From: Macrostomum lignano
Lineage: Eukaryota
Assembly (NCBI GenBank): GCA_002269645.1
Contig: NIVC01001122.1
Coordinates: 186,001 to 250,000 of the forward strand
Length of the DNA stretch: 64,000 nt
Reading direction: 5' to 3'
Numbering within the stretch: the first letter of the stretch is position 1; each line of letters begins with the position of its first letter. Below are positions 1-64,000 of the stretch, one piece after another. The translations under genes and the position numbers were made by a program. Below the pieces are notes generated by a model. It had not been told where the DNA came from. It saw nothing but the letters and a program-made list of their open reading frames with translations, and did no database searches.

Positions 1-933
1 GGAGGGACAGGAAGGCTACATGTAAGGACAGGAAGGCTACATGGAGGGATAGGAAGGCTACATGGAGGGACAGGAAGGCTACATGTAGGGACAGGAAGGC
101 TACATGGAGGGATAGGAAGGCTAGGGATAGGAAGGCTAGGGATAGGAAGGCTACATGTAGGGATAGGAAGGCTAGGGACAGGAAGGCTACATGTAGGGAT
201 AGGAAGGCTACATGTAGGGACAGGAAGGCTAGGGACAGGAAGGCTACATGTAGGGATAGGAAGGCTACATGTAGGGACAGGAAGGCTACATGGAGGGATA
301 GGAAGGCTACATGGAGGGACAGGAAGGCTACACGGAGGGACAAGAAGGCTACATGGAGGGATAGAAAGGCTGCATGGAGGGACAGGAAGGCTACATGGAG
401 GGATAGGAAGGCTAGGGATAGAAAGGTTACATGTAGGGATAGAAAGGCTACATGTAGAGATAGGAAGGCTACATGTAGGGATAGAAAGGCTACATGTAGG
501 GATAGGAAGGCTATATGGAGGGATAGGAAGGCTATATGGAGGGATAGGAAGGCTATATGGAGGGATAGGAAGGCTACATGTAGGGATAGGAAGGCTACAT
601 GTAGGGATAGGAAGGCTATATGGAGGGATAGGAAGGCTATATGGAGGGATAGGAAGGCTACATGTAGGGATAGGAAGGCTACATGTAGGGATAGGAAGGC
701 TACATGTAGGGATAGGAAGGCTATATGGAGGGATAGGAAGGCTATATGGAGGGACCGGAAGGCTACATGTAGGGATAGGAAGGCTACATGTAGGGATAGG
801 AAGGCTACATGGAGGGATAGGAAGGCTATATGGAGGGACCGGAAGGCTACATGTAGGGATAGGAAGGCTACATGGAGGGATAGGAAGGCTATATGGAGGG
901 ACCGGAAGGCTACATGGAGGGACCGGAAGGCTA
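1..933. repeat. Intronic minisatellite, about 21-mer ggaaggctacatgtagggata
   Basis: Tandem copies read directly. Confidence 0.95.
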
Positions 934-965
934 TTTTTATCATTAATAATCCCGTGTAATTTCAG

Positions 966-3900
966 TCTCTAACCATCGAGCTGCACGACGATCCATTCGA
1001 GCTTAACCTGAGCGAAAACTACCTGCTGATGCTGGACGAATGCCTGGAGACTGAGGAGCGAATCCTCATCGCCCAGGCCATGGCTAGACGGGCCGGCCAC
1101 CTCGATAGGGACAAACTGGCCCAGATTAGCGAGCAGCTGCACGCCCGCAAAGCCGACACATTTATTAAGCGTAAGATGAAGCTGCGCGAGTGCCCGGCTA
1201 GCCAGACTCTGATGACCTGGTCCGTCAGCCGCCTGTCCGTAGCCTGGCTGCTGGACACTTCGCTCAGAGGCCGCGGCCGGCTCCTGCAAGCGATGTCGAG
1301 CATCGATCCGTGGTCGCCGCTGCCGCCCGGCCACGAGTTCGGCACCCTCTACGGCCGGCGGCTGCTTGTTGACGCGGCCGCTTGGACTTGCCAGCTGCGC
1401 GACTATCCGGAGTGCCTGCTGCGCACTAAGGAGCTCAGCCTGCAGACTCGCCTAGTGGTGGCCGAGAGCGCGCCCAGCCCCAACTCCATCCGATTCGTCA
1501 CCGTGGAGCCTGGCAGTCCCTGGCCAAATGCCACCGTCATTCGTTGCATGCCGCCGTTGAAATTCTTCCACGACGCCCGGATGCGACTGCAGCTGGCCGA
1601 GCTGTGCTACGGATCCAACTGGCAGCCGGCTTTCGATTGGTTCAACCAGTGCTTTAATAACATCCTCAGGCCGACTAGGGACCCCAGTCCGCCCATGCCC
1701 TGGTGGGATAAATGCCGGCTGAAGTACCACGGCACTCTGGTGGCCGAGGCTAAGGAAATGGTTTGGCGCTATCACACCAGCGGAGATCCCTGCAACTCTA
1801 CGGAGTTTCTCGAACTGCGATGGTCTAACGGGGTGGACTTCGAGTGGACTAATAGTGAGTTGAGCTGGAATTGATTGAGGAAGTCAAATCCTCTTCGGTA
1901 TTATCACCTCTCCTGTATCCGCCCTCGCCTGTATCCGCCCCTCATCTGTATCCTCCCTCACCTGTATCCGCCCCTCACCTGTATCCGCCCCTCATCTGTA
2001 TCCTCCCTAACCTGTATCCGCCCTTCATCTGTATCCGCCCCTTATCTGTATCCGCCCCTTTCCTGTATCCGCCCCCTCACCTGTATCCGCCCCTCATCTG
2101 TATCCACCCTTCATGTGTATCCGCCCCTCACCTGTATCTGCACCTCACCTGTATCCGCCCCTTACCTCCATTCGCCCCTCATCTGTATCCTCCCTCACCT
2201 GTTTCCGCCCCTCACCCGTATCCGCCCCTCTCCTGTATCCGCCCCTCACCTGTATCCGCCCCTCACCTGTATCCTCCCTCACCTGTTTCCGCCCCTCATC
2301 TGTATCCGCCCCTCTCCTGTATCCGCCCCTCACCTGTATCCGCCCCTCTCCTGTATCCGCCCCTCTCCTGTATCCGCCCCTCATCTGTATCCGCCCCTCA
2401 TCTGTATCCGCCCCTCTCCTGTATCCGCCCCCTCACCTGTTTCCGCCCCCTCACCTGTATCCGCCCCTCATCTGTATCCGCCCCTCATCTGTATCCGCCC
2501 TCGCCTGTATCCGCCCCTCATCTGTATCCTCCCCCACCTGTATCCGCCCCTTACCTGTATCCGCCCCTCATCTGTATCCTCCCTCACCTGTTTCCGCCCC
2601 CTCACCTGTATCCGCCCCTCATCTGTATCCGCCCCTCACCTGTATCCGCCCCTCTCCTGTATCCGCCCCTCTCCTGTATCCGTCCCCTCACCTGTTTCCG
2701 CCCCCTCACCTGTATCCGCCCCTCATCTGTATCCGCCCCTCATCTGTATCCGCTCATCGCCCACCCGTCTCTACTCACTCCACCGCACCTTCACCCATCC
2801 ACGCTGCAGTGCTCTGGAGTTTCCAAGGCGATCTCGACGTGCACTGCCGTACCGCTTCGAAATACGACGATTGCCGCTTGTTCCACTTTCCTGCCACTCG
2901 GTACAACATACTGATTGAATGGATCACGGACGGCAATCCCAATGATCACCACTCCGTGATGCCGGTCAATCCTGACAGGCTGCCAAAAGGCACTGATCTT
3001 GTTAGTTTAATTTCATTGATCACTCGTAGTTTGCAATATCACTCGTAGTTCACATAATTACTGGCAGCTCACACAATCACTCGTAGTTTAGCCTACCAAA
3101 AGCAGTTCACACAATCAATCACTGGCAGTTCACACAATCTATCATTGGTAGCTCACACAATCAATCACTGGCAGTTCACACAATCAATCACTGGTAGTTC
3201 ACACAATCAATGACTGGCAGTTCACACAATCAATCACTGGTAGTTCACACAATCAATCACTGGCAGTTCACACAATCAATCACTGGCAGTTCACACAATC
3301 AATCACTGGTAGTTCACACAATCAATGACTGGCAGTTCACACAATCAATCACTGGTAGTTCACACAATCAATGACTGGCAGTTCACACAATCAATGACTG
3401 GCAGTTCACGCAGCCAAAAAGCAGTTCTATATCACCCGCCGTTCAATCCGTCAACCGCTAGTCGAGCCTGGACTCGTTCGCCCAGTTCCGCACTCGCGGC
3501 ATCAACCTCACATTCGACCTGCGAGTTGGCGTAGGTCTTCCACGCGAAGCGTCCGCCGGCAGCCCCGACCCAGTGGCCGAGTCCAACTGCTACACAAACG
3601 CGTTGAAATTCTTCGACAAGCTGGCCACCTGCCTCACCAAGGTGTCCCGGCCGATACGACGCGGCCAGATCTTTCGTCAGAACGTCGGAGGTCGCGGCGC
3701 TGCCGGCGTCGGTGGCCGGAAGCCGCTATTTGGCCGCAGTTTGCGCAGCTTCCGCTTGAATCTCGCCTGTCCGCGCACCCTGTCTGAGCAAGTTTTTTAG
3801 GGTTTAGTTTATCCTTTTGTTATCGATTCTTCAGAGTGACAGAATCTGCGTGACGGAGTTTGAAATGGTCAAGATAAGCGCCAAAATTGATGCTTTAGCT

Positions 3901-6900
3901 GTCTCCAAGATTGATAAGTCAAGATGGCGCCAAAATTGATGCTTTAGCTGTCTCCAAGATTGATAAGTCAAGATGGCGCCAAGATAGATAGTCAAGATGG
4001 CGCCAAGATTGATGAGTCAAGATGGCGCCAAGATTGATAAGTCAAGATGCCGCCAAGATTGATAAGTCAAGATGGCGCCAAGATTGATAAGTCAAGATGG
4101 CGCCAAGATTGATAAGTCAAGATGCCGCCAAGATTGATAAGTCAAGATGGCGCCAAGATAGATAGTCAAGATGGCGCCAAGATTGATAAGTCAAGATGGC
4201 GCCAAGATAGATAGTCAAGATGGCGCCAAGATTGATAAGTCAAGATGGCGCCAAGATAGATAGTGAAGATGGCGCCAAGATTGATAAGTCAAGATAAGCT
4301 CCAAGATTGATGGTCAAGCTGGCGCCAAGATTGATGGTCAAGCTGGCGCCAAGATTGATGGTCAAGCTGGCGCCAAGATTGATGGTCAAGCTGGCGCCAA
4401 GATTGATGGTCAAGCTGGCGCCAAGATTGGTCAGGCTGGCGCCAAGATTGGTCAGACTGGCGCCAAGATTGATGATGGTTAAGATGGCGCCAAGAGTGAT
4501 GATGGTCAGGCTGGTGCCAAGATTGATGGTCAAGATGGTGTCGTAAAGTCGGTCTTGATGCTTCAGGTGCGCTAACAAATGAACAATCAATCATCGGCAT
4601 ATTACATACATCCCATCACTAGGTACTGGGTATCCTTCTCTCGCCGTCACGGCATTCAAATGTCCACCGGGGAGCTACAGTTGCGCGCCTGCTTCACCAT
4701 GGAGCTGGCCGGCTATAAAGACGGCCTGAAGCGCCGGCCGAGGGCCCAGTGGACCGCCAGCAGCTTGACTGTGAAAATCCGGGGGGTCAGCGTCACGCTG
4801 AGCAGCAGCGGAGTGGACGGCCGGCTGCAACTGCTGGAGCTGTCCGCTGTGGACTACAATCGGTCTGGCAGTGGCCAGGCTCGGGGACCAGCTTTTCAAC
4901 CTTCAACTCAGGTGAGTTTGGGGCCTTGTAGGGTGTCTGTGCTTCTGGTGTAGGTGTCTGTACTTCCTGTGTAGGGTGTCTGTGCTTCTAATTATTGGGT
5001 ATCTAGACTTGTGATGGGTGTCTAGATTTTTAAATCGCCAAATGCCTTATCCGCTAGCTTACCTCACCTATTCAGCAATATTCGAGTTAATCACTAATCG
5101 ACATAATGTAAATCAATGCCCTCAGAGGACTCCAGAGAGGCGAACGATTCGCGAAGCCGATCGTCTACCGGGGTGAGTTCGTCGAGCAAGCTGCTCTCCG
5201 CAGTTCTTCAGTGGTTAGACAGCTTTTACTTATGTTTTTGGTGCTGCATGTGCTGTTTTTAGATTAACTTTTATGTGGCTATATTGCTACTAATCTATTT
5301 ATCTTTCATGCTTTTTGTATAAAAAATTAAACAGCATTAGCCTCCTGTCCCTCCTGACATCCACCTCACTCCCTGTCCTTTTCTACCCCCAATCCGACAG
5401 CCACCTCACTCCCTGTTCTTGTCTACCCCCAATCCGACAGCCACCTCACTCCCTGTCCTTTTCTACCCCCAATCCGACAGCCACCTCACTCCCTGTTCTT
5501 GTCTACCCCCCAATCCGACAGCCACCTCACTCCCTGTCCTTTTCTACCCCCTAATCCGACAGCCACCTCACTCCCTGTCCTTTTCTACCCCCAATCCGAC
5601 AGCCACCTCACTCCCTGTCCTTTTCTACCCCCTAATCCGACAGCCACCTCACTCCCTGTTCTTTTCTACCCCCCTAATCCGACAGCCACCTCACTCCCTG
5701 TCCTTTTCTACCCCCAATCCGACAGCCACCTCACTCCCTGTTCTTGTCTACCCCCCAATCCGACAGCTACCTCACTCCCTGTCCTTTTCTACCCCCAATC
5801 CGACAGCCACCTCACTCCCTGTCCTTTTCTACCCCCCATCCGACAGCCACCTCACTCCTGTCCTCTGCCTTCTCAAGATTGAAACTTTTGTTTAGTCGGA
5901 AAGGTTTCAGAACTAATTTAAATTTGTGTGTCATCACATTTTAAGTTCTTTGTTTCGACAACGAAGGTAAGCATTGCCTTAGGTGAATTTCTTCCAGCAG
6001 TATTTTGCTAGTATAAGTTAATTCATGCATGGGACCTCAATACTGCCTATTATTAGAACTTGAAGATTAAATATTATAACAGTTGCCTGTCTCCGAGCTA
6101 TGCTATCTCAATAATCAATAAAATAATTGTTGAATTTTGTTTTCAGTTTTTCGCTTTCAGTGAAGTAACAAATCGTTTCTGTTCCTTTATTGTGCGCATA
6201 TGTTTGGCTGTGGAAATTGTCGCCAATGAGAAAAAAACAGCTTTGCTTATTAAAAGTACACGCGTCAGCGCATTTATAATTAGCTCGCAGTTGCAAGAGT
6301 TTATAGAAGTTAATCGCGATTTAATATGTTTATAACTTGACGCCCAACAATGACCAAACAAAGTGAATTTGTCTCCACACAGGAGGACGGAGCATCGGGC
6401 AGTGTCTCGTCTGACCCAGAGGTGCCAACGATAACAAATTTATTTATTAATTATTATTTGTTTTTAGCCGCGCGCTTGCCGTGATCCTGTAGATTTTTAA
6501 CCATTCTTATTTAGTATCCTTTAGGTGCTCGGTGTGCGAGTTTTCATTATTCATTTCTTAAAAACTTATAATTAGCACTGGTTATGTAAATTACTATAAT
6601 AACTTTAACTACTTTTATGCTTGTACTTTGATCCTAATCTTGAGTAGTGTGTTTAGTTTATCTATGACCCCTGATTGTCTTGCTTTAATATTTCTCTATG
6701 TCGTAAGCCTGTTGTGCCACCAAATCAGCAATTTAATAGAAGATATTCTATTTTTATGACAATTTGCGTAGGGGCTGATATTGCATGAGCTAATGAGGGC
6801 TTTGAATGGTTAATTTTAATAAACTGACTAATCTTAATCAGTTTATTAGGCTTGGGTCATTTGGTTTCAGGACATTCAATTTAGGTCAGTTCAGATCAGT

Positions 6901-9900
6901 CAGGTTAGTTGTGTCAGTCATGTCAGGGTCATGTCTTTCAGGTCAGGTAAGGTCAAGTCAGGTCAGGTAAGGTCATTATGTCTTTCAGGTCAGGTAAGGT
7001 CATGTCAGGTTAGCTCGGGTCATGTCTTTCAGGTCAGTCAGGTCAGGTCAGCTCGGGTTATGTCTTTCAGGTCAGGTAAGGTCATGTCAGGTTAGCTCGG
7101 GTCATGTCTTTCAGGTCAATCAGGTCAGGTCAGCTCGGGTTATGTCTTTCAGGTCATGTCAGGTCAGCTCAGCTCGGGTTATGTCTTTCAGGTCAGGTCA
7201 GGTCAGCCCGGGTTATGTCTCTCAGGTCAGGTAAGGTCAGGTCAGCTCGGGGCCATGTCTGTCAGGTCAGGTCAGGTCATGTCATGTCTGGCTAAATAAG
7301 GTCAGGCAGTGTTGTGCCAAAAATTATATTTTTATACAAAACCTTTACAACCTTCGTCCCCATGTGGTTGCCCCCGCTTATGGATATTGTCCCCATATGG
7401 TTGCCCCCGCTTATGGATATTGTCCCCATGTGGTTGCCCCCTCTATGGATATTGTCCCCATGTGGTTGCCCCCGCTTATCGATATTGTCCCCATGTGGTT
7501 ACCCCCTCTTATGGATATTGTCCCCATATGGTTGCCCCCGCTTATCGATATTGTCCCCATGTGGTTGCCCCGCTTATGGATATTGTCCCCATATGGTTGC
7601 CCCTTCTATGGATATTGTCCCCATATGGTTGCCCCCGCTTATGGATATTGTCCCCATGTGGTTGCCCCTTCTATGGATATTGTCCCCATATGGTTGCCCC
7701 CGCTTATGGATATTGTCCCCATGTGGTTGCCCCTTCTATGGATATTGTCCCCATATGGTTGCCCCCGCTTATCGATATTGTCCCCATGTGGTTGCCCCCT
7801 CTACGGATTTTGTCCCCATGTGGTTGCCCCCTCTATGGATTTTGTCCATCGGTTAAATGTGCTCCCATAGAATTTGTCATTATTATTAATCACAAAACTT
7901 TAGTAAAATATTGTAAAAGCAAATAAACACACTTTTATCGCTTGTATATCCTTACCTGGCTCCATTAGCCAGTTCTCATGGCTTCAGTTAGCAGAGCTCT
8001 GTTAATCCGTCGGCAACAACCGCCCCTCCGCAGAGACTAACAGCCAAGCACAACGTGTTCGTGAAGGATTTGAAAGTTCGCTGGACCCTAGAGATTCGAA
8101 ATCACATATTCGGCCTGATCAACATCTACCAGGACGCGATGGAGTTGCGCAAGAATCTGTCCGCTCCCATGCCTACTCAGCTCAAAGTCCTGCTAGAGGG
8201 AGAGGCGGCCCGGGCGGCCGGGGATCCCTCTGTGCAGCAGCGGCAGCGCCAGCAGCAGCGCCAGCAGCAGCAACAGCAACAGCAGCAGCAGGAGCAGCAC
8301 AGGCGAACATCCTCAGTAAAGCAGCACCGCAGCTGGGATTATCGAGCCGCTCACCAGCCTCCGTCGGCGTCATCAACGCCTACTCAGAATCCGGCGGCGG
8401 CGGCGGCGGCGGCTCCAATCTCCACTTCTACCCCCGCGAATTCGACTGCCGCTCCCGCTAGCGCCTCCGGCTCGGCGTCCGCTTCCGCCGCGGCCACTTC
8501 CGGTTCCGCTTCCGGTTCGGCGGCGGCGGCTGACGCTGGCTACGATTTCGAAGCCCTGCTAAGCCGCCTGGCCTACGAGCGCGAGCACGAGCTCAATATT
8601 AACGTCAGCTCGGACCAGACTGGCCAAGCCAGGGACATCGGCCGCTGCCTGCACGGACACGCCCTGTGCAGCATCAAGGACGTGCTGGAATGCCAGCTTC
8701 GGGTTGATCTGCTCAATCTTCAATTGTTATTGAAGTCGCCCAATACGCCCGGCTATTTGATTGTGTGCGCTGATCGGACCTGCCTGAGCCTGGCTCAGTG
8801 CCAGCCCGTGTGGCGGGGCGAGGAGCTGCTGAGTAAGTCCACTGTCACAGGCGACCTAATCGGCATGCAGTATTTCAGCACTGTTGGTCGCGGCCAAGCC
8901 GAGGAGAGGTGGCTGCCTGAGGCTATCGTTCGAGGCAATCGCGTTGGACTGGAGGACGAGCTGAAGGTTTGCGCGTGATTTTTTATTGGCTTTTGTGCCG
9001 CTCTAAGTGGCAGCGAGGTGGTGGAGAGAGAAGGTGGGAGAGAAAGTAGAGGGAGGAAGTAGAGGATTAGAGAAGGTAGGGCGAAAGGAAAGAGAAAAGA
9101 GAAGGGAAAGAAGAGAGTAGAGAGGGAGAGGAGAGGGAGAGCGATGAGAGAAGAGAGCAGAGGAGAAGAGAGGAAGGGAATAACAGGGGGAAAGAGGAGA
9201 GAAGAGAGGAGTGGAAGAGCCGGGAGAGAAAAGAGGAGGGGAGAGCAGGGAGAGAAGAGAGTAGGGGAGAGAAGAGAGGAGGGAAGAGCAGGGAGAGAAG
9301 AGAGGAGGGAGAGCAGAGAGAGAAGAGAGAAGGGAAGAGCAGGGAGAAAAGAGAGGAGGGGAAGAGCCGGGAGAGAAGAGAGGAGGGGAAGAGCCGGGAG
9401 AAAAGAGAGGAGGGGAAGAGCCGGGAGAAAAGAGAAGAGGGGAAGAGACGGGAGAAAAGAGAGGAGGGGAAGAGCCGGGAGAAAAGAGAAGAGGGGAAGA
9501 GCCGGGAGAAAAGAGAGGAGGGGAAGAGCCGGGAGAAAAGAGAAGAGGGGAAGAGCCGGGAGAAAAGAGAGGAGGGGAAGAGCCGGGAGAAAAGAGAAGA
9601 GGGGAAGAGCCGGGAGAAAAGAGAGGAGGGGAAGAGCCGGGAGAAAAGAGAAGAGGGGAAGAGCCGGGAGAAAAGAGAGGAGGGGAAGAGCCGGGAGAAA
9701 AGAGAAGAGGGGAAGAGCCGGGAGAGAAGAGAGAAGGGAAGAGCCGGGAGAAAAGAGAGGAGGGGAAGAGCCGGGAGAAAAGAGAAGAAGGGAAGAGCCG
9801 GGAGAAAAGAGAGGAGGGGAAGAGCCGGGAGAAAAGAGAAGAGGGGAAGAGCCGGGAGAAAAGAGAGGAGGGGAAGAGCCGGGAGAAAAGAGAAGAGGGG

Positions 9901-12900
9901 AAGAGCCGGGAGAAAAGAGAGGAGGGGAAGAGCCGGGAGAAAAGAGAAGAGGGGAAGAGCCGGGAGAAAAGAGAGGAGTGGAAGAGCCGGGAGAGAAGAG
10001 AGGAGGGGAAGAGCAGGGAGAGAAGAGAGGAGGGGAAGAGCCGGGAGAAAAGAGAGGAGGGGAAGAGCCGGGAGAAAAGAGAGGAGGGGAAGAGCCGGGA
10101 GAGAAGAGAGGAGTGGAAGAGCCGGGAGAAAAGAGAGGAGGGGAAGAGCCGGGAGAGAAGAGAGGAGGGAAGAGCCGGGAGAAAAGAGAGGAGGGGAAGA
10201 GCCGGGAGAAAAGAGAGGAGGGAAAGAGCCGGGAGAGAAGAGAGGAGGGAAGAGCAGGGAGAGAAGAGAGGAGGGAAGAGCAGGGAGAGAAGAGAGGAGG
10301 GAAGAGCAGGGAGAAAAGAGAGGAGGGGAAGAGCAGAGAGAAAGAGAGGAGGGAGGGAATTAAGCGAGGAGAGTAGATAGCAAAGAGTAACTTCTAATTT
10401 TGTATAAAACCATTACATAAAGTGGTTCTTAATGCAGAAAAGTAAAATTTTGTCAACCGTTGGTATTAAAAAATTGCCGCTGCCGCCTCTCCCAGGGATG
10501 CCCAGACGTGGTCGGCGCCGGGCCCCGCGTCGGCGGCATCGTGTCGGACCGGGTCGGCTCCGGCGACAACCTGCAGCGCATCGTGTCCCGCTGCCGCTGC
10601 GACATTCGCTACGCCAGCTACACGCCCGGCGATCCCAGCGAGATGGCGCACCTGTCAATCATCGGGCCGGCGGCCGAGGATCCGGTGTTCACTAATGAGG
10701 AAGGCGTGACCACCTTCACACTGTGGCATCACACCATAGCGGCCTGCGCCAATTCCCAGCAGTGGGAGCGGGCAATCGATCTCATTCAGAATCTGCTGTT
10801 CTACGTTGAACCAAAACGTAAAGAGCTGATGGAGCGGCTGCAGACTCTGAAATGGGCGCTATTTGTGAAACCGCCAGAGCATCAGCGCGAGCTGATTCTG
10901 TCCGATCAGGAGGAGCTGCGAAATCTTATGCAGGACCAGCGCGACATTGGTACGCTGTGTGCTTGCTTGTGTACTTCTTAATCAGGTTTTGTCTGTCAGT
11001 AGCTGATCGCTGCAAAATCAGGTCTTTGTCCGTCAATAGCTGATCGCTGCAAATTCAGGTCTTTGTCTGTCAGTAGCTGATCGCTGCAAAATCAGGTCTT
11101 TGTCCGTCAATAGCTGATCGCTGCAAATTCAGGTCTTTGTCTGTCAGTAACTAATTTGCGATTTCAGGTCTTTGTCAGTCAATAACTTTTTTTTCCAATA
11201 CTAGTTCTTTGTAACTATACAAATATTTGGTCTTTGTCAATCAATAACAAATTATAGTCTTTATTTATTACGCAATAAACTTTGTTTAAATCGACTCCCC
11301 TAACCCGAGCAGAGAAGGACATCTACCGCCTACTTAAAGAGGCCGCCTCTCCAACCCGTCGTGGCGACGAACTCCTTCGCGACCTGGAGGCCCGCGCCGC
11401 CGCGGTCAAGGAGAAGATCCAGGATCGGTCCGCGGTGCTGGCGCTGCGCATCAACGTCTACCAGGTGTCGCAGCTGGGCCGGCACGGCAGGCGCAATCAG
11501 AGCAAGCAGGAGCGAATGATCCGGCGAAACGAAATCTGCTTCGAGGACGCCACCTGCGTGCTGACTAAGGAGGCCGGCCAGCTGGACTTCGCCAAAGTTA
11601 TTTTAAAAGATTTTCTGTACACGCGCACGTTTAAGGCCGATTATAGCGGGGCGCATCACATCGAGCTGGGCTATCTGCAGGTGAGAGCCTTCTTTCAATG
11701 GATATGATTTATTGGAATAGCCGATATGTATCGAAAATAATTATTTTAGGTAACTGCTACAGAATGGAAATAAAATCTGGGTTTACGGGGCAGAATTTTA
11801 CTTAGGCGATATGTTTCGAAATTATAGTAGTATTTTTGTTATAAAATTTGACAATTCGATGCACCTTCTCTGTTCGCACGATATGTATCGAAATTTATTA
11901 TACAGGCTTTAAGTTTGGGGAATACATAAATGCGTAGTATTCATATCATCTTTTAAATTAGCCGATATGTATCGAAATTTATTATACAGGCTTTAAGTTT
12001 GGGGAATACATAAATGCGTAGTATTCATATCATCTTTTAAATTAGCCGATATGTATCGAAATTTATTATACAGGCTTTAAGTTTGGGGAATACATAAATG
12101 CGTAGTATTCATATCATCTTTTAAATTAGCCGATATGTATCGAAAATTATATATCACAATGTCTCTCAATGAAAAATTCGAATTAACCGAAATGCACAAA
12201 AACTCATAGTATATTTTCATAATCAGCCGATATGTATCGAAAATATTCAATTTTAATTTGCTTTGATCTTCACCGCCCTGCAGGTGCAAGACACCGCTAA
12301 TGGTTGTGTCGACGTTGTCTCGCCAACCCACTGGCGCCGGCCGCCCGCTCTGCCCGACGGCGCTGGCGGCAACGCGGAGGCCTCCGGAGGAGGCGCCGAC
12401 GCGTCGTCATCTTCGGCAGCGACAGCGGCGGCGGCAGCGGCGGCAGCTGCGGACGCAGAAGCGGACAGCCAGCAGCAGCCGTTTCTGCGCGTCGACTGCG
12501 TTGAACTGCCGCCAATCACTGGCATCAGCGTCAAGCAGAGCCTGGAGGTGCAGATCGACCGGCTGAAGCTGAACGTAACAAAGAGTTTCTATAAGGAGAT
12601 CAAGGACTTCCTGTTCGACACTGAAAGCGGCGGAGGCGGCGGCAGCGCCAGTGGCACCGGAGGCGGCGGCAGCCTCGCCAGCGGCAGCAGCAACGCCAAC
12701 ATCGTCGGCGTGGGCGCCACCGGCGGCGGCGGTGGCGGCGGAAGTTCAACAACAAGCGGCAACTACAGCGGCAGCGTCGGTGGCAACGGCGGCGGTAGCC
12801 AGCCCGGCCCAGTCGGCGGCACCAGCAGCGCGGTTGTGGCCGCTCAGCGTCTTCGCGGAGGCGGCGGCAGCAGCGGCAACAGTGTCGTCGGCGGGGTCAG

Positions 12901-13426
12901 CGGCGGCGCCGTTGGCGGAGTTGTCAGCGGCGGCGGTGTCGGCAGCAGCGGCGGCGGAGGCGGCGGAGGCGGCGGAGGCGGCGCATCAGGCGCCGGTGCC
13001 ACGGCGGCGGACATGTTCGAGACGATGCGGATGCGCGCGGCCGAGACGCACACATTCTACAGTGTCCGCGTGTTCCCCGTGCCCATCATCCTGTCCTACA
13101 AGGGCGAGAAGGACCGGTCCATCATCAACCTGACGGACTATGAGATTCTCAGTCCGCCTATTGAGATTTCTAATCGCAATTTCACCTGGCAAGATTTGGC
13201 CGTCGAAATTAAACAGCGCGTCTCTAGGGACATCATCCAGCAGGTGCTGAAGCAGAAGCTGAAGATTCCTCGCCCGTTCCGAGACCAGACGCCGTTCCAG
13301 CCCATGCGGGAGCCGCGGCCGATGTCCGAGCAGCAGAAGGCGGTCATGATATTCGGGCACAAGTACGCTGAGACGGCTAGGAAAGGCAAGCCCGCGTCCT
13401 CAGCTGCCAAACAGCTGCCCGATTGA
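966..13426 (+). CDS. BLTP2: Bridge-like lipid transfer protein BLTP2/KIAA0100/hobbit/Fmp27 homolog, 5'-partial, multi-exon
   Basis: Exons 966-1854, 2810-3000, 3462-3787, 4623-4911, 7992(or 7995)-8966, 10496-10949, 11313-11680, 12284-13426. Phases join in frame (4635 nt). Motifs recognised from memory of KIAA0100: HDDPFELNL, DLDVHCRTASKYDDC, GNPNDHHSV, SRPIRRG, YWVSF, QPVWRG, QRIVSRCRC, NLLFYVEPKRKE, GISVKQSLEV, VPIILSYKGEK, FTWQDL. The window starts inside an intron. Confidence 0.92.
1905..2752. repeat. Intronic minisatellite, 17-18-mer cctcacctgtatccgcc
   Basis: Tandem copies read directly. Confidence 0.95.
3058..3412. repeat. Intronic minisatellite, 23-mer cagttcacacaatcaatcactgg
   Basis: Tandem copies read directly. 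Confidence 0.95.
3865..4540. repeat. Intronic minisatellite, 25-mer aagattgataagtcaagatggcgcc grading into a 24-mer variant
   Basis: Tandem copies read directly. Confidence 0.95.
5365..5860. repeat. Intronic minisatellite, 40-42-mer aatccgacagccacctcactccctgtccttttctaccccc
   Basis: Tandem copies read directly. Confidence 0.95.
6885..7305. repeat. Irregular tcagg-based intronic repeat
   Basis: (tcagg)n interspersed with ctcgggttatgtctt. Confidence 0.85.
7355..7850. repeat. Intronic minisatellite, 32-33-mer atggatattgtccccatatggttgcccccgctt
   Basis: Tandem copies read directly. Confidence 0.95.
9015..10375. repeat. Polypurine intronic minisatellite, about 27-mer ggaagagccgggagaaaagagaggagg
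   Basis: Tandem copies; almost pure G/A on the + strand. Confidence 0.95.
10981..11170. repeat. Intronic 37-mer tandem repeat (about 4.5 copies)
   Basis: Unit tcaggtctttgtccgtcaatagctgatcgctgcaaat. Confidence 0.9.
11879..12142. repeat. Intronic 84-mer tandem repeat (about 3 copies)
   Basis: gatatgtatcgaaatttattatacagg... recurs every 84 nt. Confidence 0.9.
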
Positions 13427-13559
13427 GCCTTGTAACTCCGACTTGGACCTGCGGCTCTCTAACTGCTCGAACGAATCTATTATGTGTATAAAGCTGTTTT
13501 TTAGCGAGGATGCAGAGTCGTGTATATTAGTCGTTCAAATTTTGTTCTGCTAAGAGAGG

Positions 13560-14235
13560 ATGCGGGAGAATAAGAATAATATATATAAGGTAGAACAAGA
13601 AGGAGATAGGGTAGAATGAGTGGGAGGTAGGATGGAATGAGAGGGAGATAGGAGAGAATGAGGGGGAGATAAGAGAGAATGAGAGGAAGATAAGGGAGAA
13701 TGAGAGGAAAATAGGGGAGAATGAGAGGGAGATATTGGAGAATGAGATAGATATATTGGAGAATGAGATAGAGATATTGGAGAATGAGATAGAGATATTG
13801 GAGAATGAGATAGAGATATTGGAGAATAAGATAGAGATATTGGAGAATGAGATAGATATATTGGAGAATGAGATAGAGATATTGGAGAATGAGATAGAGA
13901 TATTGGAGAATGAGATAGAGATATTGGAGAATGAGATAGAGATATTGGAGAATGAGATAGAGATATTGGAGAATGAGATAGATATATTGGAGAATGAGAT
14001 AGAGATATTGGAGAATGAGATAGAGATATTGGAGAATGAGATAGATATATTGGAGAATAAGATAGAGATATTGGAGAATGAGATAGATATATTGGAGAAT
14101 GAGATAGAGATATTGGAGAATGAGATAGAGATATTGGAGATTGAGATAGAGATATTGGAGAATGAGAGGGAGATAAGAGAGAATGAGATGAAAATAGGGG
14201 AGAATGTGAGGGAGATAGGGAGAATGATCGGGAAA
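13560..14235. repeat. Intergenic 21-mer gagaatgagatagagatattg
   Basis: Tandem copies read directly. Confidence 0.95.
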
Positions 14236-14819
14236 TGGAGCAGTTAGAATAGATTGAGATGGTCTCATTTTCTAAACCGACTCTGGGTCACCGCTTCTTG
14301 ACCCAAAGATGAGGAGGTGAGAAATTAAGTGAGGACTCCCACTTGATCTAAAATTGGCATTAGATGTTATTTATGGTATTCTGACTGTTTATTAATTGTC
14401 TTTGTCTTTCTGCCAAATCAGAAGCAATTTTTTAAATGTATTTTTAATGTTTTACATGCTACTATAAGTAAGCGTTTCTGTCACTGATTGAATATGTTGT
14501 TATCCATTGTTTTGTTGCTTGCTAGTTGCAATTGGAGCTAATTTATACAAATATTTCTATTCTAAATGAGGCTAGGAGGTCGGGGGTGACACAGTCGAAA
14601 CCGTTTGCTACAATATTTCTAGTTCTGCGCTTCAGTAAAAACTTCTTTAGAGCTTGATTACTTTTGCTAAATTTCTCTGAATTGCTTCCTTCTGCAAAGA
14701 AATATATTTGCAAAAGCTTCTATTGCAATTTTTATGGAAATGACTGCAATCATTTTTTGTTTAAAAAATTGTTTTTTTTCAAGTTGTTTTTCTCTGCTCT
14801 CGGAATAAAATGTTTGCGC

Positions 14820-15105
14820 CCTCAGATTCTCCTGTCCTCATTCTCAGTTTCTCATGTCCTCACTCTCCGTTTCTCGTATCTACACCCTCAGTTTCTCATT
14901 TCCTCACTCTCAGTTTCTCGTACTTACACTCTCAGATTCTCATATTTACATTAGCAGTTTCTCATGTCCTCACTCTCCGTTTCTCATATCTACACCCTCA
15001 GTTTCTCATTTCCTCACTCTCAGTTTCTCGTACTTACACTCTCAGATTCTCATATTTACATTAGCAGTTTCTCATGTCCTCACTCTCAGTTTCTCATATT
15101 TACAC
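14820..15105. repeat. About 110-bp tandem duplication built of about 22-bp ctcagtttctca subunits
   Basis: The same block recurs at about 14845, 14955 and 15065. Confidence 0.85.
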
Positions 15106-16297
15106 TCTTTTACAGACCGCTAGTTCCAGGCCCTGGTTACCAATTAGCAAGGTATGGACATGAAAAAGTGCAGCAGTCAGTCTGATCCAAGCCGCTACCG
15201 CCTCTGCCTGGGAGCAGCAGATCCTCTAGGAGTCTAGGAATCTCCGCTTGCATTGCGAGCGTACTGACGAAAATGGGGAAGAGGTAAATTTAATTTCCTG
15301 TTTCGCAAAGATTAATTATTGATTCTTTTGTATGCATCTTGGCTGCCAGCTTCGGATAATGCAGGATTAATTGGAGATTTATTCGTGCTAGGAGGGCAGA
15401 TCATTGAGTTGCTGTACCAGCACCTGATCTATTGAATTCGTCAGGTGTTCCGACTCGATTTTAATTGCAATTCCCATATTATTGTATGCTTTAAGCAGCT
15501 TATGAGCATGTTGATGAAGCTTCGGACGAGCTCTGCCCAGAATCTTATTTTCTCTTCTTGTCCTGTTGCAACAAGACGGGAACAGAGCGGCCACCACTGG
15601 CTGAGCTTGCATGGCTTGCCGAGTGCAAGCAAAAAGGCTCACAGCTTTTTAGAAGCGGGCGGCTCTCCATAGACTTAATGAGCCCCGCTATGTCGCCCCA
15701 CTTCATCCCAAGAGGGAGGGAGTGGCGTTCGTGCAGCTGCCTTGTAAGTAATGACTTATTTCTATATGGGAAAGAAGTTCCCAATGCTCCGGCTCATTGC
15801 TTAGCGTTGCCAAGGAAGCCCATTTTCTTGACAGCGCAGGTTGGGGCTGCTGGAGCTGAGCTGCACTGCTCAACTCATTTTATTCACAATCCCTACTCTG
15901 CCTAGACAGACGCAGTTCTCAAAATTAAGAGTTTTTCTAGCGGCAGATAGTGAAGTTTCGAATTCATCCGTTATTTCCAAAATTAAATTTCTGTATTTCA
16001 GCTAATGTTGGACTTATAGCTTTGATGGCTAAATAATAAAAATCATGGAGTCTTTCAACTTATTTTTCCTGTCCGCCTGGCCTTCTTTCTCCATTCTTCA
16101 TCCATTGTCCCCGATCGTAAGTTCGTCTCTCATTGGTCCGGACCACTCGCCATCATCTAACTGAAGCTGCTCTTGCACGGCGTGCACTGGGTGGCAACCC
16201 CAGTCCACTGCATCCACGGACGCTATAGTCGCGGCCTAAGCAGCAAATGCTAATAACAATGCAAAACATTAGGTGTCTCTTCCCTACGACGCGCTTT

Positions 16298-16334
<37 letters not shown>

Positions 16335-16645
16335 TCGCCTGCCCAGCAACCAACCAGCCAGCCAACCCGCAGGCACTTCTAGCTTGTCACCGCGTGCGCG
16401 TCCGCACTTCCGCTGTCTCCTATAGGGGCTCAGCAAAGCTCCATCCTGCCCTTCGTTCCTTCTTTACTGCTGCCATTGCTGGTGTATTCTCTTCCAGCTC
16501 TATAGTTGGCCGTTCGTTAATTCTTCAAATAGAGAGAGAGAGGTCTACTATAGCAGGCATCTTAGCAACAAACTAAGCCTGCAAACTTTAGCCAAAGCTC
16601 TCTCTCTCTCCTCGCCTGCTTGTGGCAGCCGCTCAGGCCGCCCCA

Positions 16646-18844
16646 ATGTCAGTAGCCATGAGCCAGCAGAGGCGCGCCAGCCGGCTGTTCCCGCCGCAGC
16701 CGCCAGACGAGGCCGCGGTGGCCGCCCGTCGTTTAGCACGCGAGGAGCGCCGACGCCAGAAGCGAATTATAGTATTCTGCAATGGCGACATCTTCTTCAA
16801 GGGCAAGAAGGTAAGCATAACGCCGCATAGGTACCTGTCCTACAATGACCTGCTGCAGGACCTCACAGCGAGAATGCCGCAGCACCTGCACCTGCCCAAC
16901 GGTGTCCGGCAGTTGTTCTCGCCGACAAGTGGTCGCCGACTTGCTGACGTCGCCGACTTGAAAGATGGCGGAGTTTACGTGTGCGCCGGCAACGAGACTT
17001 TCAAGCCGGTCACCTATGGCGCTACCGAGGTCACGCCTTGGGCCAGGGGTAAGCGCGACATGTAGAGTTCTCATTTGGCTTACAATGGTAATGAGGACTT
17101 TGGCTTGAGTTAGGGACACACCGTATTTAGTACATCCGCAATTGCGAAGTCCTGTAGCCTTTTATTGCTCAATTAAAATTCTATTGGGCTTATATCTTGT
17201 TTTAACTGTGCTTTGTAGTTGACTTATTTATTTCTATTTGATTTCGGCTGGAGCCAGAGCCTAACCAGTGCAAACTGTGGTTGGTTTATTGCCCATTAAA
17301 CTGGGGCTGGGGTCAGAGCTTAGCCAGTGCAAACTGTGGTTGGTTTATTGCCCATTAAACTGGGGCTGGAGTCAGAGCCTAACCAGTGCAAACTGTGGTT
17401 GGTTTATTGCCCATTAAACTGGGGCTGGAGTCAGAGCTTAGCCAGTGCAAACTGTGGTTGGTTTATTGCCCATTAAACTGGGGCTGGAGTCAGAGCCTAA
17501 CCAGTGCAAACTGTGGTTGGTTTATTGCCCATTAAACTGGGGCTGGAGTCAGAGCCTAACCAGTGCAAACTGTGGTTGGTTTATTGCCCATTAAACTGGG
17601 ACTGGAGTCAAAGCCTAACCAGTGCAAACTGTGGTTGGTTTATTGCCCATTTAACTGGGACTGGAGTCAAAGCCTAACCAGTGCAAACTGTGGTTGGTTT
17701 ATTGCCCATTTAACTGGGACTGGAGTCAAAGCCTAACCAGTGCAAACTGTGGTTGGTTTATTGCCCATTTAACTGGGACTGGAGTCAAAGCCTAACCAGT
17801 GCAAACTGTGGTTGGTTTATTGCCCATTTAACTGGGACTGGAGTCAAAGCCTAACCAGTGCAAACTGTGGTTGGTTTATTGCCCATTTAACTGGGACTGG
17901 AGTCAAAGCCTAACCAGTGCAAACTGTGGTTGGTTATCACAGCGTAATAATTAACCTAGTTATTGAGTTACCTGTGAGTTCTTCGCTTGATCAGTTCTGG
18001 GAAAGGTGTTTTCTTCTACGAGTAATTTAAAATCTTTCCCGTAGACTCGTTTTATATTTTTGTACAATTTTCTCAGATAATGGAAAAACACGCCTGCTCA
18101 GCCGAAAACGCACTTCCCCTTGCAGATTGTTGCTAAAAATATCTCAATAAATATTTTTCTTTGAAATTGTTTTTCATCGTCCTGCACCTGCATTATTCGC
18201 CCCTACCTGCATACTTTCTCTGCTATTTCTAGCCTATTTTAAAAATAGCTGCTCGTGTTTTCTTGGTCTCAATTAAATAAATTGTTTCCCAACCTTCAGG
18301 CCGGCGGGATTCCCAAGCCAGCCAGAAGCAGCAGCCTTGGCTTCAGCGACCGCAGCCGCCGCCGCCGCCGCAGCCGCAGTCGCTGTTTGCTGGCTACAAC
18401 GCCTTCCCGCCGTCTCGCTATTTGAAGCACCAGCGCGGCAAGCAGCAGCAATCGGCGCAGCAGCTGCAGCAGCAGCAGCAGAAGCAAAAGCCGAGTCTCA
18501 GTCTGGCCCGTCGACTTCAACCGCAGCAGCAGCAGCAGCAGCAGCAGCCGGTGCAGCGCCAGCCGCGCTTGGTGACAATCGTTAAAGAAGGTCCTCGCCC
18601 TCGCCAGGTGGTGAAGATGCTGTTAAACCGACGCGGAATTCAATCCTTTGCCCAGCTTCTGTCCGACATCTCCGACTCGTTTGGCGGCTCTCGAGGTCGT
18701 CGAGAACGACTTAAAAAGATCTTCACAATTGCCGGACGGGAAATCCGGGATGTTGGCGATCTGTTTCGCGATGACGACCTGTTTGTGGGCTGCGTGGAAG
18801 ACGCAATCGAAATAGCGCAGGTGCGTTGAAAAAAGACCTGATTT

Positions 18845-18925
<81 letters not shown>

Positions 18926-18946
18926 CAGTTAGTTAGTTAGTTAGTC

Positions 18947-19001
<55 letters not shown>

Positions 19002-19078
19002 CAGTTAGTTAGTTAGTTAGTCAGTTAGTTAGTTAGTCAGTTAGTTAGTTAGTTAGTTAGTCAGTTAGTTAGTTAGTC

Positions 19079-19132
<54 letters not shown>

Positions 19133-22100
19133 CTACCCGTTCCGCAAATCTCCCGCTGACAGGTGGAAGACCTGCTGGAGGAGCTGTACCCCGGCAACCC
19201 TGGGGTGCGCGACCTTCTAAACGACTGGGAGCGCCGATTGAAGCGGCGCCAGATGCGCCGCCAGCAGATGCAGCAGCATCGGCAGCAGCCGCGTCTGCAC
19301 CAGCAAAAGCAGCAACAACAGCAACAAAAGCAGCCGCAGCAACAGCAGCGGTTGGCGACAGACGAGCGGGACAGCGGCTACGACGAGTCGGATCTGCAGG
19401 CGCTGGCCAGCGTCCGCGAGCACCAGCATCAGCAACCGCAACAGCATCGCACGGCCGCCGCCGCCAAGCGCCACCAGCCGCTGCCGCTGTTGCGCAACTC
19501 CGCCGACGTGGAAGCCTCGGAGGCGGCCGCCCTGGCCGAGGCGCTCGCCGAAGCGGAGCGTCGGGCTCGGGAGCGCCAGGCGGCGGCCGAGGCGGCGGCA
19601 GAAGCGGCTTCGGCGAAGCGCGAACTGCCGAGGGCCCACGTTGTGCTGCCTCCGATCGGGGCGAGCCGCGCCAGCGCGGAGCCGGCTGAGGAGGCGAACG
19701 CTGAGAAAGCCACCGACGCTGAGAAACCACCGCCGCAGGAGGGCGAGCCGCCGCAGCTGGAGCCCGTGGTGCTGCCCCGTGTAGCTTCCGCCGCGCAAGA
19801 GGACGCTGATGACGATGCGTCAGAGTCGGGGGTCCCAGCAGTTCCGCTTTCGCCAGTTCACGAGGAGGCGGCTGCTGAAGCGGCTGCCGAGGCCACCGTC
19901 GCCGCTGCCGCCGCCGCCGAACCTGAGGCGTCCGAGCCGAAAGAGTCGGCAGCCGAGGCAGCGGCACCAACCGACCGCAAGCGGCCACTGATTCGGCCAA
20001 TCTCGTCCACGCGCTACGTATTCGAACGGTACGACCTCGGACGGACTCTGGGCGACGGCAATTTCGCCGTGGTGCGCGCCTGCGTCAAGCGGGACAGCGG
20101 CAACGAGTACGCGGCCAAGGTGATCGACAAGAAGAAACTGCGCGGCAAGGAGCACATGGTGCTGAACGAGGTGCGAATCATGCGGCTCTGCCGGCACCCC
20201 AACATTGTGCGCCTAGTCGATGAGTACGAGACCAAAGCCGAGATCTACCTCATCATGGAGCTCGTCAAAGGCGGCGACCTGTTCGACGCGATTAGTCAGG
20301 TGGTAAAGTTCAACGAGATCCAGGCCTCCAGCATGGTGGCGGACATCGCCGGGGCGCTGCACTATCTGCACAGCAGGCGGATTGTCCATCGTGACTTGAA
20401 GCCGGAGAACCTGCTGGTGAGCTGGACAGTGGCATCAGCTGGCACTGATTGGGGGTTCGGGCAGTGGCTGAGAAGGCGCAGAAGTGTGTACGCAGAAGCA
20501 ATTGCGGCTTCTTCCCTAGTCTTGGAAGTTTTTCCTCTGAGTCGGCCGATAGCAAGGCGACAGAGCGTTGCTAAAGGAGCGTGCCATTGCCTCCGCAATG
20601 TCTTTGAGTCTGCCTTCTAGGCGGTGGGGGTTAGAGGAAGTCTATTGTTTCCCAGACTTGCATCCGCAGGCTAGCTCTTTTCCACGCAGAATCCCTCCGT
20701 TTTCTGGCTTCCATACCTGCGTTGCCTCTTCGGGTGCTTTCTTTCTCGGACCCTCTCTCCCCTCACACTCATTTTTCCATTCAAGCAGTGCCCGCGGAAG
20801 TTCAGCTACCAAACTACTTCACATCATTACCCATTCCCGTTTCCCCTCTCCGTCCCTCAGCCTCTCCCGGCTGCTGCTTTGTAGCAAAAGATCTGCCTAC
20901 CCACCGCCTCTCCCTTTGAGTTTGTCAACTTCACAGTTTCCAATAGCAACCAGAGCAAAATTCATCGGGTCGGAGCCTCGGGCCTACCCGTGAGGCTCGT
21001 AGAAAATTCTCTTAGCAAATATCAGCTACTCTCTTTGTAGTCATTGAATTCCACGCCCTTAATGAGAGTAGGAGGAAAGACTTTCCTGGGTAAGTCTCTG
21101 ACTATCCAAGAGGGCTCCCGACTGCACTGATAGTCTCTGATTATCCTGGGAGGCTCCCGACTGCACTGATAGTCTCTGATTATCCTGGGAGGCTCCCGAC
21201 TGCACTGATAGTCTCTGATTATCCTGGGAGGCTCCCGACTGCACTGATAGTCTCTGATTATCCTGGGAGGCTCCCGACTGCACTGATAGTCTCTGATTAT
21301 CCTGGGAGGCTCCCGACTGCACTGATAGTCTCTGATTATCCTGGGAGGCTCCCAACTGCACTGATAGTCTCTGATTATCCTGGGAGGCTCCCGACTGCAC
21401 TGATAGTCTCTGATTATCCTGGGAGGCTTCCGACTGCACTGATAGTCTCTGATTATCCTAGGAGGCTTCCGACTGCACTGATAGTCTCTGATTATCCTGG
21501 AAGGCTCTCAACTGCACTAATAGTCTATGGCTATCCTGGAAGGCTCCCAACTGCACTGATAGTCTATGGCTATTCTAAAAGGCCCCCGACTGCACTGATT
21601 TGTCTCTGATTATCCTGGGAGGCTCCCGACTGCACTGATAGTCTCTGATTATCCTGGGAGGCTCCCGACTGCACTGATAGTCTCTGATTATCCTGGGAGG
21701 CTCCCGACTGCACTGATAGTCTCTGATTATCCTGGGAGGCTCCCAACTGCACTGATAGTCTCTGATTATCCTGGGAGGCTTCCGACTGCACTGATAGTCT
21801 CTGACTATCCAAGAGGGCTCCCGACTGCACTGATAGTCTCTGATTATCCTGGGAGGCTCCCGACTGCACTGATAGTCTCTGATTATCCTGGGAGGCTCCC
21901 GACTGCACTGATAGTCTCTGATTATCCTGGGAGGCTCCCAACTGCACTGATAGTCTCTGATTATCCTGGGAGGCTCCCGACTGCACTGATAGTCTCTGAT
22001 TATCCTGGGAGGCTTCCGACTGCACTGATAGTCTCTGATTATCCTGGGAGGCTCCCGACTGCACTGATAGTCTCTGATTATCCTGGGAGGCTCCCGACTG

Positions 22101-25100
22101 CACTGATAGTCTCTGATTATCCTGGGAGGCTCCCAACTGCACTGATAGTCTCTGATTATCCTGGGAGGCTCCCGACTGCACTGATAGTCTCTGATTATCC
22201 TGGGAGGCTTCCGACTGCACTGATAGTCTCTGATTATCCTGGGAGGCTCCCGACTGCACTGATAGTCTCTGATTATCCTGGGAGGCTCCCGACTGCACTG
22301 ATAGTCTCTGATTATCCTGGGAGGCTCCCAACTGCACTGATAGTCTCTGATTATCCTGGGAGGCTCCCGACTGCACTGATAGTCTCTGATTATCCTGGGA
22401 GGCTTCCGACTGCACTGATAGTCTCTGATTATCCTGGAAGGCTCTCAACTGCACTAATAGTCTATGGCTATCCTGGAAGGCTCCCAACTGCACTGATAGT
22501 CTATGGCTATTCTAAAAGGCCCCCGACTGCACTGATTTGTCTCTGATTATCCTGGGAGGCTCCCGACTGCACTGATAGTCTATGGCTATCCTGGAAGGCC
22601 CCCGACTGCACTGATAGTCTCTGATTATCCTGGGAGGCTTCCGACTGCACTGATAGTCTCTGATTATCCTGGAAGGCTCTCAACTGCACTAATAGTCTAT
22701 GGCTATCCTGGGAGGCTCCCAACTGCACTGATAGTCTATGGCTATCCTGGAAGGCTCTCAACTGCACTGATAGTCTATGGCTATCCTGGAAGGCTCCCAA
22801 CTGCACTGATAGTCTATGGCTATTCTAAAAGGCCCCCGACTGCACTGATTTGTCTCTGATTATCCTGGGAGGCTCCCGACTGCACTGATAGTCTCTGATT
22901 ATCCTGGGAGGCTCTCAACTGCACTGATAGTCTATGGCTATCCTGGAAGGCTCTCAACTGCACTAATAGTCTATGGCTATCCTGGAAGGCTCCCAACTGC
23001 ACTGATAGTCTATGGCTATCCTGGAAGGCTCCCGACTGCACTGATAGTCTCTGATTATCCTGGGAGGCTCTCAACTGCACTGATAGTCTATGGCTATCCT
23101 GGAAGGCTCTCAACTGCACTAATAGTCTATGGCTATCCTGGGAGGCTCCCAACTGCACTGATAGTCTATGGCTATCCTGGAAGGCTCTCAACTGCACTGA
23201 TAGTCTATGGCTATCCTGGAAGGCTCCCAACTGCACTGATAGTCTCTGATTATCCTGGAAGGCTCCCGACTGCACTGATAGTCTCTGATTATCCTGGGAG
23301 GCTCTCAACTGCACTGATAGTCTATGGCTATCCTGGAAGGCCCCCGACTGCACTGATAGTCTCTGATTATCGTGGGAGGCTCCCGACTGCACTGATAGTC
23401 TGATAATTTGCAGGTGTACCGCAGCAAAGACAACAAGATCAGTTTAAAGCTCGGCGACTTCGGCCTGGCAATGGAGGTTGAAGAGGCAATCTTTACTGTT
23501 TGCGGCACGCCAACCTACGTCGCCCCGGAGATTCTGTCGGAGACAGGTGAGCGGATGACAGGTGCTGCGCCCTTCCTGTTGATTTTGAATCAGGTGAGAG
23601 GAAAAAGGGAAAAATTAGATTACGATTAGAAATTTTGTTACCGAGGGGAGAACGTTTAAATCATCCGAGGGATGACGACAGGATGTCAGGTTTATCCTGG
23701 ATTTATAAATTCATATTTACTATACAAATCATTTTATATTAACAAAAACTGCATAGTTTATATTGTCCTTAGTAGTTTGAACTAATCAGCCTGCACGACT
23801 TGACCGACTTGAAGTCCTACTAGAGTTTATGAGGAACTTAATTTACTTGGAAAGTCTCTTCTCTCTGCGTCCCTCTACCTTGCTTCCTGTCAACACAATG
23901 GCGTCTCAAGTTTGCCACCTGGCAACTATTATTAAATTGGCTTCTTGAGCTTCCTGTGAACAGTTAGAAAGATAGTCGGGGCTGGGGCGCCACAAAGAGA
24001 GCGCGCGGGACAGTTCCTGTTCCATTAAGTTCAATCGGTCCATTTGTATCAGTCCCAAAGTATTATCAGCAGGCTTATGTCTAATAGGACTCCCCTTTAT
24101 CCATTCGGTTGCCACTCTTATCCACTGGGTTGCCACTCCTTATCCATTAGGTTGCCACTCTTATCCACTGGGTTGCCACTCCTTATCCATTAGGTTGCCG
24201 CTCCTTATCCATTGGGTTGCCATTCTCTCTTATCCATTGGGTTGCCATTCTCTCTTATCCATTAGGTTGCCGCTCCTTATCCATTGGATTGCCATTCTCT
24301 CTTATCCATCGGGTTGCTGCTCCTTATCCATTGGGTTGCCACTCTCTCTTATCTATTTGGTTGCCACTCCTTATCCATTGGGTTGCCACTCCTTATCCAT
24401 TGGGTTGCCACTCTTATCCATTAGGTTGCCGCTCCTTATCCATTGGGTTGCCATTCTCTCTTATCCATTGGGTTGCCATTCTCTCTTATCCATTAGGTTG
24501 CCGCTCCTTATCCATTGGATTGCCATTCTCTCTTATCCATCGGGTTGCTGCTCCTTATCCATTGGGTTGCCACTCTCTCTTATCTATTTGGTTGCCACTC
24601 CTTATCCATTGGGTTGCCACTCCTTATCCATTGGGTTGCCACTCTTATCCATTAGGTTGCCGCTCCTTATCCATTGGATTGCCATTCTCTCTTATCTATT
24701 TGGTTGCCACTCCTTATCCATTGGGTTGCCACTCCTTATCCATTGGGTTGCCGCTCCTTATCCATTGAGTTGCCACTCCTTATCCATTAGGTTGCCGCTC
24801 CTTATCCATTGGGTTCCCATTCTCTCTTATCCATTGGGTTGCCACTCCTTATCCAGTGTGTTGCCATTCTCTCTTATCCATTGGGTTGCCACTCTCTCTT
24901 ATCTATTTGGTTTCCACTCCTTATCCAGTGTGTTGCCACTCTCTCTTATCCATTGGGTTGCCACTCCTTATCCATTGGGTTGCCACTCCTTATCCAGTGG
25001 GTTGCCACTCCCTCTTATCTATTGGGTTGCCAATTAAATCTAATTAAAAACAAGTCCACTCTCCCATTCCAGGCTATGGACTCGAAGTGGACATGTGGGC

Positions 25101-26241
25101 CCTGGGCGTCATTGCCTACATCTTGCTGTGCGGCTTCCCCCCGTTCCGCAGTCGGGACCGGCGCCAGTCAGAGCTGTTCCAGATGATCAAGACTGGCACC
25201 TTTGAGTACCTCAGCCCCTACTGGGACCACGTGTCCGCCCGTGAGTGCGCTGGCTACCTGCCTACCTGCCTACCTGCCTACCTGCCTACCTGCCTACCTG
25301 CCTACCTGCCTACCTGCCTACCTGCCTACCTGCCTACCTGCCAACCTGCCTACCTGCCAACCTGCCTACCTGCCTACCTGCCTACCTGCCAACCTGCCTA
25401 CCTGCCAACCTGCCTACCTGCCAACCGAACTACCCTTCAATTCTACTCTACCCACTCCACTTGCCCCCTTTGTCACTTTACATCCCCATTGTCACCCACA
25501 TCCCCATTGTCACCCACATCCCCATTGTCACCCACATCCCCATTGTCACCCACATCCCCATTGTCACCCACATCCCCATTGTCACCCACATCTCATTGTC
25601 ACTCCACATCCCATTGTCACTCCACATCCCCATTGTCACTCCACATCCCATGTCACTCCATATCCCCATGTCACTCCACATCCCATTGTCACTCCATATC
25701 CCATGTCAATCCACATCCCCTTGTCAATCCACATCCCCTTGTCAATCCACATTACATTGTCACTCCACATTCCATTGTCAATCCACATCCCATTGTCACT
25801 CCACATCCCATTGTCACTCCACATCTCATTGTCACTCCATATCCCATTGTCACTCCACATCTCATTGTCACTCCACATCCCATTGTCACTTTACATCCCA
25901 TTGTCACTCCACATCCCATTGTCACTCCACATCCCATTGTCACTCCACACCTCTACATAAATTTGAATTCGAAATCTCACACCGCAGCCGCCAAGGATCT
26001 CATCAACCGTCTCCTAGTGGTGGACAAGGCGGCCCGCCTCACCGCCATAGACGTCCTTTGCCACGCCTGGGTGCTGTCACGCGGCGGCTCACAACGCCAG
26101 GAGCAGGAGCAGCAGACTGACTCAGCCGCCTTGAAAGACGAGCAGTCCCGTCTGCGCGACCAGCTTGTTGCAGAGGCGGCCGCAGCGATTGAAGAGTTCA
26201 GCAAATTGAAGGCTTCTAGTCTCTATGGCGGGGTTACCTGA
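16646..26241 (+). CDS. DCLK3: Doublecortin-like Ser/Thr kinase (DCLK3-like), two DCX domains plus CaMK-type kinase, about 910 aa
   Basis: Exons 16646(or 16658)-17048, 18300-18820, 19163-20416, 23414-23546, 25073-25240, 25988-26241; all GT-AG and phase-consistent (2733 nt). DCX1: NGDIFFKG...[14 protein letters not shown]2: [10 protein letters not shown]...KMLLNRR. Kinase motifs [45 protein letters not shown]. Family is secure; the DCLK3 subtype is from recalled signatures. Confidence 0.88.
17250..17935. repeat. Intronic 59-mer tandem repeat (about 11-12 copies)
   Basis: Unit aaccagtgcaaactgtggttggtttattgcccattaaactggggctggagtcagagcct. Confidence 0.95.
18846..19131. repeat. (TTAG)n microsatellite with TCAG variants
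   Basis: Fills most of the DCLK intron 18821-19162. Confidence 0.97.
21105..23402. repeat. Intronic 39-mer satellite ctgcactgatagtctctgattatcctgggaggctcccga
   Basis: About 59 copies; ends a few nt before the splice acceptor at 23413. Confidence 0.97.
24095..25032. repeat. Intronic about 22-mer ccttatccattgggttgccact
   Basis: Tandem copies read directly. Confidence 0.95.
25252..25950. repeat. Intronic (cctacctg)n followed by 18-mer catcccattgtcactcca
   Basis: Two adjacent arrays, about 25252-25425 and about 25480-25950. Confidence 0.95.
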
Positions 26242-26637
26242 GACTCCTCTCATTGCGCGAAAAACTGCTGCTTTCTACTCTTAGTAGCATAAAGTGGCTG
26301 TTTATTGCTGTTTAAATGCTTAAAAAACCAGATTAAACTATTTTTTGCGAATTTGATAGAAACTTGAAAGCTCTCCCACTGGCAGTGTTTGCTTTGCTTG
26401 TTCGTCCTGCTGCGTAGCCATTCTAGTGCATTTACGTATCGATTAAATTACTATTTTATTATAATTATTTACTTAATTATACCGTTACTTACCTGTGTGC
26501 GAATTTGGGGGATGAAAAAATGATTGTGACATGTCTAAGTAAATATATTGTTCAATTAAAAATGAATCAAATCTAAGCTTGTAAGGATTTCTGCTTTAAT
26601 TTACTGTCAGCCCAGTTGGGTGGAACTGCAAGTTAAC

Positions 26638-27170
26638 TCTCACTCCCCTTCACTCTCACTCCCCTTCACTCTCACTCCCCTTCACTCTCACTCCCCTTCA
26701 CTCTCACTCCCCTTCACTCTCAGTCCCCTTCACTCTCACTCCCCTTCACTCTCACTCCCCTTCACTCTCACTCCCCTTCACTCTCACTCCCCTTCACTCT
26801 CACTCCCCTTCACTCTCACTCCCCTTCACTCTCACTCCCCTTCACTCTCACTCCCCTTCACTCTCACTCCCCTTCACTCTCACTCCCCTTCACTCTCACT
26901 CCCCTTCACTCTCACTCCCCTTCACTCTCACTCCCCTTCACTCTCACTCCCCTTCACTCCCAGTCCCCTTCACTCTCACTCCCCTTCACTCTCTCAGTTG
27001 CCTTCACTCTCACTCCCCTTCACTCTCACTCCCCTTCACTCTCATTCCCCTTCACTCTCTCAGTTGCCTTCACTCTCACTCCCCTTCACTCTCACTCCCC
27101 TTCACTCTCTCAGTTGCCTTCACTCTCACTCCCCTTCACTCTCTCAGTTGCCTTCACTCTCACTCCCCTT
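26638..27170. repeat. Intergenic 16-mer cactctcactcccctt
   Basis: Tandem copies read directly. Confidence 0.95.
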
Positions 27171-27835
27171 TTCTTTTCACTTTCACGTTTCTCCTGAGTG
27201 CAGTAATTTCTGTCTCGCTGTCTGGCAAAAAGAGTTAATTATAATTTAATGACTGAGTGAAAATTGTCAACAGACAAGCTAATTGCAACTCCACCATAAA
27301 AGATGTTGTTTAAATTAAAATAAAAAACTTGTGAAAGCTGCTGCTGGAATCGGAAATGAGGCGCAGCTTTTGAATTTGCCGGGGGCGGCAGCAGCAGAAC
27401 AGAAATCTGGGGCCGGGGAACGGGAGGATAAGGGGGGGGTAATTGCAGCTGTTTCTAGGGCTGCTGGCATCAGATAATTACCCAACCTTGGTCTTTGTAG
27501 TTTGTCGAAGGCGGCTTGTCCGAATGCACAAGAGGAGAAGCAGAAATAAAAGACAGTGGAGAAAAGTCAAAAGGGAAGTCGAGGGGTTGGGGTTGGACAG
27601 GAGGTGGCCCTCTCCCGCCAAGCGCGGAAGAGGAAGTCGGTAATTAATAGAGCGAGGCGGGCGAGGGAACGGAGCCTACACTGCAACCCCCCCCCCCCAC
27701 TCGTCCAGCCAGAAAGCCCGCATGACATCTAATGCCAAGCCTCGCAGCTCGCTGCTTTGACCCCTTTCAGGGAAAATTGTTTGCTTTTAGCATTTGAGTC
27801 CAAGTAACATGAAAATTGGCTTGGTTGGATTCGCT

Positions 27836-28940
27836 GCAGCTTGAAGGTGGCTGAGTGCAGCTTGAAGGTGGCTGAGTGCAGCTTGGAGGTGGCTGAGTGC
27901 AGCTTGGAGGTGGCTGAGTGCAGCTTGGAGGTGGCTGAGTGTAGCTTGGAGGTGGCTGAGTGCAGCTTGAAGGTGGCTGAGTGCAGCTTGGAGGTGGCTG
28001 AGTGCAGCTTGGAGGTGGCTGAGTGCAGCTTGGAGGTGGTTGAGTGCAGCTTGGAGGTGGCTGAGTGCAGCTTGAAGGTGGCTGAGTGCAGCTTGGAGGT
28101 GGCTGAGTGCAGCTTGGAGGTGGCTGAGTGCAGCTTGGAGGTGGCTGAGTGCAGCTTGGAGGTGGCTGAGTGCAGCTTGGAGGTGGCTGAGTGCAGCTTG
28201 AAGGTGGCTGAGTGCAGCTTGAAGGTGGTTGAGTGCAGCTTGAAGGTGGTTGAGTGCAGCTTGAAGGTGGCTGAGTGCAGCTTGAAGGTGGTTGAGTGCA
28301 GCTTGAAGGTGGTTGAGTGCAGATTGGAGGTGGCTGAGTGCAGCTTGAAGGTGGAATTGGCTTTCTTATACCGATTTGAACTATACTGCTTTGTGCGCTT
28401 GGCTGCTCAATTTTAGCTTACCATTGTAGACCCTCCCCCTCCACTGAACTGATCGATTTCTATTTATGCGTACAGTACTTCTTCGCAATGTACATCGTTC
28501 GTCCTAACTACATGTACTCAGTTCTATAATACAATATAAAGGACCAACGCGTCAGTTTAGAAACGCTGTCTACAACTTGCGGCTCAAGCCAATTCAATCG
28601 CTTCGTCTCAATCTCAATTCATCACAGTTGAGTGCAGCTTGAAGGTGGCTGAGTGTAGCTCGTAGCTTGGAGGTGGCTGAGTGTAGCTTGGGGGTGGCTG
28701 AGTGCAGCTTGAAGGTGGCTGAGTGCAGCTTGAAGGTGGCTGAGTGCAGCTTGAAGGTGGCTGAGTGCAGCTTGAAGGTGGTTGAGTGCAGCTTGGAGGT
28801 AGCTGAGTGTAGCTGGGAGGAGGCTGAGTGCAGCTTGAAGGTGGTTGAGTGCAGCTTGGAGGTGGCTGAGTGCAGCTTGAAGGTGGTTGAGTGCAGCTTG
28901 GAGGTGGCTGAGTGTAGCTTGGAGGTGGCTAAGTGCAGGT
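27836..28940. repeat. 21-mer gtgcagcttggaggtggctga in two blocks split by about 270 bp of unique sequence
   Basis: Blocks 27836-28354 and 28626-28940. Confidence 0.93.
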
Positions 28941-29222
28941 TAGATGTACAGCAGAGTATGAGACATGTCATAAATTGAGATGAAAATAGTTATTGCGAGA
29001 TGCGGAGGTATTCAAGGATTCTCCCAAGCGTTGTCTTCGTTCTCTCGTAAAAAAACTTGGGAACCTTTCTGAGCCAATGGCATCCAGCTGCCAGTGAGAG
29101 CTGCATTTCTCCCCCATGGCTTTTGGCCTGCATTCGAATGGTGTAAATTGGCACTGACAGCTCCTATCGGGTTCCAATTGATCACTCGGAAACAACTGCG
29201 CTGTTATCTTCAACAATCAGGG

Positions 29223-32200
29223 ATGCAGACAGCCGCCAGGTTCACCCCGGAGCAGCCTGACGGTCCGGACTTCTCGCCACAGAGCGGCGGAGCCGGCGGC
29301 TACCCCGGCGGCCTGTCTGTCGCGGCGGCCTACTCCTCCGCACTCGGCCAGGGATTTCCGGCCGCCGCCAGGTCCGCCGCTCTCTACATCTCGGCTGCTC
29401 ACGGCTTCGGTGGCGACCAGGCCGCTGCCGCCGCTTACTTCGCTGCCCACCACGGCTTCGGCGCTGCCAGGCCTGATGGTGAGTCAAGGCCTGATACAGC
29501 TGCTGCATCCCGCCTTCATCTGTCTGAGCTGCTGCATCCCGCCTTCATCTGTCTGAGCTGCTGCATCCCGCCTTCATCTGTCTGAGCTGCTGCATCCCGC
29601 CTTCATCTGTCTGAGCTGCTGCATCCCGCCTTCATCTGTCTGAGCTGCTGCATCCCGCCTTCATCTGTCTGAGCTGCTGCATCCCGCCTTCATCTGTCTG
29701 AGCTGCTGCATCCCGCCTTCATCTGTCTGAGCTGCTGCATCCCGCCTTCATCTGTCTGAGCTGCTGCATCCCGCCTTCATCTGTCTGAGCTGCTGCATCC
29801 CGCCTTCATCTGCCCTGTCTGTCCCTCATCTCCCACTGCCTGTCCCTCATCTCCCACTGCCTGTCCCTCATCTCCCACTGCCTGTCCCTCATCTCCCTGT
29901 CTGTCCCTCATCTGCCCTGTCCGTCCCTCATCTGCCCTGTCCGTCCCTCATCTGCCCTGTCCGTCCCTCATCTGCCCTGTCCGTCCCTCATCTGCCCTGT
30001 CCGTCCCTCATCTGCCCTGTCCGTCCCTCATCTGCCCTGTCCGTCCCTCATCTGCCCTGTCCGTCCCTCATCTCCCCCTGTCCCTCATCTGCCCTGTCCG
30101 TCCCTCATCTCCCCCTGTCTGTCCCTCATCTCCCCCTGTCTGTCCCTCATCTCCCCCTGTCTGTCCCTCATCTGCCCTGTCCGCCCTTCACCCTTTCTAC
30201 CCGCTTCCCAGTTCTCCCTTTCACTTCCTCATCTTCCCATTCCATCTCAAACAGCCTCACGCACTGTCTCTGCATCAAGTCTCTATATCTCGTATGGCCA
30301 TTTAAACTGGATTGACCCGAAAATCTCAGCAAAATACGGCTTCTGAACATTCCTGCCATTGCCGCACAGCCGCAGGCTGCCTCGTGCCCCTGCCGTCTGG
30401 CAACAAGAAGCTGCGCCGATTGCGCAAGCCGCGCACCATCTACTCCAGCCTCCAGCTGCAGCAGCTCAGCAGGCGGTTCCAGCGCACCCAGTACCTGTCA
30501 TTGCCTGAGCGGGCTGAGCTGGCAGCCAGCCTGGGGCTCACGCAGACTCAGGTGAGTAGCATTTGAGCAGACCGCTCTTAGCTGTTTATGACTGCTCTTA
30601 GCTGTTTATGACTGCTCTTAGCTGTTTATGACCTCTCTTAGCTGTTTATGACCACTATTAGCTGTTTATGACCTCTCCAGCTGTGTATGACCTCTCTTTG
30701 CTGTGTACGACCTCTCTTAGCTGTATATGACCTCTCTCAGCTGTGTATGACCTCTCTTAGTTGTTATCACCTCTCTTATCTGTGTATGACCTCTCTTTGC
30801 TGTGTACGACCTCTCTTAGCTGTATATGACCTCTCTCAGCTGTGTATGACCTCTCTTAGCTGTGTATGACCTCTCTTAGCTGTGTATGACCTATGACCTC
30901 TCTTTGCTGTGTATGACCTCTCTTTGCTGTGTATGACCTCTCTCAGCTGTGTATGACCTCTCTTAGTTGTTATAACCTCTCTCAGCTGTGTATGACTTCT
31001 ATCAGCTGTGTATGACTTCTCTCAGCTGTGTATGACTTCTCTCAGCTGTTATCACCTCTCTTAGCTTTCATTTTTCCCGAATGCCGCTGCTTGAAAAACT
31101 GACAAACTGTCAGGCTCGACAGGAGGAAAATCAAACTCGTGCAGCGATCCACTTTTCTTCTCAAAGAGAGAGGGAGAGAGAGAGAGAGACCTTCGCCGCC
31201 CAAAGTCTCCAGCCAGGTGGGAGCAGCTCAGGTGGCGGCAGGAGCAGTGAGGCCTGCAATTATCTGCAATTGAATGGCGACAGATGGGGCTGCCTGCAGG
31301 CGGTGACTTTTTGTGAGTCAGTTTTTGTTTGAAGTTCCTGGCCACCTTTTTTCTATTCAACGGCTTCGAAACCCTCTGCCCTGCGACAGCTTCTGGAGGT
31401 TTGATCAGTTGCTTGTCCGAATTGTTCGAACCTTGAAATTTGCAATCGAATTGGAGAAGCAACAGGCTCGGGAAGTTGCAAACTTCTATCGAATAATAGC
31501 AGATTGTTCAGTATGTAGCTGAGTTGAATAATGGCAGATTGTTCAGTGTGTAGCTGAGTTGAATAATGGCAGATTGTTCAGTGTGTAGCTGAGTTAAATA
31601 ATGGCAGATTGTTCAGTGTGTAGCTGAGTTGAATAATGGCAGATTGTTCAGTGTGTAGCTGAGTGAATAATGGCAGATTGTTCAGTATGTAGCTGAGTTG
31701 AATAATAATGGCAGATTGTTCGGTATTTAGCTGAGTGAATAATGGCAGATTGTTCAGTATGTAGCTGAGTTGAATAATAATGGCAGATTGTTCAGTATGT
31801 AGCTGAGTTGAATAATAATGGCAGATTGTTCGGTATGTAGCTGAGTGAATAATGGCAGATTGTTCAGTATGTAGCTGAGTTGAATAATAATGGCAGATTG
31901 TTCAGTATGTAGCTGATGTGAATAATGGCAGATTGTTCAGTGTGTAGCTGAGTTGAATAATAATGGCAGATTGTTCAGTGTGTAGCTGAGCTGAATAATG
32001 GCAGATTGTTCAGTGTGTAGCTGAGCTGAATAATGGCAGATTGTTCAGTATGTAGCTGAGTTGAATAATGGCAGATTGTTCAGTGTGTAGCTGAGTTGAA
32101 TAATGGCAGATTGTTCAGTGTGTAGCTGAGTTGAATAATGGCAGATTGTTCAGTATGTAGCTGAGTTGAATAATGGCAGATTGTTCAGTGTGTAGCTGAG

Positions 32201-35142
32201 TTGAATAATTGCAGATTGTTCAGTGTGTATCTAAGCTGAATAATGGCAGATTGTTCAGTATGTAGCTGAGTGAATAATGGCAGATTGTTCAGTATGTAGC
32301 TGAGTTGAATAATGGCAGATTGTTCAGTATGTAGCTGAGTTGAATAATGGCAGATTGTTCAGTATGTAGCTGAGTTGAATAATGGCAGATTGTTCAGTAT
32401 GTAGCTGAGTTGAATAATGGCAGATTGTTCAGTGTGTATCTAAGCTGAATAATGGCAGATTGTTCAGTATGTAGCTGAGTGAATAATGGCAGATTGTTCA
32501 GTATGTAGCTGAGTTGAATAATGGCAGATTGTTCAGTGTGTATCTAAGCTGAATAATGGCAGATTGTTCAGTATGTAGCTGAGTGAATAATGGCAGATTG
32601 TTCAGTATGTAGCTGAGTTGAATAATGGCAGATTGTTCAGTGTGTAGCTGAGTTGAATAATAATGGCAGGTTGTTCAGTATGTAGCTGAGTTGAATAATG
32701 ATGGCAGATTGTTCAGTGTGTAGCTGAGTTGAATAATAATGGCAGATTGTTCAGTATGTAGCTGATGTGAATAATGGCAGATTGTTCAGTGTGTAGCTGA
32801 GTTGAATAATAATGGCAGATTGTTCAGTATGTAGCTGATGTGAATAATGGCAGATTGTTCAGTGTGTAGCTGAGTTGAATAATAATGGCAGATTGTTCAG
32901 TGTGTAGCTGAGCTGAATAATGGCAGATTGTTCAGTGTGTAGCTGAGTTGAATAATGGCAGATTGTTCAGTATGTAGCTGAGTTGAATAATGGCAGATTG
33001 TTCAGTGTGTAGCTGAGTTGAATAATGGCAGATTGTTCAGTGTGTATCTAAGCTGAATAATGGCAGATTGTTCAGTATGTAGCTGAGTGAATAATGGCAG
33101 ATTGTTCAGTATGTAGCTGAGTTGAATAATGGCAGATTGTTCAGTATGTAGCTGAGTTGAATAATGGCAGATTGTTCAGTGTGTATCTAAGCTGAATAAT
33201 GGCAGATTGTTCAGTGTGTATCTAAGCTGAATAATGGCAGATTGTTGAGTATGTAGCTGAGTTGAATAATGGCAGATTGTTCAGTATGTAGCTGAGTTGA
33301 ATAATGGCAGATTGTTCAGTATGTAGCTGAGTTGAATAATGGCAGATTGTTCAGTGTGTATCTAAGCTGAATAATGGCAGATTGTTCAGTATGTAGCTGA
33401 GTGAATAATGGCAGATTGTTCAGTATGTAGCTGAGTTGAATAATGGCAGATTGTTCAGTGTGTAGCTGAGTTGAATAATAATGGCAGGTTGTTCAGTATG
33501 TAGCTGAGTTGAATAATGATGGCAGATTGTTCAGTGTGTAGCTGAGTTGAATAATAATGGCAGATTGTTCAGTATGTAGCTGATGTGAATAATGGCAGAT
33601 TGTTCAGTGTGTAGCTGAGTTGAATAATAATGGCAGATTGTTCAGTGTGTAGCTGAGCTGAATAATGGCAGATTGTTCAGTGTGTAGCTGAGTTGAATAA
33701 TGGCAGATTGTTCAGTATGTAGCTGAGTTGAATAATGGCAGATTGTTCAGTGTGTAGCTGAGTTGAATAATGGCAGATTGTTCAGTGTGTATCTAAGCTG
33801 AATAATGGCAGATTGTTCAGTATGTAGCTGAGTGAATAATGGCAGATTGTTCAGTATGTAGCTGAGTTGAATAATGGCAGATTGTTCAGTGTGTATCTAA
33901 GCTGAATAATGGCAGATTGTTCAGTATGTAGCTGAGTGAATAATGGCAGATTGTTCAGTATGTAGCTGAGTTGAATAATGGCAGATTGTTCAGTATGTAG
34001 CTGAGTTGAATAATGGCAGATTGTTCAGTATGTAGCTGAGTTGAATAATGGCAGATAATGGCAAGAATGGCAGTCGCTGCAACCATCAGGTGAAAATTTG
34101 GTTCCAAAACCGAAGATCGAAATTCAAGAAGCTGGTGAAGCTGGGCAACGATCCTCATCTGCTGATCAACTCGATGAGTCTGTGTGGTGAAGGCGACGCA
34201 GAGTTCGAGCAGGTGAGGCTTGAGAAGGATTCTGAGCTGGACTTTACACGACAGATCGCACATCACACATTACTGATACATGGCAAAGTGAAAATCGCAC
34301 ATCACACATTACTGATACATGGCAAAGTGAAAATCGCACATCACACACTATTGATGCATGGCAAAGTGAAAATCGCACATCACACATTACTGATGCATGG
34401 CAAAGTGAAAATCGCACATCACACACTATTGATGCATGGCAAAGTGAAAATCGCACATCACACATTACTGATGCATGGCAAAGTGAAAATCGCACATCAC
34501 ACACTATTGATACATGGCAAAGTGAAAATCGCACATCACACACTATTGATGAATGGCAAAGTGAAAATCGCACATCACACACTATTGATACATGGCAAAG
34601 TGAAAATCGCACATCACACACTATTGATACATGGCAAAGTGAAAATCGCACATCACACACTATTGATGAATGGCAAAGTGAAAATCGCACATCACACACT
34701 ATTGATGCATGGCAAAGTGAAAATCGCACATCACACACTATTGATGCATGGCAAAGTGAAAATCGCACATCACACACTATTGATGCATGGCAAAGTGAAA
34801 ATCGCACATCACACACTATTGATGCATGACAAAGTGAAAGTAGCACATGGAATTTTCATTCAACCCGCTGTCCGCCCGCAGCCTCCAAACGCGGAAGTCA
34901 ACATTCAGCCAGTACAGCAGCAACTGGCGGAAAATTTGGGAGCAGCATCAGCGTCAGCCTCCGCTCCATCAGCCGCGAGCAGCCATCAGCTCAACCGATG
35001 GTGCCACCAAGAAGCTTCAGCCTACGGCACAATGCAGTCAACGGCTTTCGATGCACGACCGTGGCACCAGAAGAGCCAGCAGCCGAGCAACGGTTCCCAA
35101 GCCTTCTATGACTGGTTTGAGTACCCGTCTCAAACCAACTAG
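29223..35142 (+). CDS. Dll: Distal-less/Dlx homeobox protein, copy A (about 271-273 aa)
   Basis: Exons 29223-29478, 30370(or 30376)-30551, 34090-34212, 34882-35142. Homeodomain [44 protein letters not shown]|[14 protein letters not shown], with the Dlx-typical intron between HD codons 44 and 45. The start codon is less certain. Confidence 0.9.
29499..30185. repeat. Dlx A intron 1: 29-mer (11 copies) followed by about 20-mer ctgccctgtccgtccctcat
   Basis: Homologous to the arrays at 41812-42613 (inverted). Confidence 0.95.
30575..31065. repeat. Intronic 20-mer tctcttagctgtgtatgacc
   Basis: Tandem copies read directly. Confidence 0.93.
31495..34060. repeat. Intronic 34-38-mer gaataatggcagattgttcagtatgtagctgagtt
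   Basis: About 2.5 kb array in Dlx A intron 2. Confidence 0.97.
34255..34845. repeat. Intronic 39-mer catggcaaagtgaaaatcgcacatcacacactattgatg
   Basis: About 15 copies in Dlx A intron 3; open in the Dlx reading frame. Confidence 0.95.
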
Positions 35143-35449
35143 TTTAGCAAATCTAGTTTTCTAGCTACGTTGGCTTGACTTGCTGTAACGCCTCAGCGCT
35201 TTTCATCATAAACGATGATCGACTGTGGCTGGATTGCCAGGAATTTCTTTGCGCTAATTCATGCATTGTTTGCATTTGAAATGAGTTCGATTGACTAATT
35301 TATTTCTAATCCTTTTAGTCAAATTATTCTACTAAGAGTAAGCAATTAAGAGGTTTTAAAATTTCAATGAGGCGTTTGATCTCTGATTGATTGGCCAAAC
35401 GGGTAGAGCAGAAAAGCATTGACGGTTAGGGTTTTGTGTTTTTTTTAGA

Positions 35450-36208
35450 ATTAGGGTTAGGACCAAGGTTACGGTTAGGATCAGGGTTAGGATTAGGATT
35501 ATGATTAGGATTAGCATAAAGATTAGGATTAGGATCAGGGTTAGGATTAGGATTAGGATTAGGATTAGCATAAGGATTAGGATCAAGGTTAGGATTAGGA
35601 TTATGATTAGGATTAGCATTAGGATTAGGATTAGGATCAGGGTTAGGATTAGGATTATGATTAGAATCACGGTTAGGAGTAGGATTAGGGATAGGATTAG
35701 GATTAGGATTCGAATTAGGATTAGGGATAAGATTAGGATTAGGGATAAGATTAGGATTAGGGATAAGATTAGGATTAGGGATAAGATTAGGATTAGGGAT
35801 AAGATTAGGATTAGGGATAAGATTAGGATTAGGGATAAGATTAGGATTAGGGATAAGATTAGGATTAGGGATAAGATTAGGATTAGGGATAAGATTAGGA
35901 TTAGGGATAAGATTAGGATTAGGGATAAGATTAGGATTAGGGATAAGATTAGGATTAGGGATAAGATTAGGATTAGGGATAAGATTAGGATTAGGGATAA
36001 GATTAGGATTAGGGATAAGATTAGGATTAGGGATAAGATTAGGATTAGGGATAAGATTAGGATTAGGGATTAGATTAGGATCAAGATTAGGAATAGGATT
36101 AGGATTAGGATTAGGACTAGGATTAGGATTAGGATTAGGATCAGGATCAGGGTTAGGATTAGGATTAGGATAAGGATCAGGATTAGGATTAGGGCTAGGA
36201 TTAGGGTT
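35450..36208 (+). repeat. Telomere-like array (TTAGGA/TTAGGG; central 18-mer gattaggattagggataa)
   Basis: Degenerate hexamer flanks around a homogeneous 18-mer core at about 35720-36070; single orientation. Confidence 0.85.
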
Positions 36209-38822
36209 TGTGGCGATTAATTTATACTGTCTGATAGCTTATAAAAACGAGTTAAGCACAGGGCAGTTAAAATATATAAAAAATCACCATCACTGAGAGA
36301 TGTTGCTCCTTCCTTTTTCACGGAAACCCCCGAAACTCCAGCAGCAGCCGCCTCCGCACGGAAGGCAGAAATTAACAATTTTTTTTCGCTGCTCAGTTGA
36401 GGATGAAGCAGCGGAGGCTGGGCTTTTTTTAAACTGGATAAACAAAATTCGACATTTCGAGCTGAAGCCGCTTCCGCACGCACCGGAAGTGAATTCGTTC
36501 GAATGGGAGGCTGATAGATCCTGCTCTCTGCTTCCGCCTTCCACTCTTCCTCCACTTTCAGCTTCAGGGCAGCTCTGGTCTCTCTGAGTCACTCAGGCGC
36601 CAGTGTGTGTTTTTCATTTTTCAAGTTTTCAGTGATGAAAATTTCATAATATTAGCGCAATTTTATTATTGAGTACACCATGGTTATGTAGAATCGGTAA
36701 AGGGATTCCACTGTTGCATTTCCCAAGAGAAACGGTGAAAATATTTGCCTGCTTGTTTTACCTGCTTAGCCCCCCCCCCGAGCGGCCTTTGACTTTCATC
36801 GCTAATTGGCCCTCTTAAGCTGCTCCCCGATCAGCAAGTCCTCAGAGCGATTGTTTGAGCAGCTCGAAGAGGGAGAGAAAGACAAAAAATAGGCTTTTTT
36901 GAGCAAAAACTGTCGCTCTTCTGTCTGCTTTTTGTTGCTGCAAGCCTTTGTGCGAGAGGCGAGGGAACAAAGGCGCTCAAATGTTGAAAGCAACCCTGCT
37001 GTTATGCTGCTTTTGCTGCCGCTCCGCTCTGGCTAAGGCTGCGTGTTACTGATTGAGGGCTGATGGGGGGACGGCCCCATGCGCACCTGAGGCTTGAATC
37101 CAGCCTACTCAACTCGAGGACTCACCTGAGGGGTCGTGTGCCCCCCCCATATCCCCAGAATTGCATGAGCGATCCCCCCCCCCAACGAGAGCATCGAATC
37201 AGCGATCCATTCTCCTCCATGGCCTGACCAGCGCGTGTCTCTTTCACCAACAAGCCATATTATTCGATTTAATCTGACTCAATCACACGCTTTTGCATTA
37301 AACTAACCTGTTTAAAACAAACTTTCAAAGCTTTTCCTAGCACTGGCCTAGCAGTCAGGCACAACACAATGCAATAATAGCGATTTTCGTTCATTTAGCA
37401 TGGCAACAAAATGATGATGGAGAATTAGCTATGGAGAAAGAGTCTGAGGACAGGGCTAGGCGGGGCCTAATCTCCAAGGCCCGTAGGAAGGATTCGTTGC
37501 CTCCAGAGTCTTATTCCCTCTTCCCCAGGGTGGATCCGCCCACCTCCACAATTCAAAGGCTCGACCATCGCACACCACACACCAAGGCCCGCACACCAGC
37601 CAGAGCGCCCGTCTGTGCATTCTGGTCCTCGGTGACTGAGCAGGACAGGGCAGGCCGGTTCTGCTTGGCCAAAAGTTGCTTTCAAACCATAAGCGAGGAG
37701 TCCCCGGCGATTTTTTTTTACCTTGAGCCCCGAGCCCATCCGAGGGAAGGGGGGAGGGTTGGCAGGAGGCAACCCCCCTTTGCTTGGGCGAAGGTACCCG
37801 CTAATTACAGGGGGGAGCAGGGGGAGGTCCGCCCGCCCTCCCCTACCCTCCACTGTCTCTCTGTGTCTCGAATTCGTTCGGAACTCATGGCAAGTTCTGT
37901 GGCGGGTGGCACCAAGCCGCGGCCTCCTGCTCATGACGGAGCGGCGTTTGTGCCCGGCGTCTCAAATTTCAGCGCTTCTCGACACAACTGCCTCTGGCCT
38001 GTGCTCGGCTGGCGGGGGGGGGGGCACAGCGTGAACTCGAATTTTCTATTCAGACTGCCAACCGCCAGACCAACATGCCTCTGAAATTTATGGCCTTTGT
38101 CTTAGCTGGCATTCATCTTGTAACATATCATCTTGTTCTTGTGTCGCTGCAATGGCCATTTGAGTCGGTATCTGTTGTCTTTGTTATCAATCATCTGCGG
38201 CATTTGAAGTACATTTCCAATTCTCAAACAACGTTGCGAAAATCTTTCAAAATTAAATTCAATGTTCGGAACAGACATATGGGTTTTTTTAGCACTGAGC
38301 TACACAGAGCTTGTATAAACATATATTAGATTGCACAATTCCTGCATATAAATTCTTCATATTTTTATATTTCAAATTCTGTTATTGCAGATAGTATGCA
38401 AAAGATATTGCTACAGGTGCTGTAGGGGTGGTGGGGGCTATAAGGTGAGCTTCGGAGCGCGTATTAAAAGCATAATGAATATTAGCGGAAACCAACGCAC
38501 AAACCAGAAGCGCGGACAAACAAGCAACAGTTATATTAGGAAAATTTTGTGTAAGAAAAAAGCAGAGAAAAAATGTATATTATTGAAACGGCCGACAAAA
38601 GCGAAACAATGGGAGAAAAAGCAGCAATTCAAGTGAGCAGTGGGGGCACGGATATATTGGACGCTGTGCAACTACCAAACTGCATTTATACCGACCGGCC
38701 CTAGTAACAAAAGTATATTTTTGTACCGAGCTTAAGTTTAATCTATTGACTAATTTATAGTTGTTAAGCCGGTAGGCTTGAGAGATACTCGAATGGGAAT
38801 GTCGGTCTCAGGCGCGTCCAGA

Positions 38823-41800
38823 TCAGCACTCCTGATGGTTGTACACCTGCTGCTGATAGCCGCCGCTGTACCAGTACGGGTTTCCGTGGTAACTGTAGCC
38901 TGGATGAGGCGACATCGGCAACTGGTAGGCGTTGCCATGGAGATGATGCGATTGCTCCCAGTCTCCGCTATACGAATGCAGCTGAGAATGCTGCTGCTGA
39001 TGATGTTGCTGCAGTGCGTGCTGATGCTGGAGCGCGTGCTGATGCGGGAGCAACTGCGATATCAGGGGGCCACTGGCGCCTCCTCCAGGTGCACCAACTT
39101 CACCAAGCAGGGCCGGTGGCGGCGGAGGCAGCGGCTGCGGCTTCTGAATTTCCGGAACTCCCGAGTCGCCGCTTCCAGCGGCGTCGGCTTCAGCCTCGGA
39201 GGATCCGTGAGTTGTCGGCGGAGGCGGAGGTCGGGAGTTCGAATCCAAGGAGTCAGCTTCGCAGGCTTCGTTAGCCGAGTCAAGCTGTTGCTGGCGCTGT
39301 TGAAAATGCTGATGAAGCTGGGGATGCTGGGGAAGCTGGTGCATCGGGATGATCGCTTCAGACTTTATCGGACTGTTCGCTTCGTTCTTCATCATCATTT
39401 CCTGGAAAGAATCGGTTTTTTTATCTAGATTAAAATTTTTAACTTTGTTTGAATCCTCTTATCCGTTTTTTTTCAACTAAAAGACTGCTGTCTCATTAAG
39501 GATTCTGAAATTCTTTTCTATCCCAAAATCTGACGATTCACTTGCCCCCATTCAATCCGCTACCCCTCACCCGATCCTCCAGGACTGCTCCGTTACCCCT
39601 CACCCGATCCTTCAGGACTGCTCCGTTACCCCTCACCCGATCCTTCAGGACTGCTCCGTTACCCCTCACCCGATCCTTCAGGACTGCTCCGCTACCCCTC
39701 ACCCGATCCTTCAGGACTGCTCCGCTACCCCTCACCCGATCCTTCAGGACTGCTCCGCTACCCCTCACCCGATCCTTCAGGACTGCTCCGCTACCCCTCA
39801 CCCGATCCTTCAGGACTGCTCCGCTACCCCTCACCCGATCCTCAGGACTGCTCCGCTACCCCTCACCCGATCCTTCAGGACTGCTCCGCTACCCCTCACC
39901 CGATCCTTCAGGACTGCTCCGCTACCCCTCACCCGATCCTTCAGGACTGCTCCGCTACCCCTCACCCGATCCTTCAGGACTGCTCTGCTACCCACTAAAA
40001 CTCTGCTTCATCAAAATCCCAAAGAACTCACGTCATCAGAAAATTCCTCATCGTCGGCGTTCATGCTGTCAACCAGGTTCTGCGGGTCCTGGCCCTGCTT
40101 CAGCAGTTTCTTATACTTGGACCGCTTGTTCTGAAACCAAATCTTCACCTGAAATATTGAGTTAAGAGGGAAAAATTATTGATAAGTCAAAGGCCTCTAT
40201 AAAGACAATAGCTCAAAGCATTTTAGAGATATAAAGCAGAATAGAGTGGCACAATGGCGCCCTCAGGAGAGAGTGAGAATAGGCTAGAACTCTCCATGCA
40301 TTCCTCCCAACTTCAAGGATGCAACAGTTGCGTCACGGCGCGCACGCCACCAACCATGCGCGCTGACGAGTGGCGAGGAAGAGCCCGCCCCGCAGAACGC
40401 TGAGAGGACATTCGCGGGCCGTCACGCAATCCAAAACAATTCTATTTGAGTCCTCGGGGCGTTTTTGGCATCGGTAGGGGAGAAGTTTTCTTTTCCTTTT
40501 TGTTGCTTCTTCACTCTTCGCGGGGATGTCGCTTTTTAAAGGCTACTCTAGCATTGCTAACGTTGTGTCTATCCCTTTCTATCCCTGTCTATCCCTGTCT
40601 ATCCCTTTCTATCCCTGTCTATCCCTGTCTATCCCTGTCTATCCCTGTCTATCCCTGTCTATCCCTGTCTATCCCTGTCTATCCCTGTCTATCCCTGTCT
40701 ATCCCTGTCTATCCCTGTCTATCCCTGTCTATCCCTGTCTATCCCTGTCTATCCCTGTCTATCCCTGTCTATCCCTGTCTATCCCTGTCTATCCCTGTCT
40801 ATCCCTGTCTATCCCTGTCTATCCCTGTCTATCCCTGTCTATCCCTGTCTATCCCTGTCTATCCCATGTCTATCCCATGTCTATTCTTGCCTATCCCTGT
40901 CTATCCCTATCTCAGTCCATTTCCCCATCAAATCACAACTGAATATTCACTCACCTGAGTCTGCGTGAGCCCCAGGCTGGCTGCCAGCTCAGCCCGCTCA
41001 GGCAGTGACAGGTACTGGGTGCGCTGGAACCGCCTGTTAAGCTGCTGCAGCTGGAGGCTGGAGTAGATGGTGCGCGGCTTGCGCATCTTCTTGCCTTTGC
41101 CGAGGCCGGCGCCAACTCTGACACCCTCTGAGTCGCGCGGCAAGTCTGCGGGCAGTAGTTGGAGTTGTTGTTATTTTCGTTAAAAATTAAAACAAACAAA
41201 CATGACTATCCTGACCATGAGGGAAACAGGAACAAGTGGGAACTGTGGCGGAGTGGCCTGAAAGTTGGAGTAATCTGATTTATAAGTCAGTTGGGAAATT
41301 CGGCCACGCAACAGGTGGTCGTAGACAGCGATGGCAAAACAATGGGATTCCCCCGAAGGGAGATGGCTGTTCCAAAGAGACGACACGATGCGATGAAATC
41401 ACTCTGAATTTCTACTCGCTTTAATCTTGACTGTCCTGCCTGCCTGTCTGTCTATATTATCTGGTCCGACTTCTTACAATAGATAGATTTTTATTTGAGA
41501 TCTTTGAGACGGCGAGGGGCCTCGGCCGGACTTACAGATAGCAATCTCGTTTGGTGGGGTTGGTCGCCGATTGAGAAGGCGGGCAGGGGCGGGGCTCTGA
41601 GGCCAGTGGGGATCTAACTCTTTGCTCCCACAGTCGGACTTTGGTTGAGTTGGCTGAGGATTTGGAAAGGTAGGAAAGGTGAGAATGGAGCCAGAGAATG
41701 AAGCCAGAGGAATTTGTTTGATAAAGTCAGTAAAAATAGCCAGGCTGTGATTGAGAAAGGGGAGGAGAGGATGACTAAAAGGAAAAGTAAAGCAATTGGT

Positions 41801-42928
41801 GGAGAGTAGAGAGACAGGCAGTGGGAGATGAAGGACAGGCAGTGGGAGATGAGGGACAGGCAGTGGGAGATGAGGGACAGGCAGGGGGAGATGAGGGACA
41901 GGCAGGGGGGATGAGGGACAGGCAGGGGAGATGAGGGACAGGCAGGGGGAGATGAGGGACAGGCAGTGGGAGATGAGGGACAGGCAGGGGAGATGAGGGA
42001 CAGGCAGGGGGATGAGGGACAGGCAGGGGAGATGAGGGACAGGCAGTGGGAGATGAGGGACAGGCAGTGGGAGATGAGGGACAGGCAGTGGGAGATGAGG
42101 GACAGGCAGTGGGAGATGAGGGACAGACAGGGGGAGATGAGGGACAGGCAGGGGGAGATGAGGGACAGGCAGGGGGAGATGAGGGACAGGCAGGGGGAGA
42201 TGAGGGACAGGCAGGGGGAGATGAGGGACAGGCAGGGGGAGATAAGGGACAGGCAGGGGGAGATGAGGGACAGGCAGGGGGAGATGAGGGACAGGCAGGG
42301 GGAGATGAGGGACAAACAGGGGAGATGAGGGACAGGCAGGGGGAGATGAGGGACAGACAGGGGGAGATGAGGGACAGGCAGGGGAGATGAGGGACAAACA
42401 GGGGGAGATGAGGGACAGGCAGGGGGAGATGAGGGGTAGACAGGGCAAATGAGGCGGGATGCAGCAGCTCAGACAGATAAAGGCGGGATGCAGCAGCTCA
42501 GACAGATGAAGGCGGGATGCAGCAGCTCAGACAGATGAAGGCGGGATGCAGCAGCTCAGACAGATGAAGGCGGGATGCAGCAGCTCAGACAGATGAAGGC
42601 GGGATGCAGCAGCTGTATCAGGCCTTGACTCACCATCAGGCCTGGCAGCGCCGAAGCCGTGGTGGGCAGCGAAGTAAGCGGCGGCAGCGGCCTGGTCGCC
42701 ACCGAAGCCGTGAGCAGCCGAGATGTAGGGAGCGGCGGACCTGGCGGCGGCCGGAAATCCCTGGCCGAGTGCGGAGGAGTAGGCCGCCGCGACAGACAGG
42801 CCGCCGGGGTAGCCGCCGGCTCCGCCGCTCTGTGGCGAGAAGTCCGGACCGTCAGGCTGCTCCGGGGAATATGGGCCACCGGCGGCGGCTGCTGCGGCCG
42901 CGGCAGCCGCGGATTTCAAAGTTTCCAT
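38823..42928 (-). CDS. Dll: Distal-less/Dlx homeobox protein, copy B (393 aa)
   Basis: Exons 42928-42634, 41145-40955, 40148-40032, 39401-38823; GT-AG and phase-consistent (1182 nt). Homeodomain [44 protein letters not shown]|[17 protein letters not shown]-rich C-terminus. Confidence 0.92.
39560..39990. repeat. Intronic 33-mer gctacccctcacccgatccttcaggactgctcc
   Basis: About 13 copies in Dlx B intron 3. Confidence 0.95.
40566..40910. repeat. Intronic 10-mer ctatccctgt
   Basis: Dlx B intron 2. Confidence 0.97.
41812..42613. repeat. Dlx B intron 1: about 20-22-mer gagatgagggacaggcagggg plus 29-mer (6 copies)
   Basis: Inverted homologs of 29499-30185. Confidence 0.95.
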
Positions 42929-43012
42929 CTCCGTGCTTGCAGCTCAGAGTCCTTCCTTAGTGTTTGTCAAACTGTGTTGATTAGCTTAGCTTAAATCTAA
43001 AGAAGCTTTGAG

Positions 43013-43185
43013 CTCTTATATCTGCCCAGTCGCGTGCTGAGTGGGCCCCGACTCAGCATGCGCTGTCAAGTTTTTATTCAGAGGCCCGTCGATCCGCCAT
43101 TGGAGGGTGGGCGGCTGGGCTACCGGCTGAGCCGGGCTAGGGGGAGGGGGGTTGGGGCGCCAAGGCCGAGGCCCGCTGCTATTGG
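43013..43185 (-). promoter_or_regulatory. Candidate core promoter of Dlx copy B
   Basis: On the minus strand, TATAAGAG lies about 85 nt upstream of the ATG and agccaatag (CCAAT box) lies near 43180. Motif match only. Confidence 0.3.
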
Positions 43186-43544
43186 CTGAGAGACCGATTT
43201 TCTGTCTACCCCCAACCTGCCGTGCTGCCCTGCTGGAATTTAACACATTCTTCGGCGCAGAGACGCGCCGAATTCGTGTCTTAATGTCAACATGCCAGCA
43301 GCAGAATTGCCATTGGTGGTGTACAGTGCTGTGCTGTCAATGCTGTAAACAAGAAGCAGCAAGAAGGAAGGGCATTTGTTTTGTAAGTAATAAGAGTATT
43401 GCGCAATCATTTCATGGATCTTTTCCATTACAATATCATTGGGCCGTTTTCTTTTTGAAGTAACACATATTATTGGAATGGGATTATTTACTTGAGATTA
43501 ATGTGAGACTAAAATGGGAATGACTGTGTGAATGGAGATCGAGA

Positions 43545-44068
43545 TGAGGATGGGGGATGTAGATGAGGATGGGGGATGTAGATGAGGATGGGGGATGTAG
43601 ATGAGGATGGGGGGTGTAGATGGTGATGGGGGTGTTGATGAGGATGGGGGATGTAGATGAGGATGGGGGATGTAGATGAGGATGGGGGGTGTAGATGGTG
43701 ATGGGGGTGTTGATGAGGATGGGGATGTAGATGGTGATGGGGGTGTAGATGGTGATGGGGGTGTTGATGAGGATGGGGGATGTAGATGGTGATGGGGGTG
43801 TAGATGGTGATGGGGGATGTAGATGGTGATGGGGGTGTAGATGGTGATGGGGGATGTAGCTGGTGATGGGGGATGTAGATGGTGATGGGGGATGTAGAAG
43901 GTGATGGGGGTGTAGATGGTGATGGGGGATGTAGATGGTAATGGGGGTGTAGATGGCGATGGGGATGTAGATGGTGATGGGGGGTGTAGATGGCGATGGG
44001 GGATGTACGACCGTAGATGAAGATGGGGGATGCAGATGGTGATGGGGGATGTAGATGAAGATGAAGAC
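43545..44068. repeat. About 20-mer gatgtagatggtgatggggg
   Basis: Tandem copies read directly. Confidence 0.93.
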
Positions 44069-44853
44069 AATGATTAATTTTACCTTAGCTCATTGGATAA
44101 GAATGTGATGAGGAAGGGATGCTGGATCAGCATCCGCAATGTAGATGAGAACAGCCATAAGATTGATGCTTTAATGCAACGAAAGCCAACTAAAAAAAAT
44201 TTGCTTTCATTCAGCAGCTGTTTGCAAGTTGAGAAAAAATGATGCAAAATGCGCGAAACCGCAACCCCCCAACGCCGGTACGAACCTTCGCACTCCCGCT
44301 GCGACCCCTGGGGGCTGGGCTATTATCGATGGACTCCAATAAAAATAGCCTGACTGCTCACAAGTGAGAAAGGCTCAGCGAGTTGGTGGTTATTGTACGC
44401 ATCACAGTGCGAAACAATGCACGCGCGAGGCCCTAGCGACCGCGAAAACTCGAGCGCGAATTAGCGACCCGGGCCGTATTTGCACCCTGTGCAGGGCTGG
44501 CAGGCTTAAGTTGCGACTCCGCGCTTGTCTAATGACGTCATCATGGATGCGGACGAAAATTTGTTTTTTTTTCTATGGAAAAGCGAAAAAAATGAGAAAT
44601 AGGCAGAATATCCTGCATGGCGCCAACTCAAAGCTAGCAGCGATGGCATCAGCTGTTGGACCAGATACACAGAGTCGCTATTTCCTCCAGGGGCAATTAT
44701 CTGGAGAGAATTGTGGCGTTATTTTAATCGCTTTCCTCCTCTAGAGCGCAAATTATTGAGCAGCTGCGTTTTCAAACGAGAAAAATTGCTTGAAAAATGC
44801 ACACAAATGTTTTACAGAAGAGTTTTTGAGCCTCTCTTTTCTACAGATGCATT

Positions 44854-46155
44854 ACTTCGGTGCCAAGACACTTCGGTGCCAAGACACTTCGGTGCCAAGA
44901 CACTTCGGTGCCAAGACACTTCGGTGCCAAGACACTTCGGTGCCAGACACTTCTTCGGTGCCAGACACTTCTTCGGTGCCAGACACTTCTTCGGTGCCAG
45001 ACACTTCTTCGGTGTCAAGACACTTCTTCGGTGCCAGACACTTCTTCGGTGTCAAGACACTTCTTCGGTGCCAAGACACTTCGGTGCCAGACACTTCTTC
45101 GGTGCCAGACACTTCTTCGGTGACAAGACACTTCTTCGGTGCCAGACACTTCTTCGGTGCCAGACACTTCGGTGCCAGACACTTCTTCGGTGCCAAGACA
45201 CTTCGGTGCCAGACACTTCTTCGGTGCCAGACACTTCTTCGGTGCCAAGACACTTCGGTGCCAAGACACTTCGGTGCCAAGACACTTCGGTGCCAAGACA
45301 CTTCGGTGCCAAGACACTTCGGTGCCAAGACACTTCGGTGCCAAGACACTTCGGTGCCAAGACACTTCGGTGCCAAGACACTTCGGTGCCAAGACACTTC
45401 GGTGCCAAGACACTTCGGTGCCAAGACACTTCGGTGCCAAGACACTTCGGTGCCAAGACACTTCGGTGCCAAGACACTTCGGTGCCAAGACACTTCGGTG
45501 CCAAGACACTTCGGTGCCAAGACACTTCGGTGCCAAGACACTTCGGTGCCAAGACACTTCGGTGCCAAGACACTTCGGTGCCAAGACACTTCGGTGCCAA
45601 GACACTTCGGTGCCAAGACACTTCGGTGCCAGACACTTCTTCGGTGCCAGACACTTCTTCGGTGCCAGACACTTCTTCGGTGCCAGACACTTCTTCGGTG
45701 CCAGACACTTCTTCGGTGTCAAGACACTTCTTCGGTGCCAAGACACTTCGGTGCCAGACACTTCTTCGGTGCCAGACACTTCTTCGGTGACAAGACACTT
45801 CTTCGGTGCCAGACACTTCTTCGGTGCCAGACACTTCGGTGCCAGACACTTCTTCGGTGTCAAGACACTTCTTCGGTGCCAAGACACTTCGGTGCCAAGA
45901 CACTTCTTCGGTGCCAAGACACTTCGGTGCCAGACACTTCTTCGGTGCCAGACACTTCGGTGCCAGACACTTCTTCGGTGCCAGACACTTCTTCGGTGCC
46001 AGACACTTCGGTGCCAGACACTTCTTCGGTGCCAAGACACTTCGGTGCCAGACACTTCTTCGGTGCCAGACACTTCTTCGGTGCCAAGACACTTCTTCGG
46101 TACCAAACACTTCGGTGCCAAGACACTTCTTCGGTGCCAGATACTTCGGTGCCAG
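44854..46155. repeat. Mixed 16-mer cttcggtgccaagaca / 18-mer cttcttcggtgccagaca array
   Basis: Tandem copies read directly. Confidence 0.97.
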
Positions 46156-48696
46156 AGCAAGTGGAAGCTTTGCAGAGAAGGGAGAGTTGTCTTTTTCCTT
46201 TTAGTGTTTAAAAATTATTGTTTTTGGGCATATGGTACTGATATTTATATTGAAACTGAAGATTTTGCTTGCGTTTATATTCTAAGAAAGAGCACTTTTC
46301 AAACTAGGAGTGCGGGCGATTTCTGCTATTATTTACTGAATATTCATAGACACCTTGTTTCGTAGAATCATTTGCTAAACTTTTAAAAGCAGTATAAGAA
46401 AACATTTCATAGTATTCAATGTTAGTATTCATAGTATTCAAATCCGTTCAGTCTCCTTGGGCAGATGGGCAAAACATATCAAGGACACTGTTCTAGGAAA
46501 TCATTGACTAAGAAACTCGCACTTGTGGATGGAACTGGTTGGCCCTGTTAAGCCAAGCGCAAAATCGCCAATCCCTTTATGAGGGAACTCTTCACAATGA
46601 GCTACTCAAAATGTGATTTTTATAGATATTTGTTGTTCCACGACTGTCCATTATCCCCTTATTTTATTCCCATTGCCCGAACTCCCCGAGGGGAAGAGCT
46701 ATAGGCTATAGACTGCATGGGTGAGAGTTGACACCCAGCCTCCTCGGTCTCGGGTCTGGGGGCCCAGCAACAACCGGGGGGGGGGGCTTTGGGTGGTAAG
46801 TTTTCGTTCTCAGTTCCCTCCCCATGGATACCCGCAGTTGAGATGCGATGGGGGAGCTTTCACTGCTCCTAGAGGCAGGAGGGAGAGCACGGATGGCAAT
46901 GGGGGTGTTCGAGCAGCCAAGCGAATCTGTGGGTGTTGGGCGGGGGGATTGTCGCGAAGTCAGCTCGGATTTTGTGTCTGTAGGGGGTCTGGGCCATAGA
47001 CTGGGCTCCGAGCCATGCGGCCTGTTGAACTGGATCCCTCTGTATGCATGCTTTGCTGCCCACAGCCTTAGGGGGATCAGTTTTCAAGGATTTAGGATGC
47101 GGCCAAGGCCCCAGAATTCCCGGAACAGGCCTTGTTGGATGAGCAGAGGGCTAGTGTAACTCAACAAGTTGAATTTTTGTGTGGGGCGAACAAAACTTTG
47201 AATGGAAAGAATTGTTAAGAAAATGCGAAACACCCAATACAGAATGCCAGCTAAGGTTGATAGCCACCGTGCAAATCTAATTAATCCAATTAAAGTCACA
47301 TGAGTCGCCTGAGATTGCGTCATTCCCTTCTTAGAATTTAGTAGCCCACAGAAAGTTCAGAAGGTTAAATTTATTGAAACTAAAATTTAACAGGGCCAAC
47401 GTCCATAAGCTGTGACTATTTAAGATGCAGAGCAGTCTAACAGTTTAAACAAAAATTGATGATACAAATATTCGACTCGGAACTAAAGCGAGCTCGTAAA
47501 CTCATAGCCAAGCAGCTCATGATGGATAAATTTAACGCTTACTCGTAATAAATTTAATGTACGAAATCTGGGCGTTAATTTTAACTGAGGAAAATCATCA
47601 CTCATTAGATATATGGATCTGTCAGACGGCAGAATAGTAGTTTGGTTTTTTCAACACAAGTGTGCCCTATAAAAAATCAAGTTTTACGACCTTCATCATT
47701 TCTTAGTAACTGATCATAGTTGGATAATTTATAACACACACGAGATAAGTTTGCCATTATCCGTTGTTGTGCCAGTCTGTTTCCATTCCAGATAGCTAAT
47801 TCTAGATGTCCATATCTACGCCATGTCCATTGCATGCACGGCTTTGCTCTTGGCAATGGCCCGCCCACAGCGCACCTGCTATTTTTGCCAGGCGAGGCAC
47901 ATATAGACTGGCTTTAGGGAGACTCGCTACGGTGCCCGGCCCACCTGTGTCAGAATTTGTCTGCCGAGGGCCAAGGAGTCAAGGAGACTTCAACCAGTAC
48001 CTGGAAAGGTTTCTATTCCTTGATTTTTTGCAGATGTCCTTGCTCGAAAAAGCTCCAAGTTTTATACAAACCGAAGTTCACTGAAACTCGCCCTATATCC
48101 TTTGTGAGCAAATCTCCTTGATCGAGTCAGGGACTTCTAAAAATAGCACCACTGGACCGGAAGCTAGAATAGAAAACACCCCCATTTTACGCCAGCGTAT
48201 AATGCAATGCATATGGGGAGCTTCCAGTCCAGCTTCTATTTTTAGGAGTCCCTGTTCGAGCCTGGTCCTCTCTTTCTCCAAGCCTTGCGGGCTGTCACAA
48301 TGCACAGCAGGCAGACGGGACGCCATCCGCGGGATAACGGCGGGAACAAAGTCAAGACTCGGGGCGCGACTTGCGCCTCCACCGCTGGCCCTGCAGCCCC
48401 TCCCCACCACCCAGCGGGGGACCGCGCGGTCTCTCTCGGCTTTTCACACCGCCTGCATTTGCTGCTCGGCCGAGCTGCAGGTTCCGGTCTCAAGTCCCAC
48501 CCCTTCCCCCCAGTGAGCTCGCCATGGGATCACTCTCTGCAGGGGAGTCGCAGAATTAGACAGACTGCAGGCAGAATGGATGACGCAACGTCAACTGTGT
48601 CTCCCTAGCCCTCGCTCTGCGACTCTGATGCCTCTCACCGTATGCCAATTTTGCTGGTCCTTGCTGTATAATTTCGAGTTGCATTGTAATATACCC

Positions 48697-50760
48697 ATTC
48701 ATTTGAGTAGGGTGCCATTTCATTTGAGTAGGGTGCCATTTCATTTGAGTAGGGTGCCATTTCATTTGAGTAGGGTGCCATTTCATTTGAGTAGGGTGCC
48801 ATTTCATTTGAGTAGGGTGCCATTTCATTTGAGTAGGGTGCCATTTCATTTGAGTAGGGTGCCATTTCATTTAAGTAGGGTGCCATTTCATTTGAGTAGG
48901 GTGCCATTTCATTTGAGTAGGGTGACATTTCATTTGAGTAGGGTGCCATTTCATTTGAGTAGGGTGCCATTTCATTTGAGTAGGGTGCCATTTCATTTGA
49001 GTAGGGTGCCATTTCATTTGAGTAGGGTGCCATTTCATTTGAGTAGGGTGCCATTTCATTTGAGTAGGGTGCCATTTCATTTGAGTAGGGTGCCATTTCA
49101 TTTGAGTAGGGTGACATTTCATTTGAGTAGGGTGCCATTTCATTTGAGTAGGGTGCCATTTCATTTGAGTAGGGTGCCATTTCATTTGAGTAGGGTGCCA
49201 TTTCATTTGAGTAGGGTGCCATTTCATTTGAGTAGGGTGCCATTTCATTTGAGTAGGGTGCCATTTCATTTGAGTAGGGTGCCATTTCATTTGAGTAGGG
49301 TGCCATTTCATTTGAGTAGGGTGCCATTTCATTTGAGTAGGGTGACATTTCATTTGAGTAGGGTGCCATTTCATTTGAGTAGGGTGCCATTTCATTTGAG
49401 TAGGGTGCCATTTCATTTGAGTAGGGTGCCATTTCATTTGAGTAGGGTGCCATTTCATTTGAGTAGGGTGCCATTTCATTTAAGTAGGGTGCCATTTCAT
49501 TTGAGTAGGGTGCCATTTCATTTGAGTAGGGTGACATTTCATTTGAGTAGGGTGCCATTTCATTTGAGTAGGGTGCCATTTCATTTGAGTAGGGTGCCAT
49601 TTCATTTGAGTAGGGTGCCATTTCATTTGAGTAGGGTGCCATTTCATTTGAGTAGGGTGCCATTTCATTTAAGTAGGGTGCCATTTCATTTGAGTAGGGT
49701 GCCATTTCATTTGAGTAGGGTGCCATTTCATTTGAGTAGGGTGACATTTCATTTGAGTAGGGTGACATTTCATTTGAGTAGGGTGCCATTTCATTTGAGT
49801 AGGGTGCCATTTCATTTGAGTAGGGTGACATTTCATTTGAGTAGGGTGACATTTCATTTGAGTAGGGTGCCATTTCATTTGAGTAGGGTGACACTTCATT
49901 TGAGTAGGGTGCCATTTCATTTGAGTAGGGTGTCATTTTGTTTGAGTAGGGTGACATTTTATTTGAGTAGGGTGCCATTTCATTTGAGTAGGGTGACACT
50001 TCATTTGAGTAGGGTGCCATTTCATTTGAGTAGGGTGTCATTTTGTTTGAGTAGGGTGACACTTCATTTGAGTAGGGTGTCATTTTGTTTGAGTAGGGTG
50101 TCATTTCATTTGAGTAGGGTGTCATTTTGTTTGAGTAGGGTGCCATTTCATTTGAGTAGGGTGCCATTTCATTTGAGTAGGGTGACACTTCATTTGAGTA
50201 GGGTGCCATTTCATTTGAGGGGCGCCATTTCATTTGAGTAGGGTGACACTTCATTTGAGTAGGGTGCCATTTCATTTGAGTAGGGTGACACTTCATTTGA
50301 GTAGGGTGCCATTTCATTTGAGTAGGGTGACACTTCATTTGAGTAGGGTGCCATTTCATTTGAGTAGGGTGTCATTTTGTTTGAGTAGGGTGACACTTCA
50401 TTTGAGTAGGGTGTCATTTCATTTGAGTAGGGTGTCATTTTGTTTGAGTAGGGTGACATTTCATTTGAGTAGGGTGCCATTTCATTTGAGTAGGGTGACA
50501 CTTCATTTGAGTAGGGTGCCATTTCATTTGAGTAGGGTGTCATTTTGTTTGAGTAGGGTGACACTTCATTTGAGTAGGGTGTCATTTTGTTTGAGTAGGG
50601 TAAAACTTCATCTGAGTAGGGTGCCATTTCATTTGAGTAGGGTGACACTTCATTTGAGTAGGGTGCCATTTCATTTGAGGGGCGCCATTTCATTTGAGTA
50701 GGGTGTTATTTTGTTTTAGTAGGGTGCCATTTCGATTTTTGAGGACGCCATTTTATTTGA
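48697..50760. repeat. 21-mer satellite ttcatttgagtagggtgccat (about 98 copies)
   Basis: Homogeneous on the left, increasingly variant on the right. Confidence 0.97.
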
Positions 50761-50797
50761 GGGAGCGCCATTCCATTTAAGGAGCGTCATTTTATAG

Positions 50798-50968
50798 GAG
50801 GCGCCAGCACCAGAGGCGCCAGCACCAGAGGCGCCAGCACCAGAGGCGCCAGCACCAGAGGCGCCAGCACCAGAGGCGCCAGCACCAGAGGCGCCAGCAC
50901 CAGAGGCGCCAGCACCAGAGGCGCCAGCACCAGAGGCGCCAGCACCAGAGGCGCCAGCACCAGAGGTG
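50798..50968. repeat. 15-mer aggcgccagcaccag (about 11 copies)
   Basis: Tandem copies read directly. Confidence 0.95.
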
Positions 50969-51729
50969 CAAGGCAGTGAGTATAAACAATACGGCAATAC
51001 AAAGTATAAAAACAGTCATTTTAAATACCACCCAACTCGCATCGAAGCAATGCAACGGGTTTAATTTGCGGAAAGCTTGTTGGAAAATTAGAATCCGCAC
51101 GAAAATAAATAAACGAATTAATTTATTTAGTGGTGTTGTGCATTTTAAATCCGATATTCTGTGTGCTGGATGGTACTTTAAGTAAAGGTTCAAAACAAAA
51201 AAATGGGAAACTTTGCCGGATTTAAAACAAAGGTAAAGCAAGAGATTAATTAAAGTTAAGCGCCGCGGTCAAGCATTTCAACTACAGGAAAGACGGCCTA
51301 CATATTGCAGATTCTATGCATTACATACGCATTGCTAATCTTATCAATGTGGGAAACCATGCTAGATAATAAAAAAGAATCGATTGAAAGAATGCAATTT
51401 TAAAAAATATGTGCGCATTCCCTACTGTAAGTAGCCCAGTCGCGATTAGTTAGCTGTGTTTAGATGAAATCGCAGTAAGACAATAAATAAATTTCGGTTT
51501 TAAATAATAAAACACAGGAAGTACACAGTGTTCGCTCCTGAATAGACAAGTCCAAAATAATCAAAACAGAGTGAAATACAGGAGACAACAGAAATCTGTG
51601 TTGTTTTATACAAAAATAGATGTTTAGTTGTTAAACTAAGTTTGAAACTTTAGCATGTTTTTTCCAGCGAATTTTTGTTTCATTTTGCAATTATCAGATA
51701 AAAAAACACGCGCAAAGTGTCATCCATCA

Positions 51730-53201
51730 TCAAGTGGACTCGGCCGTCTCCCAGCTCTCTTCAACAATGGCGCGCACCTTTTTCTCATATTCGCGCTTGT
51801 TCTCCTGGTAGAGAGTGGCGGCCACGTTGTTGGCTGGCGAGTTTGGGTTGGGCTCGTCCAGCAGGGACTGGATGGAGGTCAGCACGGCGGAAACGTCATA
51901 GGTGGGGCTCCACTTGGCCTGCGCAATTTTCAGGGATGCCAGGTAATTTGCAGATCAGTGCAGTGTGATGGCTCATTTGAGGAGCTGAGGTCTGGGTGGA
52001 GCTGAGGTCTGGGTGGAGCTGAGGTCTGGGTGGAGCTGAGGTCTGAGTGGAGCTGAGGTCTGGGTGGAGCTATCCTGGATCACTGGGTGGAGCTGAGGTC
52101 TGGGTGGAGCTGAGGTCTGGGTGGAGCTGAGGTCTGGGTGGAGCTGAGGTCTGGGTGGAGCTATCCTGGATCACTGGGTGGAGCTGAGGTCTGGGTGGAG
52201 CTGAGGTCTGGGTGGAGCTATCCTGGATCACTGGGTGGAGCTGAGGTCTGGGTGGAGCTGAGGTCTGGGTGGAGCTGAGGTCTGGGTGGAACTGAGGTCT
52301 GGGTGGAGCTGAGGTCTGGGTGGAGCTGAGGTCTGGGTGGAGCTGAGGTCTGGGTGGAGCTATCCTGGATCACTGGGTGGAGCTGAGGTCTGGGTGGAGC
52401 TGAGGTCTGGATCACTGGGTGGAGCTGAGGTCTGAGTGGAGCTGAGGTCTGGGTGGAGCTGAGGTCTGGGTGGTGCTGAGGTCTGGGTGGTGCTGAGGTC
52501 TGGGTGGAGCTGAGGTCTGAGTGGAGCTGAGGTCTGGGTGGAGCTGAGGTCTGGGTGGAGCTGAGGTCTGGGTGGTGCTGAGGCCTGGGTGGAGCTGAGG
52601 TCTGGGTGGTGCTGAGGTCTGAGTGGAGCTGAGGTCTGGGTGGAGCTGAGGTCTGGGTGGAGCTGAGGTCTGGGTGGAGCTGAGGTCTGAGTGGAGCTGA
52701 GGTCTGGGTGGAGCTATCCTGGATCACTGGGTGGAGCTGAGGTCTGGGTGGAGCTGAGGTCTGGGTGGAGCTGAGGTCTGGATCACTGGGTGGAGCTGAG
52801 GTCTGAGTGGAGCTGAGGTCTGGGTGGAGCTGAGGTCTGGGTGGAGCTGAGGTCTGGGTGGAGCTGAGACCCCAGCCTGAACACTGGGCAGAGTTAAGAG
52901 TAAAGGATGTCCAGATACTAACCTGCAGGATGTCCAGACAGATGCTGCCATCCGCGTAGACATTGGGATGAAACATTTTCGATACAAAGCGAACAAGCGG
53001 CGGCTTATTGGGATACTCTTCGCTGAACTCCATAGTCAGCTGGAAGGTGCCATCCTCAAATGGCGTGTCCTGCGGTCCGAAAATCAGGCAATTCCAATGC
53101 AGAATGTTGCTCTCGTTAGGGGCCCCAGATACGCCAGCAGGTGGGTCCTCCTGGAGGCGCTTGAAATCGCGAACAAGGCGACGCCTGGCTGGCGAAGTCA
53201 T
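51730..53201 (-). CDS. RAD6: Ubiquitin-conjugating enzyme E2, Rad6/UBE2A/B ortholog, 155 aa
   Basis: Exons 53201-52923 and 51918-51730. [21 protein letters not shown]...[16 protein letters not shown]|[33 protein letters not shown] motif, catalytic Cys88 and Ser120 are retained. Confidence 0.95.
51980..52870. repeat. Rad6 intronic 17-mer gtggagctgaggtctgg
   Basis: Tandem copies read directly. Confidence 0.97.
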
Positions 53202-54304
53202 TTCTATGCAGCTAGCGGGGACTGAAAATCGGTAGGGGCATTGAAAAGCATTTCATTATAAGCAGGCAAATATTAATAACCTTTAAAAAATCCATGAAAT
53301 TGATTTTAAGATATTTTTTTTAAAGATAGCTTTCATAGTGTTTAATGAATCAGTGTTCTATCATTTAATGATATAGTAATTGTTTGCTTAAAGGCTACAA
53401 AAACGGTGATTTATAAACTATTATTTTGAACTTAACTTGATATTGTTTAGATAAACAGTAACTTATAATTATTTTAAGTTTTAATACTTTGAAATATAAT
53501 TAACTATAATTCCCTAACTATCCTTATCTATAAATTAAATAAACTATTGAATTTATACTTATTATATATATATATATATCTTATCTTATATCTAAAGCCG
53601 GGTTTAATGCATATCTCCTCCTAGACGGCTGCCAACTCAAATGCGGGACTTATATATATCAATTCAGAATTTTCCTACGCAACAAATAGGCTATTTTAAT
53701 GTTAAAATTTAAAAGTTGGGTCTGTTAAAAAAGCAGAAAACTGTTTTCTTAACCTTCTTTGGCCACTTTGCCTCTCCAGTGGAGGGGTAGTGGCATAGTT
53801 GTAAAAACAACCACCCCAACCTTCCCCGCAGGTCGCTGTGTATTGGAGGGGTGGGTGACGCGTGTTCTGGGTTCAATGCTAATAAAAACCCCGCGTGTTG
53901 GGGGTGCAGTAAAATTTAATGATTCCCCTGGAATAGGGGGGGGGTTGGTTTGGGCTGAGTGTACATAGCAAAGTACATTGTAAGCAGATAGATAGGACTG
54001 TGTCGAGATTCAATTGGTTTTATTATCGGCATCTTTCAAAAGGCAGTCCTGTGTATTAGCTGGGCAGTGAAATTCAATGAATAAACTTGCGAGCCTCTTA
54101 CTGTAGCAGGCAGTGAATGTACACTCGATCCTTCAATGCTTTAAATCAGGAAGTTCAAAGGCTAACTATTCCTTGATTTTTAAGCTTTGAGAGGAGAGAA
54201 TTATATTGCTGGAAAGATCTTGCAATGCTGAGTTTGGGGATATAAGTTATTTGCTTTAAATATAAAAACAAAAAGCACAGCATTGAAAAAAACGATTTCC
54301 GAGT

Positions 54305-55215
54305 AGATAGATAAGCGAGTAGAGATAAGAGATGAGAGAGAAGAGGAGAGATAAGAGAGAATTGAGAGAAGACAGGAGAGAAGAGATAAGAGAGAGAAGC
54401 GAGAAGAGAAGGGAGAGATGAGAAAACATGCTATGATATTTCAGAGGTTTTATGGAGGATTTGGAAGATTTGGAAGATTTTTTGATGTATACCCAGACAA
54501 GTAAAAAGCATATTTTTATAAACTTCAGTTTCATAGTCTTGATTGACTGAAATTTGATAGAGATAATATTTTTTTAAATTGATGGATTGTAGCTTGAAGG
54601 AGATGATATACAATGGATTGCAGTTTGACGAAAAGGATTTTGTATCTGTTTCATGGAGAGGATGAAATGGCTAAATGAAATGGAATAGAGAAAAGAGAAT
54701 AGGAAAGAGAAGATAAAAGATTAGATGAAAGAGAAAATAAACAGAGAGAATTAAAAGGGACAGATTAGAGAAAAGAAAAAGAGAATAAAGGCAAGAGAAG
54801 AGATGAGGGAATTGAGAGGAGAGAGGAGAGGGGGGTAAGAGAGGAGAAAGAGGAGACAGGAAGGAGTAGAGCCAAAAGATGAGAGAGAAGAGATAAATGA
54901 GTAGAGATGAGGGGAGAGAGAGGAGAGAGAAGCGAGATTATAAGGGAGAGAGGAGAGGGGAGAAAGTAGAGAGATGAGTGAGCAGACAGGAGATAAAGGA
55001 GAGGAGAGAGAAGAGAGAAGAGATAAAAGAGGAGAGAGGAAAAAGTAGAGGAGAAAGTAGTGAGGAGAAAGAAGAGAGTAAATATGAGAGCGCAGAGAGG
55101 AGAGATAAGAGAGTAGAGATGAGAGATGAGAAATGATAGATAAGTGAGGAGATGAGAGCAGAGAGGAGATAGGAGAGATTAGAGATGAGAGAGCAAAGAG
55201 GAGAGAGGAGACAGG
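54305..55215. repeat. Degenerate GA-rich low-complexity tracts
   Basis: Polypurine stretches at about 54305-54420 and about 54670-55215. Confidence 0.8.
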
Positions 55216-56477
55216 CGAGAGTCAGTCTGGACGATGGCAGGCAGTCAATTTTTGCACACAGGTAAAACAACATGGTTTTTGGGAGGTTAATATTGGATTT
55301 GGAGAGGATTTGGACGGTGGGATTCGTGTCATTGGATTCAGCTGATGGTTTCGGGGAATGAAATTCTGGCGATGGGAGTTCTATCCCCTCACTCCGCCAA
55401 CGGAGGAGTTGGCCTCGTTATTATATATAGGCCTATTAATAATCATTAAACTAACTATTAAGCATTTTGTCTATTTTTTAGTTAGGTCTTGTTTTATAAA
55501 TCTAAGGCAAATATACATGGTTATATTCTAGTTATGAACTTTTTGCTAGTTATTTTATAACTTTTTTTGGCAAGTCCTGTGTCACCTGCAAATCTTATTG
55601 GCTAGGATCAACTCAAAATGAGAAATTCCTCTTTCGAAAGAGGAGCTGTTTTAGGCCAGTAGGCCTACCATAGGACCATGGAAACAATAAATTTATTTAA
55701 AAATAAGAAAATTCAAGTCAATTTCACAAAGAGTTTCTCGAAAATCTTACATACAATTTGCATGCCGATTTATGATTATACTAGGCCTAAGAAATAATCG
55801 CATAGTCTCTTGACTGGCCTTACAATCTTAACATGAAATAAACGCTTAATTAAAATACTGCGGTGGTATCCAAGCTGAAGATTAGGCCTACGAAAAGTAA
55901 AAGAATAAAAGAAATCTTTCTTTTAAAGAAAACAAAAGAAACTGAATTTTTACTCATCATCCTAAAAATTCAATTGATTATGAACGGACAAAGTGTGTAA
56001 GTTGAGCTAAATTAAAACTGCTTGCACCTACGGGTCTTACGGGGTCTACTGTTTCATTTCATCGATCCTGAACACTATTTCATCAGAGTTACTCAATTTG
56101 AAGTCAATAGAGTAAAGCCAGTCAGCTGATTGGTTTTTTTCTAAAACAAAACAAGAAAACGAAATAAGACACTTTTTTGTTAAAAACAAACAAAAAAGAA
56201 TATTTAGCCTACTTTCAAAAAACAAGTCTGTGCTTTATAAAATCGCTTTGTTATACTGCATATTCTTCAAGTAGCGGACTTTTTAGCTTGCCAGCGAGAT
56301 GATGCTTTTTATTTTTAGGGAATTTTCTTTAAATACAGTATTATTATAAAATATTAAAATATTATTTCTACTCAACTAGATTGGCCACAGTGAATAACTG
56401 CCACTCGCTATCCGTATTGAATGCCATACTGCGTATGCTCAGTGCTCACTCGCCATTCGATTTGTTTATGAAGTCAA

Positions 56478-57613
56478 CAGGGACAACTAAAACACTCGGT
56501 TTTTAGTCATTTTTAAATAACAGCCGACGCTGAACCTGGCCGGCGACACCCCGGAGGAACGCAGGAATGAATTGCGCGACTTCTTCGCCGGCGTCGTGAT
56601 CATGAACGCGCCCACGTCGCCGCTGCCTGCCAGTTTTTGCGCTCCCACTGGGCACGCCGCTCCCAGCTGAGTAGGACTTCTGCACCAGCCCAGTCACCAC
56701 GGAGGTGTGCTGTTCTCTCGAAAAACATCCAGGCGGCAAGGCGCTCGGTCCCGACGAAGTCCCGGTCGAAGCGCTGCGGCTCCGCTGTGTGTGGCCTCCC
56801 AGGTCACAGGTGTCATGAACCGCGTGGCTCGCAGGCGCCCCCGCGCCCACCGAGTGGACCGTCACGTACTGCAGTCTGCAGTCGGTGCTGAACCCGTACC
56901 TGCGGTACGATCAGAATTCGGATTCTGGCCGCAACGCGATACAGTGACCCAGATCCTCACACTCCGCCGTGTCATTGAGGAGGCGCGCATCCGCCAGTCT
57001 ACGCTGATCATTGTCTTCATTGACTTTTCCAAAGGCGTTTGACTCGGTGTGTGTTGAGAACCGCACTTCCCTTTGTCCTTCGAGCCTACCGGGTACCCTA
57101 GCAGCTAATCGACGCTGTCATGGCGCTGTACTGTAATTTGCAACACTCGAGCTGCTGTGGTGACGGCAAACGCCTGTCTGACCTGTTCGACACTTCATCA
57201 GGAGTTCTGCAGGGCGACACGCTGACGCCGTTCCTCTTCGTACTGCTGCTGGACTGGGTGCTTCGGTTCGCACTCCCCTCGGCTAACGACGGCTTCCTGC
57301 TGCGCAGACGTATCGGTCGCCGCCACGGCGAAAAGCGCCTGAGCGTGCTTGGCTACGCCTACGACCTCGCCCTCCTGTCCTCGTCCGTTGAAGGCGCCCA
57401 GCGTGAGATATTCACGAAGGAAAGGTTTAAACTTGGCATGGTATTTTTTACATTTGCACAAGAGTTGAGGGCTTGTTGTTTTCCCTCACACTTCCTGAAA
57501 CTTGAGAGAGTTGCAGTTGGAATGGCCACATAGAACACTGCTTTTAAACGAGCCCCCAACTTTTTCATCATGATTTGGCTCGTTTCGCGTCCCGAGTGTT
57601 TTAGTTGTCCCTG
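56478..57613. mobile_element. Segment bounded by perfect 22-bp terminal inverted repeats (hAT-like CAGGG ends) enclosing the RT fragment
   Basis: cagggacaactaaaacactcgg at 56478-56499; exact reverse complement at 57592-57613. No target-site duplication is visible (gaagtcaa vs accgggag). Confidence 0.6.
56520..57410 (+). pseudogene. Decayed non-LTR retrotransposon reverse-transcriptase fragment (RTE-like)
   Basis: RT motifs across frames: FGFWPQRDTVTQILTLRRVIEE, FIDFSKAFDS (frameshifted), GVLQGDTLTPFLF, and YAYD in place of YADD. Contains a frameshift and an in-frame TAG; truncated at both ends. Confidence 0.8.
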
Positions 57614-58517
57614 ACCGGGAGACAACTGAAAGGAGTACTTATAGGCTATGCTATAAGAAAGGAGTACTAAAGTAGACGGAAACCCTATTTCTTACACCTT
57701 AAACATAACCCTTACCTAATTGTTGTGTTTCCGCTGTGTATTTTTAAACGCAAAATGTTTATATTTCTACTATAAGTAGATGCTTAGCACATGCGTATTA
57801 TACAATAGCAGCATAATACTTCTCCTTGCATCATGCTCTATCGGTAGAGTTTAAATAGCATTTAGTCGCCAGTCTCAATAAGGCGGTCCGGCGTTGTTGG
57901 GTTCTCAGCCGTTTGGATCCCGACCCCATCGACAACCACTTGACTACCGATTTTTTTCGATTCGTAAAAACTTTCTTGCACGAATCCCTCATCGCTACAT
58001 ATTACACCTGTACTAAAAGCGTTGTTTGTATGTATGTATGTATGTTCGATAACTCCCCCTAGACTACTTGCAAGTCAGCGTTGAAACTCTGCTTGCAGAG
58101 GAAACTGCAAATTTTACGTTTTTTTATAAAACTGTACGTACACGAACTGGCTACTACTCCAAGCAGAAATCAAATTGCAGAGAAAAACTTCTGGTTGGAG
58201 TGTAACGGTGTACATGTTGGAATATTGAAATAAAAACTTGCCCACCAGAGGACACTTGCCTTTTTTTACATGTTATTTTGTTTTTTTCCTAGTCAAGCAG
58301 GTCGGTAACTAAATAGTATATGTCCTTCGCAAAAATTCGATTAACGGCTATAACGATCTAGCTACTCTTTTTAAGTAGCAATGTTGCATTTTTTGCCATT
58401 CAAAAAAAGAAATTGTCGAATTTTTAGAGATTATAACTATCAATACCTAAGGACAACAGAAAACTTGTGAGCAGTGTCGTTAATCTCTCGGACACCGTGG
58501 CGAGTCTGTTCTGACAC

Positions 58518-58819
58518 ATCCCACTTGAAAATTGCATAGGGAACCCCTAGGGGCTACACTTAGTGGCTAGCTAGGAGGGGGTTGTGTCACTAGATTCCTT
58601 AGGGGTACCCTAGGGGCCATTAAGGGCCAGCCTCAGGGAGGCTTTAATTCTCTTTCATTCTCAATCAATCTCTTTCATTCTCAATTCCACTCTCTAAGGC
58701 CAGGGAGGCTGGCCCTTAATGGCCCCTAGGGTACCCCTAAGGATTCTAGTGACAACTCCTTGGGTAGCCCCTAGCTAAGTTTAGCCCCTAGGGCCCCCTA
58801 GATTTTTTTCAAGTGGGAT
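58518..58819. mobile_element. Foldback/MITE-like element with about 120-bp imperfect inverted arms
   Basis: Left arm atcccacttgaaaa...ccttaggggtaccctaggggccattaagggccagcct matches the reverse complement of 58693-58819. The spacer of about 50 bp holds a 2x direct repeat tctctttcattctcaat. CCC...GGG ends are flanked by AT. Confidence 0.75.
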
Positions 58820-59235
58820 TTTTTTCTATTTCAGATTCTTCAAGTTTTCTTCTGTCGAGTGGGAATTGGCTTTTAGTTACAGCCCATTTTCGTTCGCGAT
58901 TCGTTATATTATACATAAAATTGCTTAGAAAATGATTTACTCTAACGTTTTATTAGCCAGTTTATATGCTTAGAGTTTAGAAAAAAAATTGGTAGTTGCG
59001 CTGCAATTCTTTCAAATATATTTCTATAATTTTTTAGTTCATTTTGATTGTGTATAAAATTGGTTGCATAATATAATGTCTACCTACCAATATCATAATG
59101 TGACAGGCATTAATCCCTACTAGTTGATTAATAATTTCCTACATGACAATGAGTACAGCGAAGACAGTGTGTGTCCAATATCAGATGAGAATTAGTGCAT
59201 CAATCACGGTTTGTCAGGCTGCCAGCCGTCCCAAC

Positions 59236-59999
59236 TTAGGTGAAGGGAGTCCTGAAGATAATGAAGATCTGCTTGCCGTAGCGGAAGATGAACGAGTAGG
59301 CGGGCTCGTGGCCGAAGTAGCACCAGAACTGGCCGTTGACGATGACCACGTGCCACAGCTGGTTGAACTGCCGGTCTGCCTGGGTCTTGATCCACTTGGG
59401 CACGTCCTTCATGTTCTGGTTGGTGCGCAGGCCCTCGAGGGTCAGATTGGCGATCTTGATCTGCCAGCTAAGATCCATATCGCCGGAAATGTACTCGACG
59501 CCTTCGGGCATGGAGCCAGTGGCAATGCGCGAGCGAACCTCGGACATGCTGTTACAAAGAGAAGGATTGGGATTGCTTGAGAATCTCACGGATCCGCGGC
59601 TAAAGTACGAGTACATTGTAAATACTGACGTCATACGTCGGCTAAACAAATGTGTAATGTAAAAAGTACTCATTTAACAGTCGCGTCTATCGAATTCAAG
59701 TACACAAGAGACTTAATCAACCGGCTTACATCTGCTTCGGATTCAAACCGAGCACGTCGCAGTACTCTTCCACCTCGATGGTGCCCGAGTTGTCCTGGTC
59801 GAACAGTCGCATCCATTTCTGGGAGGAATGGAGATTGTTGTCAATTTGCAGTGAGTTGTACAAATCAGAAATCAAGTCTTACATTAACGAAGGCGTCATC
59901 GTAGTTCTGCTTTTTCATGTAAGCCGACAAGTCCCGGGAAGTGATGCTGCCCCTGCCTTGGACATCGATGGCTAGCCAGGCTTCTTTGAATGCCTCCAT
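59236..59999 (-). CDS. Tegumental allergen-like (TAL) protein: N-terminal EF-hand pair plus C-terminal dynein light chain (LC8-like) domain, 172 aa
   Basis: Exons 59999-59883, 59818-59730, 59548-59236; GT-AG, phases 0 and 2, 519 nt. MEAFKEAWLAIDVQGRGSITSRDL...|KWMRLFDQDNSGTIEVEEYCDVLGL...|...KDVPKWIKTQADRQFNQLWHVVI..FWCYFGHE..FIFRYGKQIFIIFRTP. The ORF track shows only the last exon. Confidence 0.88.
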
Positions 60000-61880
60000 A
60001 TTTTTGGGTAGCAACTATTGGGGTTAACTATTCGGGCCTTGTCTTGACGAACCTTGACACCGTCTCTGTTGGTAGTCCGCAGAGGCTGAGCCCATGCAGA
60101 GCGTTTATATAATTTTGGGGGCTGACGCGGTAGCCTGAGGTGGGTGCCGATGAGCGCATACTCATAGCTTAGAACTGGCTGGCTCACAGACTAGGGAGGG
60201 AGAGCAGCGCCGAGTTTGCGCAGCTCGCAGAAGAGAAACGGCAGCCTCAATTGCATTCCTGCCACCTATACTAGGCAGGTTTATGCTGCGTGTATGTGGC
60301 TGCTGTTCGAGACTAGTTTATTAGAAAAGATATGGCTTCGGTTTGTTTAACTCTTCAGATCCTGCCATTGTTTTCCTTCTTGGTCGTTCTTTTATTTTAG
60401 TGTCTATATTAACTTAGGCGATGGGTGAATGCATCTTGCTTAAACTAAATATTATAGTCACACACGTTGAAAAAGACTTGGTTCTCTCTTCACTATAGTC
60501 TGTATTATGGTAGATCAGCTTGAAATGTGATTTTTGATCGAATTTCAATTGTCTGTTTGAAACTTCAGTTGAATTCTGTCAGTCACTCGAAATTACTACT
60601 GTTTACCTATGCCAGATCCTATGCAGTTTTGAATGGTTCGATTGAAGTTTACGACATTGGAAGTTAATCCACACTCAATGCAGAATTGCTGATTCAGAAG
60701 TAACCCACTCTAGCTCTTCTGTTGATTAGCCAGAGACCATTTGGTCAGGTATATTGCTTAAGTTCAGCATTCTCTAGACGTAGTAAGCATGCAGATCAGA
60801 GTGGTAGCAAAACTCGGTATCATTCCTCCCCAGAAGTGAACAAGTCTCACTTCCTGAAATTTAGTCTATGGCTCAACTCCCTACCCATCAGCGTATCGGA
60901 AACAGGCTTGACCATAGACATTATCTGCTCAACTCCAACAACCAGCCTATCTCATAACATTTAGAGCTTGCAACTTTCAGGATTGTTTCCTTTTGTCTGA
61001 TACGGTTCTAGGCAAGAATTTCCCGGCAATTCCATTTTATTGTTTGCCTGCACAGAACTTCAACTACATTGATTAAAGTTGTTTACAATCTTATTAATTT
61101 TGTGCGAGGTGCAATCATAAGTTTATCGAGCTATTCTTACATGAGCTGCAACTATAGCAGTAAGCAAGCAACGTTTGGGTGAAATCTCTACTGTTCCCTA
61201 TCTTTTTATTTGATTTTTTCCTCTAAATTCGTCTATTTTTTAGAACTTTGTTCTCACACTTTTGATTATTCAATATACGAAGTATTAGCGATCCGGAAGT
61301 TGCATGCAGGCACATATTGCAGTGCCGCAGTACCTGCAATACATATTTTCACGTTTAACCGCGCTCCCTACCAGTGGACCTCTGCCTTTGCTATAACAGC
61401 AGCCCCATTTTTTTGTTCGATGCCATGCAAAACACACTCGACAATTCTTTTTTTTATAGCTAAGCTCAATTCACAGTGGTTGAAGTGCTGACTGAGAAAA
61501 CACACGCCCAGTTATGCGCAGAATAAGCCTTTAAAAAGACACGAATAGCATACAGCAGCCCCCAATTGTGCTGACACACCCAAGACAAACAGGCACACCC
61601 AGAGCTGGCCATTGTTGTCCCAACCTGCTGCAGAGAGATGAATGCATGCTTGGTTTGCTTTTGCAGCTCGGCGCTTCTACGTTTAGTCTTAGTTAACTAA
61701 GGGGCTGACCGCGATCATGCAGCAGCACAGAACGGCCTGTAGTATGTGCAATAAGTTGTGCCACCGCGCACCTAGCGTCGTTTTTTCTACTTATAAACTT
61801 TGTAAGAAAACGGTTTCTGCTAAAAGATCTAAAACTCTTAAATCTATTGAAGCCTGATAGGCACTTTGTTTCTATGACGA

Positions 61881-62605
61881 CATAGGTATAGGAACTTTTC
61901 AAAAAGTGTGGGGGGGCAAGGCTCAGCGGCGGATTTGGGGGGGGGGCACACAGGGCGCACGCCCCCGTCGAGTTAGATTTTTATATATGGAAAATGCACA
62001 CTATCATGTACCGATTATTTTTAGAATCCGTCTTGTCAGCACTCATTTTATAAAGCGCCGCAGGCATTCATTTTAGCGCCGCAGGCACGCATTTTAGCGC
62101 CGCAGCCACTCATTTAAGCGCTGCAGGCACTCATTTTGGCGCTGCAGGCACTCATTTAAGCGCTGCAGGCACTCATTTTGGCGCTGCAGGCACTCATTTT
62201 GGCGCTGCAGGCACTCATTTTATAAAGCGCCGCAGGCATTCATTTTAGCGCCGCAGGCACTCATTTTAGCGCTGCAGGCACTCATTTAAGCGCTGCAGGC
62301 ACTCATTTTGGCGCTGCAGGCACTCATTTAAGCGCTGCAGGCACTCATTTTGGCGCTGCAGGCACTCATTTTATAAAGCGCCGCAGGCATTCATTTTAGC
62401 GCCGCAGGCACTCATTTTGGCGCTGCAGGCACTATGTTTTGTCGCCCTGTAGCAAAATGCATTCATGCAAAGCAGCAAAAACCAAAATAAGCAAGAAGTC
62501 TACATTTTACATCCAAATGTGGAGGGGCCAGATACCATTACTGCCCCCCCATTTTAAAAAGTGGGGGCCCCATGGCCCCACTGTCCCTTCGTTCCTACGC
62601 CTATG
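61881..62605. mobile_element. Non-autonomous hAT-type DNA transposon (MITE), 725 bp
   Basis: TIRs cataggtataggaac / gttcctacgcctatg (13/15 match). Perfect 8-bp TSD tatgacga at 61873-61880 and 62606-62613. Contains an internal minisatellite; no transposase. Confidence 0.88.
62040..62430. repeat. 20-23-mer gcgctgcaggcactcattttg inside the hAT MITE
   Basis: Tandem copies read directly. Confidence 0.93.
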
Positions 62606-64000
62606 TATGACGATATAATTTTGGTTGCCATAGCAACCAAACTTTAGATTTTTTCGATTTTTTCGCGCCGTCAGGTGACTTACGCGCACATCAAAGCTCC
62701 ACGGTAAAATGGTTTACTGCAGGTCCAACTCTATGGGTTCTCAAGGCCTTTTGAACCTGACTTGATCACCTATAGGAGTTACGGCCGAGTCTCTGCTTAT
62801 AAATGTATATGTACATCTTACCATGCAGCAATTACTTATACGATTCCAACTCTCAGCTCTTAAAATATTTAAGCACATTAATAGAGCTTAACCGAGGTTA
62901 ACCGAGCTTACCGAGAGCAAAGGAATGTTGCTCGGAATTTTAGTTGAAGTTTATTCATAAAGAAGCGGTGTTTTTCTTCTCTCCCCTGCCACTGTTGAGT
63001 TGTTTGTTAGCGCAGTTAGCAACGGCAAGGGTTTTAAGCAACCATGGTCTGCAGTGTATGGTACAGGTGGGCTTACCCTCAACCCCTGAGAGCTCGCCAG
63101 TTTCTGGCGCGTACGCCGTGCTTGTCAAACCTGTTGAGTCGGTTTACGTCGCCTGTCAGCCGCACCGGCTTGCTTGGCTGCTATACTATAATCATTTGTT
63201 ACCTCGCACCAAATTTTCTCGAACCGTTTCGTTTGATTGTCTTCTGCAGTAACTTGAATAATAGAGAGGCCAGTAGGGCTCTTTAACCCTCAAATATAAT
63301 TTCAGTTTATTATCTCTGACCCCAGATGAGCTGCTTTCTGCTGATTTTCTATTTCTGTGAGGGCTTACCGCTCTTACTTTGTTTCTTTTTGGCCGGTTGC
63401 CATTATTAACTGTGCGTCCTCTCAGAGAGGTTTTATGTGCTGACCTGGCTAGGTGCTCTTTGAATTAATCTTTCACTGGTAAGATTGATCAACTCGTATA
63501 TTAGAGGAACTTCAATAAAAATGTATCACAAATGTAGTTACGGTAACTAATTTACAGGTAGATGTACATCGATCTACGTACCATGCATGTACTTTACTTT
63601 AATTTGAAGGCATCGATTGGGGTTAAGAGACGAAGAAAGCGAAAAACAACATTTTTATGAAAAAAATAATAGAAAATATCATTGTGTTGAGGATGGATTT
63701 TCCTGTACCCCTTACTTGATAGGACTTATGCAAACTCCACTAATCTTGCAGTAAGAGTGCCTAAACAATGATACGAGCAGACACGCAAAGTTTTAAATAT
63801 TAGAGATAAAAGTTACTGCGCGAGGTAATGCAAACAAATTATTTGTATATAAGATATTTAGGTCCTATAAGTAGCAACTTCTAAATTATTATGTTTGCTT
63901 TAATAGAAGACTGCTTTTGATTTGTTAAACCGGAGTCTAATAATTTTAGGCGCGATTTTACATTCTAGCTAAAAATATTTTTTATCGATATAATTATAAT

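Follow-up and report, generated by a model that had tools for sequence, protein, structure and literature searches.

Convergent pairs of Dlx genes are a textbook example of how shared regulation keeps duplicated developmental genes together. The vertebrate pairs Dlx1/2, Dlx3/4 and Dlx5/6, and Dll-A/B of Ciona, each consist of adjacent paralogues that converge on a short intergenic region. These chordate pairs have one origin, their genes have three exons and are linked to Hox, and the sharing of intergenic enhancers has been shown by experiment (PMC3199776).

Another example is found in a protostome. In the annelid Capitella teleta, CtDlxa and CtDlxb form a tail-to-tail pair in which gene conversion covers the 5' part of the homeobox and reaches into the beginning of its intron, while the proteins are otherwise divergent (McDougall 2011, BMC Evol Biol 11:241, PMC3199776). 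A preliminary description of the locus presented here had regarded convergent Dlx pairs as confined to vertebrates and Ciona, a view that the Capitella pair contradicts. Inverted duplicates also recur in other homeobox families, namely engrailed/invected and iroquois, where they have been suggested to share enhancers (cited in PMC3199776); these can serve as an analogy only.

In other flatworms, including Dicrocoelium dendriticum, Trichobilharzia szidati and other trematodes, Smed-dlx and Hymenolepis dlx, only one Dlx gene per species has been retrieved or described. The locus considered here is instead a pair. It belongs to Macrostomum lignano, an early-branching flatworm, and lies in a window (the whole stretch of DNA analysed) of 64 kb that contains two homeoboxes only and no N. 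Neither Hox nor any further homeobox is present within the 64-kb window. The two genes converge tail-to-tail in a single assembly. Coordinates, splice sites and Pfam Homeodomain matches (E 5e-21 for the left gene, 1e-21 for the right) confirm two convergent Dlx genes of four coding exons with stops 3.7 kb apart (Table 1).

Table 1. Positions in the window of the two Dlx genes, their near-identical tracts and neighbouring features
Feature	Position	Strand	Details
DCLK-like gene (doublecortin plus kinase)	16592-26246	+	own stop about 26244-26246, 3 kb before left Dlx ATG
Left Dlx, whole	29223-29478, 30370-30551, 34090-34212, 34882-35142	+	product 273 aa; stop TAG 35140-35142
Left Dlx exon 1	29223-29478	+	ATG 29223; phase-1 donor CTGATG/gtgagt; junction ARPD/G also in P0002/P0004/P0007
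Left Dlx exon 2	30370-30551	+	diverged pre-homeodomain stretch and homeodomain residues 1-44
Left Dlx exon 3	34090-34212	+	homeodomain 45-60 and 25 codons; both ends phase 0; P0002 residues 379-420, 100%
Left Dlx exon 4	34882-35142	+	86 codons and TAG; ends FYDWFEYP
Tract A, left arm	29245-30276		exon 1 from codon 8 and about 0.8 kb of intron 1
Tract A, right arm	41827-42867		inverted partner of 29245-30276
Tract B, left arm	30421-30557		homeodomain codons 2-44 and first 6 nt of intron 2
Tract B, right arm	40949-41085		134/137 identical to left arm
Intergenic DNA	35143-38822		3,680 bp between the two stop codons
Telomere-like array	35445-36205		760 bp, between the two Dlx genes
Right Dlx, whole	42928-42634, 41145-40955, 40148-40032, 39401-38823	-	product 393 aa; stop TGA 38825-38823
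Right Dlx exon 1	42634-42928	-	ATG 42928; 100% identical to P0001
Right Dlx exon 2	40955-41145	-	canonical pre-homeodomain stretch and homeodomain 1-44
Right Dlx exon 3	40032-40148	-	homeodomain 45-60 and 23 codons; both ends phase 0
Right Dlx exon 4	38823-39401	-	192 codons and TGA; Q/H/P-rich; NPYWYSGGY near C-terminus

The adjacency of the two genes, with no gene between them, is confirmed, and their linkage is known from one assembly. The DNA between the stop codons contains no Pfam-recognisable open reading frame and no Rfam match, and it resembles no other part of the window. The earlier suggestion that this DNA regulates both genes stands as a hypothesis. Rfam searches of the whole window and Pfam searches of the intergenic and flanking open reading frames gave no match.

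Both genes belong to the Dlx family. Their top database matches are Dlx/Dll proteins, with 80-98% identity across the homeodomain exons. The intron phases are 1, 0 and 0 in both copies, and all six introns are GT-AG. In each gene the homeobox is interrupted after ACTCAG by an intron that begins gtgagt and ends in ag before GTGAA(A/G). This places it between homeodomain residues 44 and 45, the typical Dlx position (PMC3199776). The C-terminal Dlx motif is present in both; in the left product FYDWFEYP, 11 residues from the C-terminus, fits the conserved tryptophan motif (PMC3199776). In the same motif list, the N-terminal SKSAFME has at most LKSAAAA as its counterpart in the right product and none in the left, and YPY is matched weakly by PYIS in the right product and LYIS in the left.

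The DNA is of flatworm origin, as had been supposed, with matches of up to 100% to named or probable M. lignano proteins. The right product is 100% identical to P0001, a protein probably from M. lignano, and the left exons reach 100% identity with P0002, P0004 and P0007, which include named M. lignano entries. The exon junctions agree with these public models, P0001 for the right gene and the other three for the left. A further protein, P0003, is probably a third M. lignano Dlx and is nearer to the right copy. The pair is real, but the term "bigene" used for it earlier may not cover the whole family.

The canonical copy is the right gene, with a TATA-like upstream region of its own (gatataagag, about 90-100 nt upstream of the ATG, near 43020-43030), a complete N-terminus and the pre-homeodomain motif in its usual form. 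An ATTAAA is found at 38742. The left gene is more diverged. Only 29245-29478 of its first exon is homologous to the right gene, and the homology ends at 29245, inside the exon. The first seven codons (MQTAARF) and all upstream DNA share no homology with the start and TATA-like promoter region of the right gene. Of the two genes first described as complete, the right one is full, but the left one, judged from this boundary, is without its ancestral 5' end, which has been replaced.

The start of the left gene may be supplied in one of two ways. An ATG at 29223 is in frame, and an acceptor-like cag inside exon 1 ends at 29228. The M. lignano spliced leader is 35 nt long and ends in ATG (PMC8629364). 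If it were joined at this cag/ACA acceptor, its ATG would be in frame with the left gene, which may therefore take its start codon from the leader as an alternative to 29223. Tandem acceptors also precede exon 2, at 30369/30370 and 30375/30376, and public models take the acceptor at 30376.

The degree of divergence between the copies varies sharply along their length. Two sharp, near-identical tracts were found, as expected from the "converted tracts" named in the preliminary description. Across the 416 nt of unique sequence in tract A there is a single mismatch, and exon 1 has 0 synonymous differences in 61.7 sites (77 shared codons). Its left arm holds 29-bp and 20-bp minisatellites and its right arm 29-bp and 21-bp arrays, in the same order but with different copy numbers. 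Tract B has sharp edges on both sides, and pS across homeodomain residues 1-44 is 0.059. Outside the tracts, a sensitive blastn search aligned only 72 nt of exon 3, at 73.6% identity. In this exon pS is 0.80 (saturated) and pN 0.21; across homeodomain residues 45-60 synonymous sites are again saturated and pN is 0.09. No alignment between left and right was obtained for exon 4, the flanks or the remaining introns. The C-termini had been called unalignable, and comparison of the exon-4 peptides bears this out (86 vs 192 aa; BLASTP E 0.63).

The near-identity of two tracts that run into introns and end sharply indicates recent gene conversion as the putative mechanism, with the right gene as the probable donor. 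The saturated synonymous sites of exon 3 and the unalignable C-termini show that the duplication itself is old. When the left-private region was used in a homologue search, left exon 4 had no counterpart beyond M. lignano; orthologues therefore do not bracket the duplication's age.

These observations are probably best explained by an old inverted duplication within flatworms that left a linked convergent pair, of which the left member is a constrained, diverged paralogue with recently converted 5' tracts. In this model, an inverted duplication within the flatworm lineage would first produce the convergent genes. Recent conversion, probably from the right gene, would then overwrite the 5' halves, leaving the 3' halves anciently diverged. 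Two transcription factors would result. Their N-terminal halves would be nearly alike except in the first residues and the pre-homeodomain stretch, their DNA-binding domains would also be nearly identical, and their C-terminal effector regions would differ. Counting against this explanation, the two tracts are separated by unrelated sequence, which needs either two conversions or one conversion and an indel.

Alternatively, the left gene may be a 5'-truncated duplicate that is silent or decaying under conversion patching, or that appears only in read-through or chimeric RNA from the DCLK-like gene. Such a fate would agree with the loss of homology at 29245, before the right start and TATA-like region, and with the loss of the pre-homeodomain motif VRV..GKGKKM. 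Likewise, neither AATAAA nor ATTAAA occurs within 1.1 kb downstream of the left stop. Three UniProt models from M. lignano (A0A1I8JP92, A0A1I8FIJ1 and A0A1I8JR90) join kinase exons to left Dlx exons, and no public model uses ATG 29223 as a start, the left gene being attached to the upstream kinase instead. However, the kinase ends at a stop of its own (about 26244), and the fusion models depend on weak GT donors or on minisatellite "exons". They are probably wrong, and a real kinase-Dlx chimera was rejected as the likeliest structure.

The left gene itself also argues against decay. Its open reading frame is intact across four exons with canonical splice sites throughout, and a start is available at 29223 or through the leader. 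Exon 3, which is unconverted, has a pN much lower than its saturated pS. The private exons keep the tryptophan motif and a coding-type GC3 of 0.66 (exon 3) and 0.60 (exon 4), compared with a GC of 0.36-0.48 in intergenic DNA. Because these features are kept together with the recognition-helix residues and the flatworm-type residues after the homeodomain, the left gene can be read as constrained. It would thus be a diverged paralogue held under purifying selection and presumably functional, and a silent or decaying copy is unlikely.

A still less likely possibility is an assembly artefact, in which loci or homeologues were mis-joined in the intergenic repeats or the identity of the tracts came from consensus polishing. 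The setting invites such errors: M. lignano is characterised in PMC10468722 as a repeat-rich hidden polyploid, minisatellites fill the region, a telomere-like array lies exactly between the two genes, and their linkage is seen in this window alone. Against this, the window is gap-free, and the two arms differ everywhere except in two sharply bounded tracts, which are what conversion between close inverted repeats is expected to leave. Protein models that carry frameshifts relative to the window show the left structure again, with its one L/P difference from the right gene; these models therefore derive from a different assembly or a different copy. An inverted-haplotig artefact was rejected, since the arms are unrelated outside the two tracts.

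The origin of the pair can be traced through characters found only in flatworms. Of 309 retrieved Dlx proteins, 11 have Ser26 in the homeodomain (YLSLPER), all of them from flatworms or probable M. lignano, while 290 have YLALPER. Among the retrieved proteins, the motif G-x-D[PV] after the homeodomain is also restricted to flatworms, and it is present in the unconverted left exon 3. The single-copy flatworm genes share Ser26 and QG.D[PV] with the M. lignano pair. They also share a small exon 3 of 39-43 codons from homeodomain residue 45, followed by a phase-0 intron.

This additional intron lies 25 codons past the homeodomain in the left gene and 23 in the right. It is present, as first noted, but it is not special to the pair: the Dlx genes of Dicrocoelium and Trichobilharzia have a phase-0 intron 23-27 codons past the homeodomain. 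Other Dlx genes have three exons (PMC3199776). On this distribution, the intron is a feature of flatworm Dlx that is older than the duplication. The Cichlidogyrus gene is intronless and so says nothing about intron history.

Neighbour-joining bootstrap trees were built from the homeodomain plus 23 residues and from the exon-3 part alone. The flatworm clade received bootstrap values of 14-24%, and for this reason the origin is argued from Ser26, G-x-D[PV] and the intron position. The right gene groups with P0003 (89-93%) and not with the left, which leaves the order of duplications uncertain. No affinity to either chordate Dlx group was found in the tree.

Since both copies carry flatworm-only characters, the pair arose inside flatworms, separately from the chordate and annelid pairs. 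The earlier proposal of an independent inverted duplicate agrees with the presence of these characters in unconverted sequence of both copies, and a lineage-specific origin apart from the chordate pairs is supported at the sequence level. An ancient pair, spiralian or bilaterian in origin, that shares descent with those of Capitella or chordates, was kept in Macrostomum and was lost elsewhere, is very improbable. In its favour, Capitella, Ciona and vertebrates have the same orientation (PMC3199776), the left gene has diverged strongly and the tree lacks resolution. Against it, left exon 3 bears G-x-D[PV], and the fourth exon and third intron specific to flatworms are found in both copies. Retrieval also gave one Dlx per species for Cichlidogyrus and for six trematodes, and at the three flatworm loci inspected there is no second homeobox within 10 kb, which for the trematodes is weak evidence, as their genes span 22 kb.

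The nearest parallel to the M. lignano pair is thus Capitella, evidently of separate origin in another phylum. Tract B, which ends 6 nt into the intron, resembles the converted segment there. The spacing differs (18.2 kb in Capitella, 3.7 kb in M. lignano), as does the number of exons per gene (three and four). Unlike in Capitella, a second tract of about 1 kb covers exon 1 and intron 1, the homeobox's 3' portion is unconverted, and the left gene has lost its ancestral 5' end. Compared with the chordate pairs, both copies have flatworm-specific characters and a fourth exon, and Hox is missing from the 64 kb. The nucleotide identity of the converted tracts is absent from vertebrate pairs (PMC3199776).

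No description of the pair was found in the literature on Macrostomum Dlx/distal-less and on flatworm homeobox complements. A converted convergent pair is already known from a protostome, and only the flatworm case appears to be undescribed. The balance tips modestly towards a further independent origin of the convergent arrangement, after those in chordates and annelids, with conversion in the same segment of the homeobox before its intron as in Capitella.

Several uses follow from the locus. Database entries that show a kinase-homeobox chimera are corrected by this analysis, and the flatworm-specific Dlx intron is usable as a phylogenetic marker. M. lignano is a transgenic, RNAi-amenable model, in which it is feasible to knock down each copy and to test the 3.7-kb intergenic DNA with reporters. 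Whether the inverted Dlx arrangement is favoured or merely frequent is a question posed by the Capitella pair, and M. lignano provides a second protostome replicate. If the present explanation is true, the inverted arrangement and the concerted evolution of the DNA-binding half would be recurrent, and possibly favoured, after Dlx duplication.

The convergent Dlx pair is a real feature of the window, a gap-free stretch of minisatellite-dense eukaryotic DNA of ~50% GC. Gene models were built from six-frame reading and splice-site inspection, and this re-reading agreed with the preliminary description on all coordinates, exon counts and intron phases. The left gene (+ strand) encodes 273 aa and the right gene (- strand) 393 aa. 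All introns are GT-AG, with phases 1, 0, 0 in each gene. Both products match the Pfam Homeodomain, and their top database matches are Dlx/Distal-less proteins. Their exon-4 peptides (86 aa left, 192 aa right) do not align with each other, again as first described. The facing stop codons lie 3,680 bp apart, and no homeobox beyond these two was found across the 64 kb. A main uncertainty is physical linkage, which is drawn from a single assembly, the genome being a repeat-rich hidden polyploid.

Coordinates of the Dlx genes, shared tracts and neighbouring genes (window positions, except for the trematode Dlx loci L003 and L004)
Feature	Position	Strand	Content
Left Dlx exon 1	29223-29478	+	
Left Dlx exon 2	30370 (or 30376)-30551	+	
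Left Dlx exon 3	34090-34212	+	
Left Dlx exon 4	34882-35142	+	
Right Dlx exon 1	42928-42634	-	
Right Dlx exon 2	41145-40955	-	
Right Dlx exon 3	40148-40032	-	
Right Dlx exon 4	39401-38823	-	
Tract A	left 29245-30276; right 42867-41827	inverted	exon 1 from codon 8 and about 0.8 kb of intron 1
Tract B	left 30421-30557; right 41085-40949	inverted	homeodomain codons 2-44 and 6 nt of intron 2
Small Dlx exon	34090-34212; 40032-40148; L003 29572-29700; L004 29048-29164		homeodomain 45-60 plus 23-27 codons (39-43 codons)
Intron minisatellites	34255-34848; 31491-34056; 39556-39993; 40566-40912; 41809-42435		
Hobbit/BLTP2 exons	960-11704	+	
Doublecortin-plus-kinase (DCLK-like) gene	about 16.6-26.2 kb (from 16592)	+	
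Ubiquitin-conjugating enzyme exon	51.7 kb	-	
Dynein light chain exon	59.2-59.7 kb	-	

Public protein entries match both genes. The right product is 100% identical to P0001 (UniParc UPI0007A3529F), which is probably from M. lignano, its accession lying in the same block as named entries of that species. For the left exons, identity reaches 100% with the M. lignano UniProt models A0A1I8JP92, A0A1I8FIJ1 and A0A1I8JR90, which depart from the window through frameshifts in exon 4. These matches identify the apparent flatworm as M. lignano. The three UniProt models derive from a different assembly or a different copy, and thus support the left exon order independently.

The two Dlx genes sit between the DCLK-like gene and the ubiquitin-conjugating enzyme exon. 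The same three UniProt entries (“protein kinase domain-containing”) merge DCLK-like exons with the left Dlx (16592-29478). They look like merged gene models, because the kinase frame ends at its own stop at about 26244. Such a fusion also needs weak GT donors, or a 21-bp minisatellite read as exons, and is regarded as an annotation artefact. Further along, ORFs at 56500-57530 (+) contain motifs like those of reverse transcriptases (FIDFSKGV, YAYDLALLS), which would fit a LINE fragment; Pfam gave no match to them at the thresholds used.

When one Dlx locus is compared by sensitive blastn with the other in reverse complement, only three matches appear: tract A, tract B and part of exon 3. The unique-sequence part of tract A has 1 mismatch in 416 nt, and both arms carry 29-bp and then 20/21-bp minisatellites, alike in order and differing in copy number. 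Tract B is identical at 134 of 137 positions and has sharp edges on both sides. The spacer between the tracts (144 nt left, 741 nt right) is unrelated in sequence, and exon 3 is 73.6% identical across 72 nt. In Nei-Gojobori counts, the shared exon 1 (77 codons) shows no synonymous difference at 61.7 sites and one nonsynonymous difference, and homeodomain 1-44 gives pS 0.059 and pN 0.020. Synonymous sites are saturated in exon 3 (29 codons; pS 0.80, pN 0.21) and in homeodomain 45-60 (pN 0.09).

This pattern would be explained by a duplication that is old, with both recognition helices kept under purifying selection and the 5' halves recently overwritten by gene conversion. Synonymous and intronic sites cannot be held identical by selection alone.

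The sole difference in the 231 aligned coding nt of tract A (29380 left, 42732 right) gives Pro in the right gene (APYIS) and Leu in the left (ALYIS). It aligns with the “YPY” motif region of other Dlx proteins and is found again in independent protein models.

The left copy's expression and 5' end form another main uncertainty. Several features of its sequence argue that it is a real gene. Its ORF is intact, and its private homeobox exon has low pN against saturated pS. Its private exons have GC3 values of 0.66 and 0.60, close to the 0.74 and 0.64 of the right gene and above the intergenic GC of 0.36-0.48. Its otherwise unalignable exon 4 terminates in [15 protein letters not shown], a match to the conserved C-terminal motif of Dlx (...QYSWY...). 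Many bilaterian Dlx proteins carry that motif 13-20 residues before their end, and this conserved tryptophan region is in the motif list of McDougall et al. (PMC3199776). Against a real gene, homology with the right copy breaks off inside exon 1, neither the first seven codons nor any of the upstream DNA is related to the start and TATA-like region of the right gene, and another sequence stands in place of the usual pre-homeodomain motif. An acceptor-like cag ends at 29228, and the M. lignano spliced leader is 35 nt with an ATG at its end (PMC8629364). Trans-splicing at this acceptor could conceivably place that ATG in the left gene's reading frame.

Minisatellites (35-, 39-, 33-, 10-, 21- and 29-bp units) dominate all introns of the two genes. 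In left intron 3, the 39-bp array leaves the frame open (ORF 34048-35142, 364 aa), so that this intron, if retained, would add 13-aa repeats and not a stop. Between the Dlx stops, no Pfam-recognisable ORF, no Rfam family and no second copy elsewhere in the window were found. A 760-bp array of telomere-like TTAGGA/TTAGGG/ATAAGA hexamers at 35445-36205 (TRF period 18, 42 copies) may represent either an interstitial telomere-like remnant or a place prone to mis-assembly.

Three discrete characters place both copies inside the flatworms. Ser at homeodomain position 26 (YLSLPER) occurs in 11 of 309 retrieved Dlx proteins, every one flatworm or probable M. lignano, and 290 have YLALPER. Immediately after the homeodomain, flatworm Dlx proteins carry (Q/L)G-x-D-(P/V), often followed by L-x-x-(S/A)-M; the first motif is absent from every non-flatworm protein in the retrieved set, and the left gene has it in exon 3, which is unconverted ([13 protein letters not shown]). 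The third character, the phase-0 post-homeodomain intron, had been noted as an extra intron of the pair, but trematode Dlx genes share it. Exon 3 has 43 codons in Dicrocoelium dendriticum, 39 in Trichobilharzia szidati, 41 in the left gene and 39 in the right, and in all four opens at ag|GT(N)AA(A/G) and closes in phase 0. Dlx genes outside flatworms have three exons (PMC3199776), so the fourth is an ancestral flatworm feature. The duplication postdates it and is thus independent of the annelid and chordate pairs, which makes the proposal of an independent origin sound. In a neighbor-joining tree of the short alignable region, the flatworm clade has 14-24% bootstrap, too weak to show flatworm origin.

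The Dlx of the monogenean Cichlidogyrus casuarinus is one unbroken 1,485-nt ORF (10001-11485 of its locus, L001). The universal 44/45 homeobox intron is itself missing, pointing to loss of introns or to a retrocopy.

P0003 (UniParc UPI0007A135DF), whose accession falls in the M. lignano block with no other organism attached, is probably a third Dlx of that species. It lies outside the window, shares 60% identity with the right gene and has the same post-homeodomain motif. The two group at 89-93% bootstrap, excluding the left gene (neighbor-joining, short alignable region). If P0003 is from M. lignano, either the left copy evolves faster or the left and right genes separated before the right gene and P0003 did; this order of duplications is also a main uncertainty. 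In either case, “bigene” may understate the family.

Another arrangement is found in the metagenome contig ERZ28668938 NODE_15791 (ENA; L002), where two same-strand copies of a Dlx homeobox exon (homeodomain 1-44; 1029-1169 and 1566-1706) lie about 540 bp apart, each followed by GT. Exon 3 is absent from the contig. P0005, P0008 and P0009, from animal metagenome contigs, are of the same kind. The arrangement could reflect an exon duplicated in tandem, perhaps giving mutually exclusive exons, or tandem genes packed close together.

The premise that convergent Dlx pairs are limited to vertebrates and Ciona is incomplete, since Capitella teleta has CtDlxa and CtDlxb in tail-to-tail orientation at a distance of 18.2 kb, with proteins that are divergent (McDougall et al. 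2011, PMC3199776). GENECONV found a 150-bp tract in that pair, and the authors considered whether it had converged on the chordate arrangement and whether enhancers might be shared. The Macrostomum pair follows this pattern almost exactly, in another phylum and with an extra 1-kb tract. A full-text literature search found no paper on Dlx genes in Macrostomum; papers on planarians and on tapeworms each mention one dlx. One Dlx was retrieved per species from Cichlidogyrus and six trematodes, and no second homeobox was found within 10 kb of the three flatworm Dlx loci examined. The small Dlx exon, with phase-0 introns on either side, reflects an intron gain specific to flatworms that can be used as a marker. 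The Macrostomum pair adds a case to the converted tail-to-tail Dlx pairs, a kind already known.

Follow-up and report, generated by a model that had tools for sequence, protein, structure and literature searches.

Probable interlocus gene conversion in two patches of an old, tail-to-tail Dlx gene pair in the flatworm Macrostomum lignano

In the annelid Capitella teleta the genes CtDlxa and CtDlxb form an adjacent tail-to-tail Dlx pair whose members are otherwise divergent, but whose homeoboxes are (almost) identical in nucleotides 5' of the intron in the homeobox and a few bases into it, with a GENECONV tract of 150 bp; the authors read this identity as the work of gene conversion that depends on how close the two inverted duplicates lie (McDougall, Korchagina, Tobin & Ferrier 2011, BMC Evol Biol 11:241; PMC3199776). 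Concerted evolution in close inverted duplicates is known from the Hsp70, amylase and trypsin genes of Drosophila and from the palindromes of the human Y chromosome (PMC3199776). Convergent transcription across a short spacer is also described for the chordate Dlx bigene clusters Dlx1/2, Dlx3/4 and Dlx5/6 (PMC8520905).

Our study reports on a convergent pair of Dlx genes in a window of 64,000 nucleotides (contig NIVC01001122.1) from M. lignano. Dlx-A lies on the + strand (29223-35142) and Dlx-B on the - strand (42928-38823), tail to tail, and each gene model has four exons with intron phases 1/0/0. Exon 1 of Dlx-A (29223-29478) begins with the ATG at 29223 and ends before a GT donor at 29479, which opens a phase-1 intron. 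Exon 2 (30376-30551; acceptor at 30376, with an alternative at 30370) joins an A-specific 5' part to a 3' part encoding homeodomain residues 1-44, exon 3 (34090-34212) continues from helix 3 onward, and exon 4 with the stop codon occupies 34882-35142. The exons of Dlx-B are placed at 42634-42928 (exon 1; ATG at 42928, first 21 codons B-specific), 40955-41145 (exon 2), 40032-40148 (exon 3) and 38823-39401 (exon 4 with the stop codon), all on the - strand. The homeobox intron separates residues 44 and 45 in both genes (TQTQ/VKIW, the slash marking the intron), a position typical of Dlx, with a GT donor following ...ACTCAG and an AG acceptor preceding GTGAA(A/G)ATTTGG in each; all splice sites and reading frames are intact. 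The Pfam Homeodomain matches of the pair have E values of 1e-21 and 5e-21, the homeodomains differ from the protostome Dll consensus by 2-3 residues, and the named proteins matched beyond M. lignano are nearly all DLX/Distal-less. The common architecture of four exons, phases 1/0/0 and an intron at 44/45 identifies A and B as whole-gene paralogues.

Gene models from an older annotation contain the same exon combinations. The junction at the end of Dlx-A exon 1 (ARPD/GCLVPL, + strand) matches the UniProt M. lignano models P0002, P0004, P0007 and P0121, in which the exon-1 core is joined to an A-type exon 2. A fifth model, P0001, joins the core to a B-type exon 2; it has the junctions found at exon 2 (ARPD/DLPRD) and exon 4 (FSDD/EMMMK) of Dlx-B, and is 100% identical to our Dlx-B model across 72% of its length. 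The stop codons of A and B end at 35142 and 38823 respectively, and no gene was detected in the 3.7 kb between them (35143-38822, no strand assigned). This spacer carries a degenerate telomere-like TTAGGA/TTAGGG array (35445-36205) at the symmetry axis of the tracts described below. An origin of the pair by telomere fusion was considered and rejected, as the array runs in one orientation only and lends no support to a head-to-head fusion. Tandem repeats account for 39% of the window.

The two genes are a mosaic of near-identical and unalignable segments. Within the pair of ~13.7 kb, counterparts are confined to 29245-30187 and 30421-30557 of Dlx-A, and these two patches amount to 5-8% of the pair. 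The first, tract 1, matches 29245-29660 on the + strand with 42867-42452 on the - strand over 416 nt, with no gaps and two mismatches, such that the two arms are inverted-repeat partners with ~100% complementarity, well outside what chance would produce. The A arm starts at the second base of codon 8; it takes in the exon-1 core and its donor, then 19 nt of intron that is unique, then the first 5.6 units of a 29-bp minisatellite. One nucleotide differs among the 253 of the unique part: at 29383 (not 29393, as first annotated) A has T and B has C, giving Leu (CTC) in one protein and Pro (CCC) in the other, and one A copy among the gene models carries the B-type base at this sole differing site of the exon-1 core. 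The second mismatch, at 29633, falls within the 29-bp repeat. The first-pass annotation had described tract 1 as about 254 bp with one mismatch, ending at 29498; the near-identity stands, but base-by-base comparison carries it on to 29660. The 5' edge of the tract is abrupt and lies 22 nt downstream of the ATG of A, whose private N-terminus comprises 7 codons. Sequence just outside the edge is not significantly alignable, although the residues immediately upstream bear a weak likeness (AA-R-F-T-PEQ in A, [10 protein letters not shown] in B).

Beyond this ungapped core the homology of tract 1 runs on through the intron-1 minisatellites of both genes, as far as ~30187 in A and ~41834 in B, for a total of ~0.95-1.05 kb from its start in codon 8 of A and codon 22 of B. 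In A (29498-30187, + strand) 10.9 copies of a 29-mer (29498-29812) are followed by 19 copies of a 20/21-mer (29803-30187); in B (41809-42614, - strand) 5.6 copies of the 29-mer (42614-42452) are followed by 30 copies of a 21-mer (42435-41809). The two-tier structure is homologous in the two genes, with order, junction and unit variants in common, and it belongs to tract 1 itself instead of forming a further element that both genes have. Copy numbers are unequal and so are the dominant units; that of A is a private 20-mer present nine times. G4 motifs form on the - strand in the second-tier array of A and on the + strand in the arrays of B. None of the other intronic minisatellites of the pair is common to A and B. 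The earlier statement called the rest of intron 1 unalignable; this holds downstream of the arrays and not within them. A collinear match that lies 28 nt past the arrays in A and 27 nt past them in B (z = 1.5) may be a remnant.

The second patch, tract 2, covers the 5' half of the homeobox and the GTGAGT that follows it, at 30421-30557 on the + strand in A and 40949-41085 on the - strand in B. It extends over 137 nt with 98% identity, 131 nt of it coding sequence in exon 2, and its limits, length and three mismatches proved on rechecking to be exactly those first annotated. Two of the mismatches are synonymous Leu changes and the third exchanges Ser for Asn. The Asn of B, also seen in the related protein P0003 discussed below, is ancestral and the Ser of A derived; this shows only that A mutated afterwards, and gives no direction of transfer.

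The contrast in divergence along the genes is best seen at synonymous sites. Compared segment by segment, dS is 0 across the 61.7 synonymous sites of the exon-1 core and 0.062 in the homeobox half of exon 2, against a saturated pS of 0.80 in exon 3, where 29 of 87 nucleotides differ between A and B. Counts of differing third positions in these three segments are 0/77, 1/43 and 16/29. Of the codons that encode the same residue in both genes, 2 of 118 within the tracts carry a synonymous change; in exon 3 the figure is 10 of 18 (Fisher p = 6e-9). The longest identical run has a permutation p of 1.5e-4. Recounting the first 15 codons of exon 3 again gives 13 same-residue codons, 7 of which differ synonymously, and exon 3 is unconverted in both genes. 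Local alignments of the promoter and N-terminus, the post-array intron and the 5' part of exon 2 are not significant against shuffled sequences (z = 0.6-1.5), and blastn finds, beyond the tracts, exon 3 alone (74%). These alignments agree with the first reading of the N-termini, the 5' part of exon 2, the other introns and exon 4 as unalignable.

The A/B duplication looks old: neither introns nor exon 4 can be aligned, and exon 3 is saturated at its synonymous sites. Protein-level selection cannot account for identity that extends into an intron and a minisatellite. A single continuous tract is excluded, since the sequence between tracts 1 and 2 is unrelated and of unequal length in the two genes. 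A palindrome of the Y-chromosome type with arm-to-arm conversion was likewise rejected, there being no long contiguous arms and the rest of the 13.7-kb pair being unalignable. GC3 is 0.77-0.88 in the tracts and 0.60-0.74 elsewhere, a comparison confounded by amino-acid composition, and neither GC nor GC3 per segment reveals a polarity of transfer.

Comparison with a third Dlx protein places the segments in different groupings. Protein searches with B and A found no close relative outside M. lignano except P0003, a B-like protein whose species is deduced from its UniParc accession batch, and the per-segment grouping accordingly covers three proteins only (A, B and P0003). In exon 3, 24 of 29 residues of P0003 match B and 20 of 29 match A, and the KGKKM motif is common to P0003 and B; the 5' part of exon 2, like exon 3, puts B with P0003. 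Exon 1 puts A with B: their cores are identical at 76 of 77 residues, while P0003 is ~40% identical to either. In every unconverted part A is the more derived copy.

Interlocus gene conversion between old inverted Dlx paralogues, in at least two patches, is the best explanation of this mosaic and a likely one. The view of the first-pass annotation, that old inverted paralogues are being homogenised in two separate patches, is supported by the dS contrast, the identity of intron and minisatellite, the unalignable surroundings and the precedent in Capitella (PMC3199776). We propose that A and B duplicated long ago and that non-reciprocal copying by interlocus (ectopic) gene conversion came later: a break in one copy would have been mended by homology-directed repair with the nearby inverted copy as template, in at least two separate events or tracts. 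The transfer would have left out the promoters, the first 7-21 codons, the post-array intron and the 5' part of exon 2 that together lie between the tracts, and also helix 3 and the C-termini. As the divergences of tract 1 and tract 2 do not differ significantly (2/416 against 3/137; p = 0.10), we infer, rather than observe, two events in place of one patchy event. The G4-prone intron-1 arrays may be break-prone sites at which repair started, a role that their G4 motifs make plausible. The conversion events appear to be about as young as, or younger than, the recent genome duplication of M. lignano, given a tract divergence of 0.4-2.2% against the 1.1-2.2% that separates subgenome copies of this species (PMC10733133).

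The abrupt 5' boundary of tract 1, 22 nt past the ATG of A, the lack of significant alignment in the flanks on both sides and the mere 7 codons of A's private N-terminus would also fit a one-off partial inverted duplication, in which exon capture or a replication template switch inserted the ~1-kb exon-1 core and arrays upstream of an older Dlx paralogue. Template switching typically yields inverted copies that lie close together. By such a route the paralogue would have gained a new first exon without homology-guided conversion, and the patch in exon 2 would be a separate matter. We consider this unlikely: the copy occupies the homologous position with reading frame and intron phase preserved, the second patch lies precisely at the homologous place in exon 2, the residues just upstream of tract 1 look weakly homologous, and random insertion is rarely expected to yield an intact gene. 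An artefact of assembly or polishing, whereby reads of one copy replaced the consensus of the other or a chimeric join was made in a repeat-rich neopolyploid, must be weighed in a genome whose assembly is hampered by three near-identical subgenome copies, 93% multi-mapping read pairs and chimeric scaffolds (PMC10733133), and in a window of which 39% is tandem repeat. This too is very unlikely, as the arms differ at a few sites, the arrays differ in copy number and dominant unit, splice sites and frames are intact in both genes, and polishing homogenises only sequences that are already near-identical; the presence of both contexts among the older-annotation models (four A-type, one B-type) adds partial support.

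Purifying selection on the nucleotides themselves, whether for codon bias, for exonic splicing signals or for a regulatory element embedded in the sequence, would call for no exchange at all. Tract 2 does coincide exactly with the protein's best-conserved part, its extension into the intron being just a consensus donor, GTGAGT, and GC3 is high in both tracts. Yet exon 3, which encodes the equally conserved helix 3, is synonymously saturated, and tract 1 spans intron and minisatellite and encodes a poorly conserved Ala/Gly-rich region that is ~40% identical in P0003. Other tandem copies of this homeobox half diverge freely at third positions: in unrelated marine metagenome contigs with 2-3 tandem copies of Dlx exon 2, which served solely to gauge how far synonymous sites diverge under equal protein constraint, the peptides are near-identical while 8-25 of 43 third positions differ. 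Selection of this kind is therefore extremely improbable as the cause. Hardly credible is a recent inverted duplication of the whole gene in which everything outside the two patches then diverged at extreme speed. The more derived state of A in all unconverted parts shows that asymmetric rapid protein evolution is real, but such evolution does not saturate synonymous sites or make introns unalignable while the exon-1 core gains no synonymous change.

Inverted pairs of tracts might in addition serve as sites of reciprocal crossover, the segregating inversions forming a natural switch for promoters and domains, with conversion as its by-product. This is a reading to which we give little credence. 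Crossing over within tract 1 would turn round the 12.8 kb that separate its arms, joining the promoter and first 7 codons of A in frame to exons 2-4 of B, and the promoter of B in frame to exons 2-4 of A; within tract 2 it would instead exchange the halves containing helix 3 and the C-terminus. Were such inversions to segregate among the three subgenome copies or among populations, the locus would act as a switch in a developmental transcription factor. All five older-annotation models have the parental A-A or B-B arrangement and so provide no support for inversion thus far. In a weaker variant of the idea, the same homeobox half could have been homogenised in the independent pairs of Capitella and Macrostomum because coupling between the two genes of a pair is favoured.

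Gene conversion between A and B would provide a clean and internally controlled case of ectopic exchange in a developmental gene of an animal: copying has reached one half of the homeobox, and the other half, under equal protein constraint, shows how much older the duplication really is. It carries a warning that Dlx phylogenies based on the homeobox can make old duplicates appear species-specific. For the genomics of M. lignano it points to exchange between paralogues on a time scale like that of the recent genome duplication, and it indicates that a conversion tract can carry along an intronic minisatellite.

Our literature searches found no prior description of a Dlx pair in a flatworm, and the M. 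lignano pair may thus be the first. It is the second lophotrochozoan Dlx pair to be arranged tail to tail with conversion in the same region; the phenomenon has already been published for an annelid, and no new mechanism is revealed. The likeness to Capitella lies in the tail-to-tail arrangement and in the half of the homeobox that is homogenised. There are also differences: M. lignano belongs to another phylum, Platyhelminthes, its genes have four exons with 3.7 kb between stop codons where those of Capitella have three exons and an 18.2-kb spacer, and the 3' half of the homeobox, nearly identical in Capitella (three differences), is synonymously saturated in M. lignano. The flatworm pair also possesses a second, larger and younger tract, comprising exon 1 and the intronic minisatellite, of a kind not reported for Capitella. 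Its duplication was probably independent of that in the annelid.

The chordate Dlx pairs resemble the M. lignano pair in convergent transcription, a short spacer and a homeobox intron at residues 44/45, but the members of the vertebrate pairs are without comparable nucleotide identity (Figure 5 of PMC3199776). Orthology of the flatworm pair with the chordate pairs is unlikely; for a phylogeny of the pair the alignable regions are short and blurred by conversion. In the Hsp70, amylase and trypsin genes and in the Y-chromosome palindromes, as proposed for M. lignano, intrachromosomal non-reciprocal exchange keeps nearby inverted copies near-identical; there it homogenises whole genes or arms, whereas in M. 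lignano it would be limited to two short patches in genes that are otherwise unalignable.

The two oppositely oriented Distal-less/Dlx homeobox genes of the window, Dlx-A on the forward strand and Dlx-B on the reverse strand, each have four exons separated by GT-AG introns of phases 1, 0 and 0. The exons of Dlx-A lie at 29223-29478, 30376-30551 (alternative start 30370), 34090-34212 and 34882-35142 and encode 271 amino acids (273 with the acceptor at 30370); those of Dlx-B lie at 42928-42634, 41145-40955, 40148-40032 and 39401-38823 and encode 393. The second intron of both genes falls between homeodomain residues 44 and 45, to our knowledge a feature of all Dlx genes. A single open reading frame (34048-35142) runs from 5' of Dlx-A exon 3, across a minisatellite in intron 3 (15 units of 39 bp, or 13 codons), into exon 4 without a stop, and thus retention of this intron would be predicted to insert in-frame repeats rather than truncate the protein.

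Gene order, read from Pfam matches on long open reading frames, is Hobbit/BLTP2 (+), a DCX-DCX-kinase gene (+; about 16.6-26.2 kb, 5' of Dlx-A), Dlx-A (+), Dlx-B (-), a ubiquitin-conjugating E2 (-) and a dynein light chain (-). The two Dlx genes are convergent, with stop codons 3,680 bp apart. The G+C content is 48.5%, and tandem arrays, whose units are 4-151 bp long (52 TRF rows), take up 39% of the window. The open frame of the RAD6/UBC-type E2 exon (52218-53201, reverse strand; UQ_con, E = 4.5e-33) runs on into a 17-bp minisatellite (51981-52868), a further case of repeats adjoining coding sequence.

Named matches to both proteins other than those of M. lignano were nearly all Distal-less/Dlx, from animals of many phyla. 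Dlx-B matched a UniParc gene model (P0001) at 100% identity over 72% of the query, as well as several M. lignano UniProt entries, and P0001 agrees with its splice model, including the three exon junctions; for Dlx-A the M. lignano entries were 94-100% identical within the aligned part, and four models (P0002, P0004, P0007 and P0121) agree with its splice junctions. The matches assign the window to M. lignano, a free-living flatworm, or to a very near relative. The UniProt models A0A1I8JP92, A0A1I8FIJ1, A0A1I8JR90 and A0A1I8JNY6 are fusions of Dlx-A with the 3' end of the DCX-kinase gene that lies upstream (25087-29478); some of them translate a 21-bp minisatellite (27835-28354) as 'AECSLEV' repeats, and one uses the AG at 29226-29227, directly 3' of the predicted Dlx-A ATG. 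These fusions are probably annotation artifacts, and the 5' end of Dlx-A stays a predicted one.

Two inverted patches of near-identity link the genes. The arms of tract 1 (29245-29660 and 42452-42867) span 416 nt and are about 100% identical in an inverted-repeat search; base by base they differ at two positions, 29383 (Leu CTC in A against Pro CCC in B) and 29633, the latter within a 29-bp repeat. The first-pass annotation recognized this near-identity, but ended it too early, at 29498, and placed the Leu/Pro difference ten bases off, at 29393. Identity falls at once to random level 5' of 29245 and 42867. At its other end tract 1 passes into homologous arrays: intron 1 of both genes continues from the donor through the same 19 nt into an array of a common 29-mer, repeated 10.9 times in A and 5.6 times in B, followed by a similar junction and a related 20/21-mer array of 19 units in A and 30 in B. 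The second arrays have the unit variants CCCTCATCTCCCACTGCCTGT (three times in A, seven in B) and CCCTCATCTCCCCCTGTCTGT (three times in A, twice in B) in common, and each has a private dominant unit, a 20-mer present nine times in A and a 21-mer present 11 times in B. The whole common block extends from 29245 to 30187 in A (about 943 nt) and from 42867 to 41834 in B (about 1,034 nt); blastn aligned 29245-30277 with 42867-41829 at 84% over 1,056 columns. The earlier statement that the rest of intron 1 is unalignable therefore holds only 3' of the arrays, where the intron alignment is not significant (z = 1.5). No other intronic minisatellite is common to both genes, each intron having its own private one, and the intron-1 arrays were thus most likely transferred together with exon 1 rather than retained since the duplication. 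Divergence is higher across the junction and second arrays than within the first 416 nt, consistent with rapid turnover of the arrays or with an earlier layer of exchange.

Tract 2 (30421-30557 and 40949-41085; 137 nt, 98%) covers the exon-2 homeobox half and ends six bases into the intron, past the consensus donor GTGAGT. Its three differences, as originally counted, are two synonymous Leu codons and a Ser/Asn replacement. Outside the tracts nothing aligns by blastn but exon 3, at 74%; exon 4 (87 versus 193 codons) gives no credible alignment, which bears out the initial reading of exon 4 and the remaining introns. By Nei-Gojobori estimates and raw counts, the exon-1 core (77 codons) differs at 1/231 nt and 0/77 third positions (dS = 0; 0 of 61.7 synonymous sites) and the exon-2 homeobox half (43 codons) at 3/129 nt and 1/43 third positions (dS = 0.062), whereas the first 29 codons of exon 3 differ at 29/87 nt and 16/29 third positions (pS = 0.80, saturated; dN = 0.25). 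Synonymous change affects 2/118 same-residue codons in the tracts and 10/18 in exon 3 (Fisher p = 6e-9); a recount reproduced the earlier figure of 7 of 13 for the start of exon 3. The longest identical run is likewise unexpected when alignment columns are permuted (p = 1.5e-4). The divergence of tracts 1 and 2 is not statistically distinguishable (p = 0.10).

These contrasts, with identity reaching into the intron, uphold the proposal that old paralogs have been homogenized in two patches, and interlocus gene conversion is the most economical account. Selection on nucleotides could keep such patches alike, but identity of intron and minisatellite sequence and the contrast with exon 3 argue against it, as does a yardstick from unrelated marine metagenome contigs: these repeat this homeobox half in tandem, and although the peptides are almost identical between copies, 8-25 of 43 third positions differ. 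Constraint on this peptide thus leaves synonymous sites free, and cannot account for identical intron and minisatellite sequence. In a young whole-gene duplication with runaway divergence, silent sites cannot saturate elsewhere while the exon-1 core gains no change. A one-off partial inverted duplication would suit the abrupt 5' edge of tract 1; it fits poorly with an in-frame, position-homologous placement, with the same intron phase in both genes and with the existence of a second patch. An assembly or polishing artifact appears unlikely, given that the arms differ from each other, array structures differ between A and B, gene structures are intact and the older gene models agree with the window.

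The yardstick contigs (L001-L005, from Tara and others; e.g. L004, 640-1525) carry two or three tandem Dlx exons for homeodomain residues 1-44, all on one strand at intervals of about 350-400 bp. No helix-3 exon was found near them, and the arrangement resembles a mutually exclusive exon array from a planktonic animal.

A third, B-like Dlx protein (P0003) probably comes from the same genome, since its UniParc accession falls within the batch of the M. lignano models. It matches B at 24/29 and A at 20/29 residues of exon 3, and is B-like also in the 5' portion of exon 2, with the KGKKM motif, whereas in the exon-1 core it is about 40% identical to A or B, which themselves agree at 76/77 residues. 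In this three-protein comparison the segments favour different groupings, as would be expected after A/B exchange. B and P0003 retain the usual flatworm pattern KK-L-x-x-QGQDP, by comparison with the Dlx of a monogenean flatworm and other protostome Dll proteins; A is the derived copy. In the older annotation the common exon-1 core is joined to A-type exon 2 in four models and to B-type exon 2 in one; these models carry frameshifts without counterpart in the window, and thus derive from other copies or another assembly. P0121 (A0A1I8JNY6) reads PPLPTS in a shifted frame, which needs the B-type C at the site equivalent to 29383, so that the sole exon-1-core difference is polymorphic, not fixed, among A copies. 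M. lignano has three paralogous genome copies, which diverge by 2.2% overall and by 1.1% within coding regions (PMC10733133). With A/B differences of 0.4-0.5% in tract 1 and 2.2% in tract 2, we infer that the exchanges are no older than about this genome duplication, being about as recent or more so.

In the mechanism we propose, a break in one Dlx copy would be mended by non-crossover repair that uses the inverted copy, at a distance of 10-13 kb, as template. A single continuous converted tract is excluded by the unrelated stretch between the tracts, of roughly 230 nt in A and roughly 720 nt in B, which requires at least two tracts or events. Tract 2 stops where protein-imposed similarity stops, as expected if exchange requires pre-existing identity; exon 3, short as it is and with silent sites that have already diverged, would no longer be eligible. 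Runs of canonical G-quadruplex motifs, among the longest in the window, lie in the second-tier intron-1 arrays on the template strand of both genes (29886-30218, reverse strand; 41865-42445, forward strand), and these arrays may plausibly be break-prone initiators. It is improbable, in our estimate, that the inverted tracts also mediate inversions swapping promoters or C-terminal halves between A and B; the five available gene models show parental arrangements only. The spacer between the stops (3.7 kb) holds a degenerate telomere-like hexamer array (35445-36205; 55 TTAGGA and 25 TTAGGG, in one orientation only) on the symmetry axis (tract-pair midpoints 36056 and 35753).

Literature searches on Macrostomum Dlx and on M. 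lignano gene conversion yielded no account of this locus, which bears on Dlx evolution, homeobox phylogenetics and M. lignano genome biology. The phenomenon itself is already known from the annelid Capitella teleta, whose two Dlx genes, a tail-to-tail pair separated by 18.2 kb, are divergent elsewhere but share a tract of 150 bp called by GENECONV; the authors propose proximity-based conversion between inverted duplicates, a pattern absent from every other Dlx pair they examined (McDougall et al., 2011; PMC3199776). M. lignano is thus a further case rather than a new kind: phenomenon, gene family and homeobox half all agree with those of the annelid. It differs in adding a larger, younger tract with exon 1 and an intronic minisatellite, in a clearly unconverted 3' half of the homeobox, in a fourth exon and in a much shorter spacer.
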